Below, in pieces: positions 1 through 64,000 of a stretch of 64,000 nt of DNA. Numbering within the stretch: position 1 is the stretch's first letter; the number at the start of each line of letters is the position of its first letter. The stretch is from Raja brachyura (Eukaryota). A program made the translations under genes and the position numbers. The notes under the pieces were generated by a model, which saw nothing but the letters and a program-made list of their open reading frames with translations, searched no databases and was not told the origin of the DNA. The DNA lies in contig OY740792.1 of assembly GCA_963514005.1 (NCBI GenBank), positions 36,084,001-36,148,000 on the forward strand, written 5' to 3'.

Positions 1-43
1 GACAAGTAATCTTTAGACTTTACTTTATATTTCAGAAATACAA

Positions 44-330
44 CACAGCGGTAGAGGTGCTACCTTACAGCGCAAGAGACCCGGGTTCGATCCCGACTAC
101 GGCTGCTGTCTGTACGGAGTTTTATGTTCTCCCCATGACCATGTGAGTTTTCTCTGGGTGCCCTGGTTTCCTCCCACACTCCAAAGACATACAGGTTTGT
201 AGATTCATTAGCACCAGTAAAATTGTAAATTGTCCCAAGTGTGTGTGGGATAATGTCAGTGTGTGGGGGTCGCTGGTCAACACGGTTCCAATGGGCCGAG
301 AGGTCTGTTTCCGCGCTGTATCTTATATAA
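44..330 (+). mobile_element. tRNA-derived V-SINE (HE1-like) copy
   Basis: tRNA-like head with A/B-box-like motifs (cagcggtagag...ggttcgatccc), central domain (gttctcccc..gggt..ggtttcctcccaca), CR1-like tail (gggccga..cctgtttccgcgctgtatct). Confidence 0.85.
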
Positions 331-892
331 AAAATTGAACTTGGCATCATGCTTGGCATGGACATTATGGGCCGAAGGGCCAGTTCCCGTACTGTGGAGC
401 TCTATGACTATATCTTCTTGGACTGATATTTAAAGACTCCAAAGGATAGGTTGGAGAGAATTATCTCAAAACATGAAGCTTGTACCATAGAATGGCAACG
501 GAAATCCATCCCATCTGGAAGAGTCTTACATTATTTGTCCCACTGTAAACATGTAGCTGTGAGTGTACAAACATCGACTCTGCTCAAGAACAAAGCTGTG
601 GAGAACTAATGTACATCTGTCCATCACCATTTGCAGTCAGGAAAATGAAACAGGATTTTGGTTTTTAATCTTCACATGCTTTTCACATTAGAGATGGCTT
701 TGCGGCAATACTGACACGACATCAACCACATCTTACAGACTCCAACCATGCACAATACCATTGCCACCGACTGCTTGAATTATGTATCATGTCTGAGACT
801 CATTGTAAAGCCCCAACTCCATCATATATATTTCATTGTAGTTTGACAACAGATACAGCCAATAACATAGACATAACCAGCTATACTGGATG

Positions 893-1850
893 GCCCATGA
901 TGCAGCGGGTAGAGCTGCTGCCTTAAAACGACAGAGATCCGGGTCCGATCCTCACTACGAGTGCCGTCTGTACGGAGTTTGTATATTCTCCCCATGACTG
1001 CGTGGGTTTTCAACGGGTGCTCTGGTTTCCTCCCACACTTCAAAACTTGCAAGTTTGTAGGTTAATTAGCCGATAAAAATTGTACATTGTCCATAGTGTG
1101 TTGGATAGTGCTAGTGTACAGGGAACACTGGTCGGCACAGACCTGGTGGGCCGAAGCGCCTGTTTCGTGCTGTATCTCTAAACTCAACTATACCCGGGTT
1201 CGATCCTGTCTACGTATCTGTGTGCTTTGCAAATTCTCTCTGTGACCGCGAGGGTTACCTCTGGGTGCTCCAGTTTTTTCTTTCACATCCCAAAGACGTG
1301 CGGGTTTGTAGGTTAATTAGCCCTCTGTAAATTGCCCCAAGCGTGTTGGGAGTGGATGAGCAACTGGGATAACATTGATCTAGTGTGATGGGGTGATCAA
1401 TGGTCGGCGTGGACTCGGTGGGCTGCAGGACCTGTTTCCACGCTGTATCTATCCAACAACAAATAATGATCAGCCATGATCACATTGAATGGCGGTGCTG
1501 GCTCGAAGGACCGAATGGCCTACTCCTGCAACTATTGTCTAAAAGGATGCAGGGACTTTGGCTGTGGCTCACAGCGGCAGCACAATGGCGCACAGGTAGA
1601 GTTGCTGCCTTACAGCGTCAGTGACTTCACCACGGGTGCTGGCAGTACAGAGTTTGCACGTTCTCCCTGTGACCACGTGGGTGTTCTCTGGGTGCCCTGG
1701 TTTCCTCCCACACTCCAAAGACGTACAGGTTTGTAGGTTAATTTGCACCTGCAAAATTGTAAATTGCTCCCTGTGTGTAGGGTAGTGCTAGTGTACAGGG
1801 TGATCGCTGGTCAGCACAGAAGGACCTGTTTCCACACTATCTCTAAAGTC
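893..1850 (+). mobile_element. Cluster of three HE1-like SINE copies (~893-1190, ~1195-1455, ~1577-1850)
   Basis: Same head/body/tail consensus three times, with a short CR1 3' end at ~1465-1530 between copies. Confidence 0.8.
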
Positions 1851-1861
1851 TAACGTCCATG

Positions 1862-2035
1862 GAGGAAGGAACTGCAGATGCTGGTTTACATGAAGATAGA
1901 CGCAAAGTGCTGGAGTAACTCAGCGGGTCAGGCAGCATCCCTGGGGAAAAGGAATAGGTCCCGACCCAAAACATCACCAATCCATGTTCTCCAGAGATGC
2001 TACCTAACCTGCTGAGTTGGACATTTTGTCTATCT
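1862..2035. mobile_element. Head-to-head inverted pair of Penelope-derived short units
   Basis: aggaactgcagatgctgg...ggagtaactcagcgggtcaggcagcatc followed by the reverse-complement arm cccgacccaaaacatcacc...agagatgct...ctgctgagtt. Confidence 0.7.
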
Positions 2036-2146
2036 AAAGTCACGTGGCCTGGAGCTTAGAGGCAGCAGCTCCACCAGCTGCACCAATCCAGACAGGTTTG
2101 TGTGGCATTAACAAAAGCTAGCAATGTGAAGTCAAGTGTCACCTAC

Positions 2147-2524
2147 CTGTCAGATTCCCCTTGGCATTGTACGATCCCCAGTAGGTGGATTCGGTGTTGG
2201 GAGTGTGGCATTCATATTCCCCGGCATCTCCCAGCTTGAGGTTGGTAATGTGCAGCTGGGCAGAGTCGCGGTCTATCCTCTCCACGTACACCTCCTTATT
2301 CTGCACCCTGTTCCCATACATCGTGTAGGGATAGTCAGGATCGTTGGTGCTGATGATCTGGATTTGTCGGGTCGGGGCAGAAGGCAGGTAGATCGACCAC
2401 TCGAAGTTCTGCTCCGTAGTTCCGGAATACCCGGATACGTTGCACCAAATGGTTGTGTGGTATCCTTCCGATCTGATCAGGGGTCCTTCCTGCATCTGCA
2501 CCTTCCTTTGAGCACTGCACAAAC
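2147..2524 (-). CDS. IGSF3: Internal coding exon of an EWI-family Ig-superfamily gene (first V-set Ig domain plus end of signal peptide), IGSF3-like
   Basis: Translation (G)LCSAQRKVQMQEGPLIRSEGYHTTIWCNVSGYSGTTEQNFEWSIYLPSAP...LHITNLKLGDAGEYECHTPNTESTYWGSYNAKGNLT matches IGSF3 domain 1 as I recall it (C..W..DAGEYEC V-set pattern; IWCNVSGY, QNFxWSIYLP, ECHTP). Acceptor tttaacag|G at 2525/2524; donor G|gtaggt at 2147/2146; 378 nt, phase 1-1 as typical of Ig exons. The paralogue CD101 cannot be fully excluded. Confidence 0.9.
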
Positions 2525-2893
2525 CTGTTAAATATGAAGTTAGATAAAGACATCAGTTTAGTTTCGTTTGGAGATACAGCATGGAAACAGGCTCTTCGGC
2601 CCATCGACTCCGAGCCGACCAGCGATCACCTGTTAACACTAGTTCTATGTCATCCCACTTTCTCATCCACTCCTAAACCCTAGGGGTGATTTACAGAGGC
2701 CAATTAAGGATTTGTTCTGGCATTTTCCCTCCCATCTACTTTCAGTCTGAAGAAGGGTTCAAACACAAAACGTCACCCATATTTTTCAACAGAGATGGTG
2801 CCTGACCCACTGAGTTATTCCAGCACTTTGTGTCTATCTACACCGTATAAAACAGCATCTGCAGTTCCTTTCTACACATTGTGTCTATCTGTA

Positions 2894-3406
2894 CCATATT
2901 TCCCAGCAATGAAGACGCACCTCCGTCGAAGACACACCCCCATTTGAGTTGCTAAATTTTGATAAAAGGCTGGCAGGACAGGATCAATGGTTTGGTTTGG
3001 TTTGGTCGGTAGAAAGGAGGATATGAAACACCTTCAAGGAGGCAATGAGGACCGGGGAGCCTCCATCAGAGAGAGAGAGAGAGCGAGAGAGAGCTGTATC
3101 GAAGGACACCATGGCTGGCTGGCGGGCCAGCAGAAGGCACTGAGGTGGCAGGCGGTTCCGCTGACGGGTCCCGGCAGCCACTCGCAGCCACCCGAGCTAC
3201 TGAGTGAGTTGCTGGCATGATCCCCAACCCCCTCTTTCTCAACTCTCCTGCCCTCCCCGCAACTGTCCTTTTACAGCCGCTGTACTGAGGGATAGCCAAG
3301 TCTATCTTTCTTGGCTAACAATCTAACCTTCGGCCTCCAAGACACAGGTAAATTTTCGGGCCTTATTTTAGGGTAAAGAATAGCGTATTAATTGCCGGGA
3401 AATAGG
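2894..3406. mobile_element. Non-autonomous Tc1/mariner-superfamily (pogo/Tc2-like) element
   Basis: TA at 2892-2893 and 3407-3408. Imperfect TIRs ccatatttcccagcaat / attgccgggaaatagg. Subterminal aagacgcacc-type motifs. Confidence 0.7.
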
Positions 3407-4934
3407 TAGTTTAGTTTAGAGATACAACATGGCAGCAGGCCCTACAACCCAACAAATCCATACCGACCATAAATCACCCGTTCACATTAGTACTAAGTTA
3501 TCCCATTTCCTCATCCACTCCCTGCACACTAGGGGGCAATTTACAGAAGGTCAATTAACCCGCGCATCTTCGTGATGTGGGAGGAAATCGTAGCACCCGG
3601 AGCAAACCCACACGGTCACAGGGAGAACGTGCAAACTCCACACACAGACAGCACCCGAGATCAGGATCGAACCTGGGTCTCTGGCGCTGTGAGGCAGCAG
3701 CTCCACCAGCCTCACCACAAAAAAGAGACACAAAAGTGCTGTAGTAACTCAGCGGGTCAGGCATCATCTCTGGAGAAAAATATGTTTGTGTTTGAACCCC
3801 TCTTCAGACTGAAGAACATGGATAGGTAATGTTTTGGGTCGGGACCCTTCAGATAGGGGAGATTAGTTTTATTTGGCATCATGTTCAGCATGGACATTGT
3901 GGGTCGAAGGGCCTGTTCCTGTGCTGTACTGTTCTACGCATCTGCTAGCACAAAACAATCTTTTTAATCAACTCCCAGCTCCTGATTAATCAGTTTAAGC
4001 TTGCTTCCACCCACATATTGTGCAGCATCTGTTGGCTCTCTCTCTTCCCCGTCTGCTTTGCGTAATGTAACAGCTTGCTTGATTACTCTCAGCCTGACAT
4101 TGAAAGGATCTCGGTCTCAATACATTAGCAAATCATTTTCACTCCTCTCCCCCAGATCTCATACTTTGCTGTATTTTTCGTTTCCAACTCAGATTCCCTA
4201 TTAATTCTGTTTCTTTCTTTATATTTTAGACTTTAAAGATACAGTGTAGAAACAGGCCCAGCAATCCACACCATCCAGTGATCACCCCGAACACTAGCAC
4301 TATCCTACACATTAGGGACAATTACAATTTGCAGAAACCAATAAACCTACAAACCTGCACGGCTTTGGAGTGTGGGAGGAAAACAAAGGGAAAACATACA
4401 AACTCTGTATAGACAGCACCTGTAATCAGAATTGAACCCAGGGTCTCTGGCGCTGAAAGGCAGCACCACTACCGCTGGGCCACCATGCTGCTCCCTTTCT
4501 TTGGAAAGTTTAAGATCCATAAAGGCAGTAAAAAGGAAAAATAAAAATTTGAAAAAGAGATTATAAACTGTCGAATGTAAAAAATGGGTGGAAATTGCAA
4601 CCTAGTTCCAGTTTGATGGTATATGTGGGCATAACGGTGAAGGCAGAGTATATTTAGATCAGTCTGAAGAAGGGTCTCCACCTGGAAACTCACCCATCCA
4701 TTTTCTCCAGACATGCTGCCTGACCTGCTGAGTTACTCCAGCACTGTGTCCTATTGTGCAAACCAGCTTCTGTAGTTGTTTGTATCTCTATATCTGCGGC
4801 CTAGTTGTCTTCCGCCTGACTGGTATATTTTCCAAAAATGTACTTTGTGCAGACTAAAAAATATATCCAAGACAAAAGCTGTGCAAGAACCCTTCACCCG
4901 TTCTCAGTGCCTTTACATTCAATTGTGTCACGAG

Positions 4935-5735
4935 CCGTGGTTTGCCAAGGCCTGCTGGATCTCCCAGCCGCTGCCCAACTCCTCTTCCCACTCCCTCACC
5001 GACCTTTCAGTCCTAGGCAATGGAGAAGGCTCGGGACAGAGAGTTCAGTGTGGGAATGTGAAGGGGAGTTGAAAGAGTTGGCAACCGGGAGATCTAGCAG
5101 GCCTTGGTGGACCGAGTGCCATGTGGCGGACCGAGCGGTCGTCCCGATATGGCTTCCTGTACATTGGCAGGACCAAACATAGACTGGGTGACCTTTTCGC
5201 TCGGTCCACCAAAGCCTTCGACTCATCGGGCCAGGCAGCACCTCTGGATAACATGGATAGGTGACGGTTCTGGTCAGGACCCTTCTTCAGGCTGATTGTT
5301 GGGTGGATGAGGGGGATTGGAAAACAAAGGTGGAAGAGTAATGACAGCGGGGGCGGGACAAACCCTGGCAAGCGATAAATGGTTACGGGGGAGCAGGGAC
5401 TTCTCACCCTCGAGGGAGAGCAGGTGTGCCAGGCATGTGCCCATTACATACAGCGGTGACGCTGTAGATGCAATGCTTGTAGGTTGATTGGCAGATGGAT
5501 GGCACGAGTGACAAAGGCTGGATGTGAAAAGGAGACAAAAGGGCATGATATAAGGAGAGAAGAAGAGGAGTGATTTGTAAAGATGGAGGGAGGAATATTG
5601 GTGGAAGATGTAGATGGATATAAACCGAAGTGGAGACACAAGGAACCCCAGAAGCTGGTTTATACCAAAAAAGACACAAAGTGCTGGAGTAACTCAGTGG
5701 GTCAGGCAGCATTCCTGGAGAACATGGATAATTTT
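4935..5735. mobile_element. Rearranged Penelope-like fragments (GIY-YIG coding pieces in both orientations plus pLTR tails)
   Basis: Pieces encoding DLPVANSFNSPSHSHTELSV and YIGRTKHRLGD occur on both strands; followed by a degenerate hammerhead unit at ~5225-5295. Confidence 0.7.
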
Positions 5736-8592
5736 AGGATTAGGTTTAGAGATGCAGCATGGAAACAGGCCCTTCGGCTCACCGAGTCTGCGCTGACCAT
5801 TGACCACCCGCTCACACTAGCTCTATGTTATCCCATTTTTGCATTCACTCCCTAAATACTAGGGACAATTTACAGAAGCCAATTAACATGTCTTTGAGAT
5901 GTGGGAGGAAACCGGAGCACCCGGAGAAAACCCACGCTGTCACAGGGAGAAGGTACAAACTTCGTGCAGACAGCACACGCAGTCTGTGGTCGAACCGGGG
6001 TATGTGGTGTTATGAGCCTAGTATCTTTGGTTACGAGGCAGCAACTCTGTCACGGCGTCACTGAGCCGCCCGATAGGTGATGTTTCAGGTCAGGGCCCTT
6101 TTTCAGAAACAGAAGTGGAGACGTTTTAGCAACAATTGGGCATAAAAAAGAATGGGCCTTTAATATGCTGGAAGCATTCAGGATTTGCTCAGGAAATCTG
6201 ACGGTCTGGAATTACTTGCTTGGAGAATGGGACTTCCCATCCTCGAGGGAGAGCAGGTGTGCCAGGCACGTGCCCATTACATACAGCGGTGACGCTGTAG
6301 ATGCAATGCTTGTAGGTCGGGAAACAGACGGACACAGAGCACAGTCACTACTCCGCCTGTCAGCAACACGCAACAGTTAGCTCTGTGATATTGCTCAGCG
6401 CTTTTGGCTTTTGTAGAGTTTAGTTTATTGTGAGGGTGACAATACAGAGGTATATGATTACAATCGAGCCATCCACAGTGTACAGATACATGATAAAGGG
6501 GATAACACGAATAATGTTTAGTGCGATAGAATCTAGTAAAATCCGATCAAAGATAGCCTGAAGGTTTCCAGTGAGGTGGATAGTAGTATCACCTCAGGAC
6601 AACTCTCTAAATTGTTGATAGGATGGTTCAGTTGCCTGATAACAGCTGGGAATAAAGAATCTGTCCCTGAATGCGAAGGTGTGTGTTTTCACAGAAGATG
6701 AAGAAGCATTCTCTTTCAGTTGTGACTGGGGTGTGACTTGTCCCTGATTATGCTGCTGGCTGGCCTTGCCGAGGCAGCGTGAGGTGCAGATGGTGTCAAT
6801 GGAGGGAGCTTGGTTTGTGTGATGGCCTGGGCTTTCCTGTTCTTCCAGGGATATCTGTACAAATGAGCAGTGAGCTTGCCATTGAATGTTATTCAAAGAA
6901 GTATCCTTTTCATAATTTGCTCACAGCCTGCAGGCAATTGGCAGATCTTCAACGCCGGCTAATTTATGCAAGGTTACAAATGTTGAACATCGTTTAAAAT
7001 GAGGTTAAATGTAGAGTGTACCGTTTATCGAGTCGTACAGCATGGAAACAGGCCCTTCATCCCAACTTGCACATGCTGACCAACATGCTCCATCAAAGTT
7101 ACTCCCATTTGCCCGATTTTGTCCCATATCATTAGTCGACCTACACTAGTCCAACCTGCGTGCATTTGGCCCATATCCATTTAAACCTATCCTATTCATG
7201 TACCTGTTCACATAAGGACTGTTAGAAGACAACTCCATTTTTGATGGCAAGCCCATTATAACCTTCACATTACACCAACCTATATGTAGAGACAAAGGAC
7301 TGCAGATTATAACCAAAGATAAACACAAAGTGCTGGAGTAACTCAGCAGGTCAGGCAGCATCTCTTATTGAATTCACCCATCCCACAAATATTCTCGACA
7401 CCCAAGCTCCCCAGATCTGCGTACCACTGAGGGAAGATGGCAGCAGGATTTTTTTAAAATTGGCTTTTGGCTCCCAGCTCAGGTTTTGAGCAGTGATAGT
7501 CCTTATCCCCCTGGCCTGGCTATTCAACTTCAAGCTTTGACTGGGTTCACAGCGTTACATTTGTATATGCCAGTGCTTTGACTTAATTCATGCCAACTTC
7601 GAACAGATGGTCTGCTTAAAAATAAAATATGCAAATGAGCCATCTTGCTCTAATGAACCTCTGTATTGCATCAACGTGAAGCTGCCCCCTGGAATTTATA
7701 CAAGTGATGGTTTGCACTCTGGTTTTTAACACTGTAACAAGCAAAAAATATTTTTGATGTTACACTGGAAACATTTTTCAAGCTCAAATGTTTGTAAAAT
7801 GTGTTTTTGAGTTTTAGAGATCCATGCCCACTGAATCCACGCCAACCATCATCCACACTAGTTCTATGTTTATCCCATTATCTCATTCACTCCCTACACA
7901 CAGACAGCCAATTAACCCACAAATCCACACATCTTTGTGATGTGGGAGGAAACGGGAGCACCTGGAGGACACCCATGTGGTCACGGAGAGCACGTACAAA
8001 CTCCACACAGACAGCAACCAAGGTCAGGATCGAAACTGGATCTTTGGCGCTGTGAGGCAGTGGCTCTTGCTGCTGTGCCACTGTGCTGCCCTAAATCTGT
8101 AATAATTTATTAGAACTGATCCGTCAAATAATATCAATTTTAGATTTTAGATTATTAGTCATGTGTAAACCTGAGTTTTATCTTGCAAACCATATTTACT
8201 AGAGGACATTGCTTTCATGTGAGGGATAAAGTTGACAGCAGATGCGCAGGGACATTTTTCTTTTACACAGAACGTAGTGAGTGCCTGGAACTCGCTGCGG
8301 GGGTTGGCAGTGGAGGCAAGTAGGATTGTGGCGTTTAAGAGGATTTTAGAGAGGCACATGGATATGCAGGGAATGGTGGGATATGGGTTATGTGCAGGTA
8401 GATACGTGATAGTCTTGGCTTCATGTTCGGCACAGACATTGTGAGCTGAAGAGCCCGTTTCTGTGCTGTAGACATTGTCCGTGCGTTATGATGTTTACAG
8501 GCCAGTTAAACATAGAAACATAGAAAATAGGTACAGGAGTAGGCCATTCGGCCCTTCGAGCCAGCGCTGTGGAATGTAAAAAAAAAGAAAAA

Positions 8593-9060
8593 AAATGGCG
8601 GGGCCCTATCCAGTCGCCGTTGTGGCAGCTCCGCGAAAATTGTGTGTATTTTTAACTTTTATGTGCCTTTTTAACTTATTTCTAAGTTCCAACTCCCTAG
8701 TACTAACGAAGTATGGCAGGGAAACCCTCTTAAACCTAAACTCTAGGGCAAACGGTGCTAGCTGCTACGGTCAGGCAAACGCCTCCGTTGCCGTGCTGTG
8801 AGAACAGAGAGGATGAGAAAGAGTTTCTTCCCAGAGGCCATTCGGACTGTAAACACCGATCTCACCAGGGACTAACTCTACAACAGTTACTGTACCACAA
8901 TACCGCCCACAATATTTAATATGAAAAAGAACATGTGATTCTGTTTGTAGTTTGTTGGTTGTTTGTTTGTTTTTTGCACAAAGTCTGCAGGCACTGCCAC
9001 TTTTCATTTCACTGCACATCCCGTATGTGTATGTGACGAATAAACTTGACTTGACTTGAT
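8593..9060 (+). mobile_element. Internally deleted Rex1/Babar-type LINE derivative (5' head fused to 3' tail)
   Basis: Head aaaatggcgg...encoding KYGRETLLNL is joined to a tail encoding RTERMRKSFFPEAIRTVN and ends aataaa(cttga)n. Confidence 0.55.
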
Positions 9061-9624
9061 GTCATTGTTCCATTTTTGGTACATAAGACAATTAAACACA
9101 CTTGACTGCTGATGAAACTACAAAGGGACAGGGAGAAGATAAATGAGAGAGCAAAACTCTGGCAAACGATGTATAATATGAGAAGTGGCTTCTGACTATC
9201 TGGAAACCCACAGCTGGAATGAGCGGGCGGGGCTTCACGAACTGCGCCGGCAGTGAGGAGAAGTTTCAGCGCGTGAGGCGCCGCTGACCCCGAGATCTGC
9301 AGAACACAGATTCTATAGCAGAGATGAGCTGTCTTTGTTCTGCAGAACTTTCTTGATCTTTCTGCGCCTTTTGAAGAACGGGGTGGATGGGTGGGCGAAC
9401 ATACCTAGTGGAAAACTGCACGTTACAGCAGCTGCATTAATCCACAGCGGCTAGGAGGCAGGTGGTCATGTGGGCATTGTGACGTCAGCAGCTCGCAAGT
9501 GGCGGTGGAGCCGCTTGAAAACATTTTGACGTTTTCTTGGGGAAAATGTTGGCGTTTTTCGAGGAGAGCTGGGCGTCAGCAGCTGTTATGGTGGCTGGCC
9601 AGCAGGATGCCACAAAATGAGTGA

Positions 9625-10330
9625 GTGGGGGGGGGGGGGGGGAGGATTTTATTTAAAAATGTGTACATAAAAATGTCTAAATGTAATGAGGAGTGCATTA
9701 GTGAATGTAAAAGTGTAATGTCTAGCGAAATGGAAAAAANNNNNNNNNNNNNNNNNNNNNNNNNNNNNNNNNNNNNNNNNNNNNNNNNNNNNNNNNNNNN
9801 NNNNNNNNNNNNNNNNNNNNNNNNNNNNNNNNNNNNNNNNNNNNNNNNNNNNNNNNNNNNNNNNNNNNNNNNNNNNNNNNNNNNNNNNCCCGAATATGCG
9901 GTGGGGGGGGGGGGGGGGGGGGAGGAGGAGAGGGGGGAGAGGGAGGGGGCAGGCGTGATGCCGAGAGCCTGCGGGTCAGGCGTAGGCCATTGAGATGCTG
10001 CGTACGCCGTCGAGACGCTGCGTACGCCCGTAGAGACGTTGCATACGCCCTCAATGCGCCTGTGGCCCGACAGGCCATTGACGCGCTGGCTCTGTCATGC
10101 TGGCTGGGGGGGGGGGGGTGGGAAGAATTTTATTTTAAAAATGTGTACATAAAAATGTCTAAATGTAATGAGTGGATTAGTGAATGTAAAAGTGTAATGT
10201 CTAGCGAAATGGAAAAATTTTTGGAGTTTTAGCGTGTGGTTTTGGCGGACCAAGGAATCAAAGGCCAAAGATCTGACACACATAAACACACACGAGTTTT
10301 AAAAGTATATAGATAGATATAGATATAGAT
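9625..10330 (-). mobile_element. Possible Helitron-type element remnant spanning the gap
   Basis: Minus strand begins atctatatctatatctatctatatacttttaaaactc, resembling the TCTATAT...AAAA 5' end of the Helitron at 51899. No 3' CTAG/hairpin identified. Confidence 0.4.
9740..9888. other. Assembly gap (149 N)
   Basis: Run of N; the ~110 bp before the gap is repeated at ~10105-10218. Confidence 0.99.
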
Positions 10331-11249
10331 TATAGTACCTGCCCCAACTACCTCCTCTGGCAGCTCGTTCCATATACCTGCCATGCTCTGAGTGAAGAGG
10401 TTGCCTCTCAGGTTCCTTATATATTTTGCCCCTCTCACCTTAAACATGTGACCTCTGCTTCTCGATTTCCCTGCTCTGGGTAAGAAGCATAATGAGCTAA
10501 ATGATGAGAAACGGCAGAGATTTGCGAGATCTGTGTTTCATAGTACACGATTTGCAAAAGGCTCGTTTGCAGGTAATTAGAAAAGCCATTACAGCACTAA
10601 TTAGGAAAGACAACATGTTATGTTTATGGCTTGAGGAGGTGAATACAAAAGTATGAAGGCAATGCTTCAGTTATATCGACCGCTGACGAGACCAAAGATT
10701 TTCAGAGCACAAAAGTAGTCTGAAGAAGGGTCCAGACCAGAAAAGTCACCCATCATTTTCTCCAGGGATGCTGCCCGACTCGCAGAATTGCTCTAGCACT
10801 CTAGTTCTTTATTTCTATTCTTTTAGCTTAGCTTTGTTTACAAATACTGCACAGAAACAGGCCCTTTTGCCCAACTCGCCCATGCGGACCAAGATGCCCC
10901 ATCTAACCGAATCCCATTTGCCCACATTCAACCCATATCCCTTTAAAGTTTTCCTAAACATAGATCGCACAAAAATAAGTTTGCAAACATATTTAACAGT
11001 AAATAATCTTTTAATACTCACTGTTAATAGAACACGAAACAGTACTGCACAAGAACAGGCCCTTCAACCACAACGTTTAGTTTAGTTTATTGTTACGTGT
11101 ACCGAGGTTCAGTGAAAAGCTTTTGTTGCATGCAAACCAGTCAGTGGAAAGACAATACATGATTACAATTCAGTTGGCCGAGCATGATTAACTTAGTCCA
11201 TATTCCTCATGCGACAATAAATGAAACTAAACATATACAAATATATGGG

Positions 11250-12010
11250 GGATTACACAAAAAGCTGGAGAACTCAGCGGGTGCAGCAGCATCTAAGGAG
11301 CGAAGGAGATGGGCGACGTTTCGGGTCGAGACCCTTCTTCAGACTGGTCAGGGATCAGGGAAACGAGAGATATAAACAGTGATGTGGAGAGATAAAGAAC
11401 AATGAATGAAAGATATGCAAAAAAGTATTGGTGATAAAGGAAACAGGGCATTGTAAGCTGTTTGTGGTGTGAAAATGAGAAGCTAGTGCGACTGGGGGGG
11501 GATGGAGAAGGAATGTCAGGGCCCGAGGGCGGAGGGAGAGGTGGGGAGGAGGCAGTCTGGGTTAGCAGAATTGAGAAAATTCAATGTTTAAGCCCAGAGG
11601 ATGCAGACTCCCCAAGCGGAATATGAGGTGCTGTTCCTCCAACTTGCGATGTTGCTCACTCTGGCTGTGGAGGAGGCCCAGGACCGAGAGGTCGGATACG
11701 GAGTGGGAGGGGGAGTTGAAGTGCTGAGCCACCGGGAGGTCGGGTTGGTTATTGCGGACCGAGCGGAGGTGTTCGGCGAAACGATCGCCCAGCCTCCGCT
11801 TGGTCTCACCGATTTAGATCAGCTGGCATCTGGAGCAACGGATGCATTAGATGAGGTTGGAGGAGGTGCAGGTGAACCTCTGTCGGACTTGGAATGACTG
11901 CTTGGGTCCCTGAAAGGAGTGGATGGGGGAGGTGAAGGGACAAGTGTAGCATCTCTTGCGGTTGCAAGGGAAAGTGCCCGGGGAAGGAGTGGAGCGGGAG
12001 GGAAGGGAAG
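11250..12010 (-). mobile_element. Penelope-like element 3' part: GIY-YIG endonuclease ORF end, pyrimidine-rich spacer and hammerhead-bearing pLTR
   Basis: Manual translation of ~11987 to 11562: PSPGTFPCNRKRCYTCPF...RFTCTSSNLI*CIRCSRCQLI*IGETKRRLGDRFAEHLRSV...PVAQHFNSPSH...RKLEEQHLIFRLGSLHPLGLNIEF. This is the Cys-rich GIY-YIG signature of PLEs. The frame is not in the ORF track. Confidence 0.92.
11315..11342 (-). ncRNA. Minimal hammerhead ribozyme motif in the Penelope pLTR
   Basis: Minus strand CUGAAGA-A-GGGUC-UC-GACCC-GAAA-CG-UC: CUGANGA and GAAA core boxes, hairpin stem II, palindromic ACGU mini stem III, GUC cleavage triplet. Confidence 0.7.
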
Positions 12011-12045
12011 AATTGACAAGGGAAATACAAATATATACAAATATA

Positions 12046-13650
12046 TAGTGGAAGTATTAGTGATAATTTTTGAAAACTCTTTAGATTCTGGAGTAGTTCC
12101 TGAGGATTGGGGGGTAGCTAATGTAACCCCACTTTTTTAAAAGGGAGGGAGAGAGAAAACGGGGAATTACAGGCCAATTAGTCTAACATCGGTAGTGGGG
12201 AAAATGCTAGAGTCAGTTATTAAAGATGGGATAGCAGCACATTTGGAAAGCGGTGAAATCATTGGACAAAGTCAGCATGGAATAATGAAAGGTAAATCAT
12301 GTCTGACGAATCTTATAGAATTTTTTGACGATGTAACTAGTAGAGTGGATAAGGGAGAACCTGTGGATGTGTTATATCTGGACTTTCAGAAGGCTTTCGA
12401 CAAGGTCCCACATAAGAGATTAGCATACAAACTTAAAGCACACGGTATTGGGGGTTCAGTATTGATGTGGATAGAGAACTGGCTGGCAGACAGGAAGCAA
12501 AGAGTAGGAGTAAACGGGTCATTTTCAGAATGGCAGGCAGTGACTAGTGGGGTACTGCAAGGCTCAGTGCTGGGACCCCAGCTATTTACAATATATTAAT
12601 GATCTGGATGAGGGAATTAAATGCAACATCTCCAAGTTTGCGGATGACACGAAGCTGGGGGGCAGTGTTAGCTGTGAGGAGGATGCTATGAGGCTGCAAG
12701 GTGACTTGGATAGGTTGGGTGAGTGGACAAATGTATGGCAGATGCAGTATAATGTGGATAAATGTGAGGTTATCCACTTTGGCGGCAAAAACAGGAGGGT
12801 AGATTATTATCTGAATGGTGGCCGATTAGGAAAAGGGGAGATGCAACGAGACCTGGGTGTCATGGCACACAAGTCATTGAAAGTAGGCATGCAGGTGCAG
12901 CAGGCAGTGAAGAAAGCGAATTGTATGTTGGCATTCATAGCAAAAGGATTTGAGTACAAGAGCAGGGAGGTTCTACTGCAGTTGTACAGGGTCTTGGTGA
13001 GGCCACACCTGGAGTATTGCGTACAGTTTTGGTCTCCTAATCTGAGGAAAGACATTCTTGCCATAGAGGGCATACTAAATAATTCGAAACCCCTATAAAC
13101 CCCATCTAAACACCATCTAAACCCCTCTAAACAACCTTTAAACCCCTCTAAACCCCCATACAGAGAAGGTTCACCAGACTGATTCCTGGGATGGCAGGAC
13201 TTCCATATGAAGAAAGACTGGATAGACTTGGCTTGTACTCGCTGAAATTTAGGAGATTGAGGGGGGATCTTATAGAGGCTTACAAAATTCTTAAGGGGTT
13301 GGACAGGCTAGATGAAGGAAGATTGTTCCCGATGTTGGGAAACTCCAGAACAAGGGGTCACAGTTTAAGGATAACGGGGAAGTCTTTTAGGACCGAGATG
13401 AGAAGATCTTTTTTCACACAGAGAGTGGTGAGTCTGTGGAATTCTCCGCCACAGAAGGTAGTTGAGGCCAGTTCATTGGCTATATTTAAGAGGGAGCTAG
13501 ATGTGGCCCTTGAGGCTAAAGGGATCAGGGGGTATGGAGAGAAGGCAGGTACAGGATACTGAGTTGGATGATCAGCCATGATCGTATTGAATGGCGGTGC
13601 AGGCTCGAAGGGCCGAATGGCCTACTCCTGCACCTATTTTCTATGATTTT
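12046..13650 (+). mobile_element. 5'-truncated CR1-clade LINE (reverse transcriptase C-terminal half and 3'UTR), frameshifted
   Basis: NYRPISLTS, LYLDFQKAFDKVPH, GVLQGSVLGP, FADD, LVRPHLEYCVQFWSP and RTRGHSL motifs across ORFs 12195-12599, 12547-13098 and 13191-13562. 3' end gggccgaatggcctactcctgcacctatt. Confidence 0.95.
13076..13156. repeat. 81-bp degenerate (aaacccctct)n insertion within the CR1
   Basis: About 7 imperfect 10-11-bp units, flanked by catac at 13071-13075 and 13157-13161; interrupts the CR1 reading frame. Confidence 0.85.
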
Positions 13651-13905
13651 ATATCCCTGTAACCCTTTCCCATCCACACCGTTCTACCTCAGTCTCTTTG
13701 GCAGTGATAGATTTGAGATAAAGTGAGGTTAGAAGGGTAGATGGGAATGTGGAAATGAGGTTGCAATTCTATTAGCCATGATCGTACTAAATGGTGGCGG
13801 GGGGGTGAGGGGGTGGATGAGGAGGCGGGGGGCCAGATGAGTTGCAACTCTGCAACTCTTCCAACCTGCAAAACTATACACTGCACGGAACATATTCTGA
13901 AGAAG

Positions 13906-14190
13906 GGCGGCACAGTGGCGCAGCAGAAGCGCCAAAGACGGGTTAGATCCTGACTACGGGTGCTGCTGTCTGTACCGAGTCTGCACATTCTCCCTGTGAA
14001 CCCTGCGTGGGTTTTTTCCAGTATCCTCCCACACTCTAAAAACGTACATGTTTGTAGGCTAATTGGCTTGGTATAATTGTAAATTGTCCTTAGTGCGTGT
14101 AGGATAGTGTTAGTGTGCGGGGATCGCTGGTCGGCACAGCCTCGGTGGGCCGACGAGCCTGTTTCCGTGCTTTATCTCAAAACTAAAGTA
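13906..14190 (+). mobile_element. HE1-like SINE copy
   Basis: ggcggcacagtggcgcagc head through gggccgacgagcctgtttccgtgc tail. Confidence 0.8.
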
Positions 14191-15574
14191 AGCTAGCCCT
14201 AAAATGTTGCCTCCCCATTCCCTCCACAGATGCTGCCTGATCTGTGGCGTAGATTCAAACTCTATGGGCAGAATTACCTAATTCTGCTCCTATGACTTAT
14301 GACGTCGGCCAATGTTCCTCCGACATTTTGTGTTCTGCTCTATATTTTGGAACTTTACTCCTTGCGTTCTCTGTGTACTTGTGTATGGTTTGATTGTACC
14401 CATGTAGATTTAATCGGTCAGCATGCAAACAAAGCTTTTCAGTGTATCTCAGCGCATGTGACAATAATAAATCAATACCAACTTATCCTATTGCGGACCT
14501 TGGACTTTTCCTCTATAACAGTAACGAACACTACGACACTGTAACACTATATTCTGCATTGTGGTTTTTTTTTCTCTGCTTTGCCTGTTGTACTTGTACG
14601 TAGCTTGATTGTACCCATGCATAGTTTAATTTGATTTGAAGTCAAGTCAAGAGTGTTGAATCGCCATATGTACGGACAACAGAACAATGAAATTCTTACT
14701 TGCTACAGCTTAACAGAGCTGTAAACATAGATAACATAGAATAATTTTTTTTAAATCATTAAATCAAAATGAATAAATTAATGAGTGAATGACACAGCAT
14801 GGAAACAGGTCCTTCGGCCCACCGATTCCATGCTGACCGTCAATCACTTGTTCACACTAGTTCTATGTTATCCCACTTTCCCGTCTACTCTCCACACTCG
14901 ATATGTTAGGTTTAGGTTTATTATGGCCACATGTACCAAGGTACAATGAAAAGTAGAAGCAAGGAACTGCAGAAGCTGGTTTACAAAAAAAAGACACAAA
15001 GCTAGCAGCAATTTATAGACGGCCAATTAACCTAAAAACCCGCACGTCTTTGGGATGTGGGAGGAAACTAGAGCACCGGGAGGAAACTGACACAGTCACA
15101 GGGACAACGTGCAAACTCCACACCGGTGGCGTCTGAGGTCAAGATCGAACCCGGGTCATTGGCGCTGTGAGGTGGCAGCTCTACCAGCTGTGCCATTGTG
15201 CAACCCTTGCACGCAAACAAAAGCTTTTCACTGTATCTCGGAACATGTGATAATAGCATACCTGTACCAAAATAGCCACTAATTCTCAAGGGGCAGTCTC
15301 TCGTCTTGTTTTCACCAGATGGTAAGACAACAACTGTCTTCATTGCAATCATTTGTGTCCACAATTTACAAGAGGGCCTTATTGGAATTATTCAGATTCA
15401 GATAAAGCTCTCCCCAAACCACAGGAAGCCAATCCGAATCCCACAGATGTATTTCACCAGCCAAAGTAAAAATTCTTTATTTTTAAATATCACACAGATG
15501 CAAAAATGTTATTTAAAACAAAAATGAAGCAATACAATTCCTTCAAATGATTTTTAACACTTTGCCCATGAGGT

Positions 15575-15930
15575 TAGATAGAGGGTACAGTATATAAAAT
15601 TATGCGAGACATAGATAGGGTGGACAATCAGAACCTTCTTCCTCTGGGTAGAAATATCAAAGACTAGCGGGCATAGCCTTAAGGTGAGAGAGGTAAAGTT
15701 TAAAGGAGATGTACGGGGCAAGTTTATTTTTATGCAGAGGGTGGTGGGTGTTTGGAACATGATGCCAGGGGTGGTGGTGGAGGCAGGTCCGATAGTGATG
15801 TTTAAGAGACTTTTAAATAGGCTCATGGATATGCGGGGATTTGGATTAGTCACAGACAAAGAAGATTAGTTTAACTTGGCATCATGCTCGGCACAGGCGT
15901 TGTGGGCTGAAGGGCCTGTTCCTGTGCACA
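15575..15930 (+). mobile_element. CR1 3' fragment
   Basis: Encodes TSGHSLKVREVKFKGDVRGKFIFMQRVVGVWN; tail gggctgaagggcctgttcctgtgc. Confidence 0.8.
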
Positions 15931-16965
15931 ATGTTACTAGGATCTCCCTCTCAACCTTACCACTCCCTCAGAGGTTCACGATACTGATAGTTGCTGCCTG
16001 GTGAGTGGATTATGGTTGGGAATAGGTTTAAGATTTATGAGCATAAAGCAAGAATATAGAGTCATAGAGCTCGGAAACAAGCCCTTCTGCCCAACTTATC
16101 CATCCCAACCAAGAACACAATCTAAGTTAGTCCTGATTTGGCCCATATCCCTCTAAACCATTACTATCCATGTATCGGAGTCTTTTAAATGTTGTTATAG
16201 TACCTGGCTCAACAACCACCTCTGGCTGCTCGTTCCACATACCCACAACCCTCCGTGTAAAAACGTTGCCCCTCAGATTCCTATTAAAATCTGGCCCTCT
16301 TACATTAAACCTATGCCATCTAGTTTAAAAATAGATGGAAACAGGCCCTTCAGCCCACCGAGTCCATGCCAACCATCAATCACCTGTTCACACTAGTTCT
16401 ATTTCACATACCCACAACCCTCTGTGTAAAAACGTTGCCCCCGAGATTCCTATTAAAATCTGCCCCTGCCACTGATCAGTCTGAAGAAGGGTTTCGGCCC
16501 GAAACATTGCCTATCTCCCTCGCTCCATAGATGCTGCTGCACCCGCTGAGTTTCTCCAGCATTTTGTGTATCCACACTAGTTCTATGTTATCTGATTTTC
16601 TCATCCACTCCCTACACTCTAGAAGGCAATGTACAGACACCAATTAACATACCAACCTGCATGTCTTTGTGTCTTCAGGCACCATGGGGAAACCCACACA
16701 GTCACAGGAACAATGAGCAAATTCCACACAGACAACACCCAAGATTAGGATTGAACCAGTTTCTGGCCCTCTGGGGCAGCGGCTCTACAAGCTGTGTCAC
16801 TGCGTGTCCTCTGGTTTTTGATTCCCCCACCCTGAGTAAGAAGACTCTATACATTTGCCCAAACAAATCCCATCATGATTTTATACTCCTCAGCCTTCTG
16901 CCCTCCAAGGAATAAAGTCCCAGCCTGCACAACCTTTCCCTCAAGTCCTGGCAACATCCTCATAA

Positions 16966-17210
16966 GTCTGAAGAAGGGTCTCGACCCGAAACGTCGCCTA
17001 TCTCCTTCACTCCTTAGATGTTGCTGCACCCGCTGAGTTTCTCCAGCCTTTTGTGTACCCTTGATTCTCCAGCATCTGCAGTTCCTTCTTTAACACATCC
17101 TCATAAGTCTTCTGGGGTTACACAAAAAGCTGGAGAAACTCAGCGGGTGCAGCAGCATCTAAGGAGCGAAGGAGATAGGCATCGTTTTGGGTCGAGACCC
17201 TTCTTCAGAC
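16966..17210. mobile_element. Two oppositely oriented hammerhead-bearing Penelope-derived units at one target site
   Basis: Plus unit 16966-~17094 (intact core 16968-16995) and minus unit ~17114-17210. Host sequence ctcataagtct occurs three times around them. Confidence 0.85.
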
Positions 17211-17838
17211 TCATAAGTCTTCTCTTCACTCTTTCCATCTTAATGCTATATTTGACATGGCTGACAAGTTCATACGTTCTAGGAGCAGAATTAGGCCATT
17301 CAGTCCATCTTAAGAAGGGTCTTGACCCAAAACGTCACCCATTCCTTCTCTCCAGAGATGCTGCCTGTCCCGCTGAGTTACTCCAGCTTTTTGTGTCTAT
17401 CTTCGGTTTAAACCAGCATCTGCAGTTCCTGCTTACACATCAAGTCTACTTGGCAGATCTACCTTTCCCGCTCAACACCATTCCCCTGCCTTCTCCCCAT
17501 AACCCCCGGCACCCGTACTAACCCAGAATCTGTCAATCTCTGCCTTAAAAACATCCATTAACTTGGCCTTCACAGCATGAATTCCACAGATTCACCAGCC
17601 CCTGTCTAAAGAAATTCCTCCTCATTTTTTTTTAAAATTAAAAAACACATCCAGGGCAAGGGAGAATATTTGCCAGTTGTGTTACATAAATTTAAAATTA
17701 ACATCATGATGGATCTCTGTGTACAGTCAACTGCGCATTAATCGCAACACAGTTTTTGCATTACCTAATGCACATTAATTCAGCAGCCTAAGAGATTCCA
17801 TAAAACATTCCTTTAATAATTAAAAATAAACACAACCT

Positions 17839-17888
17839 ACGAAGATAAGATGGGGTGAACTGAACGAAGATAAGATGGGGTGAACTGA
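17839..17888. repeat. 25-bp tandem duplication
   Basis: acgaagataagatggggtgaactga x2. Confidence 0.9.
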
Positions 17889-17949
17889 GTATCTTGATGG
17901 TATTTTCTACATAAGATAAAAGAGGGTTATTTGCTTAGAGTAATTGAGT

Positions 17950-18430
17950 CAGACAGCAAAGAAACAGGCTCTTCGGACTAACCTGCCTACACTGGCCAAC
18001 ATGCCCCATCTGCACTAGTCCCCCCCTGCCTGCATTTGGTCCAGATCCTCATAAACCTGTCCTATCAATGTACCTGTCTAAATGTTTCTTAAACATTGCA
18101 ATAGTATCTGCCTCAACTATCCCCTCCAGCAGCTCGTTCCATGCACCCACCACCCTTTATGTGAAAAAGGTACCCCTCAGGTTCCTATTAAATCTTTCCC
18201 CCCTCACCTTAAACCCATGTCCTTTGGTTCTTGATGCCCCTACTCTGGGCAGGAGAATCTGTGCGTCTACCCTATCTATTCCTCTTGTGATTTTGTACAC
18301 CTCTATATGATCATCTGTCTTTTCCTGCACTCCTAGGAGTAAAGTCCAAGTTTGCTCAACCTCTCCCCATAGCTGAATCCCTCAAGTCGTAGCAACCTCC
18401 TCGTAAATCTTCTCCATGCCCTTCCCCACT
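17950..18430 (-). mobile_element. CR1 3' fragment
   Basis: Reverse complement of the CR1 ORF2 end and 3'UTR (cctattaaatctttcccccctcaccttaaacc...). Confidence 0.8.
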
Positions 18431-18509
18431 TGTGATATCCATTTGAAGACATTTAGCTGAACAGGAAGTTACTGCCAAACAGTATTTAGTTGGGAGCACC
18501 TTCCATTCC

Positions 18510-18800
18510 AGCAAGCACAACTCGAACGCACAGGAATGAGGGAGATTACAAAGAGTGGTGAACACTGCACAGTCCATCACGAGTACCGACCTCCCCACCA
18601 TCAAAGGGATGTACAGGAGATGTGGCCTCAAAAAGGCAGCCACCATCATCAAAGACACACACCACTCTGGCAACACTTTCATCGCATTCCTATCTTTCAC
18701 TTGGGAAGAAGGTACAGGAGCCTGAAAACCATGACCTTCAGGTTCATGAACAGCTTCCTCCCAAAAACCATCAGGCTCTTGAACAATACAAACACCAACT
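18510..18800 (+). mobile_element. Rex1/Babar-type LINE 3' fragment
   Basis: Frames read KKAATIIKDTHH and GRRYRSLKTMTFRFMNSFLPKTIRLLN. Confidence 0.7.
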
Positions 18801-20394
18801 AAAGTACAAGCCATGATAGGCACAACGTGCTGGAGTATCTCAGCAGGTGAGACAGCATCTCTGGAGAAAAAGGATGGGTGACACACCATGAATTGTCTTG
18901 TTCGCACAAGAGACTTTGGGCTTTTTTACACTAATATAGTTTTTAAAAAATTGATTGAACTTTTTTGTTCATTGTGTTATGTGTTTATAGATCTGTTATG
19001 CTTCTGCCAGTAAGAATAATCATTCTTCTGTTTTCGATACATATGATAATTAAACACTCTTGACTCATGAGCCAATGAAACAGTTCTGGTGACCTCTTGA
19101 CAGAAAGGATGTGGAGGGTTTGCAAATGGTGCAGAAAAGATTTACAAGGATGCCTGGATTGGGGGGTATGAGCAGATACTCGGATTGTTTTCTCCAGAGC
19201 ATCAGAGGTTAATGGGAGACCTGATAGAAATTTATAAATTGGGAGGCATAGATAGATATGCAAAATTATGAGAAGCACAGATACGATAGACAGCCAAAAC
19301 CATTTTCCCCAGGATGGAACTATCATAGACTCGAGGTCATTGCTTTAAGGTTGATCAGGCAAAGTTTAAATTAATGTGCAGCACATGTCTTTTTTTTTTT
19401 TTACAGAGGGTGGTGTGTGTCTGGAACATGATTCCAAGGTGATGGTAGAGGCAGATATGATAATGACTTTTAGATACTGTAGGTGCAGTGAGCAGTTTTG
19501 GGCCCCATGTCTGTGGAAGGATATGTTGGCTAATAGGGTCCAGAGATTGTTTAGAAGAATGATCCCAAGATTGGGTTAACATGATGAGCATTCAATCGCT
19601 CTGGGCCTGTACTCACTGGAATTTAGAAGGATGAGGAGGGAACTCATTGAAACATACCGGATAATGAAAGGCCTGGATGGAGTGGATGTGGATGTGCAGC
19701 GGATGTTTCGAATAGTGGGAGAGTCTAGGATCAGAGGGTACAGCCTCAGAAGATTAACTTGGCATCATGTTCGGCACCGACATTGTGGGCCGAAGGGCCT
19801 GTTCCTCTGCTCTACTGTTCTATGAAACACTTGGGACATCTCAAAGCCAATGTGTGATCCAATCATAAAATGTTGCTAAATATTATCAATTCATTGAATG
19901 CAACATTGAGTTTAAAAAGGTCAAATAAAGCTAATTTCCTAAATTGCAACAGTGACTATACTCCCAAAAGTTCTTCATCGACTGTAAAGTGCTTGGGGCA
20001 TCCGCAATTCTATATAAAAACTATTTTTTCCAGTGGCTTATTAAATTAGATCTTGAGATAAGGCAGTCTTCATGTGATTGGAGGCCTACTTCAATAGATT
20101 CTTCCATTAAATTATGGAAAGTCTTTGAGCAGTTTTCTATTAATAGTGATTACTTCACACATTGCTCTCTCTACTGAAAGAACCGAACCTCATCTTCTGC
20201 TTGGGTAGCCTTCAACACGCTGGTATGAACACCAAATTCATAGACCATACAGCATGGAAACCAGCCCTTCAGCCCGCCTGGCCCATGCTGACCAAAATGC
20301 TAGTCCCATTTTCCCGATTGAACGAATCTCTAGTGTTGGACATCTCCATCCTAGAGAAAGGCACCGACTGTCTACTCTATCTATGGTCTACAGC

Positions 20395-20685
20395 TACAGC
20401 CTGGAAACAGGCCCTTCGACCCACCGAGTCCATGCCGACCAGCGATCCCTGTACACTAGCACTATACTACACACCCAGGGACAATGTACAATTTTTACTG
20501 AAGCCAATTAACTTACAAACCTGTACATCGTTGGAGTGTGGGAGGACACCGGAACACCTGGGAAAAACCCACGCAGTTACTGGGGAACGTACAAACTCCG
20601 TATAGACAGCACCCGTAGTCAGGATTAAACCTGGGTGTCTGGCGCTGTAAGGCGGCAACTCTACCGCTGCGCCACTGTGCCACCC
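20395..20685 (-). mobile_element. HE1-like SINE copy, near full length
   Basis: Reverse complement of the SINE consensus. Confidence 0.85.
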
Positions 20686-21604
20686 ATATGCATCTCATCA
20701 TTTTGTCAAGTCTACCCTCAATCTGGGCATACAAACCAACCCAGCACTAGTCTGTGAAACTTCTTGGATGATGAGCCTCTTATCCCTGATTCCCAGCCAA
20801 ATCACTCTTTGATTTGCTTCCTTATATTCATTTCAAAGACCAGTGACTCTGGCACTGTCAAGGCTGTTCATGACAGCTTAACTTAGAGCCAGCTTGGCTT
20901 ACAGATGAAAACTATTTGCTTTAATGAAGTCAGATATTCCACTGTATGCATAACATGATTAGAGTTTAATTATTAAACTTTGATCTACAACAGCTATTGT
21001 TACATGCTGGGGCGCTTTCTGAATAAGTTCTAAAAGTTGGCAGGAGAAAACCACTTTGATTTAGCCACAAGGAACTGCAGGTGCTGGAATCATGATAAAA
21101 GATAATGTGCTGGAAGAACTCAGCAGATCTGGCAGCATCTGTGCTGATGATGAAAGATAGGCAACGTTTCAGATCTGGACCCTTCTTCAGACCGATTATA
21201 GTGGGGGTGGGTGGAGAATTCCCCCGCCTCCCCCATTACGGAAATGATGTCGAGGCTTTGGAGAGGGTGCAGAGGAGGTTTACCAGAATGTTGCAGCTAA
21301 ACGGAGAGGTTGGTTTCTCTGGAACATCAGAGGTTGAGGGGAGACGATAGAAATATGCAAAATAATGAGACATCAATAGGGCAGACAGTCAAAACCTTTT
21401 TCCAAGGCAGAAATGTCCAACATAGCAATAAGGCAAGAGTGGAAAGTTTCATGAAGATAATGGGGCGGTTTTTTTTACAGAGCAGTGGGGACCTGGAACG
21501 TGCTGCCGGGGTGGTGGAGGAGGCAGATACGATAGTGACGTGTTAGAGGTTTTCAGACAGTGCAAGTCATAGAGGCATATGGATCATGTACAGGCAGATG
21601 AGTC

Positions 21605-22490
21605 ATAGTCATACAGCGCGGAAACAGGCCATTTGGCCCAACTTGCCCACACCAATCAACATGCCCCTTCTACATTAGTCAGACCTGCCTGCGTTTGGCC
21701 CATATATCCCTCTAAATCTGTCCTATCCATTTAATCTAATTGTTTCTTAAACATTGCAATAGTACCTGCCTCAACTACCTCCTCCGGCAGTTCCATACAC
21801 ACAGCCCCTTTGTATAAAAACAGTTAACCCTCAGGTTCCTATTTAATCTTCCCCCCTCACTTTAAACCCATGTCCTTTGGTTCTTGATTTCCCTTACTCT
21901 GGGCAAGAGACTCTGTGCGTCTGTCTTATCTATTCCTCTCATAATTCTATACACCTTTATTAGATCGCCCCTCATTGTCCTGCGCTCCAAGGAATAATCC
22001 TTGCTTGCTCCCTATACCTCATGCCCTATACCTATACCTCTCTCCCTATACCTCATGCCCTCGGGTCCTGGCAACATTCTCGCAAATGTTCTCTGCGCCC
22101 TTTCCAGCTTGTTACCATCTTTCCTGTAACATGGTGAACAAAATTGAACACAATACACTAAATGTGGCCTCACCAATGTCTTGCATAACTGCAGCGTGAC
22201 ATCCAAACTTATACTCAATATAAACACAAAGTGCTGGAGTAATTCAGCGGGTCAGGCAGCATCTTTGGAGAAAAAGGACGGATGACATTTTGGGTCAGGA
22301 TCCTTCTTCAGACACTGGCCCGAAACGTCACCTATCCTTTTTCTCCAGAGATGTTGCCTGATCTGCTGAGTTACTCCATCATTTTATCTCTATCTTTGGT
22401 ATATACCAGCACCTGCAGTTCCTTTCTACACATTCTATACTCTGACTGATGAAGACCAATGTGCCAAAACCCTTTTTGACCAGATGATAT
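21605..22490 (-). mobile_element. CR1 fragment interrupted by an inverted Penelope-unit dimer (~22220-22432)
   Basis: ORF 22012-22227 LQLCKTLVRPHLVYCVQFCSP; CR1 sequence resumes (ctatactctgactgatgaag) after the dimer. Confidence 0.8.
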
Positions 22491-22916
22491 CAGTTTAATG
22501 GATCATATTCAGCACAAAAATGTGGGACAAAGGGCCTGTTTCTGTGCTATAGTGTTCTATGTTCTAAAACCAGGTAATCACGATTTTCAGACTGTTGTAT
22601 CTTCTTACCAATGGTTGGAGTAACAGAGGTAATTGGATAAGAGGAAGAATTAATCCTATCAAAAGCCTAGCTGTTGCATATCAGCAATGGTCTGTTTATT
22701 TAAAGACATGACGTTTGTGCCTCTGGGCTCATTGACATTGATGTCTGACTCATTGTGGTGTGATGAATCAGAAGGAAATGATCCGATCAGATATCAGTCT
22801 GGAGAAAGTCTCTGTGATTCATTATGCTCCCAAGTAGCTGTTTGGTGGGAATTCGATCAGTCAGGAATGTTAGCAGCTGGACTGCAGAAAGTCCCTCAGC
22901 AATAACTGCAGTTGCA

Positions 22917-23210
22917 GGCGGCATGGTGGCGCAGTGATAGAGCTGCTGCCTTACAGTGCCAGAGACCCAGGTTCGATCCTGACCATGGGTGCTGCCTGTA
23001 CAGATTTTGTACGTTCTCCCCATGACTGTGCGGGTTTTTTCCGTGTGCTTCGGCTTCCTCCCACACCAAAGACATGCAGGTTTGTAGGTTAATTGTCTTC
23101 AGTAAGAATTGCAAATTGTCCCTAGTGCGTATGCTGGTGCTAGAATCGCCGGTCAGCACGGACTATGCGAGCCAAAGGGCCTGTTTCCGGGCTATATCCC
23201 TAAACTAAAA
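22917..23210 (+). mobile_element. HE1-like SINE copy
   Basis: Full head/body/tail consensus. Confidence 0.85.
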
Positions 23211-24799
23211 TGTAATAGTATATTTAGGTAACATGCCCATTATTGATCTCAAGTCAAGTCAAAAGAGTTTATTGTCATGTGTATCAGATAGGACAATTAA
23301 ATTTGTGCTTGCTGCAGTAGAACAGAATATTATGGGCATAAATACAAAGTGCCCATTATCTATTTCACATTTCAATCCCACTGTTAGTGAGAGGCACAGT
23401 GGCGCAGCCGGTAGAACTGCTGCCTCACAGTGCCAGAGACTCGGGTTTAGTTCAGCACGGAAACAGGAACTTCAGCACATTGAGTCCTTGCTGACCAGCA
23501 ATCCCCGTACACAAGTGCTATTCTACACACTAGGGACAATTTACTATTTTTACCAAAGCTAATTCATCTGCAAACCTGCAAGTCTTTGGAACATGCAGGA
23601 AACTGGAGCACCAGGAGTAAACCCATGTGCTCACGGGGAGAACGTACAACTCTGCAGAGACAGCACCCATCGTCAGGATCGAATGTGGTCCTCGTGTCCT
23701 CTGGTGCTATCAGTGTGTGGAGTTTACATGTTATCCTTGTGATCGAGTGGGTTCCTCCAGGTGCTCCAGCTTCCTCCCACGCCCCAAAGAAGTGCGGGTT
23801 TGTTGATTAAATGGCCCTCTGTAAATTGCCCCCAGTGAGTAGGGAGCGGATGAGAAAGAGAGATAACAGAGCTAGTGTGAATGGGTGATCACTCGGCCAT
23901 TATGCACTCGGTGGGCCGAAGGGCACGTTTCTACGCTGTTCCTCTAAACAAAACTATTATCTGGGATCTGATGACTAGAAATGGGTCACTTACAAAAGAA
24001 GAGAGTGACACAACGCTAAAGTTTGCTGAATCAATCTCAGCTATGCTCAAAAATAAACGTAAACCCACATTTAATGCGGAGACACTAAATTGTGCATTTA
24101 TTTGACTTTTTGGTTTTATTTGATTGCTTTTGATTTCAGCTAAAATTAATCTACCACTTGACACCCACTAAAAGTCTGTCTGCTTTGGAACAACTGTGTC
24201 ACATGTTAATCCATTTGGTTGCTTTGTAGACACGGGTCTGTTAGATTTGCGAAGAACTAGATTGTGGGAAAGGGGATTAATCGCCCAAATTTCAATGAAG
24301 GAAATAGTCATTTGTACTAAACCTCTTGCCTGTTATCTGCGTTGACAGCTAACTGAAGTGCCCGTCATACTTTGAACATGAGGATCCAGACTGGGTCGTG
24401 CGGTGGAGACATGGTTTCCATGAAGTGGACGGCATTTAGAGTCTTTCATTCTTTCCTGTTGTTTAGAGAGAGAAGGTTGAATTGTGCTGTGTGGCTGCCA
24501 AGTTCATTAGTTGAGAACTGGTACAGTTCAGTCAAATGAAATGAGAATATTTGGATGTGATTTATAATGGGAGTCAACCCAGCATCAAGTGGGGCAGCAC
24601 AGTGGCGCAGCTGGTAGAGCCGCTGATTCTGGGTGCTCCGGTTTCCTCCCACATAGCAAAGACGTGCGGGTTTGTAGATTAATTGGTTTATGGGAAATTG
24701 CCCCTGGTGTGTAGGAAAAGTGGAAGCAGAACTGAATAGAGCAAAATTGAAGTCCATTGTGCAACCATTTGCCCAATATCACCTCTAAACCTTTCCTCT

Positions 24800-25110
24800 G
24801 CTGATAGTGTTCAAGAGCCTGATGGTTGCTGGGAAGAAGCTGTTCTTGAACCTGGTGGACACGGTTTTCAGACTCTTGTGCCTTCTTCCCATTGGTAGGA
24901 GTGTGGCCAGGGTGGTAGGGTCTCTGATGATGCTGGCTACCTTTGCTGCAGCACCTCCTGTAGATCCCTTCAAAGGTGGGGATGTCTGTACCCACGGTGG
25001 AACGGGCAGTGTCCACCACTGTCATTCCTGGGCATTTGAGTTACCGGACCTGGCCGCGATGCAACCAGTCAACATGGTCTGCACCGTACACCTGTAGACG
25101 TTTGGTAGTG
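24800..25110 (-). mobile_element. Rex1/Babar-type LINE 3' fragment
   Basis: KVASIIRDP...GRRHKSLKTVSTRFKNSFFPATIRLLN. Confidence 0.7.
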
Positions 25111-25245
25111 TATTTGGCGACAGTGGAATTGTTCAGTTGTTGTCGCCTCAACTTTATGATAAAGATGGTGTAATCTGAAGATGATCGAGAAGATTTTGAT
25201 AGATTTCATGAAGCTCACAGATATTGAAATCTACAGGGAACATAA

Positions 25246-25599
25246 AGGGCCTGTCCCACTATACGAGGTAATTCAACAGTTCTCCCGAGTTTTCCCCTGA
25301 TTCGAACTCAGAGAATGTCCGTAGCAGGTCCGTAGGAGTTAGTGGTCTCGCAGTGGCTCGTTCGAGTAAAAAGCAACAATTTTTTTCATCACAAGTATTT
25401 TTTTACTCATGGACATTTTTCACAGTGTTGAAAAAACGTCACGAGTTTACCAGATTTCCCGAGTACCTACTGTTACTCGTACGAGCCTCTACAAGACATC
25501 CGCAAACTCCTACGGACAAGTTACGGATATTCTCCGAGTTCGAATCAGAGGAAAACTCGGGAGAACTCTTGAATTACCTTGTACAGTGGGACAGGCCCT
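25246..25599. mobile_element. PIF/Harbinger-type MITE with long inverted arms
   Basis: TAA TSD (25243-25245, 25600-25602). TIR agggcctgtcccact extends ~90 bp as an imperfect inverted repeat. Confidence 0.9.
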
Positions 25600-25709
25600 T
25601 AACGATGAAAGGGAAACATATGCAAGCGAAAGTTGCTGCAGATATCCATACATCACATGGCTCTAGCATTCTCCTGTTTTGGGCCCTGAGACCAAACATA
25701 TGTGTGGTT

Positions 25710-26165
25710 CCGTAGGAAGGAACAACAGATGCTGGTTTATACCAAAGATAGACACAAAGTGCTTAAGTAACTCAGCGGGTCAGACAGAATCTCTAGAGAA
25801 AAGGAATTGGTGATGTTTTGGGTGAAGACCCTTCTTCAGACAGAGTCGGGGGAGGGAAACTAGAGGTATGAACAAATCAGAGTCGGCACCGATGCCCATG
25901 AGAGCAGGGGCCCACAATGGATACAGCAGATGAGGTTGGAGGAGGTGCAAGTACCTGGGGAGGGGGTGGTTTGGAAAGGAAGGGATGAGTTGACCAGGGA
26001 GGTGCGATGGGAACGGTGTCTGCAGAAAGTTGGAAGTGGAATGGGGTGGAGATGTGACTCGTGGTGGGATCCCATTGGAGGTGGCGAAAATGTCAGAGAT
26101 CATGTGCTGTATGCAACAGTTGATAGGGTGGGAGGTGAGGATTCAGGGGACTCTGTCCTTAGTTA
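25710..26165 (-). mobile_element. Degenerate Penelope-like fragment with pLTR unit
   Basis: PSPGTCTSSNLICCIHC remnant plus a degenerate hammerhead unit at ~25812-25840. Confidence 0.7.
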
Positions 26166-27290
26166 TTAACTCGGCCTGCACCATCTTCAGATATCTCCAT
26201 ATTCTAACCTACTAGCTAAACTTCAAATCTCTAAAGTACCCATTGGAAATAGAGATAATTCCAATACCTTACTTCCCCCAAGTCCACTTTCCCTCTCATC
26301 TTGCTTCCTGGAGCACAATTGTTGGCTTATGTGTAACCATAAATATATGTTTATCATCTGAAGATTGACTGCAGTCTGAACAATATATGGGCTAATAATA
26401 CTAATGCACTACAACAGCACTTCCAGTCACACTTTGTTACTAAACACCATAAATCTAACATCAAATCTTTTTCTTCGTTAATTCCTTCTTGAAGCTCCTC
26501 ATCATTGTGTCTCTGTTCTTCCACCATCATGAACACTGACAGACTAATCCAGCGCATAAATAGACTCCAAGGCCCAACTTGCCCATGCCACCCAAGATGC
26601 CCCATCTACACTAGTCCCACTTGCTTGTGCTTGGCCCATCTCCCTCTAAACCTATCCTACCCATGTACTTGTTCAAATACCTTTTAAATGCTGTTAAGTA
26701 ACCTGCCTCAAATACCTCCTCTGGCAGCTCGTTCCACATATAGCTACCACCTTGTGTGGAAAAAGTTGCCCCTTTGGTTCCTATTAAATCTTCCCCCCCC
26801 CCCCCCCCACCTTAAACCTATATCCTCTGGTTCTCAATTCCCTTGCTCTTGGTAAAACACTCAGTACATTCACCTTATATTTCTCTTTGTGATTTTATAA
26901 GATCACTCCTCAGCCTCCCACGCCCCAAGAAATAAAGTCCTAGCCTGCCCAAACTCTTCTTGGAGCTCAGGCCTTCGAGTCCTGGCAACATCCTCGTAAA
27001 TCTTCTCTGAAATGCAAAAAAAGTCACAAGTTTTTTTCCTTTCCCGTAGTTTCTGCTTTTGTTTTATTCCTTAGCTTATTATCTTTTTCTTTGCCTCAGA
27101 CCTATATAGAACAGCACAGCACAGGCCCTTTGGCCCACAATGTCCGTGCTGACCATGATGCTGATAAACTAATCTCCTCTGCCTACATGTGATCCATATC
27201 CCTCTGTTCCATGCATATCCATGTGCAGTTACCTTATTTATTCCCCTCACGATCGTATACACTGCTGTAGGATCACCCCTGATCCTCCTC

Positions 27291-27412
27291 CTTCTTCTTT
27301 CGTGTGCACAGCCTAAAGTTGTTGGACAACTTGTTTTATTGGATCTTCCGTTTGTGCCCGTCGAGTTGATTGCATTACTCGAAACAGGGCGGACCACGTG
27401 AAAGTTGCAATC
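27291..27412 (-). mobile_element. Short retroposed element with an (AAG)n tail inserted in a CR1 fragment
   Basis: CR1 sequence gatcctcctc...gctccaagg is split by 122 bp; the minus strand ends in gaaagaagaag. Confidence 0.6.
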
Positions 27413-30400
27413 GCTCCAAGGAATAAAGTCCTGGTAAACATTCAAGCTGAAGCTAGACAGGCTTTGCCTCTGTCCTTCCCTTTTGTCACATGCGGGGAGC
27501 TGACGTCTACAGATCTAACAAACCATCGCTCATGGGACGTCTGATCCCCTTGAGTTGTCTCCACATTCCAGCCCGAGCTAAATTCACCCCATTCAGAGCA
27601 GGAAACAGCCGAAGCTCTGTAGTCATCAGACTCTTTCCCACGACTTATTTTGCACAGTACAACAGCATCATCTGACTGACACAAGATGACCTTGCTGCAG
27701 AACATCATTCCCTGCTTCTCTTTCATCTTGTTTCTCGATCGTTGCAGTGACTGCATTGTGACCGTTACAACAATGAACTAATTGCCTTTCTCCGTCGGGA
27801 TAGATTGCCGCCCATCCTCCCTATACTTCATGGGCCTGTTTTGTCTAGTTCACAGATACAGATTGCAGAAATAGGCCCTTCAGCCCACTAATTCCACACC
27901 GACCAGCGCTCACCCCATACACTAGATTAGTTTACAGATACATCGCGGAAATGGGCCCTTCGGCCCACGCTGACCAGCGTTCACCCCGCACACTGCAAGG
28001 GCCAGGAAGCTAGCGGGTAAGATCATCACTGACCCCTCTCACACTGGCCACAAACTCTTTGAATCACTTCCCTCTGGAAGGCGACTCCGGACTGTCAAAG
28101 CTGCCACAGCCAGACATAAAAACGTATCCACGAGTAGTTGCTCTTCTCAACAGCCAAAAACCTGTAGCCTCCCTTTGATCTGATATTTTGGTAGTTCACA
28201 TGCTTAATCAATGGTGTTTTATCATTAATGTTTTATTATTATTATTAATATTAAGTGTTTTCTGAGTCATTCGTAAAAGTCACTGTATATCATGTTGTTA
28301 CTTGTGGGCGGAGCACCAAGGCAAATTCCTTGTATGTGAATACTTGGCCAATAAACTTAAACTTACTTATCCTACACACGAGGGACAATTTATAAATCTT
28401 TATCAAAGCCAGTTAGTCTACAAACCTGTATGCCTGTTGAATGTGGGACGAAATCGGAGCACCCAGGGAAAACCCACGCGGTCACAGGGAGAACGTAAAA
28501 CTCCGTATAGGACGGAGCCCGTAGTTAGGATCGAACCCGGGTCTCTGGCACTGTAAGGCAGCAACTCTACCGCAGCTGCACTGATCCACCCTTGTAAAAG
28601 TGCACCACAGGATATGTTTCCAGCTCGTGATTGTCTTCACAGATGCCCCTCCCATGAAGTGAGATAACATTGAACTAATGTGAGTGGGTGATCGATGGTC
28701 GGTGTGGACTCAATGGGCCGAAGGACCTACTTCCATGCTGTATCTGTAAACTATTTACCTTCAGCACAAAAATCTCGCCTCCAATGCACAGCGGTATTTG
28801 CTTTACTGACAGCCTGGTACGTAGAACATAGAACAGTACAGCACAGGATGCTACCGTGGGTGCCTGCGGACTTTAACATCACTGAGCTCGCGGTCTCTAG
28901 TTAGAAACCAACTTTAGGGAGCTCCAAGCCGCGGGAGCTTCGATCGCCCCGACTGTGGATGGTTCAACTGCCCCAACCACGGGAGAATAAAAGAGGAAGA
29001 GGATTGACTTTTTTGCCTTCCATCACAGCGAGGAATCCGCCTTGGTGGATGTTTATGTTAATATTTATGTAGTTGTGTTTTTTTTTAAAGTATGGCTGTT
29101 TGGTAATTGGAAAGTCACTGTACCTTGATTGGTACATGTGACAATAAATTGACTTTGAAACCTTGAAATCTTGTCTTTTTTTGCAAACCAGCATCTGCAG
29201 CTCCTTGAATCTAAGTTAACGTACTCTCCAGCTCACATGCAGATGGTTGATTACAGAATCAAATGCCAAAGGCTTTGGTGATATTCCAATTTGGTAGGAA
29301 GGAACTGCAGATAATGGTTTACACTAGAAATAGACACAAAATGCTGGAGTAACTCAGCGGGTCAAGCAGCATCTCTGGAGAAAGAAATAGGTGATGTTTC
29401 AGGTCGAGACCCTTCTTCAGACAGAGAGACAACTGAGAGGGAAACTAGAGATATGGAAAGGTACAGAACAAATCAGAGCCTGCACCGATGGCCAAGGAGC
29501 CCACAATGGTCCATTGATGGCTGTGTTTAATTGTCATATTTACTGACAGTTCTTATTTGCAGCAGCACAACAGGCCTGTAAACACAATACATGTAGATAA
29601 TATAAAATCAAAACTTCAATAAGGTAATAATCACAATATTAATGCAAAAAAGCCCAAAGTTCTTATCACAATCGGTACTTTATAACTGTAGTGTTCAAGA
29701 ACCTGTTCATTGTTGGGAAGAGTGGGAATGTTTAATGGAAATGTGTAAGTTTGATTTTGCATTGAGAGTGGAGGGGGCCTGGGGTGGTGGTGGAGACAGA
29801 TACCACAGTGGAATTTAAGAGGTTTATTAATAGATACATGGAAATGAAGGTAATAGAGGGATATGAATCATGTACAGGAAGATGAGATGCGTCTAACTTA
29901 GCATCACGTTCAGCCCAAACATTGTGGGCCGAAGGGCCCGTTCCCGTGCTGCACTGTTCTGTTCTATGAGCCAACAATGTCACGTGTGGTAGGTCGTTTG
30001 CATGCTGTAACTAAAGGAGGCAGTTTGATGGTGGTTTGTCTTAGTTGATGAAGAGCAAGACTTCCAAGTAAAGCAGATAAAAGAGCCTTTAATATTGCTT
30101 CGAACAGCTGTGTGACAGCTGCTACCTAAAAGTGGTCCTGAATCTCCCTTCCACCGCACTGCACAGCAAAGCGGAGCTGACAGGCGCGTAGCATCAAAAT
30201 GTATAATTAGACCTCCTCATTAGTGAGAAATGGCCGATCGATTAAAGCAAGCAGCCAACCCAAATGACACGCAGGTCTCCAGAGATCAAATTCACAATTC
30301 TCCCTAGCAATGGATATAACTAATAAGGAACAGAATCATGACCTGTGCAAGTTCCAAGCACACACTAAGGTGGAAACATTTGGGCAGCAATCAAAATATT

Positions 30401-30942
30401 TATTAGGATCTCGCATCACCCCACCCCGCCACACGTGTGAATATTTAATAAATCCCATGTTTTAAACAGTGGGCCAAACCCACATTATTCACACTTGAAT
30501 TCATGCTCATTTCTTCATCAAAAGAGACAAGAGAGCTTAATTGTCATATGATAGACACAATAAGCTGGAGTAACTCAGTGGGTCACGCAGCATCTCTGGA
30601 GAAAAGGAACAGGTGACGTTTTGGGTCAAGAGCGGAGTTACTCCAGCATTTTGTGTCAATACCAGCATCTGCAGTTTCATCAGTTGTCATATGTCTCAGC
30701 ATGAAATTCTGCTGTCTGATAGAGATATATTTAGGATTAGATTTATTATTGTCACGTGTACCAAGGTACGGTGAAAAGCTTTTGTTACATGCTAACCAGT
30801 CAGCGGCAAGACAATACAAAATTTTGCTTAGCATGCTATCCAAAAAGGTCAGATAATACCATACACAATCAGGTCAAACTCAAGCACAATAAGTAGAGCA
30901 AAGGGGAAGGTACAGAGTGCAGAATGTAGTTCTCAGCATTGT

Positions 30943-31528
30943 AACGCATCAGTTCCAGAGACAGAGTCCAATGTTCACAATGGGGTGGAGGTGAAAGGAA
31001 CAGTACCCGAGTTTATGGAAGGATTGTTCAGAAGCCTGATAGCTGAGGGGAAGAAGCTGTTCCTTAGTCTGGTGGTGCACGTTTTCAAGCATCTACACCT
31101 TCTGCCTGACGCGTGTGGGAAGAAGGAATGACCAGGCGTGGGATAGGTCTTTGATTATGTTGGTTGTTTTTCCCAAAGCAGTGTCGTGTGGATGGAATCA
31201 TAGTCAATGGTGGGGAGTTTGGTCAATGTGATGGACTGGGCTGCATCTACAACTCTCTGCAAAGGGTTATAAAATAGAAGGCATACAGATAGGGTAGACA
31301 GTCAGAATCTTTTTCTCCCCCCAGGGTGGAAGAATCAAATACTAGAGCTCTAAGATGAGATGAAAGTTTAAAGGAGATGTGCAGAGCACGTTTTTTCCCC
31401 CTACACAGAGGGTGATGGGTGCCTGGAACATGCTGGCAGTGTGGTAGTGGAGGCAGATACAATGGTGGTGTTTAAGGGGCTGTTAGTTAGGCACATGGAT
31501 ATGTAGTGAATTAAGAGATATGGATGAT
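30943..31528. repeat. Donor copy of a ~585-bp local duplication
   Basis: Near-identical to 32412-32996. Confidence 0.95.
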
Positions 31529-32411
31529 GTACAGGCAGAGGAGACTAGGTCTAATGTCAAATCGTTGCATAAAACACTTCTCTGAAACAAGTTTTAGAGC
31601 TTGGAAAATTGTCACAACATCAAAATAATTCTCCTCCGACTCCTAAATGTTTTAATAGTGACAGAGTTAGCAAAAAAAAAAAATTAAATGCATATGATAG
31701 TGGCATTTAATAGACTTTTGGATGGGCACATGGATATGCAGGGAGTGGAGAGACATGGAGCACGTGCAGGCAGCTCTTGGCATATATTTAGCATGTATGT
31801 TGTGGGTCAAAGGGCCTGTTCTGTCTTCTATGTTGTTTTATCCTCAGCATCCCAAATGAAGCTTGAGGAAGGGCACAGTGGTAGAGTTGCAGCCTTGCAG
31901 CACCACAGACCCAGGCTCAATGCTCGGGTGCTGTCAGTACAGAGTTTGCATGTTTTCCCTTTGACAGCGTAGATTTTCCCCGGGTGCTCCGGTTTCCTCC
32001 TACACTCAAAGTACAGGTTTGTAGGTTAATTGGCTTCATTAAGTTGTAAAATTGTCCCTAGTATGTAGTGTACGGGGTGTGATCGCTGGTCAGTATGGAT
32101 TTCTTTGGGCCAAAGGGCCCGTTTCCACTCTATCATTAATGTCTCAAGTTTAACAGCAAAATGTAGACATGAGGAACTGCAAAAGTAATTAGAATTTCAC
32201 TGTGCCTTAATTGGTACATGTGACAATAAACTGACATTGAAACCTTGCAAATGCCGTTTTATCAAAAAGACAAAGTGCTCGACTAACTTTACTAAACAGA
32301 ACGCCATACCCTTTACCTGTACACTGTGGATGGTGCGATTGTGTAGAATTTCCACTGACTGCATAGCATGCAACACAAAGGCTTTTCACTGTACTTCTGT
32401 ACGATAAACTA

Positions 32412-32996
32412 AACGCATCAGTTCCAGAGACAGAGTCCAATGTTCACAATGGGGTGGAGGTGAAAGGAACAGTACCCGAGTTTATGGAAGGATTGTTCAG
32501 AAGCCTGATAGCTGAGGGGAAGAAGCTGTTCCTTAGTCTGGTGGTGCACGTTTTCAAGCATCTACACTTTCTGCCTGACGCGTGTGGGAAGAAGGAATGA
32601 CCAGGGGTGGGATAGGTCTTTGATTATGTTGGTTGTTTTTCCCAAAGCAGTGTCGTGTGGATGGAGTCATAGTCAATGGTGGGGAGTTTGGTCAATGTGA
32701 TGGGCTGGGCTACATCTACAACTCTCTGCAAAGGGTTATAAAATAGAAGGCATACAGATAGGGTAGACAGTCAGAATCTTTTTCTCCCCCAGGGTGGAAG
32801 AATCAAATACTAGAGCTCTAAGATGAGATGAAAGTTTAAAGGAGATGTGCAGAGCACGTTTTTTCCCCCTACACAGAGGGTGATGGGTGCCTGGAACATG
32901 CTGGCAGTGTGGTAGTGGAGGCAGATACAATGGTGGTGTTTAAGGGGCTGTTAGTTAGGCACATGGATATGTAGTGAATTAAGAGATATGGATGAT
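32412..32996. repeat. Second copy of the ~585-bp local duplication
   Basis: Near-identical to 30943-31528; bounded by gataaactaaac at both ends. Confidence 0.95.
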
Positions 32997-33111
32997 AAAC
33001 TAAACTAACACAGCGTGTAAGGCAGCATCTCTGGAGAACATGGACCGGCGACGTTACGTGTCGGGATCCTTCATCTCAAGTTCCAACTGGACACATCACT
33101 CTCCTGGATTC

Positions 33112-33847
33112 GACAAGCAGCTCAACATTTTCAGATAGTTGTTTAAGAAAGAACTGCAGATGCTGGAAAAATCAAAGGTAGGCAAAAATGCTGGAGAAAC
33201 TCAGTGGGTGAGCGAAGGAATAGGTGACGTTTCGAGTCGAGACCTTTCTTCAGATAATCAGTATTTGAATTCCACATTTTCAGTTGACGCTCCATGTTTC
33301 TATAGTAATATGAGATAATCACTCCACACGTAGCTACACCTCCTCCAGACTACACTCTATTCCCATTACCACCACCTTTTACTTTGCACGTCCCTTTTCT
33401 CTCGTCATTAAATCTCCAACCTTCCGCCCACTTCCATAAATTAATTTAACCTGGGAATGCTGTGAAGTGTCGGCCAATGCCATTGGTCCCGGCCTGAAAC
33501 AATGCCTGTCCATCCCCTCCACAGATGCAGCCTGAGCTGCTGAGTTACTACGCCAATTTGGGCTACAAGGACAGGCATTGTTTCAGGTCAGGACTAACGA
33601 CATTGGCCGACACTTGATGGCAATCGCAGGTTAAATTAATTTACAGAACTGGGCAGAAGGTCAGAGATTTAATGACGAGAGAAAAGGGACGTGCAAAGTA
33701 AAAGGTGATGGTAATGGGAATAGAGTAGTCTGGAGGAGGTGTAGCTACGTGTGGAGTGATTATCTCGTATTACTATAGAAACATGGAGCGTCAACTGAAA
33801 ATGTGGAATTTAAATACTGATTATCTGAAGAAGTTGAGCAGCTTGTC
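33112..33847. repeat. Long inverted repeat (~290-bp arms, ~55-bp spacer)
   Basis: 33245-33512 is the reverse complement of ~33567-33831. The left arm extends to ~33112 across an inserted hammerhead unit. Confidence 0.9.
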
Positions 33848-36800
33848 AATTCATCCCCTGTTGCAAATCATCATCTCCTGTTCCTTGTTTTGGACTTTAG
33901 AGAGCCCGAGTCCCACTGAGTCCAAGACAACCAATGATCGCCCTGTACACTAACACTATCCTACACACTAGGGACAATTTACATTTCTTTTAACCCAGGC
34001 CAATTAACTTACAAACCTGTACATCTTTGGGATGTGGGAGGAAACCAGAGTTCCCGGTTTAAAGATTCCACCATCTCCAGGTCCTTGTGTCTCCATCTGG
34101 AATAATTCCCAGTTCTGATAAAAGACCATTGACTCGGACAGTAACCCTGCTCCGTTCTCTCCATAGATGCTGCCTGATCTGCTGAGTATTTCCAGACTTA
34201 GTCATTTTACTGAATATATACACAAAGTGCTGCAGTAACTCAGGGCGTCAGGCAGCATCTCTGGAGAAGAGGAATAGGTGACATTTTGGGTCAAAACCCT
34301 TCTTTAGACAATATTAGTTATCAGTAGAAATTCCACGACACTTGCTACATACTATGACAACCACAAATGGAAACTAAAATGTGCTACAGGATTGTTTTCT
34401 CTGAAGAAGAGTTTGATGGGAGACCCATTAGAAGTCTATAAGATAATGAGAGGTTTAGATAGGGTAGAGTAGACAGTCAGAACCTTTTTCTCAGGATGGA
34501 AATGTCGCAGACGAGATGAGTTTAAGATGAGAGGGGCAAAGTTTAAAGGAAGACTGCAAGGCAAGTATTTTTTTATTTTTCCACACAGAGGGTGGTGGGT
34601 AGAAACAAAGAACAGCAGAAGCTGGTTTATATCAAAGATAAACACAAAGTGCTGGAGTAAGAGCAGGTCAGGCAGTATCCCTGCAGAACAAAAGATAGGT
34701 GACGTTTTGGGTCGAGACTCTTCATCAGACTGAAGGTAGGGGGTGCTTGGAACTGCCTCCACCACTGCCAGGGGTGGTGGTGGAGGCAGATATGATTGTG
34801 GTGTTGAAAAAGGCTTTTGGATAGACAGATGGATATGTAGGGAATGGAGGGGTGTGGATCAAATGAAGGCGGAGATTAGTTTAATCTGGCATCATGTTCA
34901 GCAGGGACATTGTGGGTGGAAGGGCCTGTTCCTGTGCTGCAATGTTCTATAGTCAATGATCAAGCCTCCACCTTGAACTGTGCTGTTCCCAAGTAGAACT
35001 ATGAGATAATCCATGAACATGAAGCAGCCCACCTATAAATCACGCAGTTTTATCAAAGCTGCCAAATGTTACATATTATCGTGATGACTTTAAATAATTT
35101 CAGTGCCAAGAATCAAACAACTTTAAGGAGTCCTTGACCCCAAATAATGTTAGCTGCTAGGAATTATTCATCAATTGTACTCGCTATGTAGAAGTTTCCG
35201 GACTTACAGCACCTTAGTAATGTTATTTAACACCGTATGGCATGGTCAAGTTTTCCTTAGTCAATTTGAATTGATCTTTTTTGTGTCCACCTTTCCTGGG
35301 TCATCGGTACCAGCTCTGATTTGTTCTGTACCTCTAGTTTTCCTCTCCCCTGACTCTCGGTCTGAAGAAGGGTCTCGACCCGAAACATCACCCATTTCCT
35401 TTCTACAGAGATGCTGCCTGACCCGCTGAGTTACTCCATCTTTTTGTGTCCACCCTTTGCCTTCTTTCATCTCTAACCATTGACACTTACTCCACTTATC
35501 TGCCAATTTACTTGTAGAAACAAGGAACTGCACATGCTGGTTTACCAAGGAAAGGCACAAAATGCTGGAGTAATTCAGCAGGTCAGACAGCGTCGCTGGA
35601 GAACATAGATAGGTGATGTTTCAGGTCAGGACCCTTCTTCACTTTAAAACGTCACGTATCCATGTTGTCCAGAGATGCTGCCAGATCTGCTGAGTTACTC
35701 CAGCAATTTTGGGTCTTTTTTTTTGTAAATTAGCATCTGCCTTCCTATCACTTGGAAGGTTTTATCCCACCCCCATTTCGCTTTCCAGCTTTCCTCCATC
35801 ACTGCAATAAAGTCTGAAGAAGGGTCCCAATCCAAAACATTGTCTGTCCATTCTCTCCACAGGTGCTGCCTGACCCGCTGAGTTCCTCCAGCACTTTGTA
35901 ATGCGTTTGTGACTGTGTGGATCTCATACCACGATCCATGGATTACTAATGATGAATTGGGGATAAAATGAGGGGCAGGATTTATTTGCATTGTTATTCC
36001 TGGCTGCTATTAGGAAACTATAATCATTTGGCTTTAATAAATAGATCTATTTTTGGTGACTACTTGAAAATTCATACTTGCAAATTTCCAAAGTATATTA
36101 GTTTTAGTTTTAGAAATACAGCAACGGAAACAGGCCCTTCAGCCCACCGAGACCACACCGGTTTTATGTTATCACCCTCTCTTATCCCTCCTGCACACTA
36201 GGGGGCGATTTACAGAATGCCAATTAACCTTCAAACCCGCACGTCTTTGGGATGTGGAAGAAAACCCACGTGATCACTGAGAAAATGTGCAAACTCCCTG
36301 CACATACAGCATTGAGGTCAGGGTGGAACCCGGGTGTCTGGCGCTGTGAGGCAGTGGCACTACCAGCTGCCCCTTGTCTGACAGTAATTTGCATTGAAAT
36401 CAAAGGTTTCAGTGATTCACATCCATTAATCACCCTGTTGATCATCACTGCAAAGCAACAAGCAGGAGAGGTTCCATGGACAGGTTGCATCACAGCCTGG
36501 CTTGGGAAACAGCTCTGCCCAAGCGCAAGAAATTGCAGAGCTGTGGATGTAGCTCAGTCCATCACACAGACCAATTTCCTTACTGTTAATTCTGGCCAAA
36601 TTGGAGCTGCCAGGACACTAAAATTGAGGACAGGTTTCTGGGCTGCTAGGCCATTTGGTCAATTTAAATGTGCCTTCTGCAGAAATGGGACAAGCTGCAG
36701 AATGGTGCCAGCTTGTCTAGAGCCTAGATAAGAGTTGCAGGAAAAGAATGGAACATCTGCAGATTCTGACAATTAGATGTAAACTGCAATAAACAGCTTG

Positions 36801-36850
36801 GATGAATGCAAATCAGACGTACACATTGTAAATATTGTTGCAAACCTTTA

Positions 36851-37366
36851 AGGGCCTGTCCTACAAGCATGCAACTCTATGCGATGAACGCAATCAAACT
36901 ATAAGCAGGGGCCGCGCGGAGGTCGGGTGATCCCCTGTACAGGGCTGTTCCCACCAGCATGCGCCTGCATGTGGCAAGCGCAACCAAACCGGCAGTAGGG
37001 GCCGCGCGGAGGTCGGGTGAATGGCGCAACGCGGCGCAAAGTGAGGCGAGCTTGGAGCGAAGTCTAAGGTAAGTTCGCCAGGACAGAGAGGGGCACAGAG
37101 GCACACACACACAGGGCCACGGAGCCACACACATAGAGGGTCACGGAGGCACCTACAGATAGGTTCACGGAGGCACGATGTCGGGGCGGTGTGTAATGCG
37201 TAGAGGCGACTGCGAGCCGACAAGCCGTTGCCGCGCGGAATTTTTGGACATAGTCAGTTTTTCGGAGCCCCGCACGGTGGCGGGACGAACTCCGCACAAT
37301 TCCGCTCGGCTCCGGCGATCGAAGTGGGACCGGCCCCGCAATGCCAGACAGCTCAAGCGACCACGT
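36851..37366 (+). mobile_element. Harbinger-type MITE, right end deleted, inserted in the 5' LTR
   Basis: tta+agggcctgtcc left TIR; colinear with the complete copy at 58124-58674 up to gcgaccacgt. The empty TTA site is seen in the 3' LTR (~42265). Confidence 0.88.
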
Positions 37367-39044
37367 CCCCATATAGAAGTCCAGTCTTAGCAGGGGAAAG
37401 TAGTATTTGGGAGGAAAAGTTGTCCATTTAAGAAGTAGTCCCCCACAGGAAAGAGTACCCTAGGAACGGGAAAATCTTCGGTATCAGAGGGAGAGGTTCA
37501 CTGATTGATAACAGCGTGACGCAGCATTGAGATCGAGTGTTTGTAAACTGTGCGCTAGCATAAATTACTATTGTAAATTGTGGAAATCCAGCATCATCTT
37601 TTGTAGCATTTTTATTGGATCTGAATTGTATAAATACTTAAGATTTAGAGTGTGTTAAGTTCGCGGACCGCTACTTGTATTGCCCGTGTGCGTGCTTAAG
37701 GATTTTTGGTTGTAGGATAATTGAAGTAAAAGTGCGTTTGAATTAAATATTTTTATTTGTTTAAATCGGGATTGTACTATTGTTAGAATCTGATTTGTGG
37801 TAGTTTGATCAAGGTTCGTATTCTTTCGATCGCTGTGTCGGGGGAGGAGTCGTTCCGTTGAATGAGTACGCCACAATGAGTGTGATTTACTGTCATAATA
37901 AGTGGATGCTTGTAGTTTCAATTGGGGTGTGTCTGGGTTTACTTGTAATCAGGGGAATAATTTCTTGTTTGATTGTAGTTTTACTTGTGTGGTTCGGGTT
38001 TGTTTGTCTGTGTGAACTTAAAGTGTTTTGAGTGGGAGAGATTGCTGCTTGGGAAAGATTGCTATTAAGAGCCGGAGCTTTAGTTTTTGAAATCGGAGAT
38101 TCTTTGTTTGAAGGCTGAAAGTTGAATGAGGTGATTGTGATTTAGCTGATAAGAAAGTTGGGAGAGCGATTGAATAAGAGCGATTGATTCGAATAATTGA
38201 ATAGGAGCGATTGAGTGGGTGATTGAATAACGGTTGGAAGAGAACGATTGTGTGAGAAGTGTGAATCTGCCAAACGCTAGCCATTGTGTGGGGGTGATTT
38301 CAGTGGCCTTGGACTCTGAAAAGAAGGAGCGAGTATTGAATAAGTGTGTGTCTGGATTTTTATTTGTATTGTGACTATTGTGCTGAAGGGTGGGGAATGT
38401 TTCAGAGTAGGACCTATCAAATATACCCGAAAGGCTGATAAGAATATATTTTTTGAGAAACTTCCACACAAAACAGAGAGATTAAGTGGATTATCTGGAA
38501 AATTAAATAGAGTTTTGAGGAATGAACTTTGGCCGATAGGTGAACTAAAACCAATAGTAGGAATAACCTACATAGAGACAATTATTTGAAGATAGGGAAA
38601 CAGTGAAGGGAACCAGCTTATTAAAATATGGAGAATGTTCTTCACAGATAAGTAAATAAAGAGATTGTTCCGCTTTCTTCCAAGAATGGCGGCGTTTAAA
38701 TTAGGGATTAGAATGGAAAAAGAGAGAACTGGTCCTTCTCTGGACATTCTGGAACAGGGGAAGGAAGATAGTGGAAGCCAGCAGCAGGAGCAGGAGAGAA
38801 CATCAGCTTTTAAAAAAGAAATGACTCAGATGACTCTTAAAGGGAAGGTGCCGACTAAAATCAAACTTATTAAATTTAGTAAGAGCCGCGGTTAGCGTGG
38901 ACCTCGAGGGGAGAGAAGCCCAATATATGCAAGGGAGTGCAGACTTTTTTCTGAGTAGAGTCACAGCATTCCGCACAGCACTCTCATGTTCTTAGTTCGG
39001 AGACGCCATGCGCAGCTTGCGAGCAGGGCGCTCAGGAGGAGTCA

Positions 39045-39896
39045 GTGGTATCTTCGACTCCACCCACTAAATTCAAATCCAAAATAGGAAAATCGGGAAA
39101 GGACTCTCTAGCTCCGATGATCTTTTCACCAGCTGAGGATAGTGTGGGGGATCAAGGAGCTAGAAGGAAAGTTCCGCAGAAGTGGGTACCAAAATTAATT
39201 GGGAAATCAGGTGGGAATGTGAAAGAATCCTTCCTAAAGTACAGAGATTCCAGTAGCAGAACGAGCAGCTTTGAGGGTGAGACAGCAGGAGGATATGAAG
39301 TGGCTGATCCCGACATCGATAGCATTATAATTCCCAAAGATGTGGGTATGGAGCGGATTCCCCTCAGCCAATTCCCTAGTAGGAAGCTGCCTACTTCACC
39401 TATAGAATTAGATCCCGCAGTAGGTGTAAATGATCCCTGGGCCACAAACGTCCCCATTTCAATGCAACCTGGTTGGATGGCGGCTAAATCCTCCCAGAGA
39501 CCCGTACTAAGAATCCAGAAATGGGAAGTAACTTCAAAGGAAGATAAGGAGGAGGAGGAACATAAAGCATGGATAAACATGCCATTCTGAGAGCCGACTT
39601 TCCCTCGGTTTGGTTGGAGTGGGTACAGAGCTGTTATATCTGATCAATGTTACAACTGTGGGAAATCAGGACATTGGAACCGATCTTGCCCTGTGAGGAA
39701 ATACCGAGAAGGAAGGTGGCAAAGAAGAGGGCCATGGGGTTTAAGAAGATCCCTAGAGGTTACAGGGATACTTGGGACCCCGAAGGTAGAGGAAATGGAC
39801 ACTGGCCAGAAGATCAGGGGACAGGGACATTCTGGCAACCAAATCCATTCTGGTAGCCCTAATATTCTGCCAGCTAATACAAAGTATGACATCTGA
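39045..39896 (+). pseudogene. Degenerate gag-like ORF with CCHC zinc knuckle
   Basis: ORFs 39045-39590 and 39693-39896 share one frame broken by a single TGA. The bridging segment encodes CYNCGKSGHWNRSC (39648-39689, CX2CX4HX4C) followed by a basic tail. Confidence 0.75.
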
Positions 39897-42800
39897 AGGC
39901 ATTCTCACATGGCCCAAAAATAATAATAAATTATAAGAACAAGAAAGAACACTGCCCCTTCCGATTCCCAGGAAGAGCGTCACGAAGAATTTAATTGGGA
40001 TCGAGAAACCTCACTAACAGGAAGGACTACGAAAAGGGAAACACAGTAGCTGGTGTCAGAAGGAATGGGAACGCAAGGAGAAATGAAATGGCACTAGGGA
40101 GAGAAGAAACAAACTTATTGTGCAGGAGGTACGGGAGTAGGGAAAGGAGCTATTGTTCTAACTTGTTACTAAGTTTGTGCCGGCAGGACAGTATAATCGA
40201 CAACATACTATCTGGGGAGTGAAGTAAAGAATATGCGGACCCTTGAGAGCAGGCGGAAGACACAGCTCAGGTAAAGTAGCTCCCCAGAAACAGAGACCAA
40301 CAAGGAGGAAATAATACTGTCCCTTTAAGACAAATCTGGGAAGGCCACCAGATAGAGACGGCTGCTCCTCAGTATCCCTACTCCTTTGAAACTAACATCA
40401 AGGAAGAAGAAGAAGATACCTACCATAGTGCCCAACTTTAACATCGTCTAGCTTTTGACATCAGTGAAGGAAAAATAACACCATCCAACCTTTCCTAAAA
40501 AACAGACAACCAATGACGACTATTGGGGCGAGCTCTACTTTGAAGAACTGAATTTGAATTTGAAAATAGACACTCCTCTGTGGTTTGGGGCAAAACACCT
40601 ATTTTGTGTCTAAATTATAGTTATTAGAAATAAATTGATAAAATTTTGAATTTGGTTTCTAAATTGTATGGTAATGAATTGGAGGAACTTTAAAGTTTGA
40701 GATTTGGAACTGACTTGTGAGATTTAGCTTAGGAGTATTTAAAGTTTGATTATTAATTTGGTATTGTTTTTGTCTCATCCCCAGACAGGCAGTCAAAGAT
40801 GGGAAGGCTTATTCAGAGTGCATCAGGAAAGGATGGAACTTGGGAAATTCTGGTAACATGGAAGAATTATTCAGGGAAATGAGAGTTGTAATTGGAAATA
40901 GTAAAAAGAGGAACTGTGAACAGCAAGACTTCCCTTTAAGAGATCAGAGTTAGCATACTAGAAAGTTACTCAGTGGTAAAAGGAAATTAGTTATGAGGAA
41001 GAACTCCTATGGACTGAGAGCCGAGCCAACATTCTAGGGAAGAAGTACCAGAGGAGAAATCTATTAAAGGAGGAATAAGAAAATGGGTGTTGAGATATCA
41101 GAGTCGATGTATTTGACCGGTGGATCTAAATTATTTAACCCTTGATAGTAAAGCGGCTTCTATTATCAAGGTGGAAAGAAATTGTCCTTAGATTCTTCAT
41201 TGGCTTTATGATGAAATTGACAACATATGGAAATTGATTAATTGAATTTGAACTGCTGGGAATTCCACAGGAATTGGAATGGAATTGTGTTATGTGTATT
41301 CCAGTATTCCAAAACTGTGGAATGAGAAGAGTGAGACGGACCCTGAAATTTAAAATAGTACATTGAAGGCTGAGACTGAATTTGGCTACATTGAAACATT
41401 TTTCATGGTTTGCTTTAAATAAGAGTCACGCTTGTAGGGAAATCTGGTCTGACCCCAGCTGAAACTTATATGAAAGACCATCATCAGATATACATATTAT
41501 AACATTGTGTGAATACGGAGAGAGCTGATTAGTGTTGATCCTTGGATAGTAAAGAGTATATTATAGAACCGAATAACAATAGGAATACAGTAATAGAGCA
41601 GAATATAGTAGAGATAGTGAAATGGAAAAGGGATAATATTGCAGAATTACAGTGAATGTATGGGAAAACATTAGTGCATGATGGTAATTTGCTATGTTAC
41701 AAGTTTTTCAGGAATTATAGGTTATAGGTTTGATTATGGAAAGGGATGGAAGAATGGGCAACAACACATATGGAGGGAATTCGTGTCCACAAAAACTCAG
41801 GAGGTGAAGACTCGTCAGAAGGAAATTGTGAAGCTACACCCACGAAAACTCGGGAGGTTGTTAAGATTCTGGGAAGAAACATCATCATCTTGTTGTTGTT
41901 AATAGATGGAGAATGTAAAAGACACACATATGTATATCTGGTTATCTGATTATCTGATCATTTGGTTATCATAAATGATGGCTTATCATATATGATAAAA
42001 GGAAGGAATATTAATTCTGGCCAAATTGGAGATGCCAGGACACTAAAGTTGAGTAAAGGCTTCTGGGCTGCTTGGCCAATTTAAATGTGCCTTCTGCAGA
42101 AATGGGACAAGCTGCAGAATGGTGCCAGCTTGTCTAGAGCCTAGATAAGAATTGCAGGAAGAGAATGGAACATCTGCAGATTCTGACAATTAGGTGTAAA
42201 TTGCATGAAACAGATTGGATGAATGCAAACCAGGCATACACATTGTAAATATTGTTGCAAAGCTTTACTTTGCCAGATGTTGATTGGGTTAAATGTTGAG
42301 CCTTGTCTGGGTTTCTTAAATATCAAGACCATGTTGCAAATTCATCTCCATTAAACTGCACCTAGAAACTTCGTCAGATACATTGTATTAGTCACTGTAT
42401 TATTGGGTTGGGGAAATGTCTGTCATTTACTGTGTTAATCGATATCTGTTATTGGACTGTATAGAGCCCACCCCCATGTGGTTCGGCCCTTCAAGGTTCG
42501 GGGACCTATAATAGGCCGCTCCCATGAGGTCCTGCGTTGAGCTTCTGGGACAGCGCTTAGGACTGTGTGATCTTCTGGAGTGTCTCTGCTTGAACGAGGC
42601 TAAGAGGGCTTGGCCAGGCAGTTACGAGGATTGAACCCATGGTGGTTAGGTATAGTAGTGGGGAACTATTATTATGTTTTTCCAAAATAAAATTTAGATG
42701 CACAAGAGGTTGACTTAGTGGTGTTTGACTGAAACTAGAGTGGGGGGGGGGGGGAGCTTAGAACAAGCTATTTACACTGCTATTGACTCTATTTACATTT

Positions 42801-43202
42801 CATGCTGCCTCGGGAAAGAAGCCAACATAATCAAAGCCTTGTCCTTGTCCCACTTGTCCTTCTTCTCCTGCTCCTGTCCGGCAGAAAATACAGAAGCTTG
42901 AAAGCGAGCACCACCAGACTCTAGGACAGCTGCTTTCCCAACATTATCAGGCTTCTGAGCGGTCCTTCCATAAGCCAAGATACTGTCCGATTCATCTCTA
43001 CCCAATTTGTTTCTGTAACAGTAATGCTACAATGCTGTAAACTGTATTCTGCACTGTGGTATTTTTCTCTCTGCTCTGCCGGTTATATTTACGTTTGGCT
43101 TGATTGTACTCATGTATGGCGCGATCCGATTTGTTTGGATAGAAGACAAACAAAAGCTATTCACTATATCGAAGTACACGTGACAATAGTCTGAAGAAGG
43201 GT

Positions 43203-43203
<1 letters not shown>

Positions 43204-43238
<35 letters not shown>
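43204..43238. repeat. (CA)n microsatellite
   Basis: About 17 CA units, directly after a truncated agtctgaagaagggt hammerhead head. Confidence 0.95.
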
Positions 43239-43240
<2 letters not shown>

Positions 43241-43469
43241 CCAATGTCTAATCTTGCTGGGCTACGCCTAATACAATATTTTTTGATTAACAAATTTGTG
43301 CCCTCAAAACTAGGTGTTGGTACAAGGGGCTGTGCGTGGAACATCAAGACTCAATGAGTAACATGTTAACTAGCATTTCACAAGTTCGAGTGTTGCTGAC
43401 AGCATTACCAAAACCTTTAGCTTTCGTAGACGGCGGATCTGAGCAAAGCACAGAGTGCTTAGTTTTTAC

Positions 43470-43960
43470 TTTAGTTCAATTCGGAGATACAGCGCAAAAT
43501 AGGCCCTTCGGCCCACCGAGTCCGCAGCGACCAGCGATCCCCACACAATAACACTACCACTAGGTGCAATTTTACTTTTACACAACCCAATTAACTTACA
43601 AACCTCTACATCTTTGGCGCGTGGGAGGAAACCGAAGATCTCGGAGAAAACCCACGCAGGTCACAGGGAGAACGTACAAAATCCATACAGACAGTACCTG
43701 TAGTCAGGATCGAACCAGGATCTCTGGCGCTACAAGGCAGTAGCTCAACTGCTAGGGCACGGTGCTGCCTTAAGTTAAAGATACTGCTTGGAAACTGGCC
43801 CTTTGGCCCACTGAGTCCACACTGACCAGAGATCACCCATACACTAATTTTATTCTACACACTAGGGACAATTTACAGAAGCCAATTAACCTACAAACCA
43901 GCACGTCTTTGGCATGTAGGAGGAAACCGGAGCACCCAGAAAAAAACCTTGTGGATTGCA
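43470..43960 (-). mobile_element. HE1-like SINE, full copy plus partial copy
   Basis: Reverse complement of the SINE consensus. Confidence 0.8.
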
Positions 43961-44417
43961 TTTCCATGCGCCTATCTAAAATCCTCTTAAATATCTGCCT
44001 TCACCATCACCCCTGGCAGTATGTTCCAGGCACCCACTACTCCATGTAAAAAAAAAATCCATTAAACTTTCCCCCTCTCACCTTAAATCTATAACTAGTT
44101 TTTGGCATTTCCACCCTGGAAAAAAGGTTCTGACTCTCCATATCTATGCATCTTTACCAGATCTCCTCTCAACCTCCAACATTCTAGAGAAAACAATCCA
44201 CGTTTGCCCAACCTCTCCAAGTAGCTAATAACTCCCAATCCAGCAGCATTCTGCTTAAAAGAAGCTAAATCAAGGAAGATAGACAATTGAAGGAGTATAT
44301 CCTGCTATCTGTGGACAGCCCCAGATTTTACAAGCTGCAGAATGCATTATGATCATGAATGCCATTGAAGGCAGGAACCTGCAGCAACTGACTCACAGAA
44401 GACCCAGTCTCTTAGAC

Positions 44418-44622
44418 CAGTGCTTCTTAAATAATTTCAGTATCATTCACTTGTTTATCGCAAAATTTCATTCACCCTTGACTAAATTTTCTTATGTTTT
44501 TTGAAACTTTTTGTCTTGTATATAATTTATTTTGTCATATGAGCAAAAAACATAAATTAACTCATTCACCCCAAATAATTTCATTCACCTTTAGGAGAAC
44601 CATTCACCAGTTTAAGAAGCAC
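44418..44622. mobile_element. hAT-type MITE
   Basis: 8-bp TSD tcttagac (44410-44417, 44623-44630); TIR cagtgcttcttaaa / tttaagaagcac. Confidence 0.75.
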
Positions 44623-45308
44623 TCTTAGACCACATTGAGTTCACAATCAGATGTCCTATTTTTATGATATTGATTTGGAAATAAATAATGTTATTGGAGT
44701 ATTCATTGAATAGTCATAGTTACATTCAGACAGCACCAGTTAGATACGGCCAGGATCAAACCAACCTGGGTCTCCAATGCTGTAAGGCAGCATCTCTATC
44801 GCTGCACCACTGTGCTACCCGCCCTGTACACCTCAATTAGGTCAGCCCTTGGTCTCTTATGCTCCAAAGCATAAAGCCTATCCAACCGCTCCCTATAACT
44901 CAAGCCCGCAAGACCAGCTAACATCCCGGTGAATCTCTTCTGCACCCTTTCGACTGCTGGAACAGTTGAATCTATTCGTTGAACAGATTGCGCACACATG
45001 TTTAAACACAAAGAATGGATATAATGGATAATATATTGGGATGGAAGTCGAATCAATTTTAATAATTCAATTCGACCAAAACCCTTCAGAACCCGAGATA
45101 CGGATTTCCTATTCTGAATCTCTGTCAAATAAATGTTCTATTTAAGGAACGATGATTATTGACGCCTTTGCAATCAATAGATATTAACAAGTCATAAGCA
45201 ATTTTGCCCAACATCTTAAAAAAATAACCTAAAGGTCAATTTATCTTCCATTGACAAAAATGAGCTGTCTTTCCTTCTTTAAAATCATTTTATATTGACT
45301 CCACTTAC

Positions 45309-45729
45309 CCAGAAGCTGAAAGCAGAACGCTATTTGCGTTAATGTATTATGGTGTCATGTTTTTAAAAACTCAAAAAGGCCTCCGTACAATAACTTATTT
45401 CTGAACCACAGGGTTGAACAATCAAATCATCACTAATTGTACAATTCCCAACTGTTCAAGAGAAAAGGTTTTTGTTTAAGTGGTTTGAACATATTGAAAG
45501 TAGATTGTATTCTCTGTAAAACGCCACAATTTATGGGGCCTGCCTCTGTTGTAACTTGTTTTCTCAGATTATTACAGGCAGTTAAAAACAGCAAGAAATT
45601 TGATCGACTCCAAAATGTAGCAGCAGGAATGACACAGGCCCCTATTTCCCCAATCATGTTTAAACAGAGACTCGGCAATTGCTGGCTGGGACATCATTCT
45701 CATCTATCTGGCAACGAGTCGGCCGCACA
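45309..45729 (-). other. Candidate 5'UTR/signal-peptide exon of the IGSF3-like gene
   Basis: Consensus donor CTGG|gtaagt (plus strand acttac 45303-45308). The phase-1 frame NTLTQIAFCFQLL-G joins in frame to LCSAQR of the 2524 exon. Possible acceptor ctctctttag| at 45730. The island is repeat-free and retains CpGs. No in-frame ATG in the sequence as given (see findings). Confidence 0.5.
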
Positions 45730-47463
45730 CTAAAGAGAGCTCCCCGCTATGTAATAGCAGCAGGCACAGTGTGGCGGTGGGCAGAGTCACTGCCTCACAG
45801 CAACAGAGATCCAGGTTCAATCCTGACCTCGGGTGCTGTCTGTGTGTGGGGTTTGCACGTTCTCTCTGAGACCGCGTGGGTTTCCTCCCACATTCCAAAG
45901 ACATTTGTAGGTTAATTGGTCTTCTGTGAATTGCTGCTGGTGCGTAGGTAAGTGGTAGAATGTGGAGGGAAACGAGAATAATATGGAGCGGATAAAGTTG
46001 GATTTGATTAATGTAAATGAGTGATCAATGGTCTTGATGCCCATATTTGAATGCTGGAAACATAAAACGAAAACATTTTAAAATTAATTGTTGCACGGTG
46101 GTGCAGCTGGAAGAGCTGTTGCCTCACAGCGCCAGAGACCCAGGTTCTATCCCAACCTCTACTTTACATGCTGTTCCTGTGACCATGTGGGTTTCCTCCC
46201 ACGTCTCAAAGACGTGTGGGTTTGTAGGTTACTTGGCTTCTGTAAATTACCCCTCGTGTGTAGGGAGTGGGCATAACGTAGAACTAGAGTGAACGAGGTT
46301 AATAGTCAACATGGACTCGGTGGGCCGAAAGGCCCGTTTCCATGCTGTATCTCTACAAAATCCTCGTGTGAATGGGTGATTAGTGGTTGCATTGGACTGT
46401 GGGTTGAACGGCCTGTTTCCGTGCTGTATGGCTCCATGAATAACTACTCGTCCAAACTCCATTTGCCAGTTTCAAGCGTGGCTCTGGGCAAGTAAGGAGG
46501 TAATAATGAATTGGAGGAACAGCACCTTGTATCACTTGGGCAGCTTACAACCCAGTGGTGTGAACATTGATTTTTCTCATTTCTCATTCCACTCTCTCCC
46601 TCCCTCCCGCCCGCACCTCAATTAGTCTACTAGTTCCACTGTTTGTATCCCTGTCGTTAGCTCATCTTCCCCAGCCAACAATGGACTCCACACTACCAGA
46701 GGTCATCCGTTGCCGACCCCAATTTGGTTTGCCTTTCCTTCTGAAAAAGGTTCCCAACCCGAAATGGCGTCTATTCCCATTCTCCAGAGATGCTGCCTGA
46801 CGTGCCGAGTTAGTCCAGCATTTTGGGTCTATCTTCAGCAACAATGAATTGGTCTGAGATGAACAAGCCCTGACTGCTACCCGACACCAATGGTATCAAT
46901 GGGTTTCAGGCAATAGGGATCAATTTGACAGAGAAAGGCAGCAGGATGACAACTGGAGCAATGTCCTTAAAGGCAAGTGCCATCGAAGACATTCCAATGG
47001 TCAGGGACATGTCATCCTCACTGCATGGGCTGTGACCTTCTCTGGGAAACAGAGTCACAACTCAGTACAATTATCACACTGCAAAGTGCAAGATGTTACC
47101 AATAAACTGTGCTGCAACTTTGAACCGCTCAGTGTGTAGGAAGGAACTGCAGATGCTGGTTTGTAGCGAAGATAGACACAAAGTGCTGGAGTAACACAGC
47201 GGGTCAGGCAGCACCTCTGGAGAAATAGGTGCCACTTCAGGTCAAGTCCCTTCTTCAAACTGAGTCAGGGAAGAGGGAAACTAGAGATATGAAAATGTAC
47301 AGCACACATCAGAGCCCACAATGGTCTATTGCCGGCTGTGGAGGTGGTAATGAGGGGATACAAACAGTAAAACTAGCTGGACAAAGAGGATGGGAGAGAG
47401 ATGGAAAGAGGGGGAATGCTAGGATTATTTGAAATTAGAGAAATCCATATCCATATTCACATT

Positions 47464-47597
47464 GGGGGTCTGAAGAAGGGTCTCGACCCGAAACGTCGCC
47501 TATCTCCTTCACTCCTTAGATGCTGCTGCACCCGCTGAGTTTCTCCAGCTTTTTGTGTAACCCTCGATTCTCCAGCATCTGCAGTTCCTTCTTTAAC
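47464..47597 (+). mobile_element. Stand-alone 134-bp hammerhead-bearing Penelope-derived unit
   Basis: Perfect 14-bp TSD tccatattcacatt (47450-47463, 47598-47611); intact core at 47470-47497 preceded by ggggg. Nested in an older minus-strand PLE tail. Confidence 0.9.
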
Positions 47598-47974
47598 TCC
47601 ATATTCACATTATTGTTTTCAGATTATCATAGCCAACTCAAGAAACATCTGGATTACAACAAACTCAGTAATCTGCAAAGTAACCAGTGTGTGAATCCTT
47701 TCATTTTAATTTCCTCTGCCTGCACGTGATCCCTACCCCTCCATTCACTGCATATTCATGTGCCCATCTAAAAGCCTCTTAGACTCCACTATTGTATCTG
47801 CTTCCACCACCATGCCTAGTAGCATGTTCTAAGCCCTTGCACAATGCAACGTTCATCTTTGCAAAAGATTTCCCATTTCTTACACTGTTGCTTACATTAT
47901 GTCAAATTTGCCTTTTCTTACAATCAGAAACACCATCTACTGACTGATAATCAGATACAAACCTCAGCATAGTC

Positions 47975-48722
47975 ATAGTGTGGAAACAGCCCCTTCAGCC
48001 CAACTTGCCCACACCAACCAACATGTCCCATCTACATGTCCACTTGCCTGCATTTGGCCCCTATACCTCTAAACCTGTCCGAACCATGTACCTGTCTAAT
48101 TGCTTCTTAAACATCATAATAGTCCCTGCCTCAACCACCTCCTCCGGCAGTTCAATCCATACACCCACCACCCTTTGCGTGAAAAAGTTGCTCCTCAGAT
48201 TCCTATAAAATCTTTATCGCTTCACCTTAAATCCACGTTCTCTGGTTCTCGACTCCCAGCACTCTGGGCAGGACACTCTGTGCACCCACCCGATTTATTC
48301 TTCTTATCATTTTATATACCTATAGTCCTAGCCTGCTCAATCTCACTATTGCTCAGACCCAGGCAACAGCCTTGTACCTTCTCTACACCCTTTTCAACTT
48401 GATAACATCTTTGCTTGAACATGGTGCATAGAATTGAACACAATTAATCCAAATGCCGCCACCCCAACGTCTTATATAACTGGAACATGACCTGCCAACT
48501 TCTACATTCAATACTCTGACTGATGAAGGCCAATACGTTCAAAGCCTTCTTGCCCACCCCTTCTACCCGTGATGCCACCTTCAAGGAACTATGTACCTGC
48601 ACTCTGATCCCTCTGCTCTGCAACAGTCCCCAGAGCCCTACCATTCACTATGTAGGTCTTACCTAGGTTAGACTTTCCAAAATGCAACACCTCACATTTC
48701 TCTGTATTAAATTCCATAAACA
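47975..48722 (-). mobile_element. CR1 fragment
   Basis: GIRVQVHSSLKVASRVEGVGKKALNVLAFISQSIECRSWQVMFQLYKTL. Confidence 0.8.
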
Positions 48723-50094
48723 AGATGCAATTTATCCAGGGTTACACAAAAAGCTGGAGAAACGCAGCGGGTGCAGCAGCATCTAAGGAGCGAAGGAGAT
48801 AGGCGACGTTTCGGGTCGAGACCCTTCTTCAATTGCCTCTCTAATGGTGAACACTATCCTTTGTTTCCAAAGCAGAAGCTGCTAGGAGATGCTGGGGGAG
48901 TTAAACCAAGAAAATAATTATGCAGGCGGGGAAGATTAAAGAAATCTTATAGGCGATGTATACGCTTACGTTTGTTTGTTATTGTCATATGGGACATAGT
49001 TACAGTGGAAAGCTTTATTATGCATCAGGTTATATTATACAGAAATACAATCAAGCCAAACTCAACTACAATCGGTAGAGCAAAGGGCACAATACAGGGT
49101 TCAGAATAAAGTAAACTACGGGTGCGGTCTGTGTAGAGTTTGCACGTTCTCCCTGTGACCACGTTAGTTTTCTCAAGGTGCTCTGGTTTCCTCCCACAAT
49201 CCAAAAACATACAGGTTTGCAAGTTAATTGGCTTGGGTAAAATTATACATTGTCTCCAGAGTGTGGGATAGTGTTAGTGTACGGGGTGATCGATGCCTAC
49301 TCGGTGAGCCGAAGGGCCGGTTTCCGTGATGTATCTCTAAAATTTGAAGTCTAATGTCTAAAAGGACACCAAGTGTTGGAGTAACTCAGCACTTGGGTCA
49401 GGCAGCACCTCTGGAAAACATGGCTAGGTGATGTTTTGTGTTGGGACCCTTCCTCGGTACATAGTTCTCAGCATTTTTGCAGGGAGAAGAATAATCGTCC
49501 AGGGTGGGATATCTTAGATTATGTAGAAACACTAATCAGGCTGATGAAGGGTCTAACCTGAAAACTTCACCCACCCATGTTCTCCAGAGATGCAACCTGA
49601 CTCGCTGAGTTACTCCAACACTTTGTGTCTTATACAGGTGAGGGGGAGGGGGATGAGGAGGTTTGATTGCCACATACTCCACTCATCTGCCAAAGGCTAG
49701 AAATAAAAAGGGTGTTAGACTAAGAGTGAAGCACAGTGAACTGGAAGTCCAGAGGGTGGGATATAGGAGGTAGGGGATGCAGGAGATAATGCAAGGCTGA
49801 ACTCCACTTCACAAAAGTTCAGCTCTGTGTTTTGTATTATCATTCCACACCAAAATGTTCACCTAGATCCCTACAAAACCGACTGATTTTATCACAGAGA
49901 TTAATGGCCAACTTGCAATTAAGTTAATGGATTTTGACGATTCTTTAAAAATACCCTTTTATATAATCTATTTAGAAGCTTCATAAAATATAAAGCAATT
50001 ACTTGACAGGAAAAACTGGTTCACAACAAGCCCACAATTCATTAGTGAGTGTGCATAGAGATGAAATATAATATTCCATGCAACATTATACCTT

Positions 50095-50420
50095 TGTGAT
50101 CTTATAAATATCTGGTGGCTCAAGACAAAGTTGTGCACACTGGATATAAACAGGCCAAGCTTGAAATTGTCGTGGAACGCTCATGTTGATGTGAAAAGGG
50201 GATCTCTGGCTCTATATGAAAATCACAGAAAACCATTGAGGAACAAGCACCAAGTATCCTGGAGTGTAAACTCTCAGAGTGGGGTATCATTATTTTGCTC
50301 TATATGACTAGGTTGTATCCAAAACACAATTGCTACATGTAATTTTGTGCACTCTACATGCACAATTACATTACAGCAGGAACTCCAATAATCTCAGTTG
50401 TCTCCAGTAAGAAAAAGGTT
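50095..50420. repeat. Left arm of an old dispersed inverted repeat
   Basis: Reverse complement of 51640-51898 plus 52829-52890 (e.g. ttttgtgcactctacatgcaca / tgtgcatgtagagtgcacaaaa). Confidence 0.8.
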
Positions 50421-51898
50421 ATATTATCTCATGACTCCAAGTAGCCAAAGATAAACACAAAGTGTTGGAGTAATTCAGTGGTGCAGGCAGCATCTCTGGA
50501 GAACATGGATGGGTGACGTTTTGGGTCTAGACTTCTTCAGACTGAGTGGGATTATACGTTTAAGACTTTGAGATTTACCTTTCTTCCAAGTGAACCCTAT
50601 TTTTTTTCCCCAGACCCCTAATGTTTTTTCTGATTGAGTCTGCTTCTTCCACATAGGGACTGTAAGCAGACAACTCAATTTTAAGAACCTGTATTAACCC
50701 CTGCATCACACTGACATACTGTAGGGAGAATGTACAAACTCTGTGCAGACAGCACCCGTAGTGAGAATTGAACCTGGGTCTCTGGTGCTGCACGGCAGTA
50801 ACTCCACCGCTGTATCATCGTGCCACCATTAAAACAGTGAGAGGCAACTCTGCATCATTAAGCAATAAATGCCTCTCCAATTTAAGTGGATCAAGTCAAA
50901 TCAAGAGCCTTTAATTGCCATATGTACCAAATGGAACAATGAAATTCCTACTTTCATCTGCATAACAGCACTCAATAGCTAACAAAATAAAACAAATAAA
51001 AATTGAATATTAGTGCAAAACAAAAGCCCCAGATTCTCTAGAATAATCAAGAGAGTTTGTAGTTTAGTTGGTGTTTACTAGCCTGGTGGTTGATTGCTGG
51101 AAACCAGTATGTTGGTGCAATAGATAGACACAAAGTGCTCGAGTAACTCAGTGGACCATACGGTACATCAGGTGAAAAAAAGAATAGATTAGGTTTCAGG
51201 TTGGGACCCTTCTTCAAACTGAAAGTAGGGAGGGTGGCAATGGAAGAGGCCCAGGACAGAAAGGTCAGTAGTGGAATGGGGCAGGGATTTGAAACACTCT
51301 TACTTTCAGTGTGAGGAAGGTTCCCGACCCAAAAGGTCACCTATCCTTTTTCTCCAGAGATGCTGCCTGACCCTGCTGAGATAGCCCAGCACGTTGTGTT
51401 TATCTTTGGTATAAACAATCTGCAGTACTTTGTTTCTACATATAGGCTGGTGTAATGTAAAGGTTAAAACAGGCTTTCCAACTAAAATAGAGTTGTCTTC
51501 CAACAGTCATTAAGTGAGGCAAGCAGACTCATTCTGAAAGACAATTAGATTCTTGGAGAAGTGGGCTCGCTTGAAAGATAAGTAAACTCAAGGTCTTGAA
51601 CATACAGCTACAAGGACATGTAGTCAGAAGATAAGGTAAACGTTTTATTTCTGGAGACAATGAGATTAACTGAGTTCCTGTGCATGTAGAGTGCACAAAA
51701 TTGCATTTAGCAATTGGGTTTTGGATACAACCTAGTCACATAGAGCAAAATAATGATGCACCCTGTGAGTTTGCACTCCAGGATATTTGTCATTTGGCAT
51801 TTGTTCCTCAATAGTTTTCGATTTTCATGTGGTGGCAAAGATATTTTGTTTCATTTTTCACTGAAGCACCCACGATAATTTCAGGGTTGGGTTGTTTA

Positions 51899-52828
51899 TC
51901 TATATTACTAAAAGTCTGATCTTGACCACTTCCTGTTGTTCTGTATAATGATTTTAGTAAAAACGCTGTCACTTACGGCTGTGATTTTTGGCCATCTTAC
52001 TCAGAGTCCCCCTCCGCTGCGCAGGACAAGAGGATTTTTCCCAACGATGAAAAAAAAGTTATTAGTGTTTTAAAAAAAGTTGAGATTCTCTCTCCTGAAG
52101 TCCACGCCCCTTCCAGAGAGACTATAAAACCCGAAAGTGTTGAGTGCCTCAGTCAGTCTCTGCAAGATGGGGGAGTTAAAGTTGTGTTGCCTAATTAAAG
52201 TTGCCTTGCCTATTGAAAGTTGCCTTGCCTTCTATACAATTAAAAGTCTAATCTTGACAACTTCCTGTTTGCGCTTTATATTGATTTTTGATAAAACGTT
52301 ACCACGTATGGCTGTGATTTTGGCCATCATACTCAGTCCCCATCTGCTCATCAGGTGCCAAGGATTTTTCCCACCGATGAAAAATAAAAGAGTTATTAGT
52401 GTTTAAAAAAATGTTGAGATTCTCTCCCAAGATGGAGGAGGGAGAGGTCACAACTCGCTGTCTTAAGTGGCCTTGCACCCTGCTTGAAGTGGTAAGAAAC
52501 TGCACTTGAATTTGGTGGCCTTGCACTGTGCTTGAAATGGAATTTCAAGGAATAGCTGAGAGTCAACTGCCAGCCCAACAGCCGTGAGTGAGTGAGCTGC
52601 CAGCACAACAGGCTTGAGTGACTGAGCCACCAGTCCAAGAATCCATTCAGCCCACAATGTCCATACTATCCCTCTTGAAACCAGTCCCTCCAACCCACAT
52701 CACCCATACTAGCACTCCAGAAAGCTCGCACTGGCCACCAATATTGGAATTGGTGGAGAGGTGGAATATTGTGTTGGGGAACCAGTCCTCCCGTGTGAAG
52801 CTGGGACCCAACGTCCCACTTAGTCTAG
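51899..52828 (+). mobile_element. Non-autonomous Helitron
   Basis: 5' TC(tatattactaaaag) and 3' CTAG (52825-52828). Subterminal hairpin tgggac-ccaac-gtccca (52802-52818). Inserted between host A (51898) and T (52829) with no TSD. The 5' module is internally duplicated (51909 vs 52241). Confidence 0.92.
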
Positions 52829-54094
52829 TATACATTGTGGACAACATTCACCTTGAGCCAAACAACGATGCGAGATATTTATAAGATTATAAGTTCTAGC
52901 AGCAGAATCAGGCTATTCGGCCCATCAGGTCCACCCCGCCATTCAATCATGGCTGATCTTTCTTTCCCTCTCAACACCATTCTATTGCCCTCGACCTATA
53001 AACCCTGATAACCTTACCATCATCCACAAAGACCATCCATAACAAAGAGGTGTTAACCCATCCACAGCCTTCATTCATTCCACCACCAGTGCACAGTGCA
53101 GGCAGTAATGTTCAATTCAGAAAATGCAGCGCATTTGCAGTAAACCCTCATTACAACTGGACAAAGGGGGGTGAGGGGTAATGGTGCCTGTTATCAGATT
53201 GCCCACTATAACCTGGGGCGGTACAGGTTTAGAGAGGGCAGCACAGTGGCGCAGTGGAAGAGTTGCTGCCTTGCAGCACCAGAGACCAGACTTCAATCCT
53301 GACAACATAGGTCAGGTACGGCGTTTGCATGTTCTCCCTATGACTGCGTGGGTTTCTACGGGTGCTCCAGTTTCCTCCCACACTCTGGACTTGTCTCTTG
53401 AAAATTCTAATGGCATTTAGGACTCAATGATGCAAGATGTTCTCTCCCCATTTTAACTGCTTCGGAATTTTATAGGGTTGTTTCAGTACATGTAGCTTAG
53501 TTTATCATCGCATGCACAGAGCTACAGCGAAAAGCATTTTTATTGCGTGCTCTCCAGTCAGCGGAAAGACGATACAGGATTACAATCAACCTGTCCATTG
53601 CGTTCACAAACAGGATAAAGGATATATCGTTTAGTGCAAGTCCAATAAAGTCTATAAAATGTAGTCCAAGGGTCTTCAATGAGGTAGATGGGAGGTCAGG
53701 ACTGCTCCCTAGTTGGAGAGGATGGTTCGGTTGCCTGATAACAGCTGGGATGAAACTGTCCCCGAATCTATAGGTACGAGTTTTCATATTTCTGTACCTC
53801 TTGCCTGATGTAAGATGGGAGAAGAGGGGAGTGGCCGGAATACATATGACAATTAAACGCTCTTAACCCTTGACGCTCCCCACAATCAGTGCAAGGGAGA
53901 TCAACTGTAATCTGTGTGATTTACTGAGTCTTACAGAGAGAACAAACTACTACAAACACATGCTGTTTGTAAACAACTGGCTTTGTTGGAAGATAAATCG
54001 AACAGTGGCTATACATGCGGCTCATTGATGGGCAGAGCCACAACAAAGGTCAAAGCTGAAACAAAGATCTGCAGTAATATACAAACGGACACAT

Positions 54095-54440
54095 CGAAAC
54101 ATAGACAATAGGTGGAGGAGTAGGCCATTCAGCCCTTTGAGCCAGCACCAGAATTCTATATGATCATGGCTGATCATCCACAATCAGTACCCCATTCCTG
54201 CTTTATCCCATATCCATTGATTCCATTAGCCCCAAGAGCTATATCTAACACTCTCTTGAAAACACCCAGTGAATTGGCCTCCACTACCTTCTTCGGCAGA
54301 GAATTCCACAGATTCACAACTCTGGATGAAAAAGTTTTCCCTCATCTCAGTCCTAAATGGCCTACCCCTTATTATTAAATTGTGACCCCTGGTTCTGGAC
54401 TCATCCCAACATCGGGCACATTTCTCCTGCATCTAGCCTG
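54095..54440 (-). mobile_element. CR1 3' fragment, same type as 12046-13650
   Basis: ESRTRGHNLIIRGRPFRTEMRENFF plus 3'UTR. Confidence 0.8.
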
Positions 54441-55397
54441 GCGCTGGAGTAACTCAGTGGGTCAGGCAGCATCTCTGGAGAACATGGATGGGTGACGTTT
54501 CAGGTCGGGACCTTTCTTCAGACGGATTGTGGGGAGGGAGGACGGGGGGGGGGGGGGGGGGGGAGAAAGAAAGATGGAAGAAGGGAGAGGCAGTACAAGG
54601 CATCAGGCAATTGGTCGACACACGCAAAGGGGATTTTTTCATAGGCAGATGTTTGGAGCAAAGGCCAGAGATAAGAACAGTAGGTGTAAGACAGGTTTCA
54701 AGACATGTGGATTGTGAAGCCGGTTGATGGTGGAGGAAATTATTGGGGGGGACCTAATAGGTAGAAGTGCAGGTGGGGCGCAGGGGAGGGGAAGGAGGTG
54801 AGAAAGAGGTTGGAGGTTACCCAAAATCAGAGATTTTACTGTTGGGTTGCAAACTGCCCAAACGGAATAAAGGCCACGAGGAAACATAAATTAAATAATA
54901 TTGGAGACAGATAATCTCAGCATAAAGAAGGGCTTTGACCCGAAATGTCACCCACTCCTTTTCTCCGGAGATGCTGTCTGACCCACTGACTTACTGACAT
55001 ACAGACGGACCCACTGACCCGTTGCATTTTGTGTCCATCTACGATGTAAACCAGCATCTGCAGATCCTTCCTACATAATTGCTCGACAGGTTAACCAGCA
55101 TCAGTGAATAGAGAAATAGAGCTAACATTCAACTGATGATCTTTATTGGGATCTGCCCGACCTGCTCAGTAATTTATTTTAACTTTCAGATTTTTGGCAT
55201 TTCCAGTAATTAATTTATTATCTGCAGGAAGTAGCAGCAAAATAAAACAATTGTGGATACGGTCATCCTGATTAGGAAATCAGGCAGCTGTTCCCTGCTG
55301 TTAGGCATGGAGAAACTGTCTTGTGCATTAAAAAAACTCTTTCATCAGTGCAAGCAGTGCAAAATGTGACCATCAGATTGCCACTTATTAAGACAAA

Positions 55398-55576
55398 ATG
55401 AGGCAAGGACATGTCTCACACTGACCTACTGTAGGGAGGCAAATGAGGCAAGGACCGTGCATCACACTGACCTACTGTAGGGAGGCAAATGAGGCAAGGA
55501 CCGTGCATCACACTGACCTACTGTAGGGAGGCAAATGAGGCAAGGACCGTGCATCACACTGACCTACTGTAGGGAG
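55398..55576. repeat. 46-bp minisatellite, ~3.8 copies
   Basis: Unit cacactgacctactgtagggaggcaaatgaggcaaggaccgtgcat. Confidence 0.92.
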
Positions 55577-55747
55577 AATGTACAAACTCTGTGCAGACAG
55601 CACCTGCAGTGAGAATTGAACCTGGGTCAAGAAACAGAACAGACATGACCAACTCCAAGTCATTGTTTCATTGTCTGGATAACTTCTTATCACCTAGTCT
55701 ACAGCCAATGGACCGTTGTGGGCCCCACCTTTCCTTGATCATCCTTA

Positions 55748-56360
55748 AGGGCCTGTCCCACTTGGCTGCCTTTCACGCGCCAATTACGCAACCTGCTAGC
55801 GTGTGGGTAGCGCGGGGACAGGCGCATGGAGTGGCATGGAGTGGTGTTGACTTAGTCCTGCACAAAATCTTTGCGCACCACCGGCCTGTCGCGTAACTGA
55901 CGGCCAAAGTGGAACAGGCACAAGACCCTGGCGTGACGCGACGCCTCACCTCCAACAGCAGCAGAAGCAGGCAAGCGATCGTCGAGCTCGGCCTGGGGCT
56001 CACGGCCGTTGCAGATTCGGATCCGCCCCCACTCCTACTCCCAGAGCGGGGCCAAGATGATTGAAGATATACACAAAATGCTAGAGTAACTCAGCGGGAC
56101 CGGCAGCATCGCTGGAGAGAAGGAATGGGTGACGTTTCGGTCGAGACTCTTCTTCAGTCTGAAGAAGACAAAACATCATCCATGTCTTCTCTCCAGAGAT
56201 GCTGCCGGTCCCGCTGAATTACTAATGCATTTTGTGTCCATCTTCAAATGACGTCACGCGCTCCAGACGGCTGTGCGGGCGCATGATGATGCGCGCGACT
56301 CTCACGTGACCGTCACTACCGGCCTGTCGCGAAAGTGACGGCCCAAGTGGGATAGGCCCT
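55748..56360. mobile_element. Harbinger-type MITE containing an inverted hammerhead-unit dimer
   Basis: TTA TSD (55745-55747, 56361-56363); TIR agggcctgtcccacttgg. Inserted in a PLE tail; internal dimer at ~56061-56247. Confidence 0.88.
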
Positions 56361-57591
56361 TTACTCTTTGCATATCTTGTATTCATTTGCTCCACATCTC
56401 TCTATGTTACACCGTCTACATCTCCCATTTCCCTTTCACCTGACCCTCAGACTGAAGAATAGTCTCATCCCGAGACATCACCTATTGCTTTCCTCCAGAA
56501 TTCTCTTTGTTTTCACTTTTAATTACAAGTTTGTTTACCTTGTGTGTTGTGACTGTCGGCAGACCAATTTCCCTCCGGGGATGAATAAAGTTTTATCGTA
56601 TCGCATGCTGCCTGATCCACTGGGGTGCTCCAGCATTTTGTGCCTATCTCAAATCCATCAATCCATGGTTCCTTTATCACATTCTTACGCAACAATGCTT
56701 TCAGCACAGTTAAACAGAGATTTGCAAGTTATTCCCTTCCAAAACACAGAGATTAGATCCCAAGTACTTTGACCTTTACCACCAGATAGGGACACAAAAA
56801 GCTGGAGTAACACAACGGCTCAGGCAGCTTCTCTGGAGACGAGGGATAGGTGATGTTTCAAGTCGAGACCCTTCTTCTGTCAGATAGTCAGGGGAGAGGG
56901 CACAGAGAGAAGCAAAAAGGTACATAGAGAAAATTAATGAAAGACATCCAAAAAGACAGCCCAAAGCCGGCAACAATGATCCAGGAAAGGTGGAGCGCAC
57001 AATGGTCCATTGATGGCTGTGGGCAAGGTATAACGTGTAGCACAAAGAGTGCAACTCAGCAGGACGACAGTGAAACTAGTATGATGACTAGTGTGGGGAG
57101 GGATGGAGAGAGAGGGGATGCAAGGATTACTTGAAGTTAGAGAAATTAATATTCACACCACTGTATAGGCAGAGTGTAAGTGAGCCTCAAAAAGGCAGCC
57201 AGCATCATCAGAAACCCACACCACTCTGGCCACACTCTCACTCCACTCTTTAGAATGTAGAGATCAGCGTGGGAACAGGCCATTCCACCCACCGAGCCCA
57301 CACCGACCATCGATCACCACGTGTGCTTGCACTATCCTACTAGGGACAATTTACAGAAGCCAATTAATCTACAAACCCGCATATCCGTGGAATGTGGGAG
57401 GAATCTGGAGCAGCTGGAGAAAACCCTCGCAGTCAAACGGGGAGAACATACAAACTCCACACAGACAGCGCCCGTAGTCAGAATCCAACCCGGGTCTCTG
57501 GTGCTGTAAGGCAGCAACTCTACCGCTGTGCTAGTGTGCTGCCTCCTGCCATCAGGAAGAAGGTACACTCTGAAAACTGACCTCCAGCTTC

Positions 57592-57686
57592 AGTCTGAAG
57601 AAGGGTCTCGACCCGAAACGTCACCTATTCCTTCGCTCCATAGATGCTGCCTCACCCGCTGAGTTTCTCCAGCATTTTTAATTACC
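57592..57686 (+). mobile_element. Hammerhead-bearing unit with intact core (57595-57622)
   Basis: ctgaagaagggtctcgacccgaaacgtc; imperfect flanking duplication acctccagcttcagt / accttccaggttcagt in a Rex1-like host. Confidence 0.8.
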
Positions 57687-58123
57687 TTCCAGGTTCAGTA
57701 ACAGCTCTTGAACACTAGAAACGCCAACTAAACTATGAACCGTCTTGGTTGCACCAAGGACTTTGGGCGTTGTGCACTAACTTTCTTATAATTTATTGTC
57801 GTTATTGGTTATTATGTTATCAATTGGTTCTGTGTTTACAGGCGTGTTAAGCGGCTGCAAGAAAAAATGTCATCGTTCCATTGTTGGCAAGAGTCGACAA
57901 TGTGTAATTTTGATATGTATCAAAACGGAACAATTAAATTCTTACTTGCAACAGCATAACAGGCCTGTAAACAAAATACCCAAGATAACATCATAAACAA
58001 ATAAATCAATAAATTACAAAAAATATATTAATGCATTAAAAATTAGTGTAACCAGGACACCTCATAATTTAGCAGTGTTCATGAGCCTGATGGTTGTCGG
58101 GAAGAAGCTGCTCCTGAATGTTA

Positions 58124-58674
58124 AGGGCCTGTCCTACAAACATGCAACTCTATGCGATGAACGCGATCAAACTAGAAGCGGAGGCTGCGCGGAGGTCGGG
58201 TGATCCCCTGTACAGGGCCGTTCCCACCAGCATGCGGCAAGCGAGACCAAACCGGCAGCAGGGGCCGCGCAGAGGTCGGGTGAGTGGTGCAACACGGCGC
58301 AAAGTGAGGCAAACTTGGAGCGAAGTCTAAGGTAAGTTCGCCAGGACAGAGAGGGGCACACAGAGGCACACAGAGGGCCATGGAGCCACACACATAGAGG
58401 GTCACGGAGGCACCTACAGATAGGTTCACGGAGGCACGATGTCGAGGCAGTGTGTGATGCTTCGAGGCAACTGCGAGCCGACAAGCTGTTGCCGCGTGGA
58501 ATTTTTGAACATAGTCAGTTTTTCGGAGCCCCACGCGATGTTGGGACGAACTCCACACAATTCCGCACGGCTCCGGCGATCGAAGTGGGACCGGCCCCGC
58601 GACGCCGGACGGCTCAAGCGACCACGTTAGGTCGCGCTAATCGCATAGAGTTGCATGCTGGTGGGACAGGCCCT
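58124..58674. mobile_element. Complete Harbinger-type MITE (551 bp)
   Basis: TTA TSD (58121-58123, 58675-58677); TIR agggcctgtcctac..gcatgcaactctatgcga; CpG-rich. Confidence 0.9.
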
Positions 58675-61600
58675 TTACAGTTTTCAGGCTCCATCCTGTA
58701 CCATCTTTCTGATGACAGGAGTCAAAGGAGAGTGTGGCCAGGGTGGTGTGGGTCTCTGATGATGCTTGCTGCTTTTCCGAGGCAGTGACTCATGTAGATC
58801 CCTTCGATGGTGGGGAGGTCAGTACCCGTGATGGTCCAGGAAGTGTCCACCACTTTTTAACAATCTCCTTTGTTCCTGGGCAACTTAATACAATAACACT
58901 CTTGACTATTGGAGAGTTTAGTTTTGGAGATACCGTGGGGAAAGGGGACTTTTGGCCCACCAAGTCCGAACTGACCAGCAATCACCCGTTCACACTAGTA
59001 GTTGTCCTATATACTAGGGACAATTTTCAAGCACCCGGAGAAAACCCACATGTGCACAGGGGGAACGTGTAAACTCCATACAGACAGCACCCGTAGTCAG
59101 GGTGAACCTGGGTCTCTAGCGCTGTGAGGCAGCGACTCTACTGCTGTGCCATTAGTTACGTTGCTGGGAAACGTCCAAAGTTGGGGGAAATAAAAAAACA
59201 ATAGCACAATAGATGAACATTAGGCAGTTCCCTATCACACAGCAGGTGGGGTGATGAGTATGACAGGATTCTGCAGGGATATCTAATCACACCCCTTGAT
59301 GAGGCAGTACATCACACTCTGTTCCGAGAATAGTCGGCAATCACAGATCCATTTCACATCGTGGTGTAACGCCAAGATTACTTCACATCTCCTTTCCTTT
59401 TAAAGGCTCCCAAAAATTACTTGTAGCCAAACGTTGACAATTTTCAGACCAACGTACATAATCACATTCCATTCCGTTGAAATTCTGTTTAAGACTCGAG
59501 TCGTAGGTCTTAAACACGTCTCACCCCAACCACTCCCACTTCTTCGCCCTCTCCCATCGGTCAAAAGGAAAAGTGTGAAAACACATACCTTCAGATTCAG
59601 GGACAGTTTCTTCCAAGTTGATATCATCTGAGCCATCCTACCAACAACTAGAGAGCAGCCCTGAGCTACTATCTATCTCATTGGAGACTTGGACTGTCTT
59701 TGATCGGACTATACTGGATTTTATCTAGTACTTTTTCCACACAAAGGGCAATTGGTGTTTGGAACGAGGTAGTTGAGGCAGGTACTATAGCAATATTAAA
59801 GAAGCATTTAGACAGGTGTCTTTCGGCCCAACTTGCCCACTCTAACCAACATGTCCCATCTACACTAGTCCTACCTGCCTGCTTTTGGCCCATATTCCTC
59901 TAAACCTATCGTATCCATGTACTGTCTAATCATTTATTAAACTTGCATTGTACACGCCTCAAATGCCTCCTCTGGCAGCTTGTTCCATACACCCACCTCC
60001 CTTTGTGTGAAAACGTTAGCCCGCAGATTCCTATTAAATCTTTCCCCCCTTCATCCTAAACCCAAGTTCTCCGCTTCTGGATTCCCCTACTCTGGGCAGG
60101 AGACTCTGTGCATCTACCCGATCTATTTCTCTCATGATTTTATACACAATTAAATTTAATAAAGCAATAAACAAAAAAGGGACAAATATAACATTACCAG
60201 CATTTCTTCCCAACATTTATAATTACTTTAAACTATTTTCACTCAAAGGGTGGTGGGTTAACGGAACACGCTGGCAGAGGAGCTAGATACAAGGAACTGC
60301 AGATGTTGGTTTGCAAAAAAAAAAGACACAAAGTGCTGGAGTAACTTAGCTGGTCTCTGGGGAACATGGATAGGTGACGTTTTGGGTCGGGACCCTTCTG
60401 CAGACTCACGAGGGGATAGTGGAGACGGGTACCATAAAGAGACACTTGGAAAGGTACATGGATAGGAAAGGTTTAGAGGGATATGGGCCAAAAGCGGGAA
60501 AATGGGACAAAGCTTAGATGGGGCACCTTGGTTGGCATGGGCGAGTTGTGCCAAAGAGCCTGTTTCTGCGCCGTAACAGGTGCATGATAATATACTTGTA
60601 GTGTGTGTGGAGGAAGGGCACAAAGTTGCCATTTTACCACATGCAGATTGTTGTTGTTTTCTACTCGATGGAGATTGCTGTTAGTTCATTTTGCACCTAC
60701 TCCGTAGAGCAGTGTGGGAAGTTAATGGGATGGTATTGTGGTCGACATGGGACAACTTGGGCTGAAGGGCCTGTTTCCATGCTGTATACACATCTGCAAA
60801 CACAACACATATCTGCTGAGGGTTGTGTACATTGATTCTGAAGAACCTTTGAGTTCGCACAATGGAAAATTCAAGCTATCACGTTTCTAAGACAGGGAAC
60901 ACTAGATGCATTGGGATCAAATTCAAAGGACTAATGGAAAATCTATCGTAGCCCTCAGACACAGATTAGCTTCACACTCAACACTAAAATGGACATTTAA
61001 TGCTTACAGCTCTGATCATAGGACGTAAAACAGGAAGTAGAAACAAGAACTGCAAATGCTGGTTTATAACAAAGATAGACACAAAGCGCTGATGTGACCA
61101 AACTGGTCAGGCGGCATCTCTGGAGAAACAGTACGAGTGACGTTTCAGATCAGGACTTTTCTTCAGACTGAAAACAGAGTACCACAAGAACAGGCCATTC
61201 GACCTCCAATGTCCATGACAAACGTTATGCCAAGTTAAACGAATCTCCGCCGACTGAACGCGATCCATGTACCTTCATTCCCTGCACATCCATGTGCTTG
61301 TAACGACGCCTCTTTAATGCCACTATCATATCTGCCTCCACCACTGGCAGCACATTCCAGGCACTCGCCACTCTCTGTATAAAACAACTTGCCCACACAT
61401 CTCCTTTAAACCTTGCCCCTCTCACCTTAAACCTATGCCCTGTAGCCTTATGTCACAATAAAAACGATATCCTGCTTCACTCCCTATTCGAGGGAAAGGA
61501 TATTGGAGTGAAAAAAAAATACAAAGTGCTGGAGTAACTCAACGGATCAGGCGGCATCTCTGGAGAACATGGATAGGTGATGTTTCGTGTTGGGACCCTT

Positions 61601-62831
61601 CTTCAGACTGTTTGTAGTACGGGTGAGAGAAGAAGGGTCCCACCCGCATCTGCAGTTGCTTGTGTGTAAATGATACTGGAGCTCTGAAATTGCACAGGAA
61701 GCTGAACTGAATGTAACGCAGCCTTAAAACGTCAGGATGAGAAAACAAGCTTTGAGAATTACTGTGAGAGATCGTTGTGGTGACTGAGAGGATGGGAGTG
61801 GGGGTGGGGGTGGGGAAGGGAGAGATGTGGAATTACATAACTCTCCACAACCTAGGGTTTGCAGACAGCCTGACTTGATACGATTATTTAAAATGGGACA
61901 AAAATGCAGGACACAACTCACACTGATATCATCCACGAACCATGAGTTAGCATTAGAGCACTCTCTGGAATTAAGTGCTAAAACATGCAGAAAGGATTCA
62001 TTGCTTTAGTGTAAGTGGGAACTTTGCAGCTGCCTGTGAGAATGCGTTTCTAGACATATGGGATCTGTTACTTGCTAACTGTCGATGATACGCTTAGACT
62101 ACCATGATTTCTCAGTGACGTTTGGGAAAAAATAGGAATTTGCCAGAATTTTCCCCAAATCTTACACGTCTGTTTTTCCCCTCTTCCCTGGAATTACATT
62201 GGTGAATATGGCTGAATCCAACTGGCTCCTTTTCATAATATAAACTATCATGTACTTAATTTATTATAAATCTTTTATTATTATACCTGTTAACGGAACA
62301 AAAAGTTTAATTAAGTGAGAGTGTTAATTTATAACTTAAATTATAATATAATTCAACCATTAGCTGATCTATCATTCCTTCTCAACCCCATTCTCCTGCC
62401 TTCTCCATGTAATCTTTGACACCCTTCCCAATCTAGCAAAATTGTTTTTGAATTTATTTGAAATTGGCATTTTTTGATATGTATCCCAATAAGTAAATTA
62501 ATTTTAATTTATAATTTAAGTTATAAATTAACTCACTTGATTTTGTTTTGTTGTGCTTCGAGATACAACGTGGAAACAGGTTCTTCGATCCACCGAGTCC
62601 ACACTAGTTCTATATTATCCCACCTTTGCATACAGTCCCTACACACTAGGGGCAATTTACAGAGTGCCAATTAACCTGCAAACACACGTGTTCTTCTGTA
62701 TGTGGGAGGAAACCAGAGCACCCAGAGGAATCTCACACGGTCACTGGGAGAACGTGCAAACTCCGTACAGAGAGCACCAGAGGTCAAGATCGAACCCGGA
62801 GCCTCTGGGTTCTATAACTCTGGTGCTCTAA

Positions 62832-63109
62832 TGCCCCTGTCTCACTTAGAAAACCTGAACGGAAACCTCTGGAGACTTTGCGCCCCACCCAAGGTTTCCG
62901 TGTGGTTCCCGGCGGTTTGTGTCCTCCGGCAACCACCTTCAACTAGCATCGCAGCCGGCTTCGACTAAAAAATCACCGATTTTTAAAACGGAAACCACTT
63001 TCGACCATTAGGAAGACTGACAAAAACCTCCGGGAACCGCACGGAAACTTGGGTGGGGCGCAAAGTCTCCAGAGGTTTCCGCTCAGGTTTCCTAAGTGGG
63101 ACAGGGGCA
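62832..63109. mobile_element. Palindromic Harbinger-type MITE inside a SINE
   Basis: TAA TSD (62829-62831, 63110-63112); TIR tgcccctgtc(t/c)cactt with ~90-bp inverted arms. SINE sequence resumes after it. Confidence 0.9.
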
Positions 63110-64000
63110 TAAGGCAGGAACTACTGCTGCACCACTGTGCTGCCCTAATGTTATTGGGATACATAGCAAAAATCAAAATTTGCTAAAGGAATAATTTCAA
63201 ATTAATCCAGGAGGATTTTTATCTTGATTAGGAAGGGCGTCAAAGGTGATGGGGATAAGGCAGGAGAATGGGGTTGTGAGGGGAGATAGATCAGTCATGA
63301 TTGAACGCAGAAGCTGACTTGTTGGGCTGAATGGCATCATTCTGCTCCTATGTATTATTATGGTCTTTAATTGTACAACTGTGTGTACAGCTTACATTGA
63401 GATCAAAGGATATTGAAGACCCAATGTCATGGAATAGATAAAATGTGTAGGGAGGAACCGCAGATACTGGTTTAGATTGAAGATAGACACAATAAGCTGG
63501 AGCAAGTCAGCGGGACAGGCAACATTTCTGGAGAAAAGGAATAGGTGACGTTTCAGGTTGAGACCCTTCTTCAGACGCTCATTGTGTAGAGTTAGACTAC
63601 TGTTCCCTTGATTCTAAAGCTGTACCTAAGTTGATATTCTCAAAGCATTCACCATTTACAAAGCAAGGAACAGTGATCATAATTCAATAAGCTTCATGCA
63701 CACCTAGACAATTTAAACAGAATTAATTAACCCATCTGATGTCAGTCCAGATGGGCCATGTAAACAAACAGGCAGATCTTAAACGCAACGCTAACCCACC
63801 GAGCATGAATATCACTAATTCTATCAAGGGCTATTAATGAAAACGGGGATTAAAAACATCTTCACAGTGATGAGAGCAAGATGCTGTGTGGCACTCACTA
63901 AAACTACCTGTTAAATGGCTCGTTTATACAAAAATATGGCTCAAATACTCAACGATAGACACAGAATGACTCAGCGGGTCAGGCAGCATCTCTGGAGAAA

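Follow-up and report, generated by a model that had tools for sequence, protein, structure and literature searches.

Short hammerhead-bearing repeats in a skate genome as putative terminal modules of a Neptune-type Penelope-like element

The repeat, its neighbours and its parent element

The window, that is, the whole 64-kb stretch of skate DNA analysed here, is densely populated by one short repeat, and a few other features stand beside it. An immunoglobulin V-set exon lies at 2139-2552 on the minus strand (Pfam E 9e-10), and we assume that it resembles IGSF3/IGSF8-type first domains. An open frame of 211 codons at 38955-39590 (+), with no Pfam or Atlas match, is possibly a host exon, and a 46-bp minisatellite unrelated to the repeat occupies 55396-55576 (4 copies, 97% matches). 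A truncated LINE with an RT domain, which we take to be CR1-like, lies at 12047-13562 (+; Pfam RVT_1 E 4e-22), where it abuts the most informative copy of the repeat.

As for the repeat itself, the dozens of copies first reported were readily recovered: a blastn search of the 64-kb window with the copy at 47464 as query returned 53 HSPs. A profile built from 12 copies gave 59 nhmmer hits (34 minus, 25 plus; three of them halves of split copies or copies cut by the window edge), which sum to 5,653 bp, or 8.8% of the window, a figure in keeping with the massive amplification that had been proposed. The same profile found no hit in any of three Markov-shuffled windows. Four cores that had been listed as intact are identical 28-mers, located at 16968-16995, 47470-47497 and 57595-57622 on the plus strand and 11315-11342 on the minus strand. 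In what follows, C3 of the hammerhead core is counted as +1, so that the predicted cut after GUC falls between +28 and +29.

Where does the repeat come from? The copy that bears on this question most directly lies at 11247-12028 (-). It is a 5'-truncated copy of a Penelope-like element (PLE) with the broken end of a GIY-YIG ORF (about 12023-11562), a 3'UTR of about 220 nt, a core at 11342-11315 and a short 3' end at +96, as in the short copies; an 18-bp TSD with one mismatch (11229-11246 / 12029-12046) bounds it. The ORF fragment in this copy confirms the preliminary description, according to which a copy at 11250-12010 physically joins the unit to a GIY-YIG ORF. Both GIY-YIG tyrosine codons in 11562-12011 (-) are now TAA, and the ORF is dead despite the 96-97% identity of the unit to the youngest copies. 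Since the 3' end type and the TSD type of the ORF-bearing copy are those of the short copies, and since it is nested among them, the repeats are, as judged from their sequence, the 3'-terminal (pLTR) module of a Neptune-type PLE. The Penelope origin first suggested is thus supported by a copy that has both the ORF and the common 3' end.

The Neptune assignment comes from the protein. The ORF fragment (12011-11562, minus strand), translated with X at stop codons, has 35 longer protein relatives, the closest being skate proteins (73% and 71% identity), followed by shark and ray proteins (57-66%). Full-length relatives encode RT plus GIY-YIG; RT is present in these homologues and reduced in the window copies to degraded pieces of the RT-to-EN linker. 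At the C-terminus of the fragment there is a CX4CxxC linker with a CCHH-type GIY-YIG, and in 13 aligned proteins C16, C21 and T23 of the linker are invariant and C24 nearly so. A CX2-5CxxC linker combined with a CCHH GIY-YIG is a trait of Neptune/Nematis that is missing from Poseidon (PMC8557442), and by its predicted linker and endonuclease motif the element is probably an EN+ Neptune-type PLE. Pfam GIY-YIG matches two of the relatives (P0004 and P0022), not the broken window fragment (P0001). Neptune-clade EN+ PLEs are described with the same C-terminal GIY-YIG and Cys linker (PMC4209133; PMC8557442), and with 5' truncation, inverted 5' copies and an optional 30-40 bp tail (PMC8557442), all of which have counterparts here. 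What distinguishes the window element is its very high local density and a narrow 5' hotspot before the core, a hotspot that was not found in the accessible descriptions of that clade.

Older copies retain traces of the same parent. One at 25717-26163 (-) has 3'UTR and degraded ORF pieces upstream of its core, one at 46443-46838 (+) a remnant of the GIY-YIG C-terminus plus 3'UTR, and one at 35291-35457 (+) about 67 nt of 3'UTR and a TSD of about 12 bp; further UTR-bearing copies have their cores at 29420 (-), 47258 (-), 56452 (+) and 56879 (-). The cores at 25839, 46741 and 51217 are preceded by ORF remnants. No full-length or partial-tandem (pLTR-ORF-pLTR) element lies within the 64-kb window.

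The label "retrozyme/SINE-like", which had been attached to the repeat, is not retained. No tandem array of the unit is among the 16 TRF rows of the window, no tRNA head was found in the unit, and poly(A), microsatellite or other simple-repeat tails are absent, the 3' ends directly abutting the TSD; moreover, the short copies do not appear to be separate from the ORF-bearing copy. A Pol III SINE derived from tRNA, 5S or 7SL was also considered and rejected, given that the unit has no tRNA, no Rfam match and no simple-repeat tail.

The hammerhead motif

The 47464 copy contains a minimal type I hammerhead core at 47470-47497 (+), made of CUGAAGA, an extra A, stem II (47478-47489), GAAA and a loop-less palindromic ACGU stem III. 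Stem I has only 2-4 bp, and the cut is predicted between 47497 and 47498. This architecture, including the loop-less stem III whose palindrome had been pointed out, matches the minimal motifs of PLEs (PMC4209133), and the motif is a putative ribozyme. Neptune-clade hammerheads likewise have an extra nucleotide before stem II, G10.1-C11.1 and a palindromic 15.2-16.2 (PMC4209133).

Does the variation among copies speak for a ribozyme? All core bases (CUGANGA and GAAA...UH, with stem II and G10.1-C11.1) are found in 15 of 41 aligned copies, and 7 of the 41 are fully intact in core, stems I and II and palindrome. Of the 41, 14 have lost the catalytic G12 and 15 have lost G16.2, both positions being at CpG. 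It had been argued that variants of stem II keep their pairing and that variation at N7 is what a hammerhead would show. Among the window copies 81.1% of cells are paired, compared with 81.8% after shuffling, and changes on both sides number 3 where 4.8 are expected; most of the changes that keep a pair turn a C into T and so leave a G-T pair, many of them at CpG. The N7 variants cited belong to broken copies, that at 34728 having G12->A and that at 49541 having no ACGT palindrome, and N7 varies in 6 of the 41 copies while C3 varies in 8. The check for stem II covariation, which had been proposed as a test, found none in the window copies, and with CpG decay in addition the argument for a hammerhead from stem II and N7 fails. 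The copies decay neutrally.

A comparison between families gives a different answer. In an alignment of three window copies and 10 sequences hand-picked from 38 rows that had been pre-filtered for core and stem II pairing, 94.2% of cells are paired versus 73.7% in shuffled alignments, and both-side changes number 16 versus 4.8 (0 of 500 shuffles reach this). Stems I and III were unfiltered in this alignment, which includes two sequences (L038 and L080) not tied to the ORF; the middle pair of the unfiltered stem I is kept in all 13 sequences, with 5 double changes. Pairing and double changes in stem I across families, next to neutral decay in the copies, indicate that selection on the fold acts on master elements. 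A hammerhead is supported across families as a plausible motif.

General models behave otherwise: the Rfam hammerhead models gave no match at gathering threshold in the window and none at E up to 10 in 47400-47660, which may be explained by minimal motifs that lack the stem III hairpin expected by these models. The hammerhead is not formed in the minimum-energy fold of the unit, and the folding signal of the whole unit is weak (z = -1.66; 11 of 200 shuffles fold as well). Two predicted proteins, P0009 and P0014, both end in C-terminal peptides that look like read-through translation of the hammerhead region. The pair suggests that a putative hammerhead also follows the ORF in a shark and in an environmental relative.

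Minimal hammerheads of PLEs are known as thousands of single motifs per genome, attributed to truncated PLEs and of low activity even as dimers (PMC4209133). As dispersed motifs of this origin have already been described, the window repeat does not represent a new class of mobile element. In PAc, a Poseidon element of Anolis carolinensis, the ribozyme needs a protein, and insertion in vitro does not depend on this ribozyme (Frangieh et al. 2024, PMC11167929).

Ends and junctions of the insertions

The 3' ends fall into two groups. In the 59 hits, 23 end at profile positions 91-106, 25 at position 122 or beyond and 11 elsewhere, and TSDs place the ends at +92 to +96 and at +127/128. The unit of about 130 bp first described is hence one of the size classes, but copies come in two lengths, which measured from the core are about 95 nt and about 128 nt. 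The spacing of about 33 nt, represented in the 47464 copy by an optional tail at 47565-47597 (+), matches the optional tail of 30-40 bp reported for PLE insertions (PMC8557442), and the TSDs are variable in length (12-18 bp). PAc likewise has two fixed 3' ends downstream of its hammerhead, which bound a tail and correspond to two internal RT start sites (PMC11167929). The short end (about +93) is inside a predicted downstream hairpin at 47518-47580 (+; arms 47518-47525 and 47573-47580), and the long end (+127/128) is beyond it. In 80 metagenome loci with 39-55% protein identity to the ORF, a sense-strand hammerhead follows the ORF at a fixed distance in 25 (21 at 91-102 nt, 4 at 151 nt), and the 3' end of the main family is at +86 to +95. 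Distant relatives that end at a matching offset make the end module a conserved PLE feature.

At the other side, 43 of the 59 hits reach the start of the core. Clear upstream homology to another copy is present in 7 of these 43, and a pyrimidine-rich upstream stretch in 15 of 42 copies (the 3855 fragment being left out), against a background of 6% that predicts 2.6. About a third of the core-bearing copies thus run on into subfamily-specific 3'UTRs, which blurs the 5' boundary of old copies. The young subfamily can be judged without this blurring, since the ORF-bearing copy shows what its upstream sequence is. In 7 of its 8 copies only 0-4 nt upstream match the ORF-bearing copy, with starts at -5 to +2, and five of the seven are bounded by TSDs. 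If truncation were uniform, at a rate taken from 13 internally truncated hits out of 56 in a way that undercounts very short copies, the probability of 7 of 8 would be 2e-10 to 3e-9, and 1.3-1.9 of 42 stops would be expected in a window of 10-15 nt.

The earlier observation that many copies begin at the core is therefore borne out in the young subfamily. Its companion, a preferred truncation point at the ribozyme, stands in part: there is a strong preferred 5' end, but it is not at the cleavage site. The predicted cut is some 30 nt downstream of the hotspot, and just 3 of the 59 hits start within 5 nt of this cut, so ribozyme cleavage does not set the 5' end of insertions. Judging from these positions, the predicted cut sets neither insertion end, as also described for PAc (PMC11167929).

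Individual junctions are of three types: microhomology (16968, 17208, 57595 and 6106), extra G (47464) and a 63-nt local filler (16481). Microhomology is present at 4 of the 5 junctions at which the TSD abuts the unit, and bases -5 and -4 are retained in many copies. The 47464 copy (47464-47597, plus strand) consists of four extra G followed by the terminal module from -2 to +128, tail included. Sequence comparison confirmed its 14-bp TSD at 47450-47463 / 47598-47611; as a decoy rate, one in 1,500 flank pairs has an abutting repeat of at least 12 nt with at most 1 mismatch. It had been said to start 6 nt before the core, which is right for the insertion, but the match to the element begins only at -2. 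The four G (47464-47467), situated between TSD and element match, are absent from the ORF-bearing copy, the upstream match running for 2 nt, and are likely non-templated.

Other short copies add to this picture. The young copy with tail at 16965-17094 (+) has a 16-bp TSD (16954-16969 / 17095-17110) whose last 5 nt are common to the element start, a case of microhomology. Tail-to-tail with it, and overlapping its target, is a young copy without tail at 17114-17209 (-; 14-bp TSD 17100-17113 / 17210-17223). In this stretch (16954-17223) the two copies are about 20 nt apart and a 9-nt target word is present three times; the pair could stem from a single event primed on both strands or from two hits at one site. 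The copy at 57590-57687 (+) has a 12-bp TSD with one mismatch (57583-57594 / 57688-57699) that overlaps the element start, and a young copy starting at about +2 lies at 48739-48832 (-), where no TSD was found. The copy at 16403-16572 (+; 14-bp TSD 16389-16402 / 16573-16586) carries the filler in front. These 63 nt (16403-16475 region) are 94% identical to nearby 16236-16298 and form a locally templated insertion at the 5' junction; a 5' transduction at 16481 was accordingly rejected.

Seven pairs of copies in the window are arranged head to head. In one of them, at 56061-56246, the two copies meet in the middle of the palindrome TCAG-T-CTGA with which the unit starts, and the pair at 22209-22424 has a tail on one end only; similar pairs are located at 1866-2036, 30548-30677, 35522-35741, 49361-49632 and 51110-51431. 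In the last of these a piece of the GIY-YIG ORF is almost directly joined to the core, most of the 3'UTR being skipped.

Assembled contigs mapped on 11215-12054 offer a view beyond the window. Four of 23 contig runs were used (X1, 78,070 contigs; X9, 109,420; X15, 6,223; X16, 6,874). Summed contig depth, which is no copy number and in the core bins collects other subfamilies as well, amounts in X1 to 6.7-7.9 million at the core, falls to 3.5 million for the subfamily-specific bin and is 1.4-2.0 million over the five 3'UTR bins that follow; the values in X9 are 22-24 million, 9.0 million and 2.2-5.3 million. From the subfamily-specific bin to the 3'UTR bins depth drops about 1.8- to 2.3-fold or more in both runs, and the profile suggests a stepwise change at the core along with considerable read-through. 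In X15 and X16, loose ends whose flanks are long and heterogeneous occur at -2 to -4. In the largest class, at -4 (55 and 76 contigs), the templated T comes next; these loose ends probably mix in junctions with the UTRs of other subfamilies. In X16 the letter that follows loose ends at -3 is mostly A, not G. Some contigs have tandem core duplications 33-38 nt apart (11308-11347), and such a neighbouring core could supply the partner for a dimeric hammerhead. Among the best 12 of 309 joint rows, all six tandem-core joints that restart at A(-3), in 5 distinct forms, have a preceding G.

Could the hotspot be a splice acceptor? A pyrimidine tract plus CAG does precede the core, but this candidate was not supported, since no AG-ended canonical joint is among the best 15 of 199, and TSD-bounded young copies have no common upstream exon.

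How the short copies may have arisen

The account that we rate slightly above an even chance is that the short units are insertions of the PLE terminal module, produced from internally primed cDNA that runs off the RNA 5' end just before the core. As inferred from the biochemistry of the Anolis PLE, the GIY-YIG endonuclease would nick the target and RT would begin copying internally, either at about +93 or at about +127. The transcript would have one module at its front (the upstream pLTR) and another at its back. Priming at the back would yield ordinary, variably truncated copies with ORF and 3'UTR; priming at the front would yield a fixed run-off of 95-130 nt, like retroviral strong-stop DNA, which would then be joined to the target, presumably by microhomology. 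The RNA 5' end would lie a few bases before the hammerhead core, and the ribozyme would act, if at all, on master transcripts, probably as a dimer or with the help of a protein.

Run-off is favoured by three considerations: PLE transcripts start inside the pLTR (PMC2377424; PMC8557442), the length of the product follows the template 5' end, and an RT ought to stall before a structure. In vitro, PAc primes internally at two sites that match its genomic ends and its tail, and its product length is set by the template 5' end (PMC11167929). The extra bases at some junctions are hints in the same direction, namely the four G at 47464 and the G before A(-3) in the tandem-core joints listed, which a cap might give. 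Cap-derived G is found in LINE copies. TCAGTCT at the unit start presumably fits an initiator consensus, although YYANWYY motifs are common (11 per kb), and at +28 to +32 a DPE-like match by what we take to be the DPE consensus reaches 4 of 5 by eye and is too weak to count.

Other facts weaken it. In D. virilis the PLE transcript starts about 120 nt more to the 5' side, ahead of an intron that ends at helix I (PMC2377424; PMC4209133); distant relatives have TTCGCT instead of TCAGT; and only 3 of 20 of their secondary copies start near the core, in loci that were selected for ORFs. As the specific cause of the 5' hotspot, run-off of internally primed cDNA at the RNA 5' end is for us an evenly balanced proposition. 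The fuller version, in which skate PLEs would insert their own strong-stop cDNA in bulk, with priming at the front pLTR running off a capped 5' end before the hammerhead, is more tentative, and we would bet against it as a whole.

An alternative is that the unit is an independent non-autonomous element. Some short copies would then be transcribed in their own right, through an internal promoter or through read-through from the host, and the PLE protein would move them again in trans, in the manner of a SINE. The young subfamily, with a single long copy as its anchor, has seven short copies, and there are precedents: non-autonomous PLE derivatives exist (MRC1, Chlamys-N4; PMC8557442, PMC9977147), and pLTR sequence alone mobilises passengers in trans (PMC3846280). 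Deletion derivatives that join ORF end to core are seen in the 51217 copy and, with skips of 264-275 nt, in all four contig runs. Yet a tree of 39 copies places the ORF-bearing copy, which has 96-97% identity with four of the short ones, inside the young clade (support 97/88 with 6 rows, 99/93 with 8 rows), a tree on which most deeper forks are weak and the bootstrap is unsettled. Long copies are partly clustered there (4 changes versus 6.6 in shuffled trees, 2 of 500). That short copies of many ages exist is easier to reconcile with successive masters producing them again and again than with a single derived SINE, a comparison of low power. The sole apparent 5' transduction, at 16481, is local templated filler, and a tRNA head is lacking. 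In Anolis, priming needs an RNA that reaches about 55-60 nt beyond the downstream RT start (PMC11167929); by analogy across clades, priming that requires RNA beyond the RT start would make a unit ending there a poor template. An independent element is consequently an unlikely reading; preferred truncation of PLE cDNA fits better, and the two are compatible.

Equally doubtful is abortive copying of a longer RNA. Here the 5' end would be fixed at the TCAG-T-CTGA palindrome at the base of stem I, where the RT would dissociate, the cDNA fold back or the endonuclease resolve the intermediate, and the RNA itself would have no end at this point. The inverted pair joined at the palindrome centre would suit it, as would the frequent retention of -5 and -4 and the microhomology at TSD-abutting junctions. 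For PLEs, palindromes have been described both where pLTRs begin and where inverted copies meet, as have microhomology joining and solo pLTRs (PMC3846280). Extra G at some junctions is left unaccounted for, however, and the extension of about a third of copies into 3'UTR also speaks against it. An RT moves 3' to 5' on its template and would be expected to halt at the 3' edge of a structure and not beyond.

A retrozyme, in which hammerhead cleavage and circularisation give a small RNA whose ends define the unit, is very improbable: the motif is a plausible hammerhead, non-LTR retrozymes are non-coding, related to pLTRs, equipped with a type I hammerhead and found in one chondrichthyan (PMC7229834; bioRxiv 10.64898/2026.07.22.740005), and contigs show rare tandem core duplications, but retrozymes are defined by tandem units, with a hammerhead per unit and circular RNAs, whereas the window units, which bear a minimal motif and are flanked by TSDs, lie scattered singly or as inverted copies, are no cut-to-cut monomers, have tandem joints 1-7 nt past the predicted cut and not at it, and have an Anolis relative whose ribozyme-dead RNA inserted normally in vitro (PMC11167929).

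Returning to run-off of PLE cDNA, the nearest known systems are instructive. PAc differs in belonging to the Poseidon clade without Cys linker, in an ORF that starts in stem II and in having no fixed 5' end reported in the accessible text (PMC11167929). Chlamys-9 / Chlamys-N4 of Chlamydomonas also make short PLE insertions, with a median of 128 bp attributed to 5' truncation (PMC9977147); they differ in their N-terminal endonuclease, (C)n targets and lack of canonical hammerheads, as far as PMC8557442 describes them. A literature search, as far as its listings and the accessible passages go, found no account of the skate element and none of a hotspot for 5' ends ahead of a hammerhead, and a look-up of terms in the available text of PMC10115646 gave neither; Repbase/Dfam entries, the min-HHR tables of PMC4209133 or the family tables of bioRxiv 10.64898/2026.07.22.740005 may list the element already.

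The importance of these copies is modest: the young ones are clean junctions for a transposition cycle that is poorly understood, and their fixed 5' end leads to a specific prediction of where the RNA starts. If this is true, tens of thousands of short copies would mark the transcription start in the genome, and from the manner of joining (head to head at the palindrome, or following a second cDNA) one could read how pLTRs and inverted ends form anew. For pLTR regeneration no obvious mechanism beyond tandem formation is offered in the accessible part of PMC2377424; confirmation would help to understand it and would also explain the presence of a repeat that makes up about 9% of the window.

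Some copies have more complicated histories. At 4976-5295, directly downstream of the 5290 (-) copy, GIY-YIG ORF fragments are found on both strands, a rearranged or nested insertion. Two copies, at 5640-6108 and 56448-56659, have been split by later insertions, the first of them with a 16-bp TSD containing one mismatch.
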